Of a stretch of 64,000 nt of DNA, positions 1 through 64,000 are shown piece after piece. Position 1 is the first letter of the stretch. Every line of letters begins with the position of its first letter. A program made the position numbers and the translations under genes. Below the pieces are notes generated by a model. It was not told the DNA's origin, ran no database searches, and saw only the letters and a list, made by a program, of their open reading frames with translations. This DNA is from Eukaryota sp. TZLM1-RC (Eukaryota; Protista; Metamonada: BaSk clade): contig JAUPSS010000002.1 in NCBI GenBank assembly GCA_040285825.1, forward strand, positions 2,976,001 through 3,040,000. Direction: 5' to 3'.

Positions 1-335
1 TTAGAAGGGGTGATCCTATACATGTTGGACGACCGTTCACAGTTGATCTGTTGGGACTCCTCCTCTTCCAGTGGATATCTTTCAGTTGCATTTTTTATGA
101 GCAAATACTTCCATGACAAGATCGCTCTCACCAGAACAATGTTGTCAATCATTACTTTCACTTCTGCACGAATTGTCATGTAATCTGTTGGCCATGATCT
201 CCAACAGCACAAACCTTTCATACCTGTTCTTCCGGAACAGATCTTCATTACATTCCCTGTACGAATCTCAGCAGTGGTGTTGTTATGGCTAACTGCGATG
301 ATATGTTTTGTTCTATTTCTCTTTGATTTGGGCAT
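1..335 (-). CDS. Partial ORF of unknown function (MPKSKRNRTKHIIAV...), runs off the window
   Basis: ATG at 335 and an open frame to position 1 on manual translation; no family recognised. Confidence 0.3.
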   Translation of the reverse strand, partial: MPKSKRNRTKHIIAVSHNNTTAEIRTGNVMKICSGRTGMKGLCCWRSWPTDYMTIRAEVKVMIDNIVLVRAILSWKYLLIKNATERYPLEEEESQQINCERSSNMYRITPS

Positions 336-1129
336 TAAGTTCAAAAAAGATACATTTTTAGCTGCTGGGTTTTTATTTTTTATCAGTTTCTACACTCATT
401 TCTGATGCGATATTTCCTTGAGATATTGAGCTATTTGCTGATCTTTGTTGCATTTTTCACAATTTCATCAAAACCTGTTCAGTCTCTAGGTTGTGTCCTG
501 AATGATTAAGAACAATCTTGCAAGTAATTTGAACAAGCAAATGGGAGGGCACCCACTGGCAAAGGATATCATTTGAGGTATCAAACTCCATTCCATATTA
601 TTCGTTCATGCAACTGATTGAGCCACGCTTCTAAACACAGAGTCGTAAGGTTTGGAATATGAACAATCAACAAATTGATGACAATTAAATACGGTTCTTA
701 TTTAGACTGTGCTTCTTCAAAACAAAGTGGTTGTATCACTTCGCTCCTTGAGATTTTTGGCTAACAGAATCATTATAAGAACAGTTGTAGTAACTTCATT
801 TGTTATATTATGTCCCAATTTGGATACTAGCACAAATTCACATGAACAATATGAATAGTATGTCCTCTGGATTTGTTCAAAAACTTTGGATTCGCCCACG
901 GTTGATTTTAGATTTTCGGTGTCAATTATTCTTGTTTTAAAAATTATAATGTCACTTAAAATCAACTTCAATGTTATAATGTAGAACATGTGGCCAGTTT
1001 TTCTTTCCATTGACACAATCACCAATTTGTTCGTCATCAACAGATAATCCGTTGTTCTTTGCTGTTTTTTATACAAGTATGACCATCCATCTCATGTAAT
1101 TGACTTAGTATTGAGAATATTAAAAACAA

Positions 1130-2912
1130 TTCTATTTTTGACTGGAATTCTTATTGAGAAACAAAACCCCATCTAGAATTCAATATTCTCCAAACAAGCG
1201 TCACTATTACTAAACCTACTCACAGCATTACGTTCATTTTCTACACCAATAGCTAAAAGTGCCTTTGAAATCATTGTTGGAATTGACTTCAAAATGCAAA
1301 AAACAATTCTATTTAACCTGAAAGTGGAATTCATTGTTTTACCAGACCTATTCAGTAACACTTCTTTGAAATTTTCAAAAAAAATGCAACCCTGAAGGTC
1401 CAATATTGCCAAAAAGAGAAATTGCAAACGGTACAAACAGATATTTCACATATTCCACTCTACCTAACTGTGCCAAAGGTTCTTCATATTTTTTATCTTC
1501 TTTTTTTCGGCGTTAGATAACAGCGAATCAGCGGAATACACTAAACGAGCAGCATCATTTTTGCAAACATCAATTGAGACAAGATCCACAACATTGAGAA
1601 CACCATCGATTCCTAGAGCTACTAAATCTGCCCGTCTTTTACCAAAAGAATCATCAGTTTGATCTGAAGACAGCTTATGTACTGATAGCTCAATAAATGC
1701 CTCTATATTGAAACTTTTGCCCATGGCATATAATTGATCACGAACTGAGTCATGAACAAGTGAGCAAAAAGTTATAAAATACTTACAGTTTAAAATATGG
1801 GAAAGCGTAACAACACTCTTGCAGCCACAAATTAAATCATTTGGCAAAGAACAAAGCCATAGAAAACATCTCATTCTCATTGCAGTGGTCCATTGGTGAT
1901 CATTGAGTAGAAGGCCATAAATGTTGGGAATTTGGAAGATTAGGCAACTTGAGCAACTGTCTTCAAGATCAATCAAAAAGTTTGCAAAAACGGGATTTTT
2001 TTCTTTAACCAAGTTAAGACTTACAATATAATCCAAGTTTTCTAAAACTTTTAAGATTGTTTTCTGCAATTTTGCAAAAGTCAGTGGTAAGGAAAGCAAG
2101 CTTCTTGGAGGAAGCTCCACAATATCAGAGGGAAAACATTTAGACCAAATATTTGGTGAAAGAGTTTCAATTTTCTGTTGCAAAGAAATAAAATAAGAGC
2201 TGCCACAGTTTCCAATGACATAAATTTTATCTGAAAAGCGATTCACAAATTCATAAATAAAATTTTTACCGCCTCCAATAAAGGCAGCTTTACAAAGGTA
2301 GCTTGATTGATGAAATTCAACACCACCAAAATTTGTACCACAAAAAATGTGGCTTCATAACTAAGATGCATCAATTTCCAATAATTTTGCTAAAAAATTG
2401 GTTCTTTGTTCATTAAAAATTCGACAAAACTCCAAAGAAATTGATGATGATGTTGATCTCAAAAGATGACTAAATTTCCGAGAATAACAAATTTTTAGGA
2501 CAAAGAATTTCAAATGTTTCTCAATATTTAAATTTTCAATTGATTCTAATTCATTTCCAATTTGAGTCAACACAGTCGAAAGTCGGCTTTTGACTTCTTC
2601 AATATTTCCAAGATAACAACCCAAAAAACGAAAACCAGACTGATCATAATTGATAAAGGGGACATTGACATCATTAATGAAAAAATCAATTGGTTCATGG
2701 CCAATAATCAAACATTTGGAGATATTCAATGAGAGACCAATATCTTCATAACGCTGTTGAATAAAAGTTGCTATTTGTTTCAGAATTGTAATAGGAGCAA
2801 TTACAGAAATGTCATCCATATATGCTACAATATCTATTTCTGGGAATTTTTCTTTCAATTCGCACAATAATGGATGAATTGCCAGACAAAAGAAAAAAGG
2901 ACCAAGTGGATC
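1130..2912 (-). mobile_element. Degenerate 5'-truncated CRE-like non-LTR retrotransposon (subfamily A): RT C-terminal part + CCHC/restriction-like endonuclease
   Basis: DPLGPFFFCLAIHP at ~2870-2912; AYMDD and FLGCYLG in ORF 2361-2867; CGC...HILNC...HDSVRD...RADL...D in ORF 1464-2246; broken by frameshifts and stops. Confidence 0.85.
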
Positions 2913-3888
2913 TTAGTAATACTTAGTATTAGTGCCAGTACAATACTTGTTAATTCAGCTTTAGCTATAGCCACAGCAAATTCCTAGTCCAATTCAAAGA
3001 GATTCAATGGCATGGAATACAGCACATCATTTAGAAGGTGAAACTGACTCAAGAATGAAAGGGAAGTCAACAGCTATTGATATTTTACCACAACTTTGAA
3101 GATTCTAGAAATTTAATGAATTCCCAAAATTATGCAAAAATTTCATTACTTACTCATCAACAAAATCTTTTAGAAATAATAGTGACAGAAGTGGTATCAT
3201 GTTAAAAATTATTTAGAAAAGTGGTAATTTATTCATTTTACACCATTTGCAATGAGCAAGAATCCTAATAATCAAGATATCAGCTGGAAAAAAACCATCT
3301 TCATACGTTTTAGTTTATGTTTTTTCAATGTTCATCATTGCAGCTTGAATTCGTCAATTTTTGAGCAAAATGACCACAATGGCCTACTGACCACAATTAA
3401 AACTGAATAGGTCCACTAGTGTGATGTATCGAGATATTGTAATAAGTGACAAATTATTAAAGAATTTATAATCTTGTTGATTTTATCTCAAATCTGTACT
3501 TATTATTTCATAGTTTATGTACTTGAAGTCCAAACACAATAAAATGTCACAATTGATGAATCAGTTTTATTTGTTTGATCTTTATAGCATGCTTTAGAGC
3601 AGAGATTGTTGTTTATAATCAGTTTCTTATGCAAATACAAAACTATTACCTTGATGGACATTAATCTAAAGAATCAGAAAGAACTTTGGAAATTAAGCTT
3701 GGGATTTTTACCGGAAATGAATTGCGGGTTTAGAAGGCGTGTTGGTAAAATCTGAGGAAAGGTAATAGAGTTGCTCAACATCGAAACCATTGACGAATAA
3801 ATGTATTAAAAATCAATTAAATATTTCGGTGGGTGTTTTTGGTGGTAAATTGAATAAAAACAGTTGAATTGTATCACAACGATGGATG

Positions 3889-4000
3889 AGCTATAGCCAG
3901 ACAGCAAGCAGATCAAGATTTTGTAGTGTAAATCTTGGATCAATGATATTCGTCCCACTAGTTATGAATTAATTTAATTAAGTGTGCATGTTCAATAAAT
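3889..4000 (+). mobile_element. Short 3'-terminal fragment of CRE-like subfamily B
   Basis: Matches the 3' end of the 28600-29680 copy (agacagcaagcagatcaagattttgtag...gtccca...agttatga...caataaat). Confidence 0.7.
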
Positions 4001-4218
4001 ATAATAATAGTGATTGAAAAGTTTTTGTCATGGCTACTTTTACCTATGTGATATACCAATTATAATGTAGATACTATCTTTCTGCTTGTGGCCTCTGTAA
4101 ACGTGTGATGATTATTTGTCCACAGTAGAGCAAATAGATGGAAATAAGAACCGAAACGATTCGAAAATAACACAAAATCTACATAAAAATTTACAGAAAC
4201 AAACATAGATTCGTTAAC

Positions 4219-4891
4219 CTAAACAACAGAAGAATAAGAGGCATCAGAGGATACTTGCACGTACTGAATGCCAGAATTTTGATAGATGGCATTATCTGAC
4301 CCAACAGATAGAAAAGCAATCAGAATGAAAATGTAAGCGATGGCTTCTACCACATATCCAATGAATATTACGCGCAGGAAGAACCCAATAATGAATAGAA
4401 TGGCACCAGTTTCAAATTTTGAATTGCCAAGTTTAGCACCTAATTCACGCAAGTAAAGCATGAAAAAGACAGCACCAACAATCACAAGAAGACCTGCCAG
4501 TAAAATCCTACCCAAAAACTCTTCTACCAGTTTTTCAAGCTCTTCAACACTGGAAACATTGAGGAGCCTGTCAATCAGGGTGAATAACACAAGACCAGCT
4601 GCCACTTCGCAACAGAGAGCGATCGAAACCCTGAACACTGCTTTATCACTGTTGTAGAGTTTGCTGAGTTTGAGACCCACGAAAAGATGAATGACAATGG
4701 CCACAAGAAAGAGCAGGAAGCCGAAAATAGGCAAGAGGGAAAGAACTACTGACAACAAACCCAAGACAGCAGCAATACCTCCCAAGACACGGATAGATCG
4801 AAGATCTGAGTTTGACACTGATCCCACAGCAACAGTTGGATTGACAGCTACGTTGAGATCTCAGAAGATCCTAAACATTACGATTCTGCAT
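4219..4891 (-). CDS. DUF996-like multi-pass membrane protein; exons 4891-4882 and 4847-4219, 34-nt intron 4848-4881
   Basis: Spliced start ATG CAG AAT C|gtaatg...cgtag|CT gives MQNPVNPTVAVGSVSNSD in frame with the listed ORF; LGGIAAVL...GLKLSKLY...ELGAKLGNSKFETGAILFIIG...AYIFILIAFLS follows the DUF996 pattern. Confidence 0.75.
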
Positions 4892-5554
4892 TTTAGGTGA
4901 TTGTAATCGTTGGAAAATCAAATGGATTTTGTATTCATCTTCATTCCAACAAAAAAGCAGATGAAATGTCTAACCTGGTCGTGCTGTTAGGAAAGTTAGA
5001 CTTACATGGGATATGAACAAACCATTTGTTGTGCAAGACCATTTCATTTACATGGATTTCAGGAATACTTTACATTAAATATTGTGGTCTTGATCCTATC
5101 AGATTTGGCCAGAGAACACAATCATTAGCATTGTTGCGTTAGTTTTGTCAAATGATAGTCATTATTAGTTTAGTTATAATATTTCACTACAAGACACTAT
5201 TTCCCAACAAACAAGAATTGAAGAAAAGAGTATCCGAAATTTTGTCAACACCAGTCATCAGCAAATGAGTGTCAAAGGGATCTATGGAATGAATGGTTTC
5301 AGAAGAAAGTACGTCTTCAATTAGATCACTGATGATTAATAATCACCGATGTTTCCCTACCACTCATTCCATTAGGAGAAAGTATCATCTTCAGTATCAT
5401 GACTGTTGTAGAAACATTATTTTGCTCTGAATATCGAATATCCTGGAAACAACTAAAGGTTACTATAAAAGAATTTGTATATAAAAGATAATACAGTCAT
5501 GATTGTAAATGTTGAGCAAGAATAAAGAATGGCCTTGAGACTGCTGATCAAAAA

Positions 5555-5632
5555 ACATGATATTTAGAGAACTTATCAAAGGAAGAATTTATAAGAATTT
5601 CCAATGTATGAAAGCAATTTATATTGACCCAG
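5555..5632 (+). pseudogene. Possible tiny Fanzor fragment around RuvC-I
   Basis: YLENLSKEEF...(frameshift)KAIYIDP resembles YLDDL...KVHIDPG of the 37242-38072 Fanzor; very short. Confidence 0.3.
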
Positions 5633-5999
5633 AACCTTGAAGTGGGAACATGTAGGAAAATGTGTTAAAAGTTTGAGAATCTATTTTGGGTGATTCTGGA
5701 GCTGAAAAAGAAGGAGCAGAATACATTGATGATGGAAAATTATCACTAGAGGTATCTACAGAGATGGGAGCTTCTGGAAAATTCACTTATTTTAAGGTCA
5801 ACTCCCCCGTCGGTATCTTGTATTTTTTGCAGATCTTTCAACATACTTTTTTCAAAAAAACATTCCTAAATATACGGTTTTGCCTGAAAAAGCTTCAGCA
5901 CCATCTGGTTGAATTACATGAAAGCTTGGATTATTGTGAAAGACTTGGCTTGGCCAAAACTCAAAATACCGCTTTCGGAAATTTTGAAAGGACATTTGT

Positions 6000-6835
6000 A
6001 ATAGTTCTGCTGCTGCCCAAGTAACTCAAATTCACTCTGTTTATCTACTTTTGTTAAAAACATAAACATGCGATTTCGTTGTTTTCTATGGCCAAACAAT
6101 CTTCCCAATCGTTTAACTGGTAAATGTGGTAAACCTCTTTTGTTTACTCATCTTTTGAACTGTAAAGATTTCATTACATTTAGAAGTAAAGTACATAACA
6201 CTGTCAGGGACCAAATTTATGTGAATCAAATCGAATAGATTCGTTTTTAGAGGCTTTGCTATCGAAATTAATGCTTGATGACCTTAATATTGATAGTGCG
6301 CGTTACAACATAACTTCTTTTTGTCTGACGAGAGGCGATTTGGCTGTTCTCGGCTGATATGGTAGTTTTATTATTTTAGTCGCCATGTCCATTGACCCTT
6401 GTAATTGGTCTAACGAACATTTCACTAACTCAGATGTAAATAATCCCTTTGTTGCTGGCACAAAATATAAAATTGCTAAATATGCGAAACCCATTTCCTC
6501 TGAATGAAAATTCTCATACCCAAAATAATTTATATCCCTTTGCTTTTTCTTTGCTTACTTCTTTACATAAGGCTGTTATGGCTTTCCTTAACGATTTCGT
6601 TGCAGTTGTAAAGGAAAAAACTGGAAGAGTTTTAATTGCGTTTACCAACAAAACAGGATCGTAATTTCTATTTTTAAGGGAGTGGTAAAACTAATCTGTG
6701 ATTCACCCTCTTCATTTGTCAAATTTTCTGAATCTTTGGTAATTAATTGTTTTGATGTAGATGAGGTTAATTTTGAGGATGTGGAGTTTGTGTTGTGCAC
6801 TTCATGATTTCATATCCCCTATTAGATAAATTATT
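6000..6835 (+). mobile_element. Degenerate CRE-like retroelement 3' half (subfamily C)
   Basis: MRFRCFLWP...KCGK...THLLNCK...HNTVRDQ and KYKIAKY...YPFAFS endonuclease region; near-inverted copy at 7317-8281. Confidence 0.8.
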
Positions 6836-7119
6836 TTTAAAAACAGTTCCTTCCGTGGGGGTGGAGTATTGCACTGTGTTGAATCATCATGTGAATCATG
6901 GCATGTGTGTTGTGGGAACAACCATTGTTGCAGTCACTTTGGGTATGGGATGTCGTATTTGTGCTTAAAATTGTGGTTATATGGATGATGTTGAATTTTT
7001 TCCTTTTTGAGGTTAGATACTTGCACTTTAGATATGACATGTTTTGGTTGAAATTAATTCTATTTTGATGCAGTTGAGTTTGATGATTGTGTTGTTTTTG
7101 ATAAACTGTTTTATATTGA

Positions 7120-9340
7120 ACTAAAATTCTGTCTAATATTCAATATCCTCTAAACAAGCATCACTATTACTAAACCTACTCACAACATTTCTCTTACATT
7201 CTACACCAATTACTGAAAATACTGTAGACATCATTGTTGGAATAGACTTGAAAATGGAAAAACAATTCTGTTAACCAGCAAATGGAATTCATTTTTTACG
7301 AGATTTATTCAGTGAACCTTGTTTTACTTGAAATTTATTTTATTCATTTAACAAGAAATATGAAAACATAAAATACACAATTTAAACTCCACATCCTCAA
7401 TACCTACCTTCCCTACATCAAAGCAATTAATTGCTAAAGATTCAGAAAATTTCCCAAATGAAGAGAGTGAATCAGAAATTAGTTTCACCATTCCCTTAAA
7501 AATAGAAAATATAATCCTGTTTTGCCAATAAACACGATTGGAAATTCTTCCAGTTCTTACCTCTACAACTACAACAAAATCCTCAAGGAAAGCCATAGCA
7601 GCCTTACCTGGAGATACAAGCAAAGAAAAAACAAAGGAACATAAATTACATTGGGCATCAGATTTTTCATCAGATTTTTCATCTTACGTCAAGATCCAAG
7701 CAAAGATAAAACAAAGGGACATAAATTATTTTGGAATTGAGAATTTTCATTAACTGAGGAAGTGGGTTTCGCGTATTTAGCAATTTTATATTTTTCGCCA
7801 GCAAGAAGAGAATTATTTACATCTGAGTAAATTAAATTAAATGTTCGTAACAAGAATTACAAGGGTCAATGGAAATGGCGTCTAAAATAGTAAAACTACG
7901 ATTTGAACCAGGAACAACTAGATCACATCTAATCAGACCCATAGAAGCTTTGTTGTAGCGCTTACTATCAACATTGGGGTCATCAAGAATTTATTTCGAT
8001 AACAAAGGCTCTAAAAAGGAATCTACTCTATATGATTTACACATTACAAAAATTGGTCTCAGACATTATAATGCACTTTACTTCTAAATGTAATGAAATA
8101 ATTACAGTTCAAAAGATGATTAAACAAAAGAGGTTTACCACATTTACAATATAAATGATTGGACAAATTGTTTGGCCATAGAAAACAACGAAAACGCATG
8201 TTAAAAAGCCATTCATGGTTTTTTAACAAAAGTACATAAACAGTGGGAATTTGAGTTACTAAAGCAGCAGCAGAACTATCAATTCAGTGAAACTGTAATG
8301 AAGTCTTCAAAGAACTGTAACCATGAAGGTCCAATATTGCCAAAAAGAGAAATTGCAAACGGCACTAACTGATATTTCACATGTTCCACTCTACCTAACT
8401 GTGCCAATGGTTCTTCATATTTTGCTTTTTTTTCCTTTTTTCGGCGTTAGATAGCAGCGCACCAGCGGAATACACCAAACGAGCAGCAAAATTTTTACAG
8501 ACATCTACTAAGACAACATCCACAACGTTGAGAACACCATCGATTCCTGGAGCTACTGAATCTGCCTTTCTTTTACCAAAAAGATCGTTAATTTGATCTG
8601 GAGATAGCTTACGAAGCAAAGGTTCAACAAATGGTTCTATATTGAAACTTTTGCACATGATATATAATTGATCACGAATTGAGTCATGAACAATTGAGCC
8701 ATTTGTTATAAAATATTTGCAGTTTAAAATATGGGAAAGTGTAACCACATTCTTACAGCGACAAATTAAATTTTTTAGTAATGAACAAGGCCATAAGAGT
8801 CATCTCATTCTCATAGCAGTGGTCCAATGGTGATCATTAAGTAGAAGTCCATAAATGTTGGGATCTTGGGAGATTAGACAACTTGAGCAACTGTCTTCAA
8901 GGTCAATCAAAAAGTTTGCAAAAATGGTGTTTTTTTCTTAAGCCAAGCTAGGACGTACAATGCATTCCAAGTTTTCTAAAACTGTTGAGATTTTTCCTGC
9001 AATTTTGCAAAAAAAAATTGTGGTAAGGAGAGCAATCTTCAACAATATCAGAGGGAAAACAGTTAGAACAGATATTTGGTGAAAGAGTTTCAATTTCCTA
9101 TTGCAAAGAATTAGAACAAGAGCTGCCACAGTTTTCAATGAGATCTATTTTTTCTGGAAAGTGAATCACAAATTGAAAGATAAAATTTTTACCCCCCGCA
9201 AAAAAAGCAGCTTTACAATGGTAGCTTGATTAATGAAAATCAACACCACCAAAATCTGTAACACAAAAAATGTGGCTTCGTAATTTAGATTGATTGTGTT
9301 TATTATTTTTGTTTTGAATCCATCAAATTCTAACATCTCC
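7120..9340 (-). mobile_element. CRE-like subfamily A copy (7120-7316 + 8282-9340) split by a nested subfamily C insertion
   Basis: Both halves align collinearly with 1170-2400; ORF 8395-8748 carries HILNC/HDSIRD/RKAD motifs. Confidence 0.8.
7317..8281 (-). mobile_element. Nested 5'-truncated CRE-like subfamily C copy with 10-bp target-site duplication
   Basis: attcagtgaa at 7307-7316 and 8282-8291 flanks it; homologous to 6000-6835. Confidence 0.8.
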
Positions 9341-9344
9341 TATC

Positions 9345-10218
9345 AACAAACCCTTTTGCTATTGATTTATCAATGGAAGAAGATGTCGAAGCAAATCTTA
9401 ATCCCAAAAAGAGAAAATCCGATAATAAATCAACTCCCTTATCATGGACACGAAATTCAAATGGTTGACAATGACTCAGATGTCCTGGTCTTTGAAAAGT
9501 AGGATTACGAAAAGCAACAACGATGGGCGACAAAGTACACTGAGGTAGATTACGATAGAAACCAAATGATGGAGTCTAACGAATTGACAATCGAAGGCAT
9601 AAACACTGTATTTTCTGCGTTTGCTGCTTATTCAGCAACTCTTACTGATTTTTCGAAGTTTGTGGTTCCTGAACTTCGGCAAGTTGTTTTGACAAATGAC
9701 TTTTACAATTTTGGCATGTGGAACATTCATAAAATGCAAGCTTTTATTCACAAGCAAAAGACTGAAAGTCGGTTGTTAAAACACCTTGTTCAGCAGTTTG
9801 GCAATCCAAGAGACACTTCAATACTAATAGATGATTATGGTAAAAAAAGGTTCCAAGAATTTGAAACATCGGAAGTTTACTCGAGGCATTGGATGGATTC
9901 AATTTCTGAAAAGAAATGGATTTGAAGTATTGATGATCAGTGAAGCTTTCACTTCAGTAAAATGTCCATTTTGTTTTGAAAACGTTGATACATTATAAAG
10001 AGTAACCAATCCCAAACCCAGATTCTATAGAAGAAAAAGAACCCCCGTTACTACATGTCATGGTTTAATAGCTTGCAACAGTGAGAGTTGCAAACTCAGT
10101 AACAATGGTTCACAAAAAGCTTTTTAATAGAAATAAGCTGACATGTCTTAATATGTTTGCTATTGCTGAAGCCAGAATGAGTGGTAGTGAAAGGCCTCAA
10201 TATCCTTGTCGTAGATAG
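9345..10218 (+). pseudogene. Fanzor1-like (TnpB-derived RuvC + Zn finger) pseudogene, 5' part lost
   Basis: Across frameshifts: LSWTRN...KMQAFIHKQKTESRLLKHLVQQFG...TRGIGWIQFLKRNGFEVLMISEAFTSVKCPFC...NPKP...CHGLIAC...C...FNRNKLTCLNMFAI...RPQYPCRR*; motif order matches fungal/protist Fanzor1. Confidence 0.85.
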
Positions 10219-10272
10219 TCTGTAACATCAGATTTTCTTTTTGAAACTCACCAATCAATCATCTATATATGA

Positions 10273-10431
10273 ATGCAGTCCTCTCTTGATACTTATGCGT
10301 TTTCTATTACACTCGAAAACGCTTCCTTCAAACAATTATCGAACTACTTTCTATGTCTTAAAATCAAAGATAAGCAGATAGACAATCCTCAAGTATTTCG
10401 TACTGATGTCTCTGAAAACACAGACCACCCT
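10273..10431 (+). pseudogene. Inverted duplicate of the first ~53 codons of the 898-aa gene, fused to a further Fanzor tail
   Basis: Near-identical to the reverse complement of 22075-22233. Confidence 0.85.
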
Positions 10432-10439
10432 AAAGCTGA

Positions 10440-10540
10440 CTATAAGCTGACATGCCTAAATATGTTTGCAATTGCCGAAGCCATGATGAAAAGTCTCAAA
10501 TGAAAGGCCTCAATATCTTTGTCATAGAAAGTCTTCGTAA
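10440..10540 (+). pseudogene. Fanzor extreme C-terminal fragment
   Basis: KLTCLNMFAIAEA...ERPQYLCHRKSS*, a diverged copy of 10135-10218. Confidence 0.75.
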
Positions 10541-11030
10541 TTATTCCGCACGAAAATTGATCATGTATTTAAGAAAATTTCCCACATATAATGAAAGGTT
10601 TCATTTGCCAAAACTCATTAACGAAAATTAATAACACAAGCATATGATGAAATTTCATTGTAATCGATTGATTAATTGTTGAAAATGTGTTTGATTGGTC
10701 CCTCCAAATGGTTTCTCTCCATGTGCAGAAATAAATATCAGAATTTTTAGATGATAAAATTCTAATTTGAAATTTCAATTTTGAAGGGATTTTCCAATTG
10801 CCTTAAAGACTGCAATATTACTCTATTCTCTTGCATGTATGTTTAATACAATATTTTTTTAATGTAGTGTAATGTTGATTCTATCTATTCTTACATCAAG
10901 AGATAATATATTATTCGAAATAACTTAATATTCGTCCGTTAACCACTGGAAATCAACCCATTTTTATTATAAATCACCCAAAAAATAGATAAAACAATAT
11001 CTCAAGTAGAACCCCTTGTAATATACAATC

Positions 11031-12362
11031 TTATTCATAATCAGAATCTCCTCCACTCTGTTTCTTTTCCTTTTTCTGCCCATTCACAAAACTATACAAC
11101 TCCCAAAGCGCCTCCCTACTCAGAGTACCCAAATCTACTTCAACTTCTTCACTGTCGTCTTCTGGATCAGGCGCGTGCTTGGAGATAATATCAAGAATGG
11201 TATCTGCCCAAGATTCTTCCTCGTCCATTGCTTTATGAATGTCTTCACGCAACTGCGATTTCTCGTTGAACGTAAGCTCCCGAACACCGTTCTGAGATTG
11301 TTGGGGCTGGGGTGCTTGAAGAGCAGTGGTAGTAGGCTGTGGTGGTAATGGTTGAGTCATTGCTGGGGACGTAACAGCGGGTTGAGTCTCAGCTGACGCG
11401 ACTGATGACGTGGAAGGCTGGGTTGATGACGTCTTCTGCTCTGATGGAGGTGCAGGCAAATCAGGCACTTTAACATCAGCAAACATTTTACTTTGAGTAG
11501 CAGCCAATTCCTTTGCTATATCAGCTGCTTGCTCGGGTTTAGGGGTAGGTACTGCGACTGGCAGAGCCTCAGCAAAGGCCTGCTCAAACTTGGTCTTCAT
11601 GTGGGAAGCAAGTAAATGGACAGGATGATCTTTAGGATTGAAAGATAGCGAATTATCAAAAGTAAGGCGGCAATCAGCTGCAAATTCTTCAACTGAGCGG
11701 TAGTACCCATTTAACAGCCTGGCTTTGACTGTACCAAGATCCATTGGGTTAGAAATTCTGTCATAATAGTCTGGGGCACCACAAGTGTTGGGGTCGACCG
11801 GAGAGGAGAAAAGACCTCCACCTTGAGGGTCTTGGAGCAATTTGGATACTATTTGTAAGCACGTGTTCATGTAAGCATCTGTGGCTGGTCTCTTTCCACC
11901 TGGACGGGCATGGCTATCAGGGACAGGAATGGCAATGTACTGCTTAGGGGAAGGCACGGGAGGTCGTTTGGGACGTGCAGAAGAGCCTTTTTTCTTAGCG
12001 GAGGTTTTTGAACTGGGCTTGGTACGGGGTTGAGAGCGAGGGGCAGGAGGTGTGTACATGGACTGTACTGGTTGAGGCGTCGGTGGGAGAGCAGCATAAG
12101 ATGCAGTTTGTGGAGGACCTGTGGTGGGGTCATGAACTGAGGGAGTAATAGAAAGAAGTTGTTCAAGTATGTATATGTAATTGTTAAGTCGTTCACGTTT
12201 GGACTCTAAAGAAAGAGATTCCCAGTCGGGTCTCAGTTTCGGATAAGTCAGGTCTTCAGAGCTGAGAGAAGATAAGTTGAAGGAGTCCATTCTACGGCGT
12301 TTAGTGTCAGGAGTGTCAAGAGCACCGTGTCGCTTTTCACCAGCATCCATACTCATGGTCAT
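11031..12362 (-). CDS. Single-bromodomain + ET-domain protein (BET/GTE/Bdf-like chromatin reader)
   Basis: FSSPVDP...PDYYDRISNPMDLGTV...Y...FAADCRLTFDNSLSFN bromodomain; C-terminal LTFNEKSQLREDI...EVEVDLGTLSREALWELYSFV ET domain. Confidence 0.9.
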   Translation of the reverse strand: MTMSMDAGEKRHGALDTPDTKRRRMDSFNLSSLSSEDLTYPKLRPDWESLSLESKRERLNNYIYILEQLLSITPSVHDPTTGPPQTASYAALPPTPQPVQSMYTPPAPRSQPRTKPSSKTSAKKKGSSARPKRPPVPSPKQYIAIPVPDSHARPGGKRPATDAYMNTCLQIVSKLLQDPQGGGLFSSPVDPNTCGAPDYYDRISNPMDLGTVKARLLNGYYRSVEEFAADCRLTFDNSLSFNPKDHPVHLLASHMKTKFEQAFAEALPVAVPTPKPEQAADIAKELAATQSKMFADVKVPDLPAPPSEQKTSSTQPSTSSVASAETQPAVTSPAMTQPLPPQPTTTALQAPQPQQSQNGVRELTFNEKSQLREDIHKAMDEEESWADTILDIISKHAPDPEDDSEEVEVDLGTLSREALWELYSFVNGQKKEKKQSGGDSDYE

Positions 12363-12885
12363 TTAAGTGAAGAAAGAGTGGAATTGTCAAATCCAGATTT
12401 TGTAAAAGTGATGTAATCTCCTCTCAAGATATTGATCTTGTCCCACAGATTACATATATATTGCATACAAACATTCACAGTAGAGCACGGGTGTAATTGG
12501 GACTACTTTTGTTTTGGAGAAACAACGACTTCAAACAAATTTTGATTTGTACAGAGCTGTGTCACTACACACTTATTACCATACAATTAAGACATTATTG
12601 ATTGGCTAAGCCTTTTTTAACTGATTTACCTTTCACCAAAATATTACTTATCGTCTTAATGGTTATTGCTTTCAAAAATGGGTTATAAGAATGAGTTGCC
12701 ATACCAACTTGCAGGAACTGATGCGTTACTACTGCTCCCCGTTTTGAATCAGCAACCTTTGCACCTTGAATAGAAATACAACAACATGAACAAGACCTAC
12801 TGGATCACTTTATTAACCAAAAATACAAGATCCTTCAGCATTGACTCCTTTTTTATTTGATACAGAATAACATTGTAGAATACAC

Positions 12886-13268
12886 TTAACCCGACTTAAA
12901 TAGCAAAATGGCGATCTGTCCGACATACATATACAAAACTGTGATTAACAAAAAGGAGAACATACAGTGCTTTGATTCATGGGTGATGTAGGAACCGAAG
13001 TTTCGTCCAACAATGCAATGCCACGTGGGGTTATATTTGCTTCAGTTAGAGTATGTGAAAGGCTGCATACCGATCAAACTCCTTTTTGATGTAAGCAGCG
13101 ATATCTTTCTCAATGTTGAATCGTTCTAGAGCCTGGGTTGCACAGTCAATGGCGTCTGCAATGAGGACACATAAGAGATACTAACCCTGTTGCATTTCCT
13201 CGGACATATCAGCATTTTTAATAACGGCTTTTCGTGACCTTCGATAAGACGATCAGTGATACATACAT
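12886..13268 (-). CDS. LC8: Dynein light chain LC8 (88 aa), four introns: 13239-13266, 13156-13185, 13040-13070, 12939-12965
   Basis: Manual splicing gives [88 protein letters not shown]; absent from the ORF track. Confidence 0.95.
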
Positions 13269-13661
13269 TGGGAGTGAAAATGATCAAGGTGTGAAGCAAA
13301 ATATACAATTTTCGTTTTCACCAAGTCTTTCACTCATGATGCCACCTCATCACTTCCTTCCTTATATCATAAACTAGCCTCTTTATTCTCCTCTTTATGA
13401 ATACTCTATTTTCTGTTTTCGGCCCTCTGATCTCTTTTATTTTTCTTCTCCATTCTCGTTTTATTCTCGTGTTAGTATGTAATTGACGTAGCCTGGATAT
13501 ATGTAGTTACTATCCTTCTGTTATTGTCTTTTAATTATTTCACATTCCACATATTTGTCCATTTCACCTTTTACTTCCAATCTTATCACAAAATTACCCT
13601 TTCAAGATTTATTGATTGAGAACTTGACCCTTTTCTGCACCTTCACTGCACCCCGCACCCA

Positions 13662-14300
13662 GTGAATCCTCTGGAGTATCTTCAAGTCGTCTAATATCTA
13701 TTCCTTGGGAGTTATTCTCTAGGAGCTGCTGACTGAACGTCTGGCATTTGAAGTGTGTAGCTCTATGTCTGAGATTACTCGTGCAAAGATCACTATCAGC
13801 CTTCGTTTCCTCAAACCATACCTACTGACTTGAAAGTTTTAATTACCAAGTGATTTGACTCAAATCCTGGCCACCGCCCCAGTATTTTTGATATAATCAA
13901 GGTTTTAGATCATCTAACAAATTCTTTTCCTGTAACAAATTTCCCATTATGCGGAAATGCTGCTGACACCAGAGGAAACAATATTCAAGCGAGAATTGAA
14001 AATAAGGCTGAAATTAATAGATTGAGTGATCAGATTGAAACATTGAAGATTGAAATACAAAAATCACAAATTCGTTGTGAAAAATTACAGCTTAAAAACA
14101 TCCAATTGGAAGAAATTGTTGGTGGCTACAAGGATGAAGTATCTGGTCTCAGAGAGGAACTTTCTCAATTGGAGAATGTTTTGCAAAGGGGAGATGCTGA
14201 GACTTGTTTTATAAAACGAAGATCTAAGCTGATTATGGTTTCCTTGGTATTGGTGAGTATTATATTGTTATTTAGTTTATTTATGATTTTGTTTTATTAA
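13662..14300 (+). pseudogene. 3' fragment copy of the pseudokinase/coiled-coil/TM gene at 31493-32749
   Basis: IYSLGVIL*ELLTERLAFE... through SKLIMVSLVLVSIILLFSLFMILFY*; in-frame stops and a coiled-coil deletion. Confidence 0.85.
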
Positions 14301-14673
14301 ATAGGCCTGATGTATATCCAATTCTTTCTATGCTAATTAATGCTTCAGCTTGTTTAACATTCAGACCAAAAATTACAATTAAAAGCAAAATAATTAAAAA
14401 CAACAAAAACAAAAACAACTAACAATTGGGTAACCTTTACATGTCAAACATTGATGCATACATTATCATACATTATAGTGATGTTGGCGTTGAAACTGTA
14501 TTGATGATTTAGTGTTCTAATATTTTAGTTTTTTTATTCCCAATGTTTTGTAGTTGTTTGAAATTCCCCATTCACAGAGCATATCAATCTCCTGTGTAAT
14601 GTAAAGGACCACTTTTTTTCTTTTTCGGTTGTATTTTGTTTGAACTCCATTTACACCAACGCCATTATAAGTA

Positions 14674-15228
14674 TCAGTTACCAAACGACCAAGCCACAGG
14701 GTTCTGTTGGATAAATGAAAAACTAACTGCTGACTTTTGGCTCATAACTCTCACAGCACAAATGGGAAGACAATGAGTAGTTGAGCCGCTGATATCGTTA
14801 TTTACGACGTGATAGCTTCCATGATCCTTGAAGTTACTTCCTTTCATGATTGCTGTAAGGATCAAGTAGTCATCACCTCTGCAGTAACTATGGGAATAAG
14901 TAGGGTTGTTGATGCTACTGAAAAACTCTCCAGCCTGAAATAAATCAAAATAAACTCTACTTACCTTTGCATTTCTCTTTTGGGGATCAAATCCATTGTA
15001 AAAAATTTGTGGAATGTTCGCCGCTGGTGTCCCATGCCATGCATATACGATATCTGCCAGTCTATTTCTCCCCTCTGATTGAACAGCACGACAAAACTTT
15101 TGCATTGCAGGGCAACCTCTCATCAGTCCAGGATTTTCTATAATAGATGTGTGATTTTGAGCAGAGCTGCGAGCACACCGAATACCTTTGCTAACCATCT
15201 CCTGGAGCAGCGATTGATCGTTCACCAT
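14674..15228 (-). CDS. Stand-alone mini PARP-like ADP-ribosyltransferase domain; likely 30-nt intron 14935-14964
   Basis: NPGLMRGCPAMQKFCRAV...YAWHGT...IFYNGFDP...GEFF...YHVVNN...HCLP; homologous to the PARP domain of the 2486-aa protein; gtaagt...ttcag intron. Confidence 0.85.
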   Translation of the reverse strand: MVNDQSLLQEMVSKGIRCARSSAQNHTSIIENPGLMRGCPAMQKFCRAVQSEGRNRLADIVYAWHGTPAANIPQIFYNGFDPQKRNAKVSRVYFDLFQAGEFFSSINNPTYSHSYCRGDDYLILTAIMKGSNFKDHGSYHVVNNDISGSTTHCLPICAVRVMSQKSAVSFSFIQQNPVAWSFGN

Positions 15229-16254
15229 GTTCTGACAAGTAGGATTCTGGTTCTATTATTTCAGTTCAACCAAATATTGATATTCATAAAGATATCCCAA
15301 AAAATTTACAGCTTTTTGAAGTTCAAAGAGACATTATTGCTTTAAATTAATGCTATATTTAGCTATTCTGACTGGATACAACTAGATCAGGTTAGCAAAC
15401 GTTTCCCAAAATGTTTGGATTCTTTGAGATGATTGGATGGTTGATCTTTCAATGTGTCGGATCTTCATTTCCTTGAAATCAGTACAAACAGCTTCAAACA
15501 ATAATTTCAATGGTTTTTAAGACAGGCTTAGTTGACTCACATGTTTCTTGAAATATTAATATTTAAATACTTATATATTTATGTTTATATGCTTTTATAC
15601 TTATTTATATATATTTATATATTTCAGATATTATTATAGATATTTCTCTTTCACTGACAATTTCCCCCTTATTGAAGTCTTGTTGAGACACTGTTGAGCT
15701 GAAATAATTACATAAGAATCAAGAATTCTGTATGTAATACGTTGTTTGAAACAACCAAGGCTCAATTTAGGTGACCCTAATTAGTTTGGATTTCGTTCAG
15801 CACAACCAAGCAGATAATCCTTTTATAAAATAATTTATATTTCAATTATTACACTATTCAGTTGTCCTTTGTTAGAACGAAATTGTTATGAAAGTATGAA
15901 CAGCATAATTTTGGTACAATTGAATTTTGGTTGACTCAAAGATTTGACCTCATTGTTGAATAATCAATAACAACATTGACACCTCCATATCAAAAATTAG
16001 TTGCAAACATTTTTATCAACTTGATAATAAATAAATATTATTTAAAGATAACATAATAAAATCAATCACAATTATCAAAATCAAATTGCAATAAGAATCG
16101 TCTGTTCACATCAAGTACAGAACTGGAGGTTGAAATGATCTGTAGCGCCACATATCCCAACAAGAACAACAACACACAGTGTTTAATTCATAGTATCACT
16201 TTATAGACGTCTTTCTGTCAATTCAAAGTGGTTGATCTACATATATGTTCAGAG

Positions 16255-16800
16255 TCAACGTACAAATGACCAAGGTACAGAAGCATGGGATGTAAATGTG
16301 AACTCTCTTGGTTGGGCACCCCTTTTGGCGGGATTCTTCACAGCACATAACGGCAAGCAATGACTTGAGTGACCACTTCTGTCATTGTCGACCACATGAA
16401 CACTACCATGGTCTTTAAACCTGGATGAGCGTATAATTGCCGTAAGAATGAGGTAGTCATTATCTCTACTATAACCATCAGAAGTTGTAGGATATCCGAT
16501 GGCAGCAAAATACTCTCCTGGTCCCTTGGCCTGACCACTCCTCCTCGATGGATCGAAGCCATTATGAAAGATGGAAGCAAGGTTTTGAAATCTACTGCCA
16601 TGCCAAGCGTACACTACGTGATTTAAACACTGCTTGCCTTCTTGCTGCACTGCCCTACAGAACTTTTGCATGGCAGGACATCCTTGAACAAGTCCCAAGT
16701 TGTGTAGAACAGGTCCATATGTTTGACCGGGCGTCCAGTTGTCTGAGATGGCCTTGATACCATTAGTAACAATGCGTCGAAGCAGGAGATGATCACTCAT
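16255..16800 (-). CDS. Stand-alone mini PARP-like ADP-ribosyltransferase domain (181 aa from ATG 16800)
   Basis: GCPAMQKFCRAV...YAWHGS...GFDPSRRSGQAKGPGEYF...VHVVDN...HCLP; start chosen because the paralogue at 23911 begins at the same MSDHLLL. Confidence 0.85.
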   Translation of the reverse strand: MSDHLLLRRIVTNGIKAISDNWTPGQTYGPVLHNLGLVQGCPAMQKFCRAVQQEGKQCLNHVVYAWHGSRFQNLASIFHNGFDPSRRSGQAKGPGEYFAAIGYPTTSDGYSRDNDYLILTAIIRSSRFKDHGSVHVVDNDRSGHSSHCLPLCAVKNPAKRGAQPREFTFTSHASVPWSFVR

Positions 16801-18004
16801 TGAAGACAGATTGTGTTGAAAAAATGACATTGCAATACATTGCTCAACGTAATCAAACTCAAACTTTAATAAAAACATAATTAAACAAACCAACAGAAAA
16901 ATTGCTGATGTAGCAATTTCTTCCTTGGTCAATTTTGAAAGAGAAACACCGCAATTTTCATCACGAAGATTGCTGCAATTAATATCCCTTCATATGAACG
17001 TATTTTTGAAAACTGAAAATATGAGTCTGACTCTCCAGCAAAACCTAATGGATGCAGTGTTCGCAAATAGACATTACACGAGTTAATGTGCTCTAATGAT
17101 GTTTCTCATACAATTGATGTTGGGTTCATAAACAAGTATCGCTAGTAAAAAGAACCCTATTTGTTGAAAAGACAACAATTATCATTTTCGTTCTTCGCAC
17201 TATCAGGATTTGTTAAAAATATTGTCAAAAATTTGCAAGAGAAATATTCTCTTTACAGGTCAAGACAATAAGATTCAAAGTCAGACGATGGCAAATCTCA
17301 TTGAGATGACAACAGGTGCCAATTCTGTTTCTCTTTATTTATTTTTATTGAATTAGTTTATTGGTTTTTACAATTTTGCCAATTTAAGTGGGACTTAAAA
17401 TTCCAGGAATTTCAGATTAATGGATAAGAAGCTCATGGATAGCTCAAATTGAAACTAGAAGCAATACTGAGGAAATTCGGTTGTTTTAATCAACACAAAC
17501 CTGATCGTAAAAATTTGTTATTAAAAATAGTAACAATAGTAAAATCGTGAAAACCGGAATTAAGTTCTGTGTGAAGATAGTTTTGGTGGGTAAGAGACTG
17601 TAGTGGAAAGTCCAATATCTTTTGTCAACATCATCAGTTAATTAAACAATGATACTGAAAAATTGCCATGTACCTCAAATTGTAAATAATAAGGATATGA
17701 ATTTAAAACACTTATCAAAAATACTGCAGAATGTATTGAATAAGTAGAATTGTAGTAGCATCATAGAATTAATGTCAGTGTGATTTTTGGAAATCCATAA
17801 TACAATATCTCACAAAAAAAGCCCAGAATAAAATGTAAAAACAAGTAAAAAATGCGTTCTCAGTTTTAAAACAGAATCAAAACAGCTGATCAACAAAACC
17901 AAAACAATGCAAAGGAATATTTGTAAAGAATTGATCAGGAACTTAATTGTGTATGTAGGAAGTGAATTTGTAATTCAGATTCTGCACTGAGTAGCATTTG
18001 TAGG

Positions 18005-18100
18005 AAGTCTATTAAAACTGTTCTGAAGCTCAAAAAGACACGTGATGATGACGTGTCACCTGTTATATGAGACAAAAAAGTCTATTAAAACTGTTCTGAA
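18005..18100. repeat. 23-bp direct repeats bracketing a 50-nt copy of coding sequence from the 898-aa gene
   Basis: aagtctattaaaactgttctgaa at 18005-18027 and 18078-18100; 18026-18075 equals 21356-21405 with one mismatch. Confidence 0.9.
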
Positions 18101-19536
18101 AGTCTTGTAATAATTACGATAACAATAAAACTCTTATTCACTGATACTCAGACATCTGATGATATTTCTTCGAAGAAATAGAACCATTTTGAGTATAATA
18201 AGATTTAGTGACTACTATTGTATTTGATCAATTTCCTATTCCCCTTCAATTTTGATTTGTTCTCGTTTTACGTTGGATTTCACTCATTTAGAAATGCTTC
18301 TGTACAATACAATGAAAAGAAGAGGTGTCATAGTTTCTTGATATGCAGAGCAATGGTTCAACAAGCTCACATCTTTCGAGTTTTCCTATTGTAAAAGGTA
18401 CTATTATGAACGATCACACTAACAAACAAGCCTATCAATCTAATCAATTTGTTATTTATTGTTTATACAATTTATAACTTTTGCGACACTAAGAAATATC
18501 TTATACAGGTAAAGCATTTGAATACTTGCAATTAATACATTTCAAATTTGCAAAGCTTCCTAGCTTTAATTACTCTTATACAGTGGAAAAATAATGACAA
18601 TCAATTGATGACGGAAAATTGGAGTTGAGAACGTAAAAATAAGACATCAAATCCCTTCATTGTTTTTTCTTGAACCATTATTTAGAAGTTTTGCCAAACA
18701 ATTCCTGCTTCCTTAGCTCGTTTTTCAATTAAAGAAAATGCAGAAGCAATACATAAAAATTGCTTACTTCTATCGAAATTACCTTCTTCAGTGACACAAC
18801 AACAGTTGTAATGTTGTGTTTGCATTGAATTCATGTGTATCACCAATAATTTTCTTTTAATATAGCTCATAAATTTTTTAAACGCAAACAAAACAATTAA
18901 ACAAAAACTAGAACTCAATATCCTCAATACAAGCATCAACGTCATCAAATCTTTGGAGTGCGCATCCTAGACCTTTCAATCATAATACTTTCAAAAGCTG
19001 TATTTATTTAAAAACTATACAAACAGGATGTACTTACAATGTCAGAAAACATGGAAAGCCTAAATCGTTTTCTTTGCATCAATATTTTTGCCAAGAAAAC
19101 CAGTTAATAAACAATTGTTCATATTTTGTTATAGGGTCTTTGTCGATTAACATCCAAGGTACCAGAAAGTGCTCACAAAATAATTAGACCTAATGAATAT
19201 CAGTTGATCCAAAGAATATGATTTTTTAGTACAAACAATGCATTGGTACATGAAAAATTACAATAGTAACTTACCCATCTTTTGATTCAAACAAATAAGA
19301 AATACGTATTAATACTGAGAAAAACCATAAAAAGTGAGAAAAGTATTTTATACAGCATATACAAACAGAGATATAAATCAGTAGAAAAGATAATTCTACA
19401 AAATTAATGAAAAAAGAAAACAAAACAGTAACAAAAAAAATTTCGGGAAAAATCATCATTGAAAAAAGGAAAATGAATAAACAAATTAATTATTAAAAAA
19501 ATTCAAAAAAAAATTCCATTACCAAAAACCACCATT

Positions 19537-22233
19537 CTAACCTAATAAACCACCATTAATTACCTTTTTTCCTTTCCAATCATGCGAAATTTTCAATAAT
19601 GATCCCTGACGAGACCTCACTCGTGATCCAACTCGTGATAACACGTGTTCCTCTTCCACCTCAGATTCATCAGAATAGCATACTTCAGCAGCTCGAAGTT
19701 TGGCCTTTAGCTTGGAAATCTTTAAATTTGCAATAGCTAATGAACTAGCAAACTCCCTTGCGTTATTAATAAGTGACGTATTTAACTCTTCAACCTTTTC
19801 TTGCAACTCAGCAACTTCCTTTCCATCAAATTCATCATCATCACGTGATCGATCAACTGGTTGCTGTCGTGGCATGACGTCATCTGCACCAACATGACCG
19901 CCAAGTTTCCTAATATGACCTTCTAATTTCTCTATAACTAACTGTTGCCGGGACAAAGCTTCCTTCAAACTTGGAAGCACCCCTACTTTTTCTTGAAGTT
20001 TCAATAAGGCTTGATTTTGAATTGAGTGGCTTTTTTTCAAACTTAAATACTTTGTTTCTAAATCAGACTTATTCTCAATATTCCCCTGAAGTCGTGCGAT
20101 TTCTGCCCTGAGTTCAGAGACTTCAATAGACTCATTTGACCTGATAGGACTATTTTGACTTTTTCTTCCATTTTCTGATCTTTTTAACAGCTTATTGAGC
20201 TCTTTATTTTTCTGTTTGAGTTGTTCCTTTTCCGATAAAATAATGCTAAGATCAAGTTCAACCTGCCGCCTTTGTTTGAGTTCTTGATCCATTTTTTGCT
20301 GAATTTCCTCAATAATTCTGGTTTTTTCCGCCAAAATTTCATCAAAATCATGATCAAGGGGTTCAGTTCCAACAGCTGTAGAAATTAAAACAACTTTTTC
20401 CGGCTCACGCGTGTAAACGTCATCATCACGTGGATTTTTGAGCGACTGTCGATCTCGATCTTGCTCTAATTGGTCTACTTCTTCTACTAATTTATCAAGT
20501 TCCACGTCATCATCCTCTGTCACGTCATCAGTTCGTCCAGTTTCGACAAAAGCAACACTCTCATCCTCTTGTTTGTGATGAAGAATAGAGCCCTTTTCGG
20601 CAACTATCGAATCAGCTGAATCAGAAACGTCATCAAAGTCACCAGAGGTTTCGGTATCACACGTGATGTGACCGTCATCATCGACAACTAATGACCCTTC
20701 GGAAACCACACGCTTAATCCATTCAAGGGCATTCCAACAAGCAACTTGACCGGTTAGTTTGGGAAATGATGACGTTTTTGATGACGTTACCGGGTGAGAA
20801 TCAATACTCATTGACCTGAAACCACTACCATCCTTTGTGCCTGCCTTCTCTTCATGAAAGACTAAATCTGTCAGAGTCACTGAATATCTTTTAAAAAAAC
20901 TAAAGTTATACAATGAAGGTTCATCTGAAGTATACAAATTAACTACAATGCATGCAGACGGCAACCATAATAATTCATTGCTTACAGCAAAGAAAAACAC
21001 TTCATCAAAAATGATTGAATGATCTGTTCTGTACACACGTGACACTTGATCTGAAATATTCATTTCATTTGCTTCTCTACGTAAAACTTGCTGGGCAATA
21101 GTATCACCTTCACTATCATCAACTACATTCAAAAAGAAATCGTCTGGAACAAAATGAGAGTTTGATTCAATGAGAGTTTTTTGACTGGCTGATGACGAGT
21201 CAAAACGCAATGCCACGGTGGCAATCATGAATTTTGAGCTAGTCAGAATTTCTCGAGGAATCTTGACGACTTGTTTCAAAGTGACTCGTAGTTTATGCAA
21301 ACTTGGGTATTTTTGAAATAGCGAAACTTCACCATCCTTATCAAAAGTATTAGATAAGCTCAAAAAGACACGTGACGATGACGTGTCACCTGTTATATGA
21401 GACAAGTTCACAGCCAGATAATACCGTCTACCTGAGGGCAAAGTTAAAGTATCTATTTGAGCTCCGTAAATCAATTTTCTAGTAGAATCAAGAACTACTC
21501 CGATAAACATAAACTCTCCTTCCTTGACTTCTTCCCTGCTGAAATCTAGTCTAAGTGGAGTGATGTAGAAGGGACACGTGGCACCACGAACTACTTTTGT
21601 GGTGGCTTTAGTAGGGATACGGTCACGGAGAGATTTGGTGGATTTAAGGGTGATGAAAACGTCGGCAGGGGTGTTCTTACCTTCAGGGGAGTAGAAATTC
21701 TCTCCTGAATAGATATAAACGTCGGTTGAGATCGGGGCAAATGTGGGGTTGTTGTCACGGAGATTGTTGACGAGAGCGGCGATGGAAGAAGGAAGAGAAA
21801 GATGTTGGAGAGAACCGTAAAAGAAAGTAAGGGAAAGTGTACCTAGTTCACCTTTTCGGGAGGATCTGTAGGGGATGGAGTAGTTCGCAGAGTGGGGGAG
21901 AGAAGACGAGAGTGAAGTAAGGACAGGTTTGAGAGGGACTGAGAGCGAGCCAAGAACTTTGGCTTGGCCTTTCTTTTGATCCTTTGGGACAGACATAACA
22001 GAGAGCACATCGACAATGAGCTTTGTTTTGGAACTTACTGGAGTGGTAAAGCTGAAATGACGGTTCTTGAAAACAGGGTGGTCTGTGTTTTCAGAGACAT
22101 CAGTACGAAATACTTGAGGATTGTCTATCTGCTTATCTTTGATTTTCAGACATAGAAAGTAGTTCGATAATTGTTTGAAGGAAGCGTTTTCGAGTGTAAT
22201 AGAAAACGCATAAGTATCAAGAGAGGACTGCAT
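19537..22233 (-). CDS. C2-domain + C-terminal coiled-coil protein (CCDC33-like)
   Basis: N-terminal C2-like beta pattern (RTDVSENTDHPVF...VLGSLSVPL), further C2-like segments, long heptad region ending NAREFASSLAIANLKISKLKAKL; orthology is an inference. Confidence 0.65.
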   Translation of the reverse strand: MQSSLDTYAFSITLENASFKQLSNYFLCLKIKDKQIDNPQVFRTDVSENTDHPVFKNRHFSFTTPVSSKTKLIVDVLSVMSVPKDQKKGQAKVLGSLSVPLKPVLTSLSSSLPHSANYSIPYRSSRKGELGTLSLTFFYGSLQHLSLPSSIAALVNNLRDNNPTFAPISTDVYIYSGENFYSPEGKNTPADVFITLKSTKSLRDRIPTKATTKVVRGATCPFYITPLRLDFSREEVKEGEFMFIGVVLDSTRKLIYGAQIDTLTLPSGRRYYLAVNLSHITGDTSSSRVFLSLSNTFDKDGEVSLFQKYPSLHKLRVTLKQVVKIPREILTSSKFMIATVALRFDSSSASQKTLIESNSHFVPDDFFLNVVDDSEGDTIAQQVLRREANEMNISDQVSRVYRTDHSIIFDEVFFFAVSNELLWLPSACIVVNLYTSDEPSLYNFSFFKRYSVTLTDLVFHEEKAGTKDGSGFRSMSIDSHPVTSSKTSSFPKLTGQVACWNALEWIKRVVSEGSLVVDDDGHITCDTETSGDFDDVSDSADSIVAEKGSILHHKQEDESVAFVETGRTDDVTEDDDVELDKLVEEVDQLEQDRDRQSLKNPRDDDVYTREPEKVVLISTAVGTEPLDHDFDEILAEKTRIIEEIQQKMDQELKQRRQVELDLSIILSEKEQLKQKNKELNKLLKRSENGRKSQNSPIRSNESIEVSELRAEIARLQGNIENKSDLETKYLSLKKSHSIQNQALLKLQEKVGVLPSLKEALSRQQLVIEKLEGHIRKLGGHVGADDVMPRQQPVDRSRDDDEFDGKEVAELQEKVEELNTSLINNAREFASSLAIANLKISKLKAKLRAAEVCYSDESEVEEEHVLSRVGSRVRSRQGSLLKISHDWKGKKVINGGLLG

Positions 22234-22287
22234 TCATATATAGATGATTGATTGGTGAGTTTCAAAAAGAAAATCCGATGTTACAGA

Positions 22288-22650
22288 CTATCTACGACAA
22301 GGATATTGGGGCCTTTCACTACCACTCATTCTGGCTTCAGCAATAGCAAACATATTAAGACATGTCAGCTTATTTCTATTAAAAAGCTTTTTGTGAACCA
22401 TTGTGACTGAATTTACATCTCTCACTTTTGCAAGCTAATAAACCATAACATATAGTAACGGGGGTTCTTTTTCTTTTATAGAATCTGGGTTTGGGATTGG
22501 TTACCCTTCATAGTGTATCAACGTTTTCAAAACAAACTGAACATTTTGATGAAATGAAAGCTTCATTGATCATCAATACTTAACCATTTTTTCAGAAATT
22601 GAATCCATAAAATTCCTCGAATAGGTCGTTGATGTTTTTAAAGCCGTTCT
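22288..22650 (-). pseudogene. Fanzor1-like C-terminal relic ending 54 nt upstream of the 898-aa gene start
   Basis: Reverse complement aligns with ~9860-10218, including FNRNKLTCLNMFAI and the same frameshift before NRN. Confidence 0.85.
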
Positions 22651-23910
22651 AGAGGCGTTTCTGATTTCTTTAAAACGCGGGAGTGACACTCACCTGTATT
22701 GCTCAGGACAAAATCCACTTCCAAGCTTAGACTAGCTTTTTGTGAGATGTATTGAACCTACTCATGTTAGGCTTGACGATTTGATTATCACAAGTGATAA
22801 CATTACTGTCCATGATTTAGGCTCCAATTATGTTATTGATCATCATAGGTTTGGAGGAATGAAGCATTGATCCGACCTACCGGAAGTGAAGCTCCCACTA
22901 CGCTATCATCTATACGTTTGATGTTCGTGCAGTGGTTAGCTGTCTCTGTTTTTGTTTCTATGCTGTTCAATAAGGATGATTAATTATGCATTGTGATGTT
23001 CAATTTATTGAAAGACGTCTGTTAAATTAAACATCAGTACATGATGACGTGACCACCTTCCTAATGAGGCATGTCACATTTAGCTACTGCTAACAATTTA
23101 AACACAAACTCACCACACAATATCCGATGATTCACAAAAGTTTGAACTTTTTTGATAGTATATCTAAAGTTTCTAGTCCCGATTTTTGTACATTTATTTT
23201 ATTCTTGACTTCTTCCTTCACTGTGCACGTACCTTATAAATATGGCTCCCACATAAAAGATTGCAAATGGAGTATACATATGAGATTGAAAATAGGTTTG
23301 TGGCCAATCGAACGTATTAATACTATATGTATTTGCAAATTGTCTTCAAGTGTTATTTTTCACCACATAGTTGGTTTTAAAAATTGATGGTCTATTCTAC
23401 ACGAGTCTCCACAATTATTTCGACGAAATGTTCAGGAATAATAGAATTCATTGCCAAAATAGCCTTTTTATTTTGCGATAGCTCAGAAAATCGAGATAGC
23501 AAAAGACGAGGTGGCAAACTGTATGCCATGAAATCGGATTGGACTTCACTAAATGATCATTGTAAATAAGCTACTACTGATTTACTGAAACCAGTTTATA
23601 ATCCTTAAAAAGGTACTGAAATACATAAGACGAGAAACATCGGAGTCAATTTCAGCTTCTACGATTAGCAAATATGTTTGAAAAATTGGTACTGTTTCTC
23701 CTCATGGAAGTTTTGTTCCAAGTGGAGATTGGTTCATGCTCTGGTATATAAGGTGTATAAAAATGAAACATTTTACTTTAAGATTTTTCAAGTTAAGAGG
23801 TTCCACTAGAAATCAAAAATACAGTTAAAGCACTGTAATCTTTAGTGAAGTCTACATGTAACTGGACATACATGTCAACTTACATAGATTAACAATTCTT
23901 ATTCACATCA

Positions 23911-24453
23911 ATGAGTGATCATCTCTTGCTTAGACGCATTGTTACTAATGGTATCAAGGCCATCTCAGACAACTGGCCTCGGTCAAACATATCGACCCAT
24001 TCTACACAATTGTGGACTTGTTCAAGGATGTCCTTTCATGCAGAAGTTCTGTAGAACAGTGCAGCAAGAAGGTAAGCAGTGTTTAAGTAACGTAGTGTAT
24101 GCTTGGCATGGTAGTAGGTTTCAAAACCTTGCTTCCATCTTTCAGAATGGTTTCGTCCATTGAGGAGGAGTGGCCAGTCTCTAGGACCCGGGGAATATTT
24201 TGCTGCCATCAACAATCCTGCAACATCTGATGGTTATAGTGGAGATAACGACTACCTCATTCTCACGGCGATTATACGCTTATCTAACTTCAATGACCAT
24301 GGTGGTGTTTATGTAATCAATAATGACAGAAGCGGTAACTCAAGTCATTGCCTGCCTTTATGTGCTGTTAGGAATCCTGCTCAAAGAGTGGCACATCAAG
24401 GAGAGATTGCATTTACGTCACAAACTTTTGTACGTTGGTCCTTTGGGCATTAA
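23911..24453 (+). pseudogene. Mini-PARP pseudogene, close paralogue of 16255-16800 in inverted orientation
   Basis: MSDHLLLRRIVTNG start; frameshifts near 23977 and 24156; WHGS and GPGEYF retained. Confidence 0.85.
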
Positions 24454-25795
24454 GCAATAACACTGATGTGTTGAAAGTTGTTCTATGATTCCACTATGAT
24501 TTTATTGATTTATTTATTTTGCCATAATGTACGACATTATCTCACATACCGTTTTGTGCTACGTCTAAATATTCTATTTTAATATAACAGGAAATAAACA
24601 TTTAGCGGAGTGGTATGTCTTAATAAATCAAGACCACTTTTTTAAAAAATGCCAAAGACAAAATTATACTCAAGATTTCTGAATCCGTTTTTGTCTGGAC
24701 ATTCCTTTTGTATCATTCTTTAAGTCCAATGAATCATTGTCTTTGCTTTTATGCTTCTTTAATGTTGATAGATAAATTAAATCATCATTTCTTGATAATT
24801 GAGTGATTGATCCAAAAGTAGACATTATTTTTCCCAAAAATTTTCCCAAAAGGGATATCAGTCTACAAACCCACAACAAAAAACAAAAACAAACAAAAAG
24901 AATTTGGTATTCAAAATCTGGGAGTACAATCTGCTTTTGTATATGGTTTGGTTGAGTAAATCAATAACTTCATTCATAATTGTAATGGAATGCCAGTATT
25001 GTCGATATGAGAATTTTGAAGCACTCCAGTAACGTTATCATGATCATGGAAGTGTTCATAAGGAGGCAAGTGGGGAAAAAGTAAGTGAAACCTTTGAAAA
25101 TGATATACTGTTGACAGTTGAGTAGTGTGGTTTTAGTGGTATATCTGCTTCAACACTAAATATGTAAAGTTCGGTAAATCTATAGAAAAATAGAAATTTA
25201 TTGGGAAATAAAACATATTGATTCCTGTGAATCGCCAGAAAAATGCACCCCAATGTGGGAAGACTTGACTTAGGTGAGTACCATGTTGGCTGATGTGTCA
25301 GAGGTTTTCGGATAGATTGGGTTTCAAACACTGTACACCATTTGAACTAAGTTTTGGGTGAACCCAACAATTCAGTAGTATCAAGATCATACATCGAGGG
25401 GGATTCAAAGTTGTTTTTGAATGAGTTGTGTCTATAAGCGTGATATGTTACTGTGATCATCACGTAAAGTGACCACACATGTGATTCATTTGTGGGATAA
25501 GTTCCTTGCGGTGTCACATCAACTATTACTCTTGGATTGGAAGCATGATGATATAAAACATTCTTATATGAAAGAGATCTTGTTTGTTAGAAGAGACCAT
25601 ACCACAAAGTGTTTGATGGCTGAATTAGTTCTCATTATAATCAAAGCAACAACAACGAGCTATTGATTCCACATAAATATGATCTATCTGAATCTGAGAA
25701 TAAGGAAACCGGAGAAACGTTTCTGATGAAATCTTATGAAAGATTATCAAATCTGATTATTCATCCTCGATTCTTCACTTCATCAAATTGATACC

Positions 25796-27103
25796 ATGCC
25801 CAAAAGTGGAGGAGGAAGCCGTTCAGTGACCAGATCTAGTTCTAGAGGCTCAAGTTCTCGTGGTTCTTCACGTGCTAGAGGTTCGAAAATATCCAACTTT
25901 TTCCGCTCCAGAGGTTCTAGAGGCTCCAATTCGTCCAGAGGTTCAAGTTCATCGAGAGGTTCAAGCACTACGCGAGGCTCAAATTCTACACGTGGTTCAG
26001 GTCGCACTAACCCAACAGGACGTAGCAGAATGTCAAACATTTTCCGAAGAGGATCTCGAAATTCCGGAAATTCCAACCCTACCGCCGTTTCTCGATCGAA
26101 CCGTGGTCGCTCATCTGGTTTTAAAAGATCACATCATGGTGGTTCATCTCGCACTTTACATGTTGGACCAGGGGGTAACAATAGTGCCAATGCGGGAGGA
26201 GTCTGCTGTGTGATTCTCATTCTTTTCATTGTGGCTATCTTCCGCTCTGGTTCATCCCGAAGTGTTCAACGTGTAGTGGTTCCCAGAGCTACTACTAGTC
26301 TTGGTAGGTTCGATTCTACTACTACTGCAAGATTCATCAATGCCGAAGATGTGGGATCTGTCTATAAGTGCAGTAGTACTCCGGCCTACAACAGTGGATT
26401 GACCTCTGTTTGGACCAACCCTGGCAGTCTCCAGGTGTATTCGAAGAACTACAAGTACTATGAATTTGATCTTAACCAAGGTTCTATCGCTCAAGCCTAC
26501 GTAAAAGTTGCACATGATATGGAGTTCATCTACCTACGTTCGCTGTCCAGTTACCACAACTGGCGAAACGAAGAATACTACACATCTGAACGTAAATGCA
26601 TGGGTTCAGAATGTGGGACTCCCAGTTCCCGCGTTTATTGGCCAGCTAGTTATGCTGTTTCTCAATCTGATAGATACTTTTTTATCTTTGAAAACTGGAG
26701 TAATTTCGATTACCTGGACGACTATTTTAATATTAGGTTTCAGCTGGCTACTCATGATGTCTTGTCTTCCGGATGTTCCGAAGTATGCTCTACAGTTAAG
26801 GACTGCGTCGTTGAAGGAGGTGGTTCTGAAGTGCTTGTCGTTCAAGGAGATCAATCTGGATTAACTACTTTGTCCTTTAGGGCTGAGTTTGAAGGTGGTG
26901 GTAGTGGTGCTATGCTTGTAATGATCATCTTGTTGATTATTGTTTTGGCTATTGGCGTAGCCTTTGTTTATCACAAGTATGGTAAAAAGAATACAACCAC
27001 TGTGGAGGAAGTGAAACCACCAGAACATACATCGTCAGGTCCGCATCCTATTCAACCTCCCCCTGCATTTGTGGCTCCTGGTGGAGACAGTACCACTTAC
27101 TGA
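25796..27103 (+). CDS. Two-TM membrane protein with RGSSSS-repeat N-terminus, Cys-containing lumenal/extracellular domain and Pro-rich tail
   Basis: TM1 VCCVILILFIVAIF, TM2 MLVMIILLIIVLAIGVAFVY; YEFDLNQGS segment weakly recalls the APD/DUF4793-type domain; no RING. Confidence 0.75.
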   Translation: MPKSGGGSRSVTRSSSRGSSSRGSSRARGSKISNFFRSRGSRGSNSSRGSSSSRGSSTTRGSNSTRGSGRTNPTGRSRMSNIFRRGSRNSGNSNPTAVSRSNRGRSSGFKRSHHGGSSRTLHVGPGGNNSANAGGVCCVILILFIVAIFRSGSSRSVQRVVVPRATTSLGRFDSTTTARFINAEDVGSVYKCSSTPAYNSGLTSVWTNPGSLQVYSKNYKYYEFDLNQGSIAQAYVKVAHDMEFIYLRSLSSYHNWRNEEYYTSERKCMGSECGTPSSRVYWPASYAVSQSDRYFFIFENWSNFDYLDDYFNIRFQLATHDVLSSGCSEVCSTVKDCVVEGGGSEVLVVQGDQSGLTTLSFRAEFEGGGSGAMLVMIILLIIVLAIGVAFVYHKYGKKNTTTVEEVKPPEHTSSGPHPIQPPPAFVAPGGDSTTY

Positions 27104-27482
27104 ACAGTGAATTTGTTTTTTATTTTTTTGGCTTTTGTATTGTAAATTTTGTTTTTTAGTTCTTATGGATGATGGTGCTTAGCCCTTTTAGAATCATTAC
27201 AGCTTATGTAAGCACTTCCAACTCATTAACGAGGTCCGATAGCCCACTGTTTAGGACTATTCAGAACACTATTGTTTGAATGGACAGCAATTTTGTGATC
27301 ACAACTGCTTTCATAACAATTAACTTGGATCTACTTTCATTGATGTTGGAGTCACGTTCACAAATTATTGTTTACAAAACTTGACAAAACTTTGGCTAGA
27401 AAACATGCAGATAAGGATTTTGTAGGGAAAATATTTATTGAACATCTTCTATGCACACTTAATACAATTAATTCATAACTAA

Positions 27483-27633
27483 CTTTTATGATTTACGTAA
27501 TCACCCTAATTTGAAGCTTAGGTTTGAGAGAAAGTTGATTAGAGGCTGGACCCTGATTTCTCAAATTCCTGACGAACAATTAGATTTGATCCAAAAATAT
27601 AAGCATCTTTACAAGCCAATTGTACAGTTGTAG
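27483..27633 (+). pseudogene. Diverged copy of the last ~49 codons of the 2486-aa gene
   Basis: FYDLRNHPNLK...KYKHLYKPIVQL* followed by the same 3' flank as at 46015. Confidence 0.9.
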
Positions 27634-27679
27634 TTTTTTTATTGTATAATTTATTGTATATATTTTTTAAATTATTTAA

Positions 27680-28535
27680 TATTTATTGAATTTTCACAAT
27701 TAATTAAATTAACTCATAATTAATGGGACAACTATCATTGAACCAAGATTTCCTCTACAAGAGCTTGATCTTGTTGCTGTCTAGCTACCGCTTCTCTGAT
27801 TTGATTGAAAAACCAAAATAATCTATTAATAATGGCAAATTGAATCCGGGAGCGCCATAAAAAATATCAAATCTTTTCATTGTTTTTTCTTGAACCATTT
27901 TTTGGAAGTCATTCAAAAAAGTTTTGCTTCTACTGATATCTTCCGTTTATTGAAAATGGGAAAGCAATAAACACCAGCTGTGTATTTCTATCGACATTAG
28001 CCTCTTCAATATTTTTATAATATTTTCTATGTTTTTCTTTTGCTTTAAAATCAAGAGCACTCACAGGATTAAGTTTTCTTCTGTGAAAATAAAGTATCAT
28101 TTGCAACATTACATGAGACAAAGTCAACAATAGCTTCAGAATTATGAATCCAATCACAGTATACATCACCTCTATCATCAGAACCAAAATTATTCAGAGA
28201 AAATGTTTCCTTCAGCAGAGGTTCTGATGCCGTTAGGCAGATGAACACACGAAGGAGAGAGAGTGAAAATCTCAGTTTATTAATAAAACTGATTCATAAA
28301 CGAGTATCACGTCATCAGTCGAAATACAAAGAAACCTATTAAATCAATTTAAGTTCAACAACAACAGTTCTTTGATACACGATATTCTTGCAGTTCGAGC
28401 CATATTAAAAACAGTTTCTCTAACAACATCATGTGATGAAGAACAAAAAGTTATCAATTTCGAACAATTCAGAGCATGTCGCAAAGTGAGCTGTGGTCAA
28501 TTCGAACAAATACATTTTTCTTTTGATAATGATTG
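27680..28535 (-). mobile_element. 5'-truncated CRE-like subfamily B copy
   Basis: Collinear with 47125-47840; DDRGDVYCD and FIAFPFSINGR endonuclease motifs. Confidence 0.85.
28225..28366 (-). mobile_element. Probable solo LTR (142 bp)
   Basis: TG...CA termini (TGTTG...CATCA on minus), AATAAA inside, 4-bp TSD gttc at 28221-24 and 28367-70; it interrupts otherwise continuous CRE-B sequence. Confidence 0.75.
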
Positions 28536-28599
28536 ATTAATGGGAAAAATTTGGTTCACCCAATTTCGTCTCAATTTATGTTGGATTGATTCTTTTGTA

Positions 28600-29680
28600 T
28601 ATCACTGTTTTTGCATTAAATGAAGAAATTTCAAGAATTGATGTAGAAAAATGGGGTCGATGTTTTCCCCAATCATTCAATGACAATATTCCAGAAAAAA
28701 ATGTTTTAAATTTGAAGTACACTCTTCGAACATTACAGAAAAGATTGACTGGAATGTATGAAAAAGATCTTTATAATAATATTTGCAGCTCGGCTGTTTT
28801 AAATCAAGATCTTCACTCATTGTTATTGGAAAAGGGTGTTTGTGAAAACAAGGTGTCAGATTCTTCACTTTTTGTAACCATTGTACCACGAAGATTTGGA
28901 TTGTGTGCTACTAATGAAGCATTTGTAACAAAAATGAGATTATATTTGAACATCCCCATTAACCAATTATTATCAAAAGAAAAATGTATTTGTTCGAATT
29001 CACCTCAACTCACTTTGCGCCATGCTCTAAATTGCTCTAAATTGATAACTTATCGTTCTTCATTACATGATGCTGTTAGAGACACTGTTTTCAATATGGC
29101 ACAAACTGCAAGGATATCGTGTATCAAAGAGCCCCTGCTGAAAGAAACACTTTCTCTGAATAATTTTGGTTCTGATGATAGAGGTGATGTATACTGTGAT
29201 TGGATTGATAATTCTGAAGCTATTGTTGACTTTGTCTCATGTAATGTTGCAAACGATACTTTGGTTCACAGAAGAAAAACTTAATCCTGTAGCTGCTCTG
29301 GATTTTTAAAGCAAAAAGAAAAACATAGAAAATATGATAAAGAAATTGAAGATGCAAATATCGATAGAAATACACAGCTGGTTTTTATTGCTTTCCCATT
29401 TTCGATAAATGGAAGATTATCAGTTGAAGCAGAAACTTTTTTGGATGACTTCCAAAAAATGGTGAAAGAAAAAACAATGAAAAGATTTGATATTTTTTTA
29501 TGGCGTTCACGGATTCAATTTGCCATTATTAATAGATTACCGCGGTTTTTCAATCGAATTAGAGAAGCTTTAGCTAGACAGCAAGCAAATCAAGATTTTG
29601 TAGAGGAAATCTTGGTTTAATGATAGTCGTCCCATTAGTTATGATTTAATTTAATCAAGTGTGCAAATTCAATAAATTAA
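28600..29680 (+). mobile_element. 5'-truncated CRE-like subfamily B copy
   Basis: CICSN...HALNC...HDAVRD...EP...RGDVYCD...VDF; ends at caataaa. Confidence 0.85.
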
Positions 29681-29694
29681 GAAATTTTGTATAT

Positions 29695-31015
29695 CAATAA
29701 CATATCAAATTTACCATTATAAGACCATGTTTTAGTTCCAACTTTAGTCATCTATATCGATCTACGAATCCTCTTATCACCAGGGCCTTGCTCCAAAAGT
29801 TTAACGAAAAGTCTTGTCACAATTACTGGGATGTAAAATGTTTCCAAATTCCAAATCAGGCTTATGTTAGTCCACATTATGGCGGTTTAGGTTGGACAAA
29901 GGCTTCTATTCTTACTTCATGTGCTTCTATTGGTGCATCTAGAAATGCAATTTTTGAGTTTTCTGAAAGAATTGCTGATTGGGAAGATTTATTAATGACA
30001 ACGCAAAGTTCTACTGTCTTTGCATTAAATGAAGAAATTTCAAAAAATGAGGTAGAAAAATCGATTCGATGCTTTCCCCAATCATTCAATGGAAATATTC
30101 CTGAAAGGAATTTTTGAAATTTAAAATATACTCTTCGAGCATTACAGAAACGATTGACTGGAATGTATGTAAATCAACTTTATAAAAATATATGCAGTTC
30201 GGCTGTTTTCAATCAAGGTCTTCACTCATTGTTATTGGAAAAGGGTGTTTGTGAAAATCAGTCATCAGATTCTTCACTGTTTGTGACCATTGTACCACGA
30301 AGATTTGGACTGTGTGCCACTGTTGAAGCCTTTATAACAAAAATGAGATTATATTTGAATATTCATATTAATCAATTATTATCAAAAGAAAAATGTATTT
30401 GTTCGAATTGACCACAGCTCACTTTGCGCCATACTCTGAATTGCTCTAAATTGATAACTTATCGTTCTTTATTACATGATGCTGTTAGAGACACTGTTTT
30501 TAATATGGCACGAACTGCAAAGATCTCGTGTATTAAAGAGCCTCTGTTGAAAGAATCATTAAATAGTTTTGGTTCAGATGACAGAGGTGATGTATACTGT
30601 GATTGGATTGAGAACTCTGAAGCTGTTGTTGACTTTGTCTCCTGTAATGGTGCAAATGATATTTTCGTTCAAAAAAAACTTAATCGTGTAAGTGCTCTTG
30701 AATTGAATGCCAAAGACAAACATAGAAAATAGGACAAAGATATCAAAGAAACTAATGCTGATAGAAATAGATTACTTGTTTGTATTGCTTTCCCATTTTC
30801 GATAAACGGAAAACCATCAGTAGAAGCAGGAACTTTTTGAATGATTTCCAAAAAAATGCTTCAATAAACATCAATGAAAAGATTTAATATTTTTTATGGC
30901 GTTCTGGGATTCAATTTGCCATTATAGATTATAGATTACCTCGATTTTTCAATCGAATTAGAGAAGCTAGACAGCAAACAGATCCAGATTTTGTAGAGGA
31001 AATCTTGGTTGAAAT
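29695..31015 (+). mobile_element. 5'-truncated CRE-like subfamily B copy (tandem with the previous one)
   Basis: SPHYGGLGW thumb region, then the same CCHC/endonuclease motifs with stops. Confidence 0.85.
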
Positions 31016-31492
31016 TCTTGTTTCTTAAAAAAACCATTAAGAAACAAGCTTTAAGGAATTTTTGGTTGAATGCTTGAAATTCGAAAAAAAGGTGAATAGT
31101 TGTTGGAGATAAACACATTGTTATGGTTTTTCTAAAAAGGCTTTTAAAACGTTGCGAGGCTAAGACGAAAATAATCGTTCTATTTTTCTACATAATTCTA
31201 CCTTCATATTTGTCTAAGCGATATTGATTGACCTATAAATGGTCGATTATAATCACAGAAGAACAGTACATAGTTCTTGTTCACTTTACTGATGAAACAA
31301 GTGAGGTAAAGAACGAAAAGAAAGTGAGATAAGCTGTTTTTTCATTTGAATGGGGACATACAAATTTACAAATTGGATAAACTCAACAATGCATCATACA
31401 TCAATCAATTAGGAAAGGTGTTACTGAGATATTGAGGTATAAGTCAAGACCAAATACAATATTGGTTGGGAAGAATCTATCACGAATGGGAT

Positions 31493-32749
31493 TTAATAAA
31501 ACAAAATCATTAATAAACTAAACAACAATATAATACTGACCAATACCAAGGAAACCATAATCAGCTTAGATCTTCGTTTTATAAAACAAATCTCAGCATC
31601 TCCCCTTTCAACACTGGAACGTAAATCCCTATTAGCTTTTCGTAGAGGAACAACACTGTCTTTTAGAGTTTCGTTCTGTTGTTGAAGATTTTGCAAAACA
31701 ATCTCCAATTGAGAAAGTTCCTCTCTGAGACCAGATACTTCATCCTTGTAGCCATCAACAGTTTCTTTCAATTTGATATTTTTAAGCTGTAATTTTTCAC
31801 AACGAATTTGTGATTTTTGTATTTCAATCTTCAATGTTTCAATCTGATCATTCAATGTATCAATTTCAGCCTCATTTTCAATTCTCTCTTGAATATTGTT
31901 TCCTCTGGTGTCATCATTTCCGCATATTGGGAGGTTTGCTATGGGAAAAGAATTTGTTAGATGATCTAAAACTTTGATTATATCAAAAATACTGGGTCTG
32001 TGGTGAGGATTTGAGTCAAAGCACTTGGTAATTAAAACTTTCAAGTCAACAGGTATGGTTTGAGGAAACGAAGGCTGATAGTTGTTGATCTTTGCACGAG
32101 TAATCTCAGACATAGAGCTACACCCTTCAAATGCCAGACGTTCAGTCAACAGCTCGTAGAGAATAACTCCCAAGGAATAGATATCAGAGGACTCACAGAG
32201 ATGGTTATCAAAGGCTTCCAGCGGAGTGTATTTTAACGAAATGAGAGGAGAAGAAATCTTCCGTGAAACATCTGAATCCGAGTTTGACTTCTGAGTTTGA
32301 ATGGAGTTGTAGAATCCAGAGACTCTGACACGTTCATCCACAAGCCAAATCTTATCAGGTGTAAGATCTCCATGAATCAGATTGGATGAATGAAGACACG
32401 CTACCGCTTCACATAACTCCTTAGCTAACCTAACGGTAGAATGGCAGAAAGTAGAAGGAACTTTTAGGGATGTGGAGACTGGTTCCACCACAATGGCGTT
32501 TTGATTTCGGTAATGTGTTGTTCCGTGTACATGAAGAATACCTGGGTGATCTAGTTGGGAAAGGGTATTGAGTTCCTTTCGGATAAGTGAAGTATCTATC
32601 ATATCCGATGACCATACTCTAACTACCACGTCAAGACTGTTCCATCTGGCAGCAAATGTGTCAGCAAAATCATCCTTGTTAATCTTAAACTCTCTAACAA
32701 TTTGCAAGTGGGAAGGTTCTATATATGGTAGCGAAAGCTCACGATCCAT
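31493..32749 (-). CDS. TKL-like pseudokinase + coiled coil + C-terminal TM anchor (418 aa from ATG 32749)
   Basis: Kinase fold motifs LDHPGIL, HGDLTP, YTPLE, SDIYSLG, RPS; VAxK is VVVR, catalytic-loop N is K, DFG is GFY; hydrophobic C-terminus. Confidence 0.85.
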   Translation of the reverse strand: MDRELSLPYIEPSHLQIVREFKINKDDFADTFAARWNSLDVVVRVWSSDMIDTSLIRKELNTLSQLDHPGILHVHGTTHYRNQNAIVVEPVSTSLKVPSTFCHSTVRLAKELCEAVACLHSSNLIHGDLTPDKIWLVDERVRVSGFYNSIQTQKSNSDSDVSRKISSPLISLKYTPLEAFDNHLCESSDIYSLGVILYELLTERLAFEGCSSMSEITRAKINNYQPSFPQTIPVDLKVLITKCFDSNPHHRPSIFDIIKVLDHLTNSFPIANLPICGNDDTRGNNIQERIENEAEIDTLNDQIETLKIEIQKSQIRCEKLQLKNIKLKETVDGYKDEVSGLREELSQLEIVLQNLQQQNETLKDSVVPLRKANRDLRSSVERGDAEICFIKRRSKLIMVSLVLVSIILLFSLLMILFY

Positions 32750-34045
32750 GATGGGGAGAAAAGATGTCAATCGATTGAGAGGATCACCTTGTCAATCATT
32801 GATTGGTGATAATTCCCTAAATTCCACAAATTCAAGTTGGAACTCTAAATTAAGTTAAATTTAAATATTTTCACAACAATAAAGCAACTTTAAGTTGTTT
32901 GCAATTCACGTGCTATCATGTTTCGGCCAGGTGAAGTTGTTTGCAAGCAAATTCAACCCTTGCAGTCTGTTGCTTGATTGATTGAATTTACCTCAATGTG
33001 ACTTTGATTTTTGTCATCTCGTAATTTCTGTTCTGTGTGTTCCTGGAAAACATGCAGTCGTATAAGTATAGATTAGTATGAAAGAACATACATTTCTGAT
33101 GGCATTCGATCTCGATTTTTGAATATACATTGATATATTTCTGATATATTCTTTGAAGTGTTTGAATCCTCAAGTCTCAATAACAATCAAAACCAAACGG
33201 TAAAGTTTGTTTCATGTTCTATGTCATATCATCAAATTTGTGACCCTGAAAAGTGGATTTTGATGGATCGTGTCAAAGAGATCTCCTCCATTGTCAGCAT
33301 GTTGCTTACTGATTTCAGAAAAAGCATTTTTGAACATGTAGAAGTGACTGTCTAACAGGGGTGAAACAAGAGTGTAGATCAAATTTAAAAAAACAACAAA
33401 AACAACAGTGTAACTAAATTGGTCTTGGTTTTGGCCAAGAAATTTCTCAATAAGCAGTGACAAAAATCAAGAATATCAACATTGGAGAATACACGAACCT
33501 TTTTTGTGAGAACAGATAAATATACTATTAGTGAAAAGTCAAATTTACTATTCCAATTTTGCTAACTTTTGAAAAGAAATGAAATTAATTGTCCTTGCTT
33601 CTTTCAACTTTGTGGTTGAAAAACTTTGAGATTTAATAAGACTATGATACGTGATGATTTTTTATTTCCCTGCATGTTTCATGATGTTTGGTCAAAAGGG
33701 GAGATGTGGTGTTGTTCAGAGTAGGTAATTAGTGACCAAAACAGTAACGGACTGTGAAAAGATTGACGTTGATGTTGCGTTGAGCTACCCTTTGCGATAT
33801 GGGTGCTTTTTTTGATAAGTTTGTTTCAGTTCAACAAAATATCTTCAATGGGAAAAAATACAAAAGTACAAAATACCCTGTATTAGTATATACAGATATG
33901 TACAAAATAGGACAATTTTAGAAAGTGTTTTTCGAAAATTGTTACCTCAATAGAAAGTGTTGCGTGAAACTAAGTGATCCGAAGAACAGCAACCCTGAAT
34001 CTGAAGAATAAATTATCATAGGAAGAATTGGTACCTCAGGTCTTT

Positions 34046-34194
34046 TTAATAAAACAAAATCATTAATAAACTAAATAACAATATAATACTCACCAATACC
34101 AAGGAAACCATAATCAGCTTAGTTATTCGTTTTATAAAGCAAGTCTCAGGATCTCCTCTTTCAACCCTGGAACGTAAACATCTATGAGCTTTTT
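34046..34194 (-). pseudogene. Isolated copy of the TM-tail end of the pseudokinase gene
   Basis: Aligns with 31493-31640. Confidence 0.8.
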
Positions 34195-34793
34195 TAGTCC
34201 AGGTATAACAAATTTTCAGCATTTACATATTAACAACCAACTCGATATCCATAAAAACTAAATGCTAAATATCATCAACAAGTCCTCAAAATAGTTTGTG
34301 GCATTCATAAGCATTCTATATGCCGTCTGATTGATTACATCTGGTTTTTGAAGGGAATTTTCAAAAATTTGGCTTTCAAAAAAGGTTTCTGGCACATGTT
34401 GGTTGGTGAAAATAGTAGAATTAGATCGAGACTGAATATTAGAATTTCGAATGCTAGGAGGCCTTTAATCGCTTGCAATTAGTAAATTTGATTAACTACA
34501 TGGACAATGTCAATACAATGATGGAATTCTCAAGGATGGCTATGAATAGACTTCCGGATTATTTCACAGCACCAACAAATATACACCGTATTAGAAACAT
34601 GTGACAGTAGAAGTACTGTTGGGCAAATTTTGGAAGACGGCAGAATTCCTATGTTCTTTGAATTAGTAAATCAAATACTACTACAGTTTAAATAATTCCT
34701 AAAAGACAAAATCATATTTGTAGAAACATTTTTTATTGCAAAGTCACATAAAGAAAGATTAATTCAACCAAAACACCAGCTAAAAAACAAACT

Positions 34794-36073
34794 CTACAAC
34801 CCACTTTCGAAATACAATCGCACCCTTTTGTCTTCACTCGCACTCGCTATCGCACCCTCCTGGGAAACCTTTACATCTCGTACTGGACCCTGGTGACCCG
34901 TGACAATTTCGCTTGAAGTTCCAGTCACTGTATTCACGAGAGTTAGGTTATTAGAATTACCATTAGAGACGACCAAATTTTCAGCTTTTGGCAACCAGCT
35001 CACTGAAGGTCGATGTAACGTGGCACCAATGTCGATAGTTTTTAACCTTTTACCATCAGCAACCATTCGACTATCAATCAGTAAGAGTGATCCAAGCATT
35101 GTCGTGATTGCCAGGTAATTACCACCCTGACTAGAAGTCACATCAGCAACTTTACTATCAAATTTGATAGATGAGGTTTGCGAAAGTGACCGTATATCAA
35201 ATGATTTACAATAATGATCGGCAGTTCCGACTGTGATTGCTGACGTGATAGGGTTAACATCGACACTGAGAATTGCGCCATAATCATCATTGTTGTTTGA
35301 CTCACGTTGACCAAAAATTTTAAAATTTGCGTCTGTTGACACATTCAAAAATTTCAAAACAGGACTCTCAGTTCCAGCTATGATCCAGTCTCCCGAAGGC
35401 AACCAACTTATTGACCTAACATTATGACCTAACGATGACGTGGCAAATGAGTTTTTCCCACCCAAATTGCGCGCCACATCAAATAATGAAACAATACCGT
35501 CACGGCCCCCTGATGCCAAAAAAGGGGCAAAAGGATGAAATGACAATGTGTTGATAAAATCTAGGGTTAGAGTTAGGGTTACGTACCAGAGTGACCAAAA
35601 AAGGTTTTGACAACAGGATTAGAACTGGAAACTGTATGTGAGGAACTTTCTCTTGACCGAGACCTAGCCTTACTCAAGTCAATAAGCTTGACGGAAGTAT
35701 CAGCGGAGCCAGAAGAACACCACTTTCCATCTGGTGAGAATGCCACGCAACGACAGCAAGATTTGTGAGGGGAGTGGTAGCGATCATCATAGAGAGGAAA
35801 GGAGGGTGGTTGTTCCATTATAATGGTGGTGTCGTCGGGTATGTCTACATCAGGAGGAAGTGAAGAGATATGGGGATCGAATTGACCTTGGGAATACTCA
35901 GAAGAAAGGCCTTTCTGAACTATAGTTTCGAGACGATTTGAAGGAATAGAAGGGTCATGTGGAAGTTCAAGTGAGTTTGCTAAAGATTCAGCAGCAGCTG
36001 TATGGCCATCATTTATAAGCTGAGAGAGAGCTAGTTGGTAGATATATTGTTTGGAAAGAAGTGAGCTGCTCAT
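34794..36073 (-). CDS. CSTF1: Cleavage stimulation factor 50-kDa subunit (dimerisation domain + WD40); 26-nt intron 35561-35586
   Basis: IYQLALSQLINDG...PSNRL N-terminal domain; HKSCCRCVAFSPDG...GSADTSVKLID; PVVKTFFGHS|DFINTLSFHP joins the two listed ORFs. Confidence 0.85.
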
Positions 36074-37241
36074 TGAAACAGATATTGTCTATAACAATGA
36101 AAAAGTGTCCTTTTTAAACCGATGTAGAGGGACTGAGTTTTTGAGAAGTGGAAGATTTTTAATTGAGAACATCTCAAACAAAACAATCACTTTTTTTGGT
36201 TTCAGAGGTTTTGGTGGTAACTCATATTCAACATCCTCATCTTCTTCGATTCTATTCTGCTCATAAGGCACTGAAAGTCTTCAGCAAAGCAAATTCCACT
36301 TTTGATCACTTTTGATATACACAGGTAGTTTTTGTCCTTTTTAGTTAAAAAAGATGCTTCACAACTGTTATCGTTTCTCCACTTTGTTCATCGTTTCGTG
36401 TTGAATATGTAGCGAAGTTTGGTGGTGGAATCGGACTAACTGGTATACTATAACTATCTTTTTTCAGGCTTTCATTGATGAGCACATTAACATTTTTTGG
36501 TACTTTTGTCTCCTGATCACCTCTGATTTCTCTCGTTTAGATACAATGCCTTCTAGAATGGATTTTGATCAACGTTCCTTCTCTATATGAGATTCTTTTA
36601 CACCTTGGCTCCCAGATTATGGTACTAGTCGTTCGATTTGGTACATGAAGTCCCTTTTTTGGTTCGTAATATCTTTATATCTATATGTGATCTAGTGCAC
36701 AATTTTCATTTCTTTCCCCTTTCTGCTCTATGCTTGTTTCACTACTTTGTTCTTTGTTCATTAACCTGCTTAGCACTTTATTCCTGATATTTCCTTCCTG
36801 ATATTCCTTGGATGAAATTATTTCGTTAAATAATACTGCAGTTTTACTGTCTTCATTGTAGTTTCACCATTCTTCTTTTCACTGGGTATGGAACCCATGT
36901 AAGATTGAGATTTATTTTTCGGTTTCTGCTTGAATCTTATACTGGTTCATTTATCAATGCTGATGATTCAACCTTGGATTTCACCAATGTCAAAACTTTA
37001 GGTCCAGTTGATTCTGATGGTAAAGTTATTAGTGGGTGTTTAACGCTTGCAGTTTTTTTAAAATTCTTCAACTCTGTTGAAGCAAAGTAAATTTTTGTTT
37101 AATAATGCTGTCCTTTCTCTAAAGATACTGCTTAGTTTCATGGTTTATTCATATTTTCTTTCTTATTTATTTTTTGATTATTAATTAGTGTATGGAAAAA
37201 TCTAAAAATGCTACAGATTTACTGTAGTAAAAAGCTATAAC

Positions 37242-38072
37242 TTAAGATAAATATGAAGGCCTATAACCAACACTATCCTCTACAAAATAATCTACAATGG
37301 CCTTGATGTTGATACATGCTAACTTGTTACGGTTCCAATTCAATAAAAACAAATAAGGTTGTTATAACCTTATCCTTTCCAACACATTCTTCTTTACAAA
37401 CTTCAGATCGACAACTTAACAAGGCATGACATTTCACAGTAGGGCACTTCTCTCTCATCCATGCCTAGGATTCTCAACATCAAGAAATACATTTACTGGG
37501 TTATAACAAGTTGGACACTTTGAAGATGTGTTTCACTCATCTACTAAACATACTGTGTAACCATTTCTCTTAAAGAAATTTCTCCATCCAACTCCTCTAC
37601 TTGATCGATGATGCTTTAAACTCTGTCTCTTATTGGCATTGTCACCAAACATTAGGATAGTGTCTGCTGGCTTCCATTGTTGTTCAGTCGTTCTTTTGAT
37701 ACAGTAGCTTCTGTTTCTTCCACTGTGATTTTATTTTGCAAAATAAACTCTTTCTTTTTCAATTTTTTGTGAATTTTTGGTGAATTCTCGATTCCCTTGA
37801 CCACTCCAATCAATTCTGTTAATCTCAGCCACTCCTATTGTTTATCTCTTTTTAATTGATCTTTTGCATTCAGTTTGAATCTTTTTTGACTACAAAACTA
37901 AAGTAAATCATTTTACCAGGGTCAATATGTACTTTGTGTTTTGTTGACAGAGATCCAACGTCCAAATCATCCAAATAGTTCTCAGAGGGTGCAAACTTTG
38001 CACTATCAGGCTTGAATGACATGCCAATAGTATCCTCTCTTACTAGATCAATACAGGCTGCAAAACCATCAG
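37242..38072 (-). pseudogene. Fanzor1-like pseudogene, second divergent subfamily (not in the ORF track)
   Basis: Manual translation: TDGFAAC...YLDDL...KVHIDPGK (RuvC-I D 37921-23)...FGD...SRGVGWRNFFKRNGYTVCLVDE*NTSSKCPTC (E 37536-38)...NPR...CHALLSC...C...WNRNKLACINIKAI...RPSYLS*. Confidence 0.85.
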
Positions 38073-38553
38073 TTCATGGTTTTGTTAAATTTATATCCGT
38101 TTTGTAAATGGTCCATTAAATTCAAAAAAATATGATCACAATGAATTTTGTATGACATAATGTGTTCGTCTAAAATAAAAAAAAGAATCAATTAAGCCTT
38201 AAGACAACACATCTCAATGTAGTTTTCATATGCGATCCCAAAGTGTTGACTACGACTAGCTTGGTTGTAAATTGTTGATAAGAATGATTTAATAATAAAA
38301 CAATTTGTGTAGATTATCTACAATCATTTCTTCAATACTGCTAGGAAAATGCCGAGTTGTGGTTTGTATTCAGTGTCTTAATTTGATGGAAGCAGTGCCC
38401 GACGTATTACAAGTGCAAACAATTCAGTAGTACTTACTACGTGTTACCTTAGTACACACGGAATTCTTATTGATTGTCTTCAAACGAAATTTTTATTTCA
38501 AATTTCCTTTGTTTTGAGATTAGACAACATGAGTCATATCAGCGACTCCTCAA

Positions 38554-41500
38554 ATGTTTGGTAAATCATTTGACTCAACGCAGGATGATGACTTGATTTC
38601 CAACATGACTGAAACCACAATTGATCCTAATTTGGCGTCCCAAAGAGGGAGATGCAATCGTTCCAGAGCACGACGAGGGGGTAGAGGTCGCTCCTCACGT
38701 GGTCGTGGTAGAGGATCTCCCAGAGGCCGTGGTGGTACCATTTCTCAAAAAGGCACAACTTCTCCACTCAATATTTCCCACAACGATGTATCCCTTTTCT
38801 GGAATGTTTCTCCCGATTCCGAAACTCCCTCAATCTCTGTCCACGTCTCTTCCACACCCCTTCCTAATCCTTTGGTCCCTCCTGACAGCAATGAACTTAC
38901 TGATCATGTCAAGTTTCCAGATGTTCTCTCCTATGACGTCACTTTAGACGATGGCTTCTACTTTATTTATTTCTATCAAAATGGTTGTTTTACACTCAAC
39001 CCTGCTTATCCTGTACATGACACTTATAATCACAACTTCTTCACGGTTGCTCCCTCCGAACTCCGAAATCAGCTCCACCTACTGACAGGTCTGACCCCTA
39101 ACGAAGCTCTTCTGTTTCAATTGGAGTTTTACTTTTCTGACGACAACTTTGTAGTTGGGGGTGGCATGCATTCGGCATCATTCAAGACTCAAACAAAACC
39201 TGCCAGATGGGTCCCCTTTGATTTTATTCTTACCTTTAATTTCTTCAATTCTCTGGCCAGTACGTACAATATTGACCTATCTGCAGAATTTCTTCATGAA
39301 TTAACTCAAAGCAGTGATACTATTGAAAGTGACTTAAGATATGGTATAAGAAGAAAGAAAGCTTCAGTCCCAACACATGAATCTTTAAAGACAAGGAAGT
39401 TAGCCATATTTCCCCTCCTTTCCACTGATGAGGTACTTGATGTGGTCCATCAACTTCATTCGCTCGATGTTACTACTTCCTCTTTTATTGCTTACTTTAA
39501 AGAAGGATGTAAGGCGATTAGGGCTAATGTTACAGTTCAAGATTCCATTGATGCGGTGATGCTTGTTCAAGGTAACTCTATTAATGTTAACGGTAGAGAT
39601 CTGATTGTGCGTTTTGAGCATCAGTTCAATCAGAATTTTGGTAGTGACACGTCATCAGTGGCTTCAAGTGAGGCTGATGGGACAAGATCGATAAACATAC
39701 GTAATCGCCACAGACGTAGAAGAGCACGGACCAAAACTTTTCAACAACGATGCAGGGATCGTGAAAAGACGGGTTTGCCGATTTTGACCGCTTATGACGA
39801 TATTATTGATCGTATGGAGAATGAAAAAGTTTTAGTTTGTATAGCTGAAACAGGATCAGGTAAGACAACTCAGCTTCCTCAATTCAGCGCTGAATATTGT
39901 TTCAAAAAGTTTGGTAAAGGTAACTTCAAGGTTGTGTGCACTCAGCCAAGAGCAATAGCCGCTCTTTCCCTTGCAGATTTTATTGCCATGGAATATGATG
40001 GTACTAAACCCGGTAATAATGTTGGTTATAATGTCGGTCAAAAGAACGTAAATGGTGACGAAATACTACTGACTACTGATGGTTCCTTAATCCGCAAAGC
40101 TGCAAAAGATCTCTTACTATCAGATGTAAAGGTCTTGATCATTGATGAAGCGCATGAACGTAGTTTGGATACTGACATTGTGTTAGGAATTGCCAAACTG
40201 ATTCTCCAACAGCGAGATGATTTTCGAGTTATTATTGCTTCAGCAACTATTGATCCTACTCCTTTTTTGCAGTTTTTCAATGGACCCAATGTAAATAAAA
40301 ACCTTGCCTTGCGTGTCCCCGGTAGACTTTTCAATGTTGGTGTTGAAGAAGAAACTGTTAATAGTGAAACTTTGATTGAAGATTTGCCTCAAATTGTCTG
40401 TACAGCTATGCATAACCCACTTTATTACAAAGACCGTATGCCAAATGGCCATGTTTTGGTTTTTTGTTCAGGGGCAAAAGAAATTGACATGTGCGTTGCC
40501 AAGTTTAAACGAATGATCTTGCAAAGTAGCGGTCAACTTAATCACATTGAAGTGCTTCCTCTCCATGGCAAACTGTCGCCGGATCAACAACAAGAAGTTT
40601 TGAATTTCGATAAGGTTGTCAATACTGACGGTAACTACAGAATGGTTTGTTTCTGTACAAATGTGGCTGAGACCTCGCTCACAGTCCAAGGTATTAAACT
40701 TGTAGTGGACACTGGTCTTGCCAAGGAGGCCAGATATTGTCCTAAGAGAAGAATTACTATTCTCCAAGAAGTTTTCATATCTAAATCTTCGGCTGACCAA
40801 CGGAAAGGTCGTGCTGGTAGATTAAGCGAAGGTCATTGTTTAAGACTTTATAACTATGAAGAAGATCTCGAAAGGGACTCAATTGAACCTGAAATACTTC
40901 GATCTTCGTTAGATTTTGTTGTTTTAAAGCTCACAATGCTAGGTCAAAATCCAATCACTTTTGAACTCATGGATAGACCTGACGAGCAAGACTTGATTAA
41001 TTCACTACACCTTTTGGAATCCTTTGGATGTATTAAATCTTATTGCGAGGTAAATGAACTTGGGAGGTTTTTCTTTGAGCAAAGCTTGGACGTACGACTA
41101 TCATTTTTCGTTTATCTGTGTGGATGTCATGGATATCTGGAGGAAGGGGCTTTAATTGCGTCTATTATTTCTGCACCAGGTTCCATATTTTTCTTTGGTC
41201 AGGATACTCAGAAACAGAGACAGGAAGTCCAGACAAAACGTAAGGAGCTTGCAAGTAATTTTGAAAGTGATTTACTTTTCCTTTGTTCAGTATACTCTCA
41301 ATGGAAAAAAGTTGCGGATAAGAAGATGAACATGGCTAAGATATATGCGATGGAAAATGCCTTGAATAACAAAATTTGTACCATGGTCAGGCTAACAACC
41401 TCTCAAGTAACAAGGAACTTTAAAAATGCACAGTTATTTGAAGAGGTACTCTCAAATGATCGGGAAAATTCTGATCTCAGTAATGTTATTAGCGGGGCTC

Positions 41501-44500
41501 TTGTACGTTGTTTTTCAGAACAAATTTGCCAATTTTTAGATTCGTCCATTCCAGGGAGAACTGATGTCTTCCTTCTTGATTCATCTTTAAAAGGAAGAAT
41601 TGCTCGTGAATCTTGTTTGTTTTCAAAAAAACCTTCCAGTAATTATGGCGTGGGTTTATCTATAACCGATAACGGTATTTCAGCTTTTGTCAATTTAATT
41701 CACCAAATTAATTCATCATTTATTCCTGCAAAACTACTTGATTCTATCCAAAACAAATCAATTCAATTGTCTAAAGAATCCCTTTGTTGCAATGTAGGAA
41801 GTTATTATTTCACTCATTTTCTTCGATCTTTTAGGGCATATCAAGCTCAACAACCCAGAAACTCCACTGTTCATTTTGTCGAGCTCGATTATGTTGATGC
41901 AAATATTGTAGCAACTGGACCTGCTGATGTGTTGAGAACATTGAAGCAAAAGTGTGAAGAAGAAGTTTGTAATTTAAAGGCGTCCAAACTCCAAGAATCC
42001 CAGGTTTTTAATTTTGAAAATTATTCATTTGCTATCGGAGAAGGTCTTGTTTTAAACCATCTAGATGTACCAGGACCCACACTCTGTTTGAAGCGGCCTG
42101 CTGAAGAACGACGTCACGAATTTGAAGAATTTGTGAATGGTGCAATTGGAGCACGATTAATTCGGGAAATCACCAAGGAAAGTAAAGTTCCCATTCAGTA
42201 TTCATTAGGTCGTTTGAGTAGACAACAACTGCACGATCATGATTCCCAAGCCAGGAACAAGCAAAGAGGTTTTGTTACTTTACCACCTATTAGCCAAGAT
42301 CTTTTTGCTTCTATCATGAATAAGTTGGTTGAAGCTGGTGTGCTTAAGGAGGATGTTGAAGAGGCTGAGGTAAAGTCGTGTAAGTTTGGCTCATCGTTTG
42401 TTTGGAATACACTCAAAGACAGCAAGGAAATTGCCCAACAACATAATTGCAAGACTAAACTTTTAGGTAGGAGTACAATTTCTGGATTTTTTTACGATTT
42501 ACCAGGGGGTACCACTAAAAAGCAGTTAGATGGGGTTATTAATAATTCGAATGTGCAGGTTGAGTCCTGTGGCAGGGACAATTTCAACACTAAGAAGGGT
42601 TTCAAGGTCACTGGAAGTCCAAGTCATTACGCAGTCGCCAAACAAAATATTATGTCTTCTCATCTATTTCAACCGTTTCAATACTCGTTCACCAATCCTT
42701 CAGGACGTACCAAGACAAATACAGCTACTCCTAGATTAAACCACGAGCTTTTACCTCAAGTTTTGCTGATGTTTTCTTCTTCAAATCACTGCCATGAAGT
42801 GTTTAATCAACTCTGTTCTCAAGGGCATGATGTTTATTTCAATTACCATCTTCCATTGGGTAAATTGAAAGGACTTCCAGTATCCACTGTATCCAGTAGT
42901 CTTTCCCAGTATGGGGTTACTGTTGATACAAGAAAAGGCATTTCAATCACTAGTCAAGATTTACCCAATTTTGTCAAAGCTTGTTATGCATTAGATAATC
43001 AAATTAAACCGATTAAACTTACTTACATGGCTCCAGATCAGGTTGCATTAATTGATGAATTAATTGAATTAAATCTTCTTAATCAATGGGAAACTGAATA
43101 TGGTGTAACAGTTCACCGGAATTTTGAAACAATGGGTAGAAACAGGAAGAAGCATTTTCTAACGATTTATGGAGACGGAATGATGCAAGGTCAGTTTCTG
43201 AGGGCCATCAATGATTATGCGGCGGAGTTTAGAAACCGCTTTGAAATCATTTCCGTCAATAAGGCTCAAAAAAGCCTATTTTTGGGTAGACGCGGAAATG
43301 ATAGGTTTACTCAGTTTTGTAAAACACTCAAAACACAGCAACACATTGATATTGACATTGATTCAATTTCTAAGTCTATTAGCACAAACCTAATTTTTTC
43401 ATCGCAGCTCCAAATTTATATTAAACCCGAGTCATCTATTAATTTAGAATCAGTCAAACAATTCATTGACAATTTCCTTTTAAGTCAGGGAACTGATGTT
43501 ACTTTGGACCCAAAATCATGTTGTTTTTGCTTTAAAAGTTCTACTGCTGGCAATACCTTCTTCCATTGTGGACATTCTTTTTGCAAGGGATGTTTAGTAG
43601 ATCAAATTAACAGCGTTTTTTCTAATGGGATGGCCTTGGATCCTAGTTTTGATGGTTTGAAATGTCCTTATTGCGATACAAAAATCAGCTGTATTGATAT
43701 AAGACGTTGTTTTGATCAAACTTCTGACTTTTTCCACACTATCCAGAAGGCTATTCAATGTAATATTCTTTCATTTCCAGGTGTTTTCCCCAATATCACT
43801 GTTTGTAAAAAAGACAATTGTGGTGCTATTATGGCAAAAATGAACACCTTCCACTCGTGCCCCCAATGTGGATCAGGGCAGTGTGATAAGTGTGGTTGTG
43901 TCGATGACGTTGCACATTCAGGAATTTCTTGCGAAGACTACGTAAAATTAAAGAAAAGTTCAGGAAATTATTTGGAGCGATTATTCAAGGATGCTGAAAA
44001 ATTTGTCGAAGATTTATGGAACATTACACCATCACTTGCTTCCAAATGCAGAAATCCTTGTTTGCTTCAAGGGTGTCCTGCCATCCAACGCTTTGTTAAG
44101 ACTGTTCGAAAACATGGAGTCTCATGCCTTTCTCAGGTCAAGTTTGCTTGGCACGGGACTAAGGCTCCAGCTGTTGCATCAATAGCTTACGATGGTTTTG
44201 ATCCAAAATATAGAAGTGGGCAAGCATGTGGACCTGGTGAATATTTTGGAGTCGCTGAAAAGCCCGCGGTTTCAGTTGGTTACTCAAGCGGCTGTCGTTA
44301 CATGTTTGTTGCCGCCATTTTGCCATTAGATGGTGTGTTTTCTGAGCGATCTGGATTTTGTTACGTGGTAAACAATCCACTTGACTTTGAATCAACGTAC
44401 TGTCTGCCTTTGTTAGTACTGGAAATGGATCGTCCAGAGATTGCCCGGTCTCAAATCGACTGGAAACCTGTCAATCCAGTGGTACCTGTTCATTTTGAAG

Positions 44501-46014
44501 CACATTCATTAAACACTGTAAACAATGACAGTGACATCCAGTGTGTAGCTTCCTGGTTCTGGCAAGATGATTCTCAATGGGAGCGATATACGGACCAAAT
44601 GTCAAGATTAATCGAATCTCAGTACAGCCTGGCTTGTTTAAATGAATCTCCTTCGTCATTTGTTGCCACCAGTATTGTTCGGTTAAGGGACGATGTTCCC
44701 CAGGATTACTTGATCAACTTTGATGATTATTCACAGAAGAACATGAAAACATCCTATACAAGGAAGATCAAGAGAGAAATTGTCAAGGTTGATATGTCAC
44801 CAAAGTGCACTTGGCAATATCTTGATCAAGGTCTATGGAGATTGTATGATCTACACAGTCACAAAACCATTGACGATGCATATCGAAAGTACCTACAATC
44901 AGCTTCGTCTTCTGTTATTAAACTTAGGTTCCCTGGACGTCCTGAAGAGTATCTTATTAATTTTGCTGACGGAACTCAATTAAACACTGAATCTGGAACA
45001 AGAAGAAAGATTAGAAGAATTGAAAATCAAGCAGCAGCAGCACCTTCTTTGACCAATTTTTCAGTTAATCTTTATGAATTGTCTTCTGTAGCTTCTATTG
45101 AACAAAGAGTTTTGGCCAAGTTAAACGACATGGTTTCCAGAGCAGCCAGTGTCAGCCAGTTGAACTTGGAGGATAATGAATCATTAACATTTTCCTTTGA
45201 TGATAGCCAGTCGGCTTTCTGCTTAGGGATCCCTCAAGCACTGGATAACATTTCAGTTCTTCTCAATGCTGTCGTTCATCGTGAATTAGCAGCTTGTGAT
45301 GTGACCATTGATTATGGCGATAGCGACGATGACATGATTGATTCAAATCCAAGACTTCGACGTTTACTCAGTGGCATTCCTCCTCCTGATGAACTTCTCA
45401 ATAGAGAAACCATTCTGGAATACTTTTGTTATGTCTTAATTTGGAAATGCAATTGTACTATTTATGGGGGCTATATCAGAGATTTTATTATCAGAAATGT
45501 TGCAGCCAATGATATTGATGTTTCTTGTCCAAATGATGATTTGGATTGCGTCATAGAGCTTTTCAAAAAGGAAGTTTCTAATTCTGGTTTCAATTGCATT
45601 GTGAAATCAACACATCTTGTCAATGATGTTTGTAAACGTGTAAAGGTCAATTTTGGAAGTTACTCTGTTGATGTTGATTTCACCCCTCCCAATGCTTCGA
45701 GAAGGCACTCTGATGCTGCCCCTCCCTACGTTGAGGCTGATGTCAGTAATCTCCAAATCAGCAAAGATAACTATCTTTCATTCAAGGAGCCCGCTGCGTG
45801 TGCTACTTTGAACTTATCATTAGCAAATGTATTGGAACATTGTCTCAACCAAGAATTTATTTTCTTTTATGATTTACGTAATCACCCTAATTTGAAACAT
45901 AGGTTGGAGAGAAAGTTCATCAGAGGCTGGACCCTGATTTCTCAAATTCCCGACGAACAATTAGATTTGATCCAAAAATATAAGCATCTTTACAAGCCAA
46001 TTGTACAGTTGTAG
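38554..46014 (+). CDS. Giant multidomain protein: RG-rich - La motif - RRM - DEAH helicase/HA2 - RING - IBR - PARP catalytic - WWE - WWE - nucleotidyltransferase (alternative start ATG 38529 via a 28-nt intron 38556-38583)
   Basis: QLEFYFSDDNF (La, ~39110); ETGSGKTTQ 39844, DEAH 40144, SAT, TNVAETSLT, QRKGRAGR 40798; C3HC4 RING 43519-43675; IBR 43804-43933; WHGT 44149 and GPGEYF 44230; WFWQDD and WQYLD WWE repeats; GGYIRD...DID...D 45463-45680. Confidence 0.9.
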   Translation: MFGKSFDSTQDDDLISNMTETTIDPNLASQRGRCNRSRARRGGRGRSSRGRGRGSPRGRGGTISQKGTTSPLNISHNDVSLFWNVSPDSETPSISVHVSSTPLPNPLVPPDSNELTDHVKFPDVLSYDVTLDDGFYFIYFYQNGCFTLNPAYPVHDTYNHNFFTVAPSELRNQLHLLTGLTPNEALLFQLEFYFSDDNFVVGGGMHSASFKTQTKPARWVPFDFILTFNFFNSLASTYNIDLSAEFLHELTQSSDTIESDLRYGIRRKKASVPTHESLKTRKLAIFPLLSTDEVLDVVHQLHSLDVTTSSFIAYFKEGCKAIRANVTVQDSIDAVMLVQGNSINVNGRDLIVRFEHQFNQNFGSDTSSVASSEADGTRSINIRNRHRRRRARTKTFQQRCRDREKTGLPILTAYDDIIDRMENEKVLVCIAETGSGKTTQLPQFSAEYCFKKFGKGNFKVVCTQPRAIAALSLADFIAMEYDGTKPGNNVGYNVGQKNVNGDEILLTTDGSLIRKAAKDLLLSDVKVLIIDEAHERSLDTDIVLGIAKLILQQRDDFRVIIASATIDPTPFLQFFNGPNVNKNLALRVPGRLFNVGVEEETVNSETLIEDLPQIVCTAMHNPLYYKDRMPNGHVLVFCSGAKEIDMCVAKFKRMILQSSGQLNHIEVLPLHGKLSPDQQQEVLNFDKVVNTDGNYRMVCFCTNVAETSLTVQGIKLVVDTGLAKEARYCPKRRITILQEVFISKSSADQRKGRAGRLSEGHCLRLYNYEEDLERDSIEPEILRSSLDFVVLKLTMLGQNPITFELMDRPDEQDLINSLHLLESFGCIKSYCEVNELGRFFFEQSLDVRLSFFVYLCGCHGYLEEGALIASIISAPGSIFFFGQDTQKQRQEVQTKRKELASNFESDLLFLCSVYSQWKKVADKKMNMAKIYAMENALNNKICTMVRLTTSQVTRNFKNAQLFEEVLSNDRENSDLSNVISGALVRCFSEQICQFLDSSIPGRTDVFLLDSSLKGRIARESCLFSKKPSSNYGVGLSITDNGISAFVNLIHQINSSFIPAKLLDSIQNKSIQLSKESLCCNVGSYYFTHFLRSFRAYQAQQPRNSTVHFVELDYVDANIVATGPADVLRTLKQKCEEEVCNLKASKLQESQVFNFENYSFAIGEGLVLNHLDVPGPTLCLKRPAEERRHEFEEFVNGAIGARLIREITKESKVPIQYSLGRLSRQQLHDHDSQARNKQRGFVTLPPISQDLFASIMNKLVEAGVLKEDVEEAEVKSCKFGSSFVWNTLKDSKEIAQQHNCKTKLLGRSTISGFFYDLPGGTTKKQLDGVINNSNVQVESCGRDNFNTKKGFKVTGSPSHYAVAKQNIMSSHLFQPFQYSFTNPSGRTKTNTATPRLNHELLPQVLLMFSSSNHCHEVFNQLCSQGHDVYFNYHLPLGKLKGLPVSTVSSSLSQYGVTVDTRKGISITSQDLPNFVKACYALDNQIKPIKLTYMAPDQVALIDELIELNLLNQWETEYGVTVHRNFETMGRNRKKHFLTIYGDGMMQGQFLRAINDYAAEFRNRFEIISVNKAQKSLFLGRRGNDRFTQFCKTLKTQQHIDIDIDSISKSISTNLIFSSQLQIYIKPESSINLESVKQFIDNFLLSQGTDVTLDPKSCCFCFKSSTAGNTFFHCGHSFCKGCLVDQINSVFSNGMALDPSFDGLKCPYCDTKISCIDIRRCFDQTSDFFHTIQKAIQCNILSFPGVFPNITVCKKDNCGAIMAKMNTFHSCPQCGSGQCDKCGCVDDVAHSGISCEDYVKLKKSSGNYLERLFKDAEKFVEDLWNITPSLASKCRNPCLLQGCPAIQRFVKTVRKHGVSCLSQVKFAWHGTKAPAVASIAYDGFDPKYRSGQACGPGEYFGVAEKPAVSVGYSSGCRYMFVAAILPLDGVFSERSGFCYVVNNPLDFESTYCLPLLVLEMDRPEIARSQIDWKPVNPVVPVHFEAHSLNTVNNDSDIQCVASWFWQDDSQWERYTDQMSRLIESQYSLACLNESPSSFVATSIVRLRDDVPQDYLINFDDYSQKNMKTSYTRKIKREIVKVDMSPKCTWQYLDQGLWRLYDLHSHKTIDDAYRKYLQSASSSVIKLRFPGRPEEYLINFADGTQLNTESGTRRKIRRIENQAAAAPSLTNFSVNLYELSSVASIEQRVLAKLNDMVSRAASVSQLNLEDNESLTFSFDDSQSAFCLGIPQALDNISVLLNAVVHRELAACDVTIDYGDSDDDMIDSNPRLRRLLSGIPPPDELLNRETILEYFCYVLIWKCNCTIYGGYIRDFIIRNVAANDIDVSCPNDDLDCVIELFKKEVSNSGFNCIVKSTHLVNDVCKRVKVNFGSYSVDVDFTPPNASRRHSDAAPPYVEADVSNLQISKDNYLSFKEPAACATLNLSLANVLEHCLNQEFIFFYDLRNHPNLKHRLERKFIRGWTLISQIPDEQLDLIQKYKHLYKPIVQL

Positions 46015-47324
46015 TTTTTTATTGTATAAATTATTGTATATAATTTTTAAATTATTTAATATTTATTGAATTTGCTCACTTAATTCAATTAACTCATAAC
46101 TAATGGGACGACTATAATTGAACCAGGATTTCCTCTACAAAATCTTGATCTGCTTGCTGTCTAGCTAAAGCTTCTCTTATTCGATTGAAAAACTGTGGTA
46201 ATCTATTAATAATGGTAAATTGAATCCGTGAACGCCATGAACAAATATCAAATCTTTTCATTGATGATAGCCAGTCGGCTTTCTGCTTAGGGATCCCTCA
46301 AGCACTGGATAACATTTCAGTTCTTCTCAATGCTGTCGTTCATCGTGAATTAGCAGCTTGTGATGTGACCATTGATTATGGCGATAGCGACGATGACATG
46401 ATTGATTCAAATCCAAGACTTCGACGTTTACTCAGTGGCATTCCTCCTCCTGATGAACTTCTCAATAGAGAAACCATTCTGGAATACTTTTGTTATGTCT
46501 TAATTTGGAAATGCAATTGTACTATTTATGGGGGCTATATCAGAGATTTTATTATCAGAAATGTTGCAGCCAATGATATTGATGTTTCTTGTCCAAATGA
46601 TGATTTGGATTGCGTCATAGAGCTTTTCAAAAAGGAAGTTTCTAATTCTGGTTTCAATTGCATTGTGAAATCAACACATCTTGTCAATGATGTTTGTAAA
46701 CGTGTAAAGGTCAATTTTGGAAGTTACTCTGTTGATGTTGATTTCACCCCTCCCAATGCTTCGAGAAGGCACTCTGATGCTGCCCCTCCCTACGTTGAGG
46801 CTGATGTCAGTAATCTCCAAATCAGCAAAGATAACTATCTTTCATTCAAGGAGCCCGCTGCGTGTGCTACTTTGAACTTATCATTAGCAAATGTATTGGA
46901 ACATTGTCTCAACCAAGAATTTATTTTCTTTTATGATTTACGTAATCACCCTAATTTGAAACATAGGTTGGAGAGAAAGTTCATCAGAGGCTGGACCCTG
47001 ATTTCTCAAATTCCCGACGAACAATTAGATTTGATCCAAAAATATAAGCATCTTTACAAGCCAATTGTACAGTTGTAGTTTTTTATTGTATAAATTATTG
47101 TATATAATTTTTAAATTATTTAATATTTATTGAATTTGCTCACTTAATTCAATTAACTCATAACTAATGGGACGACTATAATTGAACCAGGATTTCCTCT
47201 ACAAAATCTTGATCTGCTTGCTGTCTAGCTAAAGCTTCTCTTATTCGATTGAAAAACTGTGGTAATCTATTAATAATGGTAAATTGAATCCGTGAACGCC
47301 ATGAACAAATATCAAATCTTTTCA
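45197..47324 (+). repeat. Apparently perfect 1064-bp tandem duplication (45197-46260 / 46261-47324)
   Basis: Covers the NTase-coding end of the giant gene plus the adjacent retroelement 3' end; TTG microhomology at the junction. Confidence 0.9.
46398..47078 (+). CDS. Duplicated stand-alone nucleotidyltransferase ORF (226 aa from first ATG); expression unknown
   Basis: Identical to the C-terminus of the 2486-aa protein. Confidence 0.4.
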   Translation: MIDSNPRLRRLLSGIPPPDELLNRETILEYFCYVLIWKCNCTIYGGYIRDFIIRNVAANDIDVSCPNDDLDCVIELFKKEVSNSGFNCIVKSTHLVNDVCKRVKVNFGSYSVDVDFTPPNASRRHSDAAPPYVEADVSNLQISKDNYLSFKEPAACATLNLSLANVLEHCLNQEFIFFYDLRNHPNLKHRLERKFIRGWTLISQIPDEQLDLIQKYKHLYKPIVQL

Positions 47325-49105
47325 TTGTTTTTTTCAACCATTTTTTGGAAGTCATTCAAAAATGTTTCTGCTTCATCAGATAATCTTCCATTTATCGAAA
47401 ATGGGAAAGCAATAAAAACCAGCTGTGTATTTCCATCAGCATTAGCCTCTTCAATATATTTATCATATTTTCTATGTTTTTCTTTTGCTTTAAAATCAAG
47501 AGCACTCACAGGATTAAGTTTTCTTAATTGACCCAAAGTATCATTTGCAACATTTCATGAGGCAAAGTCAACAATAGCTTCAGAATTATCAATCCAATCA
47601 CCGTATACATCACCTCTATCATCAGAACTAAAATTATTCAGAGAAAGTGTTTCCTCAGCAGAGGCTCTTTGATACACGATATTCTTGCCGTTTATGCCAT
47701 ATTCAAAACAGTGTCTCCAACAGCATCATGTAATGAAGAACGATAAGTTATCAATTTCGAACAATTTAGAGCATGTCGCAAAGTGAGCTCAGGTGAATTC
47801 GAACAAATACATTTTTCTTTTGATAATAATTGATTAATATGAATATTCAAATATAATCTCATTTTTGTTATAAACGCTTCATTAGTGGCACACAGTCCAA
47901 ATCTTCGTGGTACAATGGTCACAAACAGTGAAGAATCTGATGACTGATTTTCACAAACACCTTTTTCCAATAGCAATGAGTGAAGATCTTGATTGAAAAC
48001 AGCCGAGTTGCATATATTATTATAAGGATCTTTTTCATACATTTCAGTCAATCGTTTCTGTAATGTTCGAAGAGTGTACTTCAAATTTAAAACATTTTTT
48101 CTGGAATATTGCCATTGAATGATTGGGGAAAACATCGACCCCATTTTCTGCATCATTTTTTGAAATTTCTTCATTTAATGCAAAAACAGTGGAACTTTGC
48201 GTTGACATCAATAAATCTTCCCAAGCTGCAAATCTTTCAGAATACTCAAAGATTGCATTTCTGCATCCTCCAACAAAAGCACACGAGGTAAGAATAGAAG
48301 CCTTCATCCACCCTAAACCACCATAATGTGGACTAAGGTAAGCATGATCTGGAATTTGGAACATTTTACATCCCAGTAAATGAGACAGAACTTTTGCACG
48401 TAACTCATTAAACTTTTGAGCCAAAGGTCTAGTGACGAGAGGATTTGTAGATCGGAATATATGATTAAAATTGAAACTAAAACACAGTCTTATAATGGTA
48501 AATTTGATGTGTTTTTGTATATCTAAATTTATCATTCGGTCAATTTGTCGGAATTTGAGTTCAACTTTTCAAACAATTTTTTGGTAATTTCATCATTATT
48601 TCCTAAAAACGAACCCAAATGACGAATATCATCAATTAGAATATAATTTGACTTGAATTTCACTGCCATCAACTATTGTAGAAACTGGAAAATTGGATAA
48701 CAAAACACATTTAAGTAAATTAAGTCGGAGACCAATTTTGGTAAACAATTCTTTAAAACATACAGTTGCTTGTTTCACAATATTTAAATCACTAATAAGC
48801 ACAACATCATCCATATATGCAATTATTTTTAGAGAATGAAACATCTCTTGAATTTGCAATAAAATAGGATGAATGGCCAAACAAAACAAAAAAGGTCCTA
48901 ACGGATCTCCTTGCTTTACACCACTTGATGAACTCAAAATGCAATTACCAAAGTGTAAATAAGAATATGTGCTATATGTTGATTGAAAATACGGCATTAA
49001 TTCAGGCATATATTGCAATAAAGCACCATGGATACTGCAACTACTTAGTGAATTGAATACATTACTAAAATCCAATGACATACAAACATTGGATTCATTT
49101 TGGCT
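47125..49105 (-). mobile_element. Degenerate CRE-like subfamily B element, RT core to 3' end, tail-to-tail with the giant gene
   Basis: LDFSNVFNS, SSGVKQGDPLGPFLFCLAIHP, AYMDD, GGLG, CCHC, HDAV. Confidence 0.9.
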
Positions 49106-49289
49106 CATTTTATAGTTTCTCTTCATTGTATAAATTATTGTATATATTTGTTTACATTTCATCATAATTTTTTAATATTGTTTTAAACCCATAAATCAAC
49201 ATCCAAAAAATCCATCTCTCCCAAAACAGAAGCATCAGATGCAACTCTCGTATAATGCGACGCAAAAAAAAGCACAGCATCAGAAACCA

Positions 49290-50350
49290 TCTTCAAGAAA
49301 ACCTTAAAAACAGAAACACAATTCTATTTTGCCAATACAATCTGTCGAAATTTCTGTTAGTTTTTCTCTTTACAATCATTTCAAAATCTTCCACAAAACT
49401 TATAGCCGTTGCAGCAAGTGAACTAAATAATAGTGAACTAAATAGTGGAAATCGAAATGGATAAAAATTAAATTTTGCATGCTGTTGACTGGCCAATTGG
49501 GACAAAGGTTCATTGTATCTTTTTGATTTTGAAATTTTCAGCAATTGAAGAAGAAGTGTGAATTTCAGAATTAACAAGCCATTCATTTGGGGCATAGCAA
49601 GGACCAACAGATACAACATCTCTTAAAATGAAGGTTCCATCTAATCCAGGTAATATGCCATCACCTCTATTATTGTTATGAAAATCATCTTCAGCATCAA
49701 ACACATTTGACAACAGAGGTTCCATAATGGATTCAATTCTATGTGACTTACACATACAATATAATTGGTCTCATACAGCAACGTGACCCTTGCTACTAAA
49801 AGTAGTGTAATGTTTTCAATTGAGCAAATGAGTAATTGTCATGTTTCGAGAACATTAATAAATTTCAGTATGAGGTGGCTTGTCAGGCCGGGCAAAGGAA
49901 CGAAATCTCATATTCAAAGTCCAAGCAGAATCAGTGAAGGGAGTACCCAACTTGAGGAATTGTTGTTACTAAGGCAGAAATAGTTCTATCACACATATTT
50001 TGTAAAAAAAATTTGCAAAAGCGAGATTCTTTTACTTGGCCAAGGCAGGTCTAACATCAAAAACCAAGCTTTCAAAAAACCTTAACAATTTTTATTCAAG
50101 CTTTTTACAGCAAAATTGCATATTAAAAAGAGATTGGTTTGGAATTTCTTGAATTGATTGGGGAAAACATTTAGGCCAAATTTATTTGGCAATCTAAGTT
50201 CACAAGATAACTCATTCAAATATGGACTGCAACTGGGAAAAAATATTTTTTTCATATTGACCTTTCTTAGCATCAATGCAGTTCCCTTGATTCTTGTCTT
50301 ATTTATGTCGAAAAATTTGGCCTTTATACGGTATAACATGTCTTCAAGAC
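49290..50350 (-). mobile_element. Degenerate CRE-like element 3' half (subfamily D)
   Basis: MCKSHRIESIMEP...RGDGILPG...DVVSV and FYPFRF...YWQNRIVF endonuclease region. Confidence 0.75.
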
Positions 50351-50979
50351 ACTATTTTATTTATATTTCTTTATTTGTCTTCGTTTTGAATTGAGAAGAT
50401 TGAAATCACATATACTCGTACGTTGAAATTCAATTTAAGTCTTGTTAACGTTTTTATTCTAGCTTTACACTGTGTATAAATTACAGAATTTTGGTGAATA
50501 GGATCATTTTATGTTTTAAACCGTGATGAACAGCATTTTTATCGTGTTTCTCAATGATAATTTTTTGAATATATCCCAAACGATTGATCAGTGTCAAGAA
50601 ATGAGTAACAAAAATGTACAAAATGACTACACAGAAATGGTAGATTTTACGGAATTTTATTGAATTTTCGGGCAAAACATTCTCTTCATGCAATTTAACA
50701 TCATTTTGCGACCGCTACAGATGAATGTTCGAAAAAGTCGACAAGAAAGTGATAATATTGATAGCTAAGCAAGTGATCACTATAACTATTGATGGTCTCC
50801 AAGAAAATCTATCCAATAGCGTCTAATGTATTCCTAAATGCATGATACGATGGAATACTTTCATTTCCACTCCCATTCGATCTTTTTGTACCTTGACATC
50901 CATGAGCGACAGCAACGGCAACTATCTGGAGAATGCATTCCTTCCTTCCTTCCTTCTGTAGTCAAAAAAGTTCAGAATA

Positions 50980-51918
50980 CCGTATATTGGTTAGAATTGG
51001 TTCAAAAAATAGTGGGAATTTTTTATAAGTGGGAAATAAAATATTGGGAACTTTTCAAAAGGTTCCCAATATTCCCAATGTTTTTCTCAAATTGTTGTAT
51101 GTCATATTTGTGCAAAGTTGAGTAAACACAGATAACAAAATTTTATAGAAACACTAAATGTATCAACTATTGCTCCATATTGAAATGTTAGACATGGTTT
51201 TCGTCTATGTATATGCTTGATAAATCACAAATCAACAAAACGTTCTTTTAAGAAGAGAAAAAAGCCAAGGGCTGGCAGACAAGATAATAAACCACTTTGG
51301 ACCACGAAGACGAAACAACCCTCTTTTTTATCTCTCACCTGATGAACAGTCCTGACAAAGCCCTTGAACCTGTTTTAAAACAAAGACGTCTATATAAGTA
51401 TTTTCCTGAACGATCTACCACTTTGGACGTCTTGAACGTCGATACTGCTGAAGAAGTGCTGGAACATCTTCCACCTGAGGATCGTTTAACGGCGAAAGAC
51501 GTGCTACAATCACCCTGCAACCTCACCAACATTGACAAGGCCAAGTCTTCATATAATCCTTGGCCTATGGAACGCCATTTTGAACTTGCTGAGTATATGG
51601 TGAAAGAACAAAGAACAGCAAGCTATTGTTTCAAGTTGGCCCGCTTCAAGGGTATGAACAAGTCCAATGCCAGCCGATATAAAAAAGAGTATCTTGCTTT
51701 GAAAGCTAAGTTTGTTCTTCTAAGTTTGAGTATGAATGATTGTAGTTTGGTTTAAATTTTGCTTATAAATGTTTGTCTTTAAAATTTGACACGTGTTACC
51801 AAAAAGTGCACACGTGTAAACACTGTTTAAAAATAAGTGGGAATTTGTAAATTGGGAATTTTTCAAAAAATTCCCAAAATTCCCACTATTTTTTGAACCA
51901 ATTCTAACCAATATACGG
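50980..51918. mobile_element. Non-autonomous Tc1/mariner-pogo-type element with 43-bp perfect TIRs and TA TSD
   Basis: TA|ccgtatattggttagaattggttcaaaaaatagtgggaatttt ... exact reverse complement|TA; internal tgggaa subterminal repeats; ORF 51297-51755 with an HTH-like end. Confidence 0.85.
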
Positions 51919-54359
51919 TACTTCAATTTGATGGTCTTGGCTGCTGTGTGTTGGAATTCATACAGTGTGTAGTAACAGAAGTGTAATTTATTACGAAGAC
52001 GAATTGTATTCTCTCTTCTTAAACTAATAGGCGGAATACTAATAAACTATATAATTAAAATATAAATACTATTCAAGACTAACAAATTATTTTTAAAGGA
52101 AAGATGTACTTGTTCGACACAATTGGTTCTGCAGGGGTAAAGCTGAAGAAAGAGTCTTTGGAACGTAATTGTTTTGAAGTTATACACTTAAGAAAAAAAA
52201 CATACAACTACTGATACTTAACAATAATTGAGGATTTTGGAGTAAATCATTGGTTTAATCTTGGAAGTAATGTATTCGAGGATTGATTCGTATTCAATAC
52301 GACATTTTCTAGCTTTAAAATGCATCTGAATGAAATTCCAGAACAAAAAGTTTTAGCTGTCATAGAAGATGGTGATAAAAGGAAGTCGTGTTGAGATTTG
52401 GGGAAGTAAAAACTATAACTCTACGTCTTAATACAGCAAACAGAGGTTTCAATTGGATTCATGGTGGAGGATTCATGCTGATCAATTTTTACTGCGTTAC
52501 CAATGTTGATCGCAACTGTTGATCACCTTGTTTCTAAAGGCATGGATTGTTTTTGGGAATCAGAGGTAAATCAAAGGTGAATTGGAATTATAATTCACCA
52601 AACTTGCTTATTGGTTCTTGAAGTATTACCCCTCAAGTGACATAAATTTGTGGATTAGTTCACCTTATTGAACAAAATCTTTTTCATTGAAAGTCCCTCT
52701 TTCGGAATTGAGTTTCCTACTGCTACTTACAGTTTACTGCACTCAGTAGTCACTAACGTTATCTGTTACCAACGTTGGCATCTTTTTTGCTTCTTGATGG
52801 ATGCCACTCCTTTATTGCTTTTCTGTTCTTATCGACTCTACCTTCAAAGACAATTACTTACTCCCCTACTCTCTTTCTACTCTCGATTCTGCTATTTGGG
52901 ATGAGTTGACTGGATGCAGTTTTCGGAATCAACTCTCTACACTTCCTTCTGTTGTCATTCGTCCATCAGTGCTCTGAACAATCCTTTTCAACAATCAAGC
53001 ATCCTTTTCTGATGAAGATTCTTCACGATCCCTCCTTGTCTGATCCCTCTGATACCTCTGTTCATTGTATCGAAGTTGCGCTTTCTGCGAACCCCGTCGC
53101 ACATGCCTCGTTTAGTTCTAGGTCTTGCAAGGACCTAGACTTGAATGAAGGTTGTCTACTGAAAGCTGAACACACTTGCTATTTAGGCCTCCATATTGTT
53201 ATAAATAATGTTAAACTTTAAAAAAACTTTTATTTATTTGCAGATTGGTCAAAGGTATCTTGGTTCTCATTGTGATAAGAGACTACCATCAAGGATAAAA
53301 AGGGAATTGGCAAAGCTGGTGTTTTTGTAGACGGTCAAAGATGAAAATTTCATGTTCCTTGCATTGTGATAGTTACCCACTTTTTGTAGCGAATAACTTG
53401 TTTTGATTTTTCACAACATTTAGATGTATTTGTGGAGTCTCTACCAAATATTGGGAGTAATTCTCTTTATTTAGAGTCTCTATTTATAAATACCCAAACG
53501 ACTGAGTAATCATCAACCATTCAGTTTTTAACTGTTTGAGGTTGATTGCAGTCAAGAAAGATCTGATTACGTGTGTCTGTATAGTCGACATGTTTTTGGA
53601 TCTTTGTAGGTTTCATACTTACATTTTTGACTCTTTACTGAACAGTTGAAACCACATCTTTTACCCAAATGAGCAGAGGCGTAGACAAACTGACTTCACA
53701 TTATTTGGTTGAATACCAGCATTAAGATCTGAGTAAGAGAATTCTGTGCACCAAACAGTGATTTTTGTGTTCTGTTGATCTTTAAATGGTTTATTCACAG
53801 TAACTTCCAAAATGGAGAAAGGGTCTGATCCATTGGCAGGAATTTCCTAAAAGTCAAGATGGAGTTCTGAAATGAAGGTTTTGAGCAGCTTTACACTATG
53901 CTACCAATGTTGCTCTCACAAAGTTGCAGCTTTCAATCCATTAATTTCCGCCTCACCATTTTCCTGAAGCTCTCAACGCATTTTCCACAAGGTCCTAACA
54001 ATATTTCGGATCTACTCTGAAATTGTCTTTCTATTTTGAGTTGTTGTAGCCTTAAGTCGAGATGTTAAGATAAAGAGTATAGCATAAAGTGAATGAGGTA
54101 AGGTGATTTATTTTGCTCGTTCTCTATTTAAGCCTAAAGGCGTCAACTCTACTTCTTCCCTTTTGGAATTAATCAACTTTAAATTAATCAACTAACAAGT
54201 ATAAAAACTATAACTATACAAAATACTAGTAACTAAATGCTATTGTCTACTGTTACCTCTGCGCGGATTTGGATTCACACTAGTTTTGCACTTTTAATAT
54301 CGACAATTGATGTATTATGACTAGTTGAAAATGATGTAGAATAGAGTAGTGAACAATAA

Positions 54360-55185
54360 TTAAAAAGACCCTCGTTCCTTGATCTATGTGTTTGAATACT
54401 TTGTTGAGTATGTTTTAATCGTTTCATTAAGACCTGCTTCTTCTTCCCTTTTTCGTAAACGAGTAACGTGGTCGTTGAGTAAAGTTATCATGGAATCGAG
54501 TAGTGGATTCGCTAATGATTATACAGGGTTTTTTGGACTAAAAACAACAGTAGGCAAAGTAACAAACTTCAAAACTGTGAAGGCGGGATCTTTTGTTGTT
54601 AAAGTACTGCCTTTAGGACTACATCTGTTAGAGGAGCAAAGACCGTATCCTTGCCCTCGTAGTACATTAATAGTGGAGGTGGAGTCTCTACTCGTAACCT
54701 CGTATGTAGTCGACTTTTTAGTGTTTGGCTCCATAAGGGAGAGTTGCTCGAATAGACAAAATCTGTTGGCTCGAGGTAGGTCTCCGCGTGCTTGTTAAGA
54801 GTTTGTAGAATCCATCACTGGTGCCTTCCCCTTCCATGTTATCTAGTTGATCATGAAATTTTTTATACTCGCCTAGAGGGGTTGATGTATGTAAAATGGG
54901 ATTTCCATCCGTTTTCTTACTAGATTCTACATTAGAGAGGGAGATGGAGCTGGGTCCGTTCTCGTTTCCTCTTTTGACAAATTTGGGTCAGAAGGAGAGG
55001 TGGGATCTTGTTCCTTTGACAACATCTATTTCAGAAGAAGGAGGCACCTCGTCCGTTCTATCAACCGGTTGTCTATTGAAGGAGGAGTCCGTTATCTCAT
55101 TGTCCTCATGATTGTGTTGTTGTTGCTGCTGCATGCTGTTAGAAGTATAAGAGTCAGACATATCTTTCTGAAAGATGTCTGACAT
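54360..55185 (-). pseudogene. Disrupted reading frame of unknown origin
   Basis: ORF pieces 54988-55185 and 54519-54734 join across one frameshift and stops; no family recognised. Confidence 0.3.
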
Positions 55186-55999
55186 CCTGCTACCTGATAT
55201 ATGTTACTGTAATGCTGGTAATGTTATAGTTAGATACGGTATATCTTATTGACTTCAGTCTGCCAGTCTATCAGTCTGCACACATTTTTAGGAAGAGTTG
55301 GTCAGACAAAGGCCCCAACTTCCCGATGACACCATTTTAGTAGTTCTCTATAAGAGTGGTGGTAACTTTCGTGTTGTTACCAACGATACTCTGAAAAGGT
55401 GGATTGCTCAAGTGGAAGGATCTGAAGGAATTGCATTCTCCTTGAAAGTGAACCCAAGAAATCTGAACCGTAATAGCCTGGAATTCCTGGGTTGATCGCT
55501 ACAGACGTAATCAAGCGGAAACTGTTGTTATTCCATGTGATTTGACGAGATTATTTTTGCAGCACCCACTCATGGTTCGGATACGTTTGACCAGCATTAG
55601 CCAGAAAGAATCACACAATTTGTGTCAAGACAATAAGTGGTGTGGTCCTCGGAAGAACCGTGGCAGACCTCAGGACCCGGATGTCCAGGTCAATTGAAAA
55701 CTTCGTTCATGATGAAGAATTTCGGTCTCTTCCTGGGGTGCTGCTTCCGAAGCAAACATGAAGAGAATCCAGAATGTTGAAGACCCCATGCTCTCCAGTA
55801 GTTGTTTTAGAAATCATTCAATAAATTGTCTTTATTTAGTTAAGCTCTCTCAAATTTCCATTGACAAACAACGTTTTGAACAGGCTTTACGTTCGAAGGA
55901 ATGTACGGTGAAGTAAAAAAGTTTCCATAGATCCAGCATGCGTGCGTTAATAGTCTAGAATATTTACTTTTCAACTGAACAATGCAGCACTTAATTATA

Positions 56000-56900
56000 T
56001 AGTGTTGCACGAAACGTCCAAAATTTTCGGCGGAATCGTGTTTCGGAAACCAAACGCTTCCGAAACGTTCCGAAACGTCTTTTTGGGGTACTCCAACTTC
56101 TTTCTTCCTCTCTTCTATTCTCTCTTCCAAAAACACGTGTTGAAACCATGGAGAATCTGCGTCATTACTTCACTGCTGACGAGACAGTTGACTCTGAACT
56201 CCGCTCACCAAGCGGGCGACGAAAAGTTCCAAAAGTTACTTGCAAATCTTGTGGTCATTCCTTTCTAGGAAGCAATGGAACAACATCTTTATTGTCTCCC
56301 TGGTGTTAAATCATGTTCCAGACCTCCATCTACACTACCTCCTCGTGCAACCAAGCGAATTTCCAAAAGGCACAACGAACTGTCAGCAAAACAACCCAAG
56401 AAAGGAACAATCGAAGCTCATTTTAACCAAATTGGTACAGATGCATTGAATAAAGCTATTGCAATGTTTTTCTATCGTAACGGTATCCCTTTTAATGCAA
56501 CACGTACTAAAGAATTCAATAACATGGTAACAATGATGACATCAGCAAATTTTGTATTCTGTCTGCCTTCTTACAATGCACTTAGAACTAATCTCCTGGA
56601 AGAAGTGAAACACAGTATCGAACTACGCTTGGTACCGTTATTTGAAAAGATACGAGATGTTGGTTGTACCTTGCCCTTCGACGGCTGGACTGATCCATCA
56701 GGCAACTCTTTAACTAATTTTGTATTAATAGCAGGCTCAGAGGCCATGTTTTACGACTGCGTAAACACATTTGGAAAGAAAAAGGACGCAAATATCATTT
56801 TTCTTGACGTTGATAACATCATTCAACTTTTTGTGTAACCCATCTAGAAACAGTCGAATGGTGGACCAAAAAGAATCTGGCTATTGATGACTGTGATTCC
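56000..56900 (+). mobile_element. Internally deleted hAT transposon (BED finger + DUF659-type region)
   Basis: Terminus tagtgttgcacga with gaaacg subterminal repeats; ATG 56148 ...CKSC...H...C; FFYRNGIPFN, PSYNALRT, DGWTD; EWW remnant. Confidence 0.8.
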
Positions 56901-57139
56901 TCAAGAAAGAGGTAGGTGTATACAGCACGCGTTTTTGTATCTTCAGAAGCATGAGACCTGAGTTGTTGAACGTCTCAACAGCTTAAATGAATAGAGAAAT
57001 GTAAAGGCATTGATTGTTTGGTGTTAGAATGGTTGGTTGAAAATGTTTGTACACCAAAATGCAATCAAAATGAAAACTCCAGTTGATTTGCCTCTTTAAT
57101 TTTTTTTCATCGCAATCAAAGCGCGAAGTTATTCAAATT

Positions 57140-57480
57140 CATTACTGTTTTCCAAAATAGTTCTTCAATACTAACTTCCGAAAGCAATGTACAGTGTTCT
57201 TCATCAAAAGTTTCTCTTTTTGTTGTCGAAGTAATGTTTGAAACAGGGTTTGAGTACTAATAGTGGTTCTGAGCTTTTGATTTAAAACATTGTTGCCCTT
57301 CAAAATTCCGGCTGTAACGTGCAACGATCGCTTGAAGCTCTTGACTGAGCTGTCTTACAGACCAGTTGCCTTCATTGTCAACTCCCATCCCACATCGCAT
57401 CACTGCAGCTTGGGCATAGGAAAAACCATTTTTGTGCTTTCTGTTGTCGATTTCCTCTACCACACTTTTAGCAAGTTGTA
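57140..57480 (-). pseudogene. C-terminal fragment of a pogo-like transposase related to the 62-64 kb element
   Basis: NGFSYAQAAVMRCGMG...GNWSVRQLSQELQAIV versus YARVAMMRCGLG...GEWSVKYLSPQLQAII. Confidence 0.75.
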
Positions 57481-57488
57481 GAAAACAC

Positions 57489-57900
57489 TAGTGTTGCACG
57501 AGACGTCTCCACTACTGTTGTTGTATTGTAACGTCTCCAAGACGTCTCCGCATCTCTATGTATCTGTATCTGTAGCCACATTTTTTCTGATTTAAACTTT
57601 ACTATATTTATTCCCCTTTTTCAAAAAAATAAAATCTTTTTATTTCTAACAGTATCTACCATCTAGATTCAAACTCTACTTCAATCAATTTCTCTATCAA
57701 GCAATGGATCAGTTTCATTTCTCGAAACGTCAACCAAAATTAAACGTGTATCTTCGATACGACTAGTGGGAGATCTAGCGTCAGCGGAGCAGGTGCTGTC
57801 ATCGACAAACTGAATGAAGTACTCCATAAGTTCGGGTTGAATCATAAGAATGAAAAGGCAGAAGAAATATAATAGGGTAAACTGGTCTCGTGCAAGACTA
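57489..57900. mobile_element. hAT-type MITE
   Basis: tagtgttgcacgagac ... gtctcgtgcaagacta (16-bp TIR, 1 mismatch), same terminus as 56000; no clear 8-bp TSD. Confidence 0.6.
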
Positions 57901-58639
57901 TATAAATATTAATTTTTAATTTACTTGGACTGAAACTGAATCAAAAACACTGTTATCAAAAATAACATTTTTTCATCATCTCTCTCATCAATAGGTAATT
58001 CTTGCACCATGTTTTCGAGAGACTTCGATAAAAGATGTGATTTATTCAAAGAAAACCAGTTCAACTTAAACCAGAGTTTGTACTCAAACAGAAAATTTTT
58101 CAAACTCCCCAATGAAAGCACTTTTGCATAAATATTTTTCGTGTGAAATTTCATGTGTTAAAGAATGAAGAAGGTTGTTAATTTTTGATCCAAAACACTC
58201 ATTCAGGACCGATAACGCTAAATGTTTGTCAATTTTTAACTCTTGAATAGCTAAAAGTTGCTCTTCAATTTTTTTTTCAAACTGCTGATCAAAATCAATT
58301 TAATTTTTCACTGTTTCCAAAATAGAAACCAAGAAAACGAATCGCATCTGCTTCATGATCAAACAATTTGATGAAAGCCTCAGAAAGTGATCCCTCAACA
58401 TTCTGATTACCAATAATAAAACATTTGGGCAATTTATTATATAACCCAATTTGTTGGAACAAAGAAATGAAATGCTGAAATCTTTGCTGTAAAAGTTAAT
58501 TATTCATTTTTATTCAATTTTTAGGAAAACACCAAAATGCACAAGATTAAATCAATTTCCATCAAAATTAAGAACAACATTATTCCCATCTGCTTCATCA
58601 AAAACCACAAAAATTACTATTGCTCTAAATCTTAATAAA

Positions 58640-59815
58640 CTTAAAGCTTCTGAACCTATATCCATCTGAGTGAACGATACTTTCGAATCTTGTGACAAAA
58701 TGATACCAACTCTGCATCAATATGGTATTGAATACAACAAAGAGTTCTCACCTGCTCAAAATAACAACAAGACCCGCTTTGGAAATCAGGTGTGATGATG
58801 AGAAGTGTCCCTTTCGTTTTATTTCTCGTCCCCTCTTGATTGCGATGTTTGGGTTGTTACGAAGTTAGTGGAGCACAACACACCTTGTCAAGCACAATCA
58901 AAAAATCACGTTCCTGCGAAAATTGTTGCTCATATCTTGAAAGAGGATTTCCGACGTTGTGGACCAGTATCTCCTACTAGAATGCAAAGGATGTCTGACA
59001 TGCCAATCAATCATAACGCATGTTTTAGAGTGGTAAAAGTAGCACAAATGTTGTTATATGGAGACCAGGAGAAGTCCTTGAGCCTACTACCTCGTTACTT
59101 CGAACGTTTGAAACAGAAAATGCCAGGAACTGTGGCTTTTGTTGAAGCAGGTGAAGATGATCGCTTTAGTGGTTGCTTTTTGGCGTTTTCAGCATCCATT
59201 ACTGGTCAGAAATATTGTAAACCTGTGATCCAGTTGGACGGGTGTTTCATCAAAGATCAGTATCTTGGAACAATCTTGGTAGCATTGACGCAATTTACAG
59301 ACATTCCCTCCAGCGTTTGGAGTTGTTGAAACTGAAAATACAGCAACTTGGTCGAGGTTTCTAGATCATCTTCGCAACATATTTGTTATCTCATACTTCA
59401 ATCTTTTCTGATCGGCAAAAAGGTCTGATCAATGCAGTGAAGGCTGTACTTCCTGGATGTCCTCATGCATTCTGTGTAAAACATCTTGCTGATAATGCAA
59501 CAGGTAAAGGATCAAAAAAAGCTAGGCATTTTATTTTCCGACTAGCAAAAGCAAAAAATCTCAATGACTGCAACGGAAATCGGAGAATCAATCGCACCGA
59601 AAGTAAATGTTCGCGGACCTTCAATTGCGAAGCCGAAAGTGGGCAGACCCAAGAAAGTTGGTATGAGGAATGCAAGTGAGAGAAAATCAGCAAGAAGCCC
59701 AGAAGATCTCAAGCTTCATTAGAGCCAGCTCAGAAACGCATTTTTAATTGTGGTTTATGTGGAGAAGTAAACCATAGCAAAAGAGGTTGTCCTAATCAAG
59801 AGTTTATTGTATCAT
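58640..59815 (+). mobile_element. MULE/Mutator transposase pseudogene
   Basis: IQLDGCFIK, AFGVVETEN...W..FL, IFSDRQKGL...HAFCVKHL, terminal CGLCGEVNHSKRGC knuckle; frameshifted. Confidence 0.85.
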
Positions 59816-60066
59816 AAGAAGCAGATGAATAGAGATGTTCAATAAAGATGATTTTGATCAACCAACTTGAAAAGATTTGGGTCACGTCATATGTGTATTT
59901 TCATCACAGGTTCTGCATGATGTGGATTGTGAAAATTACTTTGAGAAATGTTTGTGGATTTTGATTAAAATTGTGGTACTGTGAATTTCACTTAAGCTGA
60001 ATTCAAAATTCAATTCTCCCAAACCTAATGTCACCAATTGACACCACTATACACTCATCACGAACA

Positions 60067-60174
60067 GACGAAGACTGTGACCTCCCTTGGAGACAATCTG
60101 ATGATCAACAATTTGGCACCCCTATCAAATTGCCATGCACTGATGAAGACTGTGACTTCCCTTGGAGACAGTCT
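60067..60174 (+). repeat. 33-bp imperfect direct repeat, 75-bp period, inside unknown ORF 60028-60567
   Basis: DEDCDLPWRQS / DEDCDFPWRQS. Confidence 0.7.
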
Positions 60175-60638
60175 TGTGCTCAACAACTTGATTTTTCTTC
60201 TGTCAATAGTCCTTTACATACAGCACCGTATGTCAACCCTCACCTTAATGAAGTTCAGAGCCATCAACCTCTTTACTTTTCCTTTGTTCATAATGATGGT
60301 TGGGTTGCTCTCAAATTGTATTTACTAAATGCACCGTATAAGGGAACTCATAAGTTCTTTTATGAAGGGGAACACGATGTGTATATCCAACAAGCTGAGT
60401 CATATTCACACCTTGTTTTAGACGACTTGGTGCTATTTCTACTTTTTTACACATTAAAAGGGACGCTGAAATTGCGAATTTTATCAGATCGTTGTTATCT
60501 TCGGCTCCAATACCTACTGTTTTACATGCTGATGCAGTTACTCAATTTTATATGGCCACTAACGTAGAAAATTCTCATACTTAGTTAAACTTCAATTATT
60601 TTTCTTGCAACCAATAAATTTCACATAAAAACCACAGA

Positions 60639-61275
60639 TCAACTCAACAAGGACAAAAAATTTATTTTATATTCAGTTCTATCGTTTTCTATGTCCATTT
60701 CAATACAGTTCACCAATTTGGAATTATTTAGATATGGTGAATGGTAAAACTGGCCATTAGTCCATCCTGCGTGCTCAAACAGTGAACTACAATCATATAA
60801 TCGTAGACTTTCCAAAGCAGATAGTATAGTATAGTAACTTTGTTTACATTTTGACAGTATTTTTTGGGACAATTTGTGAGAATATTTTGCGTCTTTAAGA
60901 ATACGGTAAAGTGTTGTTTCAGACAAAGTTTTACTAAAGAGTTGTAACGCTATCTTTTTCATTTGATGTAAAAATAGCTGGGGATCGACATCAACGATTG
61001 ACAGAAGGGTAGTAACTTCCGAAGAGTCTAGTATTCTATTTTTTCTCCGTCGATATGGACCCCACAGGTAGGAGTCAAATGATTGCTTGAGCCATCGGGA
61101 AATAGTGGATTGTGACACACTATACTGTTTTGCAATCTCTTTTTGAGTGAGAGGCTGAAAACGGTGAGCAGCACACGCGCGAGCCCTGGTGTCATCCGAA
61201 CAATGTAAATTAAGTGATAGAAGCTGTTGGGCCGATTTAACTTCAGAAAGTATGCGAAAAGTCAACGGCATATTG
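60639..61275 (-). mobile_element. IS630/Tc1-like transposase remnant: HTH domains, DDE core deleted
   Basis: TQKEIAKQYSVSQSTISRW; DPQLFLHQM...LSETTLYRILK...YSHK; no DDE residues follow. Confidence 0.65.
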
Positions 61276-61908
61276 TTTGGGGGAGTTTTGGGGGGAAACT
61301 GAAATTGGGAATGTTTGGGGGAATTGCATTCAACATAAAAATCAACCACAGTACGTGTGGATTTTGGTGTTGTCCCAATTTTTTTGCTTTTGCCATTTTC
61401 TTTATCCCTTAAATTACTTCAAAATCACGACATGTGAAATCGAACGATTTTTTGTGTTGTTCTCTATTGCAGGTATTTGCTTTTGTGAACTATTCAATTT
61501 CTTCTTTAAGATATTCAATGTTGAAATACTGTTAAAAAGTCACATGGATAACTGGGATGCCAACACATAAAAAATTGTGAAGCTGAGACGGAAAAATAAT
61601 GGTTTCCAAACAGAAAGATGAAACAGAAGATGCCATCTTACCATTGATGTCTGGAGAACTGTAGTGGTATTTGGTTCTATATTTAATTAGCTTTCCGTCG
61701 ATAAATTATTATCTATTATTCATTTGGACGTGTAGCAGAAAAATAGAAAAAATAACATTAAATTAAGATAAATATACTATTATAATTTTACTTATATTTA
61801 AAATTTATAGTCAGAAAAACAATTAAATATCATTTTAAGAGACTTGTTGCATGGGATAGAAGAAGATTGAAGGTGTATGACACTAATGAGGACGTGTAAG
61901 AAGAGGTA

Positions 61909-64000
61909 CACTGTTGGCAGTAATTAGTCCCACTCAGACTGATTTTGTACTGAATTGTTTGTGCTTTCCGGACAATATTAGTCTCACTCAGACTAATTTT
62001 GCAGTGAGACTAATTCTGCACTGAGACTAATTTTGTCTCGGCCTTATTTCCTTTGACCACCAGACAAACAACATCTTTATCAATAAAAAACACTCAATCT
62101 ATTCTAAAATATAACATTCATCCTCTTCTTCATCCTTCAGCTTAGTAATCTCCTGTTGTGTTATGAAATCTTTGGTTACTTGAATTTCCTCCTCTGAATT
62201 ATCGTCGAATCCCTGTACTTCAGTGAAATCATCGTCGTCACTCACATCTTCCCAGATATCTTCCTAACAACCGGGAGGCTTTTCTCCTTTGAAGTTTGCA
62301 TTGTATTTGGAAATAATTGCTTGAAGTTGGGGACTCAGATATTTAACACTCCATTCACCAACATCGTCCAAACCCAATCCACAGCGCATCATCGCTACTC
62401 TGGCGTAAGAATGCCATTCTCATTCCTCTTGGAGTTGATTTCAGCCACCACTTCCTTGGCTAAGTTCAAAAAGTACCTTTTTCCTGGATTGAGAAGTTTT
62501 CCAGATGCACTATACTCATTGTTTTGTATCATCTCTACCTTTTTCCGATCCCATGGCTTTGTCCACGCTCTTTTGATCATTGCAATGATGAATGTATCAC
62601 AGGGTTGCACTAAATGAGTTGAGTTTGGGGGCAAAAAGCAAACAGTAGCATGTAAACGTGTCAGAGCATTCTTCACTCTGGCTGTGAGCTTGTGACTTGG
62701 AACGTTGTCGCAGAAAAATATTTGCTTTTTGTTTACCATTCTGCAGTTAACTCTTCTTTCTTCTAAATACTCGGCAAATTTTTGAGAAGTCATAAAGTCT
62801 TTTTTTGCCGTTCGATAAGCCACTTGAGGATCACTGTCTTGTAGATTGCGGATGGGATAGCTTTCTGACTGATTTTGAAATATAAGAAATGGCACATCAA
62901 TACGAGCATTTGGACCGCCAGTGAGCTTCACCACTAATGTCATTCCCTGGGAACCACTGACGACATCAGTGTATCTTACTTCCTCATCATCAATAAATCC
63001 CAATGTCTTATTGTTATCCATATTGATACGGAAATGAGTCTCATCGAAATTGCAAATTTGACTGTGATCAATCCCTCGATCTTGAAACATTCTTGCGACA
63101 TTGCCTAAGTGAAAAGCCACCGCTCTTTCAATTTCTTCCTGTTTAACAGCGCCAACGGAAAGTTTACCTGTTTGAGTACGAGGAACAATATTAAATCGGG
63201 CCATAAATTGTTGAATCCATTTGAACTGAATTCGGTCCATAAGCATCTTACCTGATTTATCTTGAGGATCGATCCATTCTGGTCTAAAAATTGGATGATT
63301 CCCAGTTCTTAAAACGTGTTTAGCGATATCTCCCAGAATACTGGTGTCTATCTTACATCCTATCTTCTTCATCACGAGAAACTCCTCCAGCAGTTCTTTG
63401 TGTACCCATTCTACCCATTCAGCTCTCTTTCTACCTCTTCCGCTCCTGGCTTTTAAAAGAATTTTCTTCACTGTACTGTTTTGTACACGTTCTAGGGACA
63501 ATTTGTCCTTTTCCAACCTCCTATAAAACTGATGGCGTTTTTTCCACCAGTCTGATGCCTTTTGGATGTTGGCGTTTGAAGACGATCTGAAGTGCTCGGG
63601 AAACTGTATGACAGTGGCAGCTTTCAACCCCTTTTCGGTGTTTTGTTCTTGTACCCATCTTTCCATCCACTCAAGAACCACTTTACGAGTTTGTTTGGTG
63701 GAAACTTGTTGAATTCGTCTTTTAGTTCCTGCAGTGGGAGACAACACAGCGTTTTCATCATGGTGTTGTATTTCAGGAAGTGGTAAGACGATAGGAGTGG
63801 AGGTATCTACTTCTGCAGAAGGAAGGAGGTGTAGTGTGAGCCGTGCTAGAGCGTTGAGCCCGTGCAAAAGATTGTACGAGAGGAGAACCCGAGAAAAGAC
63901 CGTTCATTAGATGAATAACAAATGATTGGTACAAAATTTTATAAGTTTTTGAAAAAAGTACTGGAAAAATGTTTATGAAACTCAGGACAAAATTAGTCTC
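61909..64000 (-). mobile_element. pogo-like DD36D transposon, transposase 62395-63867 with a frameshift near its 3' end; other terminus lies beyond the window
   Basis: GRGRKR, CENP-B-like HTH, NFDETHF, CDNVPSH, LPPNSTHLVQPCD (36 residues between D2 and D3); agactaatt subterminal repeats at 61925-62040 and 63991-64000; TA at 61907-08. Confidence 0.85.

Follow-up and report, generated by a model that had tools for sequence, protein, structure and literature searches.

In the anaerobic protist Skoliomonas litria, does a single gene encode a protein that joins RNA-binding modules, a helicase, ubiquitin-ligase zinc fingers, ADP-ribose modules and a nucleotidyltransferase (NTase), and what would such a protein do? 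The window analysed here, a 64,000-nucleotide stretch of DNA, contains an uninterrupted open reading frame (ORF) of 2,486 codons plus a stop (Table 1). At the local GC content of ~36–40%, we estimate that a stop-free run of this length would occur by chance with a probability of ~1e-78. An orthologue from a sister species, Skoliomonas sp. TZLM3-RCL (P0198, 2,476 aa, 44% identity) aligns from residue 30 to residue 2,484 of the query and keeps every catalytic motif, and end-to-end orthologues and paralogues occur in three Skoliomonas genomes. The ORF is one genuine gene, encoding a giant protein with several predicted enzyme activities, as a preliminary description of the locus had proposed on seeing one polypeptide; the domain identities and order given there also held, each by profile or fold evidence. 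Since searches with the single sequence were too weak for the La, PARP, RING and NTase domains, we used family profiles and folds, on which these identities rest.

Table 1 Coordinates of the features of the gene and its tandem copy, in positions of the window.
Feature	Residues	Position	Strand	Evidence
Whole ORF		38554..46014	+	ORF scan, translation, GenBank comparison
RG/RGG-rich low-complexity tract	30–61	38641..38736	+	Translation, motif scan
Small β-sandwich	~94–166	38833..39051	+	AF2 strands, Foldseek
La motif, winged helix	~179–272	39088..39369	+	Pfam, profile, Foldseek, VIA
RRM, directly after La motif	~274–356	39373..39621	+	AF2, Foldseek, VIA
DEAH/RHA helicase core with winged-helix/ratchet/OB extension	~400–990	39751..41523	+	Pfam, sequence search, motif scan
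Middle region	~991–1640	41524..43473	+	hhalign, Pfam names of DEAH11-type domains
RING1, C3HC4	1656–1707	43519..43674	+	Ligand conservation, family profile
IBR, C6HC	1751–1793	43804..43932	+	Ligand conservation, family profile, Pfam in relatives
Compact PARP-like ADP-ribosyltransferase domain	~1830–1990	44041..44523	+	Pfam, family profile, motif scan
Two WWE domains	~2010–2155	44581..45018	+	Pfam
NTase, class II CCA/poly(A)-polymerase-like head and neck	2260–2486	45331..46011	+	Family alignment, AF2, Foldseek, VIA
Tandem copy with second NTase coding segment		46261..47327	+	Perfect match to 45197–46263

The helicase matches DHX15, Prp43 and Prp2 (E 5e-76) in an alignment reaching residues ~920–990, and its motifs I (GxGKT, residue 431), II (DEAH, 531), III (SAT, 563) and VI (QRxGRAGR, 749) are intact. 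The middle region lines up collinearly with its RNA-binding/RRM-like/KH-like counterpart in DEAH11-type helicase-RBR ligases. Comparison of the whole post-helicase region with DEAH11-type proteins by hhalign gave a probability of 99.7% (E 2.3e-26) over 808 columns, which makes the likeness to plant DEAH11/12-type proteins drawn in the preliminary description an apt one; the alignment stops after the IBR. All zinc ligands of RING1 and IBR are invariant or near-invariant across the family, and the RING-IBR family profile matches HOIP, HOIL-1 and TRIM32 (E 2e-7 to 7e-6; RING1 against TRIM32/HOIP, E ~1e-6; IBR against HOIP, E 2.4e-7). Pfam finds the IBR in four relatives and gives the RING an E value of 0.08 on the single sequence. 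No Cys/His cluster of the RING2/Rcat type lies between the IBR and the PARP-like domain and, because RING2 is absent, the protein has no RBR-type catalytic cysteine. Of the E3-like zinc fingers claimed earlier, RING1 and IBR therefore stand, whereas the RBR is incomplete, with the PARP-like domain in the place of RING2.

The ‘helicase’ subfamily of RBR ubiquitin ligases is known, ancient and often lost (PMC2904391). Its members (Plant I; Arabidopsis DEAH11/DEAH12 type) have the same order of DEAH helicase, RNA-binding/KH-like middle, RING1 and IBR, whereas here RING2 is exchanged for the PARP-like domain, two WWE domains and the NTase, and an N-terminal La module is added. As judged from its sequence, the protein is a descendant of this subfamily that has kept the helicase-to-IBR chassis.

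Between the RG-rich tract and the La module, the small β-sandwich shows a weak likeness to the AMPK-β glycogen-binding module (Foldseek E ~0.01–0.02), which leaves its identity uncertain. The La module itself (residues ~179–356) consists of a winged helix with an RRM immediately following, the arrangement seen in genuine La protein and LARP7. Although Pfam scored the single sequence at 20.7 bits, under the La cut-off of 37.1, a profile of five sequences from this region matched exclusively La/LARP chains (E 1e-5). The AF2 model of the region (pLDDT 71) found LaM+RRM1 of human La as its top 11 matches in Foldseek (E 5.5e-7), with a VIA Z score of 12.3 over 166 residues. The fold and identity of the La motif and RRM in the preliminary description were thus upheld, but its intact motif did not extend to the 3′-end-reading residues. 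Residues equivalent to Q20, Y24 and F55 of human La are common to genuine La, LARP7 and this module, and the Y23 position is Phe; at the D33 position this protein has Gly and two paralogues have Asn, and F35 has no counterpart, so that the full set of six 3′-end-binding residues is not present. In human La, D33 is the aspartate that reads the RNA 3′-OH, and its loss weakens the case for 3′-end specificity of this module. The module also differs from genuine La and LARP7 in lying inside a 2,486-aa enzyme. When the N-terminal 311 residues alone served as the query, the only homologue returned was a paralogue from the same contig that has just a La module, and this route gave no link to canonical La. 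Among the relatives compared, only skoliomonads have the La head.

Measured against canonical catalytic domains, the PARP-like domain falls short by ~40 residues, and Pfam PARP matches the single sequence (17.1 bits) only in its first half, at profile positions 44–101 of 199. Pfam PARP reached E ≤ 0.001 in 12 of 20 relatives, and the family profile matched PARP12, PARP10, PARP15, PARP14 and ZAP (E 5e-7 to 3e-4). With PARP12 and PARP10 (both E 5e-7) and ZAP among the best matches, the earlier comparison to PARP12/ZAP-like proteins was well chosen. Of the NAD+-pocket residues, H1867, G1868 and Y1897 are invariant and S1907 and Y1910 nearly so, and this nicotinamide-pocket H-G, Y, S, Y pattern is kept across metamonads, oomycetes, rotifers and Hydra. 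The third residue of the PARP triad is Glu where polymers are formed and Ile, Leu or Tyr in mono-transferases. In our family alignment, no acidic catalytic residue was evident at this position; going by the motif pattern, an invariant cysteine, C1936, probably sits where PARP1 has its catalytic Glu.

Given the compact domain, the half-length Pfam match and the lack of an evident acidic residue, the PARP-like domain may only bind NAD+ or ADP-ribose. The whole protein would then serve as a scaffold, activated by RNA, to which an E2 and other factors are recruited, with a PARP domain comparable to that of ZAP, which is inactive and appears among the profile matches. We consider this unlikely, as ZAP has lost the pocket His whereas here the pocket residues are invariant or nearly so from metamonads to Hydra, and as PARP10, PARP12 and other PARPs with an H-Y-hydrophobic triad are catalytically active as mono-transferases. 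On the reading that we prefer, the domain would mono-ADP-ribosylate a protein or an RNA end using NAD+.

The two WWE domains that follow are recognised by Pfam in two stretches (75.7 bits against a cut-off of 21.1, E 3.8e-21). An RNA-binding head, WWE and a mono-ART-type PARP domain also share one chain in the CCCH-WWE-PARP proteins (ZAP/PARP13, PARP12 and PARP7). Here, however, the WWE pair comes after the PARP-like domain rather than before it, the RNA binder is a La module and helicase rather than CCCH fingers, the third triad residue is probably Cys, and RING1-IBR and NTase are additional. Deltex E3 ligases and DTX3L-PARP9 likewise combine WWE, RING and an NAD+/ADP-ribose-binding domain adjoining the RING; they have a DTC domain where this protein has a PARP fold.

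The C-terminal domain carries the GG..RD and DxD residues G2305, G2306, R2309, D2310, D2320 and D2322, invariant in 43 family sequences; a third aspartate, D2375, is shared by at least 90% of these, D2396 and N2399 are also conserved, and D-x-D-V-G-N and H..F-V-F-F-Y are family-specific motifs. The top fold matches of its AF2 model (pLDDT 95.4) are class II CCA-adding enzymes (Foldseek E 3e-6), and comparison with the T. maritima CCA-adding enzyme (VIA Z 11.7, 175 residues, rmsd 3.8) spans residues 5–238 of the 418 in that chain. Motif invariance and fold together bear out the GGxxRD/DxD nucleotidyltransferase noticed at the outset. Searches with the single sequence in Pfam and in PDB with phmmer gave no match; the family profile reached only E 0.33 among PDB sequences (Arabidopsis CCA-adding enzyme), and PolyA_pol matched 21 of the 43 members weakly, in each case below the Pfam threshold. 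Neck motif D (ED..R) is absent from the family consensus, and with its ~227 residues the domain stops short of the body and tail domains that in CCA-adding enzymes select the nucleotide and hold the tRNA. The model thus suggests an apparently intact class II CCA/poly(A)-like head and neck. It has the GG-x-x-RD...D-x-D head motif and fold in common with class II tRNA nucleotidyltransferases and bacterial poly(A) polymerase I, but differs from them in its short length, its own conserved motifs and its sub-threshold Pfam matches.

This NTase is matched by 123 representative clusters and, by its sequence, defines an uncurated family usually found after two WWE domains. In short proteins it likewise comes after a WWE pair; elsewhere it is joined to a microbial-type PARG or a RING, and it also exists as free-standing ORFs and proteins. 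Its fold matches include TENT5 and MenT/TglT types; the best viral ones come from mimivirids and in some cases also carry RING or F-box domains (E down to 1.6e-9), and giant-virus and phage Gad2-like clusters were among the matches of an Atlas search.

Beyond Skoliomonas, the core helicase-RING-IBR-PARP-WWE-WWE order is found in Lagenidium, Carpediemonas, Adineta, Rotaria and Hydra, and the alignment continues into the NTase in Lagenidium, Carpediemonas and three further sequences. Most eukaryotes lack the family, whose patchy occurrence takes in oomycetes, Carpediemonas, rotifers and Hydra, with several diverged paralogues and free-standing modules per genome, and locus tags indicate that its members are grouped on single contigs. 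Mini-PARP genes also lie within the window. The paralogue P0005 has a 3′-5′ exonuclease domain at its N terminus, and one rotifer relative carries a CCCH finger; together with the La module, these sequence features suggest a theme of RNA 3′ ends. All parts of the protein are known domain types, and their assembly is without a published description in the part of the literature searched, although an earlier mention may exist elsewhere; this is in line with the preliminary description, in whose view the full architecture was not known to be characterised. Two surveys of the PARP family contain no helicase-PARP architecture (PMC2964712, PMC4245714).

What might such a protein do? On balance, and by a modest margin over even odds, we favour a giant multi-enzyme helicase-RBR derivative serving in RNA surveillance or in defence against viruses or retroelements, rather than in core housekeeping. 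We infer this function from distribution and context: the patchy spread, the local clusters of paralogues, the swappable N-terminal heads and the viral relatives of the NTase all point to surveillance or defence. In such a protein, the RG tract and La module would capture RNA, and the DEAH motor would load on the 3′ single strand and move 3′ to 5′, the direction in which DEAH/RHA helicases translocate. This is close to the RNA surveillance or antiviral/anti-transposon machine put forward in the preliminary description, but four features weaken its simple picture of a protein that binds, unwinds, tails and ADP-ribosylates: the lost D33 of the La motif, the missing RING2, the probable Cys in the PARP triad and the lack of a body and tail in the NTase. 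The NTase may then lengthen or mark the RNA 3′ end, while the WWE pair would read the ADP-ribose mark set by the PARP-like domain and RING1-IBR would recruit a charged E2. RNA binding, helicase and NTase would thereby form a TRAMP-like unit of tailing enzyme, RNA binder and helicase within one chain. TRAMP (Trf4/5, Air1/2 and Mtr4) likewise brings a non-canonical NTase, an RNA binder and a 3′-to-5′ RNA helicase to one RNA 3′ end, but does so with three polypeptides, a Ski2-like helicase and an NTase of another class, and without ADP-ribose or ubiquitin modules.

The same parts could instead serve housekeeping RNA processing, with the La module and NTase maturing or repairing the 3′ ends of ordinary small RNAs such as tRNA, U6 and 5S, and with PARP, WWE and RING as regulators. 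The La module has its best fold matches in La and LARP7, which chaperone normal transcripts of RNA polymerase III, the nearest solved folds of the NTase are tRNA CCA/A-adding enzymes, and all motifs have been conserved over the long term between two Skoliomonas species. A family missing from most eukaryotes, with several diverged paralogues and loose modules per genome, a La head limited to skoliomonads and an NTase devoid of the tRNA-binding body and tail, however, makes this an improbable role. Having no RNA-holding body, sharing a chain with an RNA-sensing helicase and occurring alone in some family members, the NTase might also produce a nucleotide second messenger upon RNA sensing, following OAS- or cGAS-like logic, rather than RNA tails. 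This is decidedly unlikely, since its fold and GG..RD motif fit class II CCA/poly(A) enzymes and not the OAS/cGAS (Mab21) class, and since the TENT5 and MenT/TglT-type proteins that it matches all act on RNA ends.

A bolder proposal, which we regard as very unlikely, is that the PARP-like domain functionally stands in for RING2 and yields a new hybrid ubiquitin/ADP-ribose/nucleotide mark on RNA. RING1-IBR would hand ubiquitin from the E2 to a domain holding NAD+ or ADP-ribose, the ubiquitin would be attached to ADP-ribose, in a Deltex-like reaction but on another fold, or be relayed via the invariant Cys, and the WWE-linked NTase would extend or cap the ADP-ribosylated RNA end.

The final 1,064 bp of the gene are followed by a perfect tandem duplicate, which copies positions 45197–46263 with a period of 1,064 and carries a second NTase segment, open from an ATG at 46398 to 47078 (226 aa). 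This duplication was absent from the preliminary description. It could be an assembly error, but it sits 3′ of the domain fusion and is not its cause. The GenBank model (P9112_003538) differs from the plain ORF at both ends: it begins at an ATG at 38529, with a predicted 28-nt intron at 38556–38583, and its 3′ splice, over a predicted intron at 45903–46268, enters the second copy. We set this two-NTase model aside because the orthologue P0198 terminates with a single NTase, as does the plain ORF. Among the sequencing runs searched, no RNA run containing the locus was found, and the one run that was found is a DNA run (contigs) covering it thinly, with few exact 151–181-nt pieces. That adjacent genes run together or a misassembly made the fusion, as the possible assembly error, the discordant GenBank model and the thin coverage could suggest, is extremely unlikely in view of the 2,486 stop-free codons, the end-to-end relatives from three Skoliomonas genomes, a core order shared with distant eukaryotes and the position of the duplication downstream of the fusion.

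We see the significance of the protein in two developments. The helicase-RBR chassis gave rise to a branch that traded the catalytic RING2 for an ADP-ribosyltransferase-like domain, and an uncurated NTase family of ~123 representative clusters, with many giant-virus proteins among its structural relatives, is habitually tethered to WWE, PARG or RING. These associations suggest that ADP-ribose signalling, ubiquitin transfer and the addition of nucleotides are connected, probably on RNA, in a way so far unexplored. Bdelloid rotifers and Hydra, both tractable animals, and oomycetes have members of the family, which makes this idea testable at the bench.

The giant protein is encoded by one ORF at 38554–46014 on the forward strand (2,486 codons, to which residue numbers refer); by our estimate, a stop-free run of that length would arise by chance with a probability of ~1e-78 at the local GC content of 0.37–0.40. 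Its best database match was a hypothetical protein from 'Eukaryota sp. TZLM1-RC', which is Skoliomonas litria, an anaerobic and haloalkaliphilic metamonad (PMC11603281). The GenBank model P9112_003538 (2,717 aa) is identical to the plain ORF over residues 7–2449 and differs at both ends: it starts upstream, and it carries two nucleotidyltransferase (NTase) domains through a splice into a downstream repeat. That repeat is a tandem duplication with a period of 1,064 (45197–46263 and 46261–47327, 100% identical), which spans the end of the NTase coding sequence and the 3′ flank, and whose second copy is open from an ATG at 46398 to 47078 (226 aa, NTase only). The duplication represents either a very recent event or an assembly artefact. 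Since the orthologue from Skoliomonas sp. TZLM3-RCL (2,476 aa, 44% identity) aligns from residue 30 to 2484 of the giant protein and ends with a single NTase, sequence comparison makes the plain ORF the likelier product and argues against the second intron. The claim in the preliminary description that a single polypeptide is encoded here is thus supported both by the uninterrupted ORF and by its orthologue.

An RG-rich tract, read from the translation, occupies residues 30–61. The adjoining region scored below threshold against Pfam La as a single sequence (20.7 bits), and a PDB sequence search with the N-terminal part alone returned weak matches, all of them to La proteins. A profile built from five sequences, including three skoliomonad giant proteins and a free-standing paralogue, matched only La/LARP chains (best E 1e-5), with one alignment covering the La motif and RRM1. 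The AlphaFold2 model (pLDDT 71) contains a small β-sandwich, a winged helix and an RRM; its top eleven Foldseek matches were all LaM+RRM1 of human La (E 5.5e-7), LARP7 proteins came next, and VIA structure comparison with human La LaM+RRM1 gave Z 12.3 over 166 residues. Together, the exclusive profile matches and the predicted structure indicate that the La module is real. Among the six human La residues that hold UUU-3′OH, the equivalents of Gln20, Tyr24 and Phe55 are retained, that of Phe35 is lost, and that of Asp33 is Gly in the giant protein and Asn in two paralogues; RNA binding is likely; reading of a 3′-OH is uncertain. The β-sandwich ahead of the La motif (38833–39051) bears a weak fold likeness to the AMPK-β glycogen-binding module (Foldseek E ~0.01–0.02). 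The free-standing paralogue (P9112_003589, 386 aa, same contig) consists solely of RG tract, β-sandwich and La module, with 59% identity to the giant protein's N terminus.

Residues ~400–990 match DHX15, Prp43, Prp2 and HrpA (E ~1e-76 to 1e-70), and all four helicase motifs (AETGSGKT, DEAH, SAT, QRKGRAGR) are present. The 650 residues that follow gave no Pfam match. A family profile running from this region through the PARP domain aligned with a profile of the segment downstream of the helicase in DEAH11-type helicase-RBR ligases (probability 99.7%, E 2.3e-26, 808 columns), bearing out the proposed likeness to DEAH11/12-type fusions. In those ligases, Pfam places RBD_DEAH11, an RRM and two KH_DEAH11 domains ahead of the RBR; this 'helicase' RBR subfamily is already known as ancient and frequently lost (PMC2904391). 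The alignment covers RING1 and IBR and then ends, and RING2 is absent; this layout fits a helicase-RBR ancestry in which RING2 was exchanged for the PARP-like domain. Every ligand of RING1 (C3HC4) and IBR (C6HC) is invariant or near-invariant in 15–20 relatives, and the pair matches HOIP, HOIL-1 and TRIM32 (E 2e-7 to 7e-6).

The ~160 residues after the IBR match PARP12, PARP10, PARP15, PARP14 and ZAP (E 5e-7 to 3e-4), and Pfam PARP is detected at E ≤ 0.001 in 12 of 20 relatives. The H1867-G1868 pair and Y1897 show no variation among the relatives, and S1907 and Y1910 next to none. An invariant C1936 appears to replace the catalytic Glu, judging from the motif F-C-Y-V-V against N-E-Y-I-V in PARP1. 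The domain is short, with a Tyr-to-third-residue spacing of 39; in human PARPs this spacing is ~64–81. A pair of WWE domains comes next (Pfam E 3.8e-21).

For the C-terminal NTase, an exhaustive HMMER search (query residues 2160–2486) yielded homologues in 123 representative clusters, located at the C termini of 1,400–2,800-aa proteins, in 400–1,100-aa proteins, or alone in ~230–300-aa proteins. The G-G, R-D and D-x-D motifs do not vary across 43 aligned members, and a third Asp and D-x-D-V-G-N are invariant or near-invariant; half of the members match PolyA_pol weakly and twelve match DUF5769. The top Foldseek matches to the confident AlphaFold2 model (pLDDT 95.4) were class II enzymes that add A, CC or CCA (E 3e-6), ahead of TENT5, and VIA aligned 175 residues of the model (Z 11.7, rmsd 3.8) with the head and neck of the CCA-adding enzyme from T. 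maritima (residues 5–238 of 418). In the ESM Atlas, searched by shape and by feature, the nearest shapes were rotifer PARP clusters (TM 0.74); giant-virus RING proteins (0.64), phage Gad2 clusters and the heads of bacterial poly(A) polymerases were also among them. Against viral models, mimivirid proteins matched best (E down to 1.6e-9), some with RING or F-box domains. Two WWE domains precede the NTase in 5 of 10 shorter proteins tested, and PARG-WWE-NTase and RING-NTase arrangements also occur; these contexts mark WWE-WWE-NTase as a mobile unit linked to ADP-ribose biology. Profile and fold evidence thus upholds the proposed order from RG-rich tract to NTase, and the domain identities and catalytic-residue conservation are shown as well.

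The helicase-RING-IBR-PARP-WWE-WWE core recurs in three Skoliomonas genomes, Lagenidium, Carpediemonas, Adineta, Rotaria and Hydra, and in several other eukaryotic transcriptomes and metagenomes. The alignment continues into the NTase in Lagenidium, Carpediemonas and three further sequences, and ends after WWE2 in the rotifer and Hydra copies. N-terminal heads differ: La in skoliomonads, a 3′-5′ exonuclease plus La region in a Skoliomonas sp. TZLM3-RCL paralogue, and a CCCH finger in Adineta. This paralogue (RCL1_005921) has ~1,000 extra N-terminal residues ahead of its La-like region and helicase, including a DNA_pol_A_exo1-type domain. Judged by locus tags, family members share contigs in clusters.

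Within the window, free-standing mini-PARP ORFs accompany the gene (Table); Pfam PARP matched the two tested (E 5e-5 and 1e-7). Among sequencing runs, none of RNA was found for the locus; the one DNA run gave thin exact coverage of the gene, with a high-copy repeat that begins after the stop codon. Since this repeat forms the 3′ flank and a reverse-transcriptase fragment lies just downstream, a retroelement probably adjoins the gene's 3′ side. The gene end and the adjoining repeat occur in a third copy, which looks like a segmental duplication.

Table. Gene-model differences and other features of the window
Feature	Position	Strand	Remarks
GenBank model start	ATG 38529	+	upstream; predicted 28-nt GT..AG intron 38556–38583
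GenBank model 3′ intron	45903–46268	+	366 nt removed, GT..AG; joins downstream repeat
Mini-PARP ORF	14677–15228	-	the three mini-PARPs 33–49% identical to giant protein's PARP-like domain
Mini-PARP ORF	16258–16932	-	
Mini-PARP ORF	24008–24393	+	
High-copy repeat (3′ flank)	~46060–46350		summed contig depth ~700 vs 2–5 on gene (one DNA run)
Reverse-transcriptase fragment	48635–49165	-	
Third copy	27483–28546 vs 45864–47843		last ~150 nt of ORF (96% identical), 3′ flank, further repeat blocks
HTH transposase-like ORF	60642–61349	-	DNA transposon near window end, with next row
DDE_1 endonuclease ORF	62398–63867	-	
BET bromodomain protein	11034–12362	-	ordinary nuclear gene
Protein kinase with coiled coil	31496–32770	-	ordinary nuclear gene
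CSTF1	34797–36073	-	ordinary nuclear gene; dimerisation domain and WD40 repeats, split over two ORF pieces

In a possible mechanism, the RG tract and La module would capture RNA, the DEAH motor would translocate 3′→5′ and the NTase would add a nucleotide at a 3′ end; the PARP-like domain would perform NAD+-dependent mono-ADP-ribosylation, the WWE pair would read the ADP-ribose mark, and RING1-IBR would recruit an E2. The closest functional analogies are TRAMP for the RNA part and ZAP/PARP12 plus Deltex ligases for the signalling part. The PARP-family surveys PMC2964712 and PMC4245714 mention no helicase fusions, and the literature searched contained no description of the full architecture. Patchy occurrence, clustering of paralogues, exchange of N-terminal heads and relatives in viruses suggest that the giant protein may serve in defence or surveillance.
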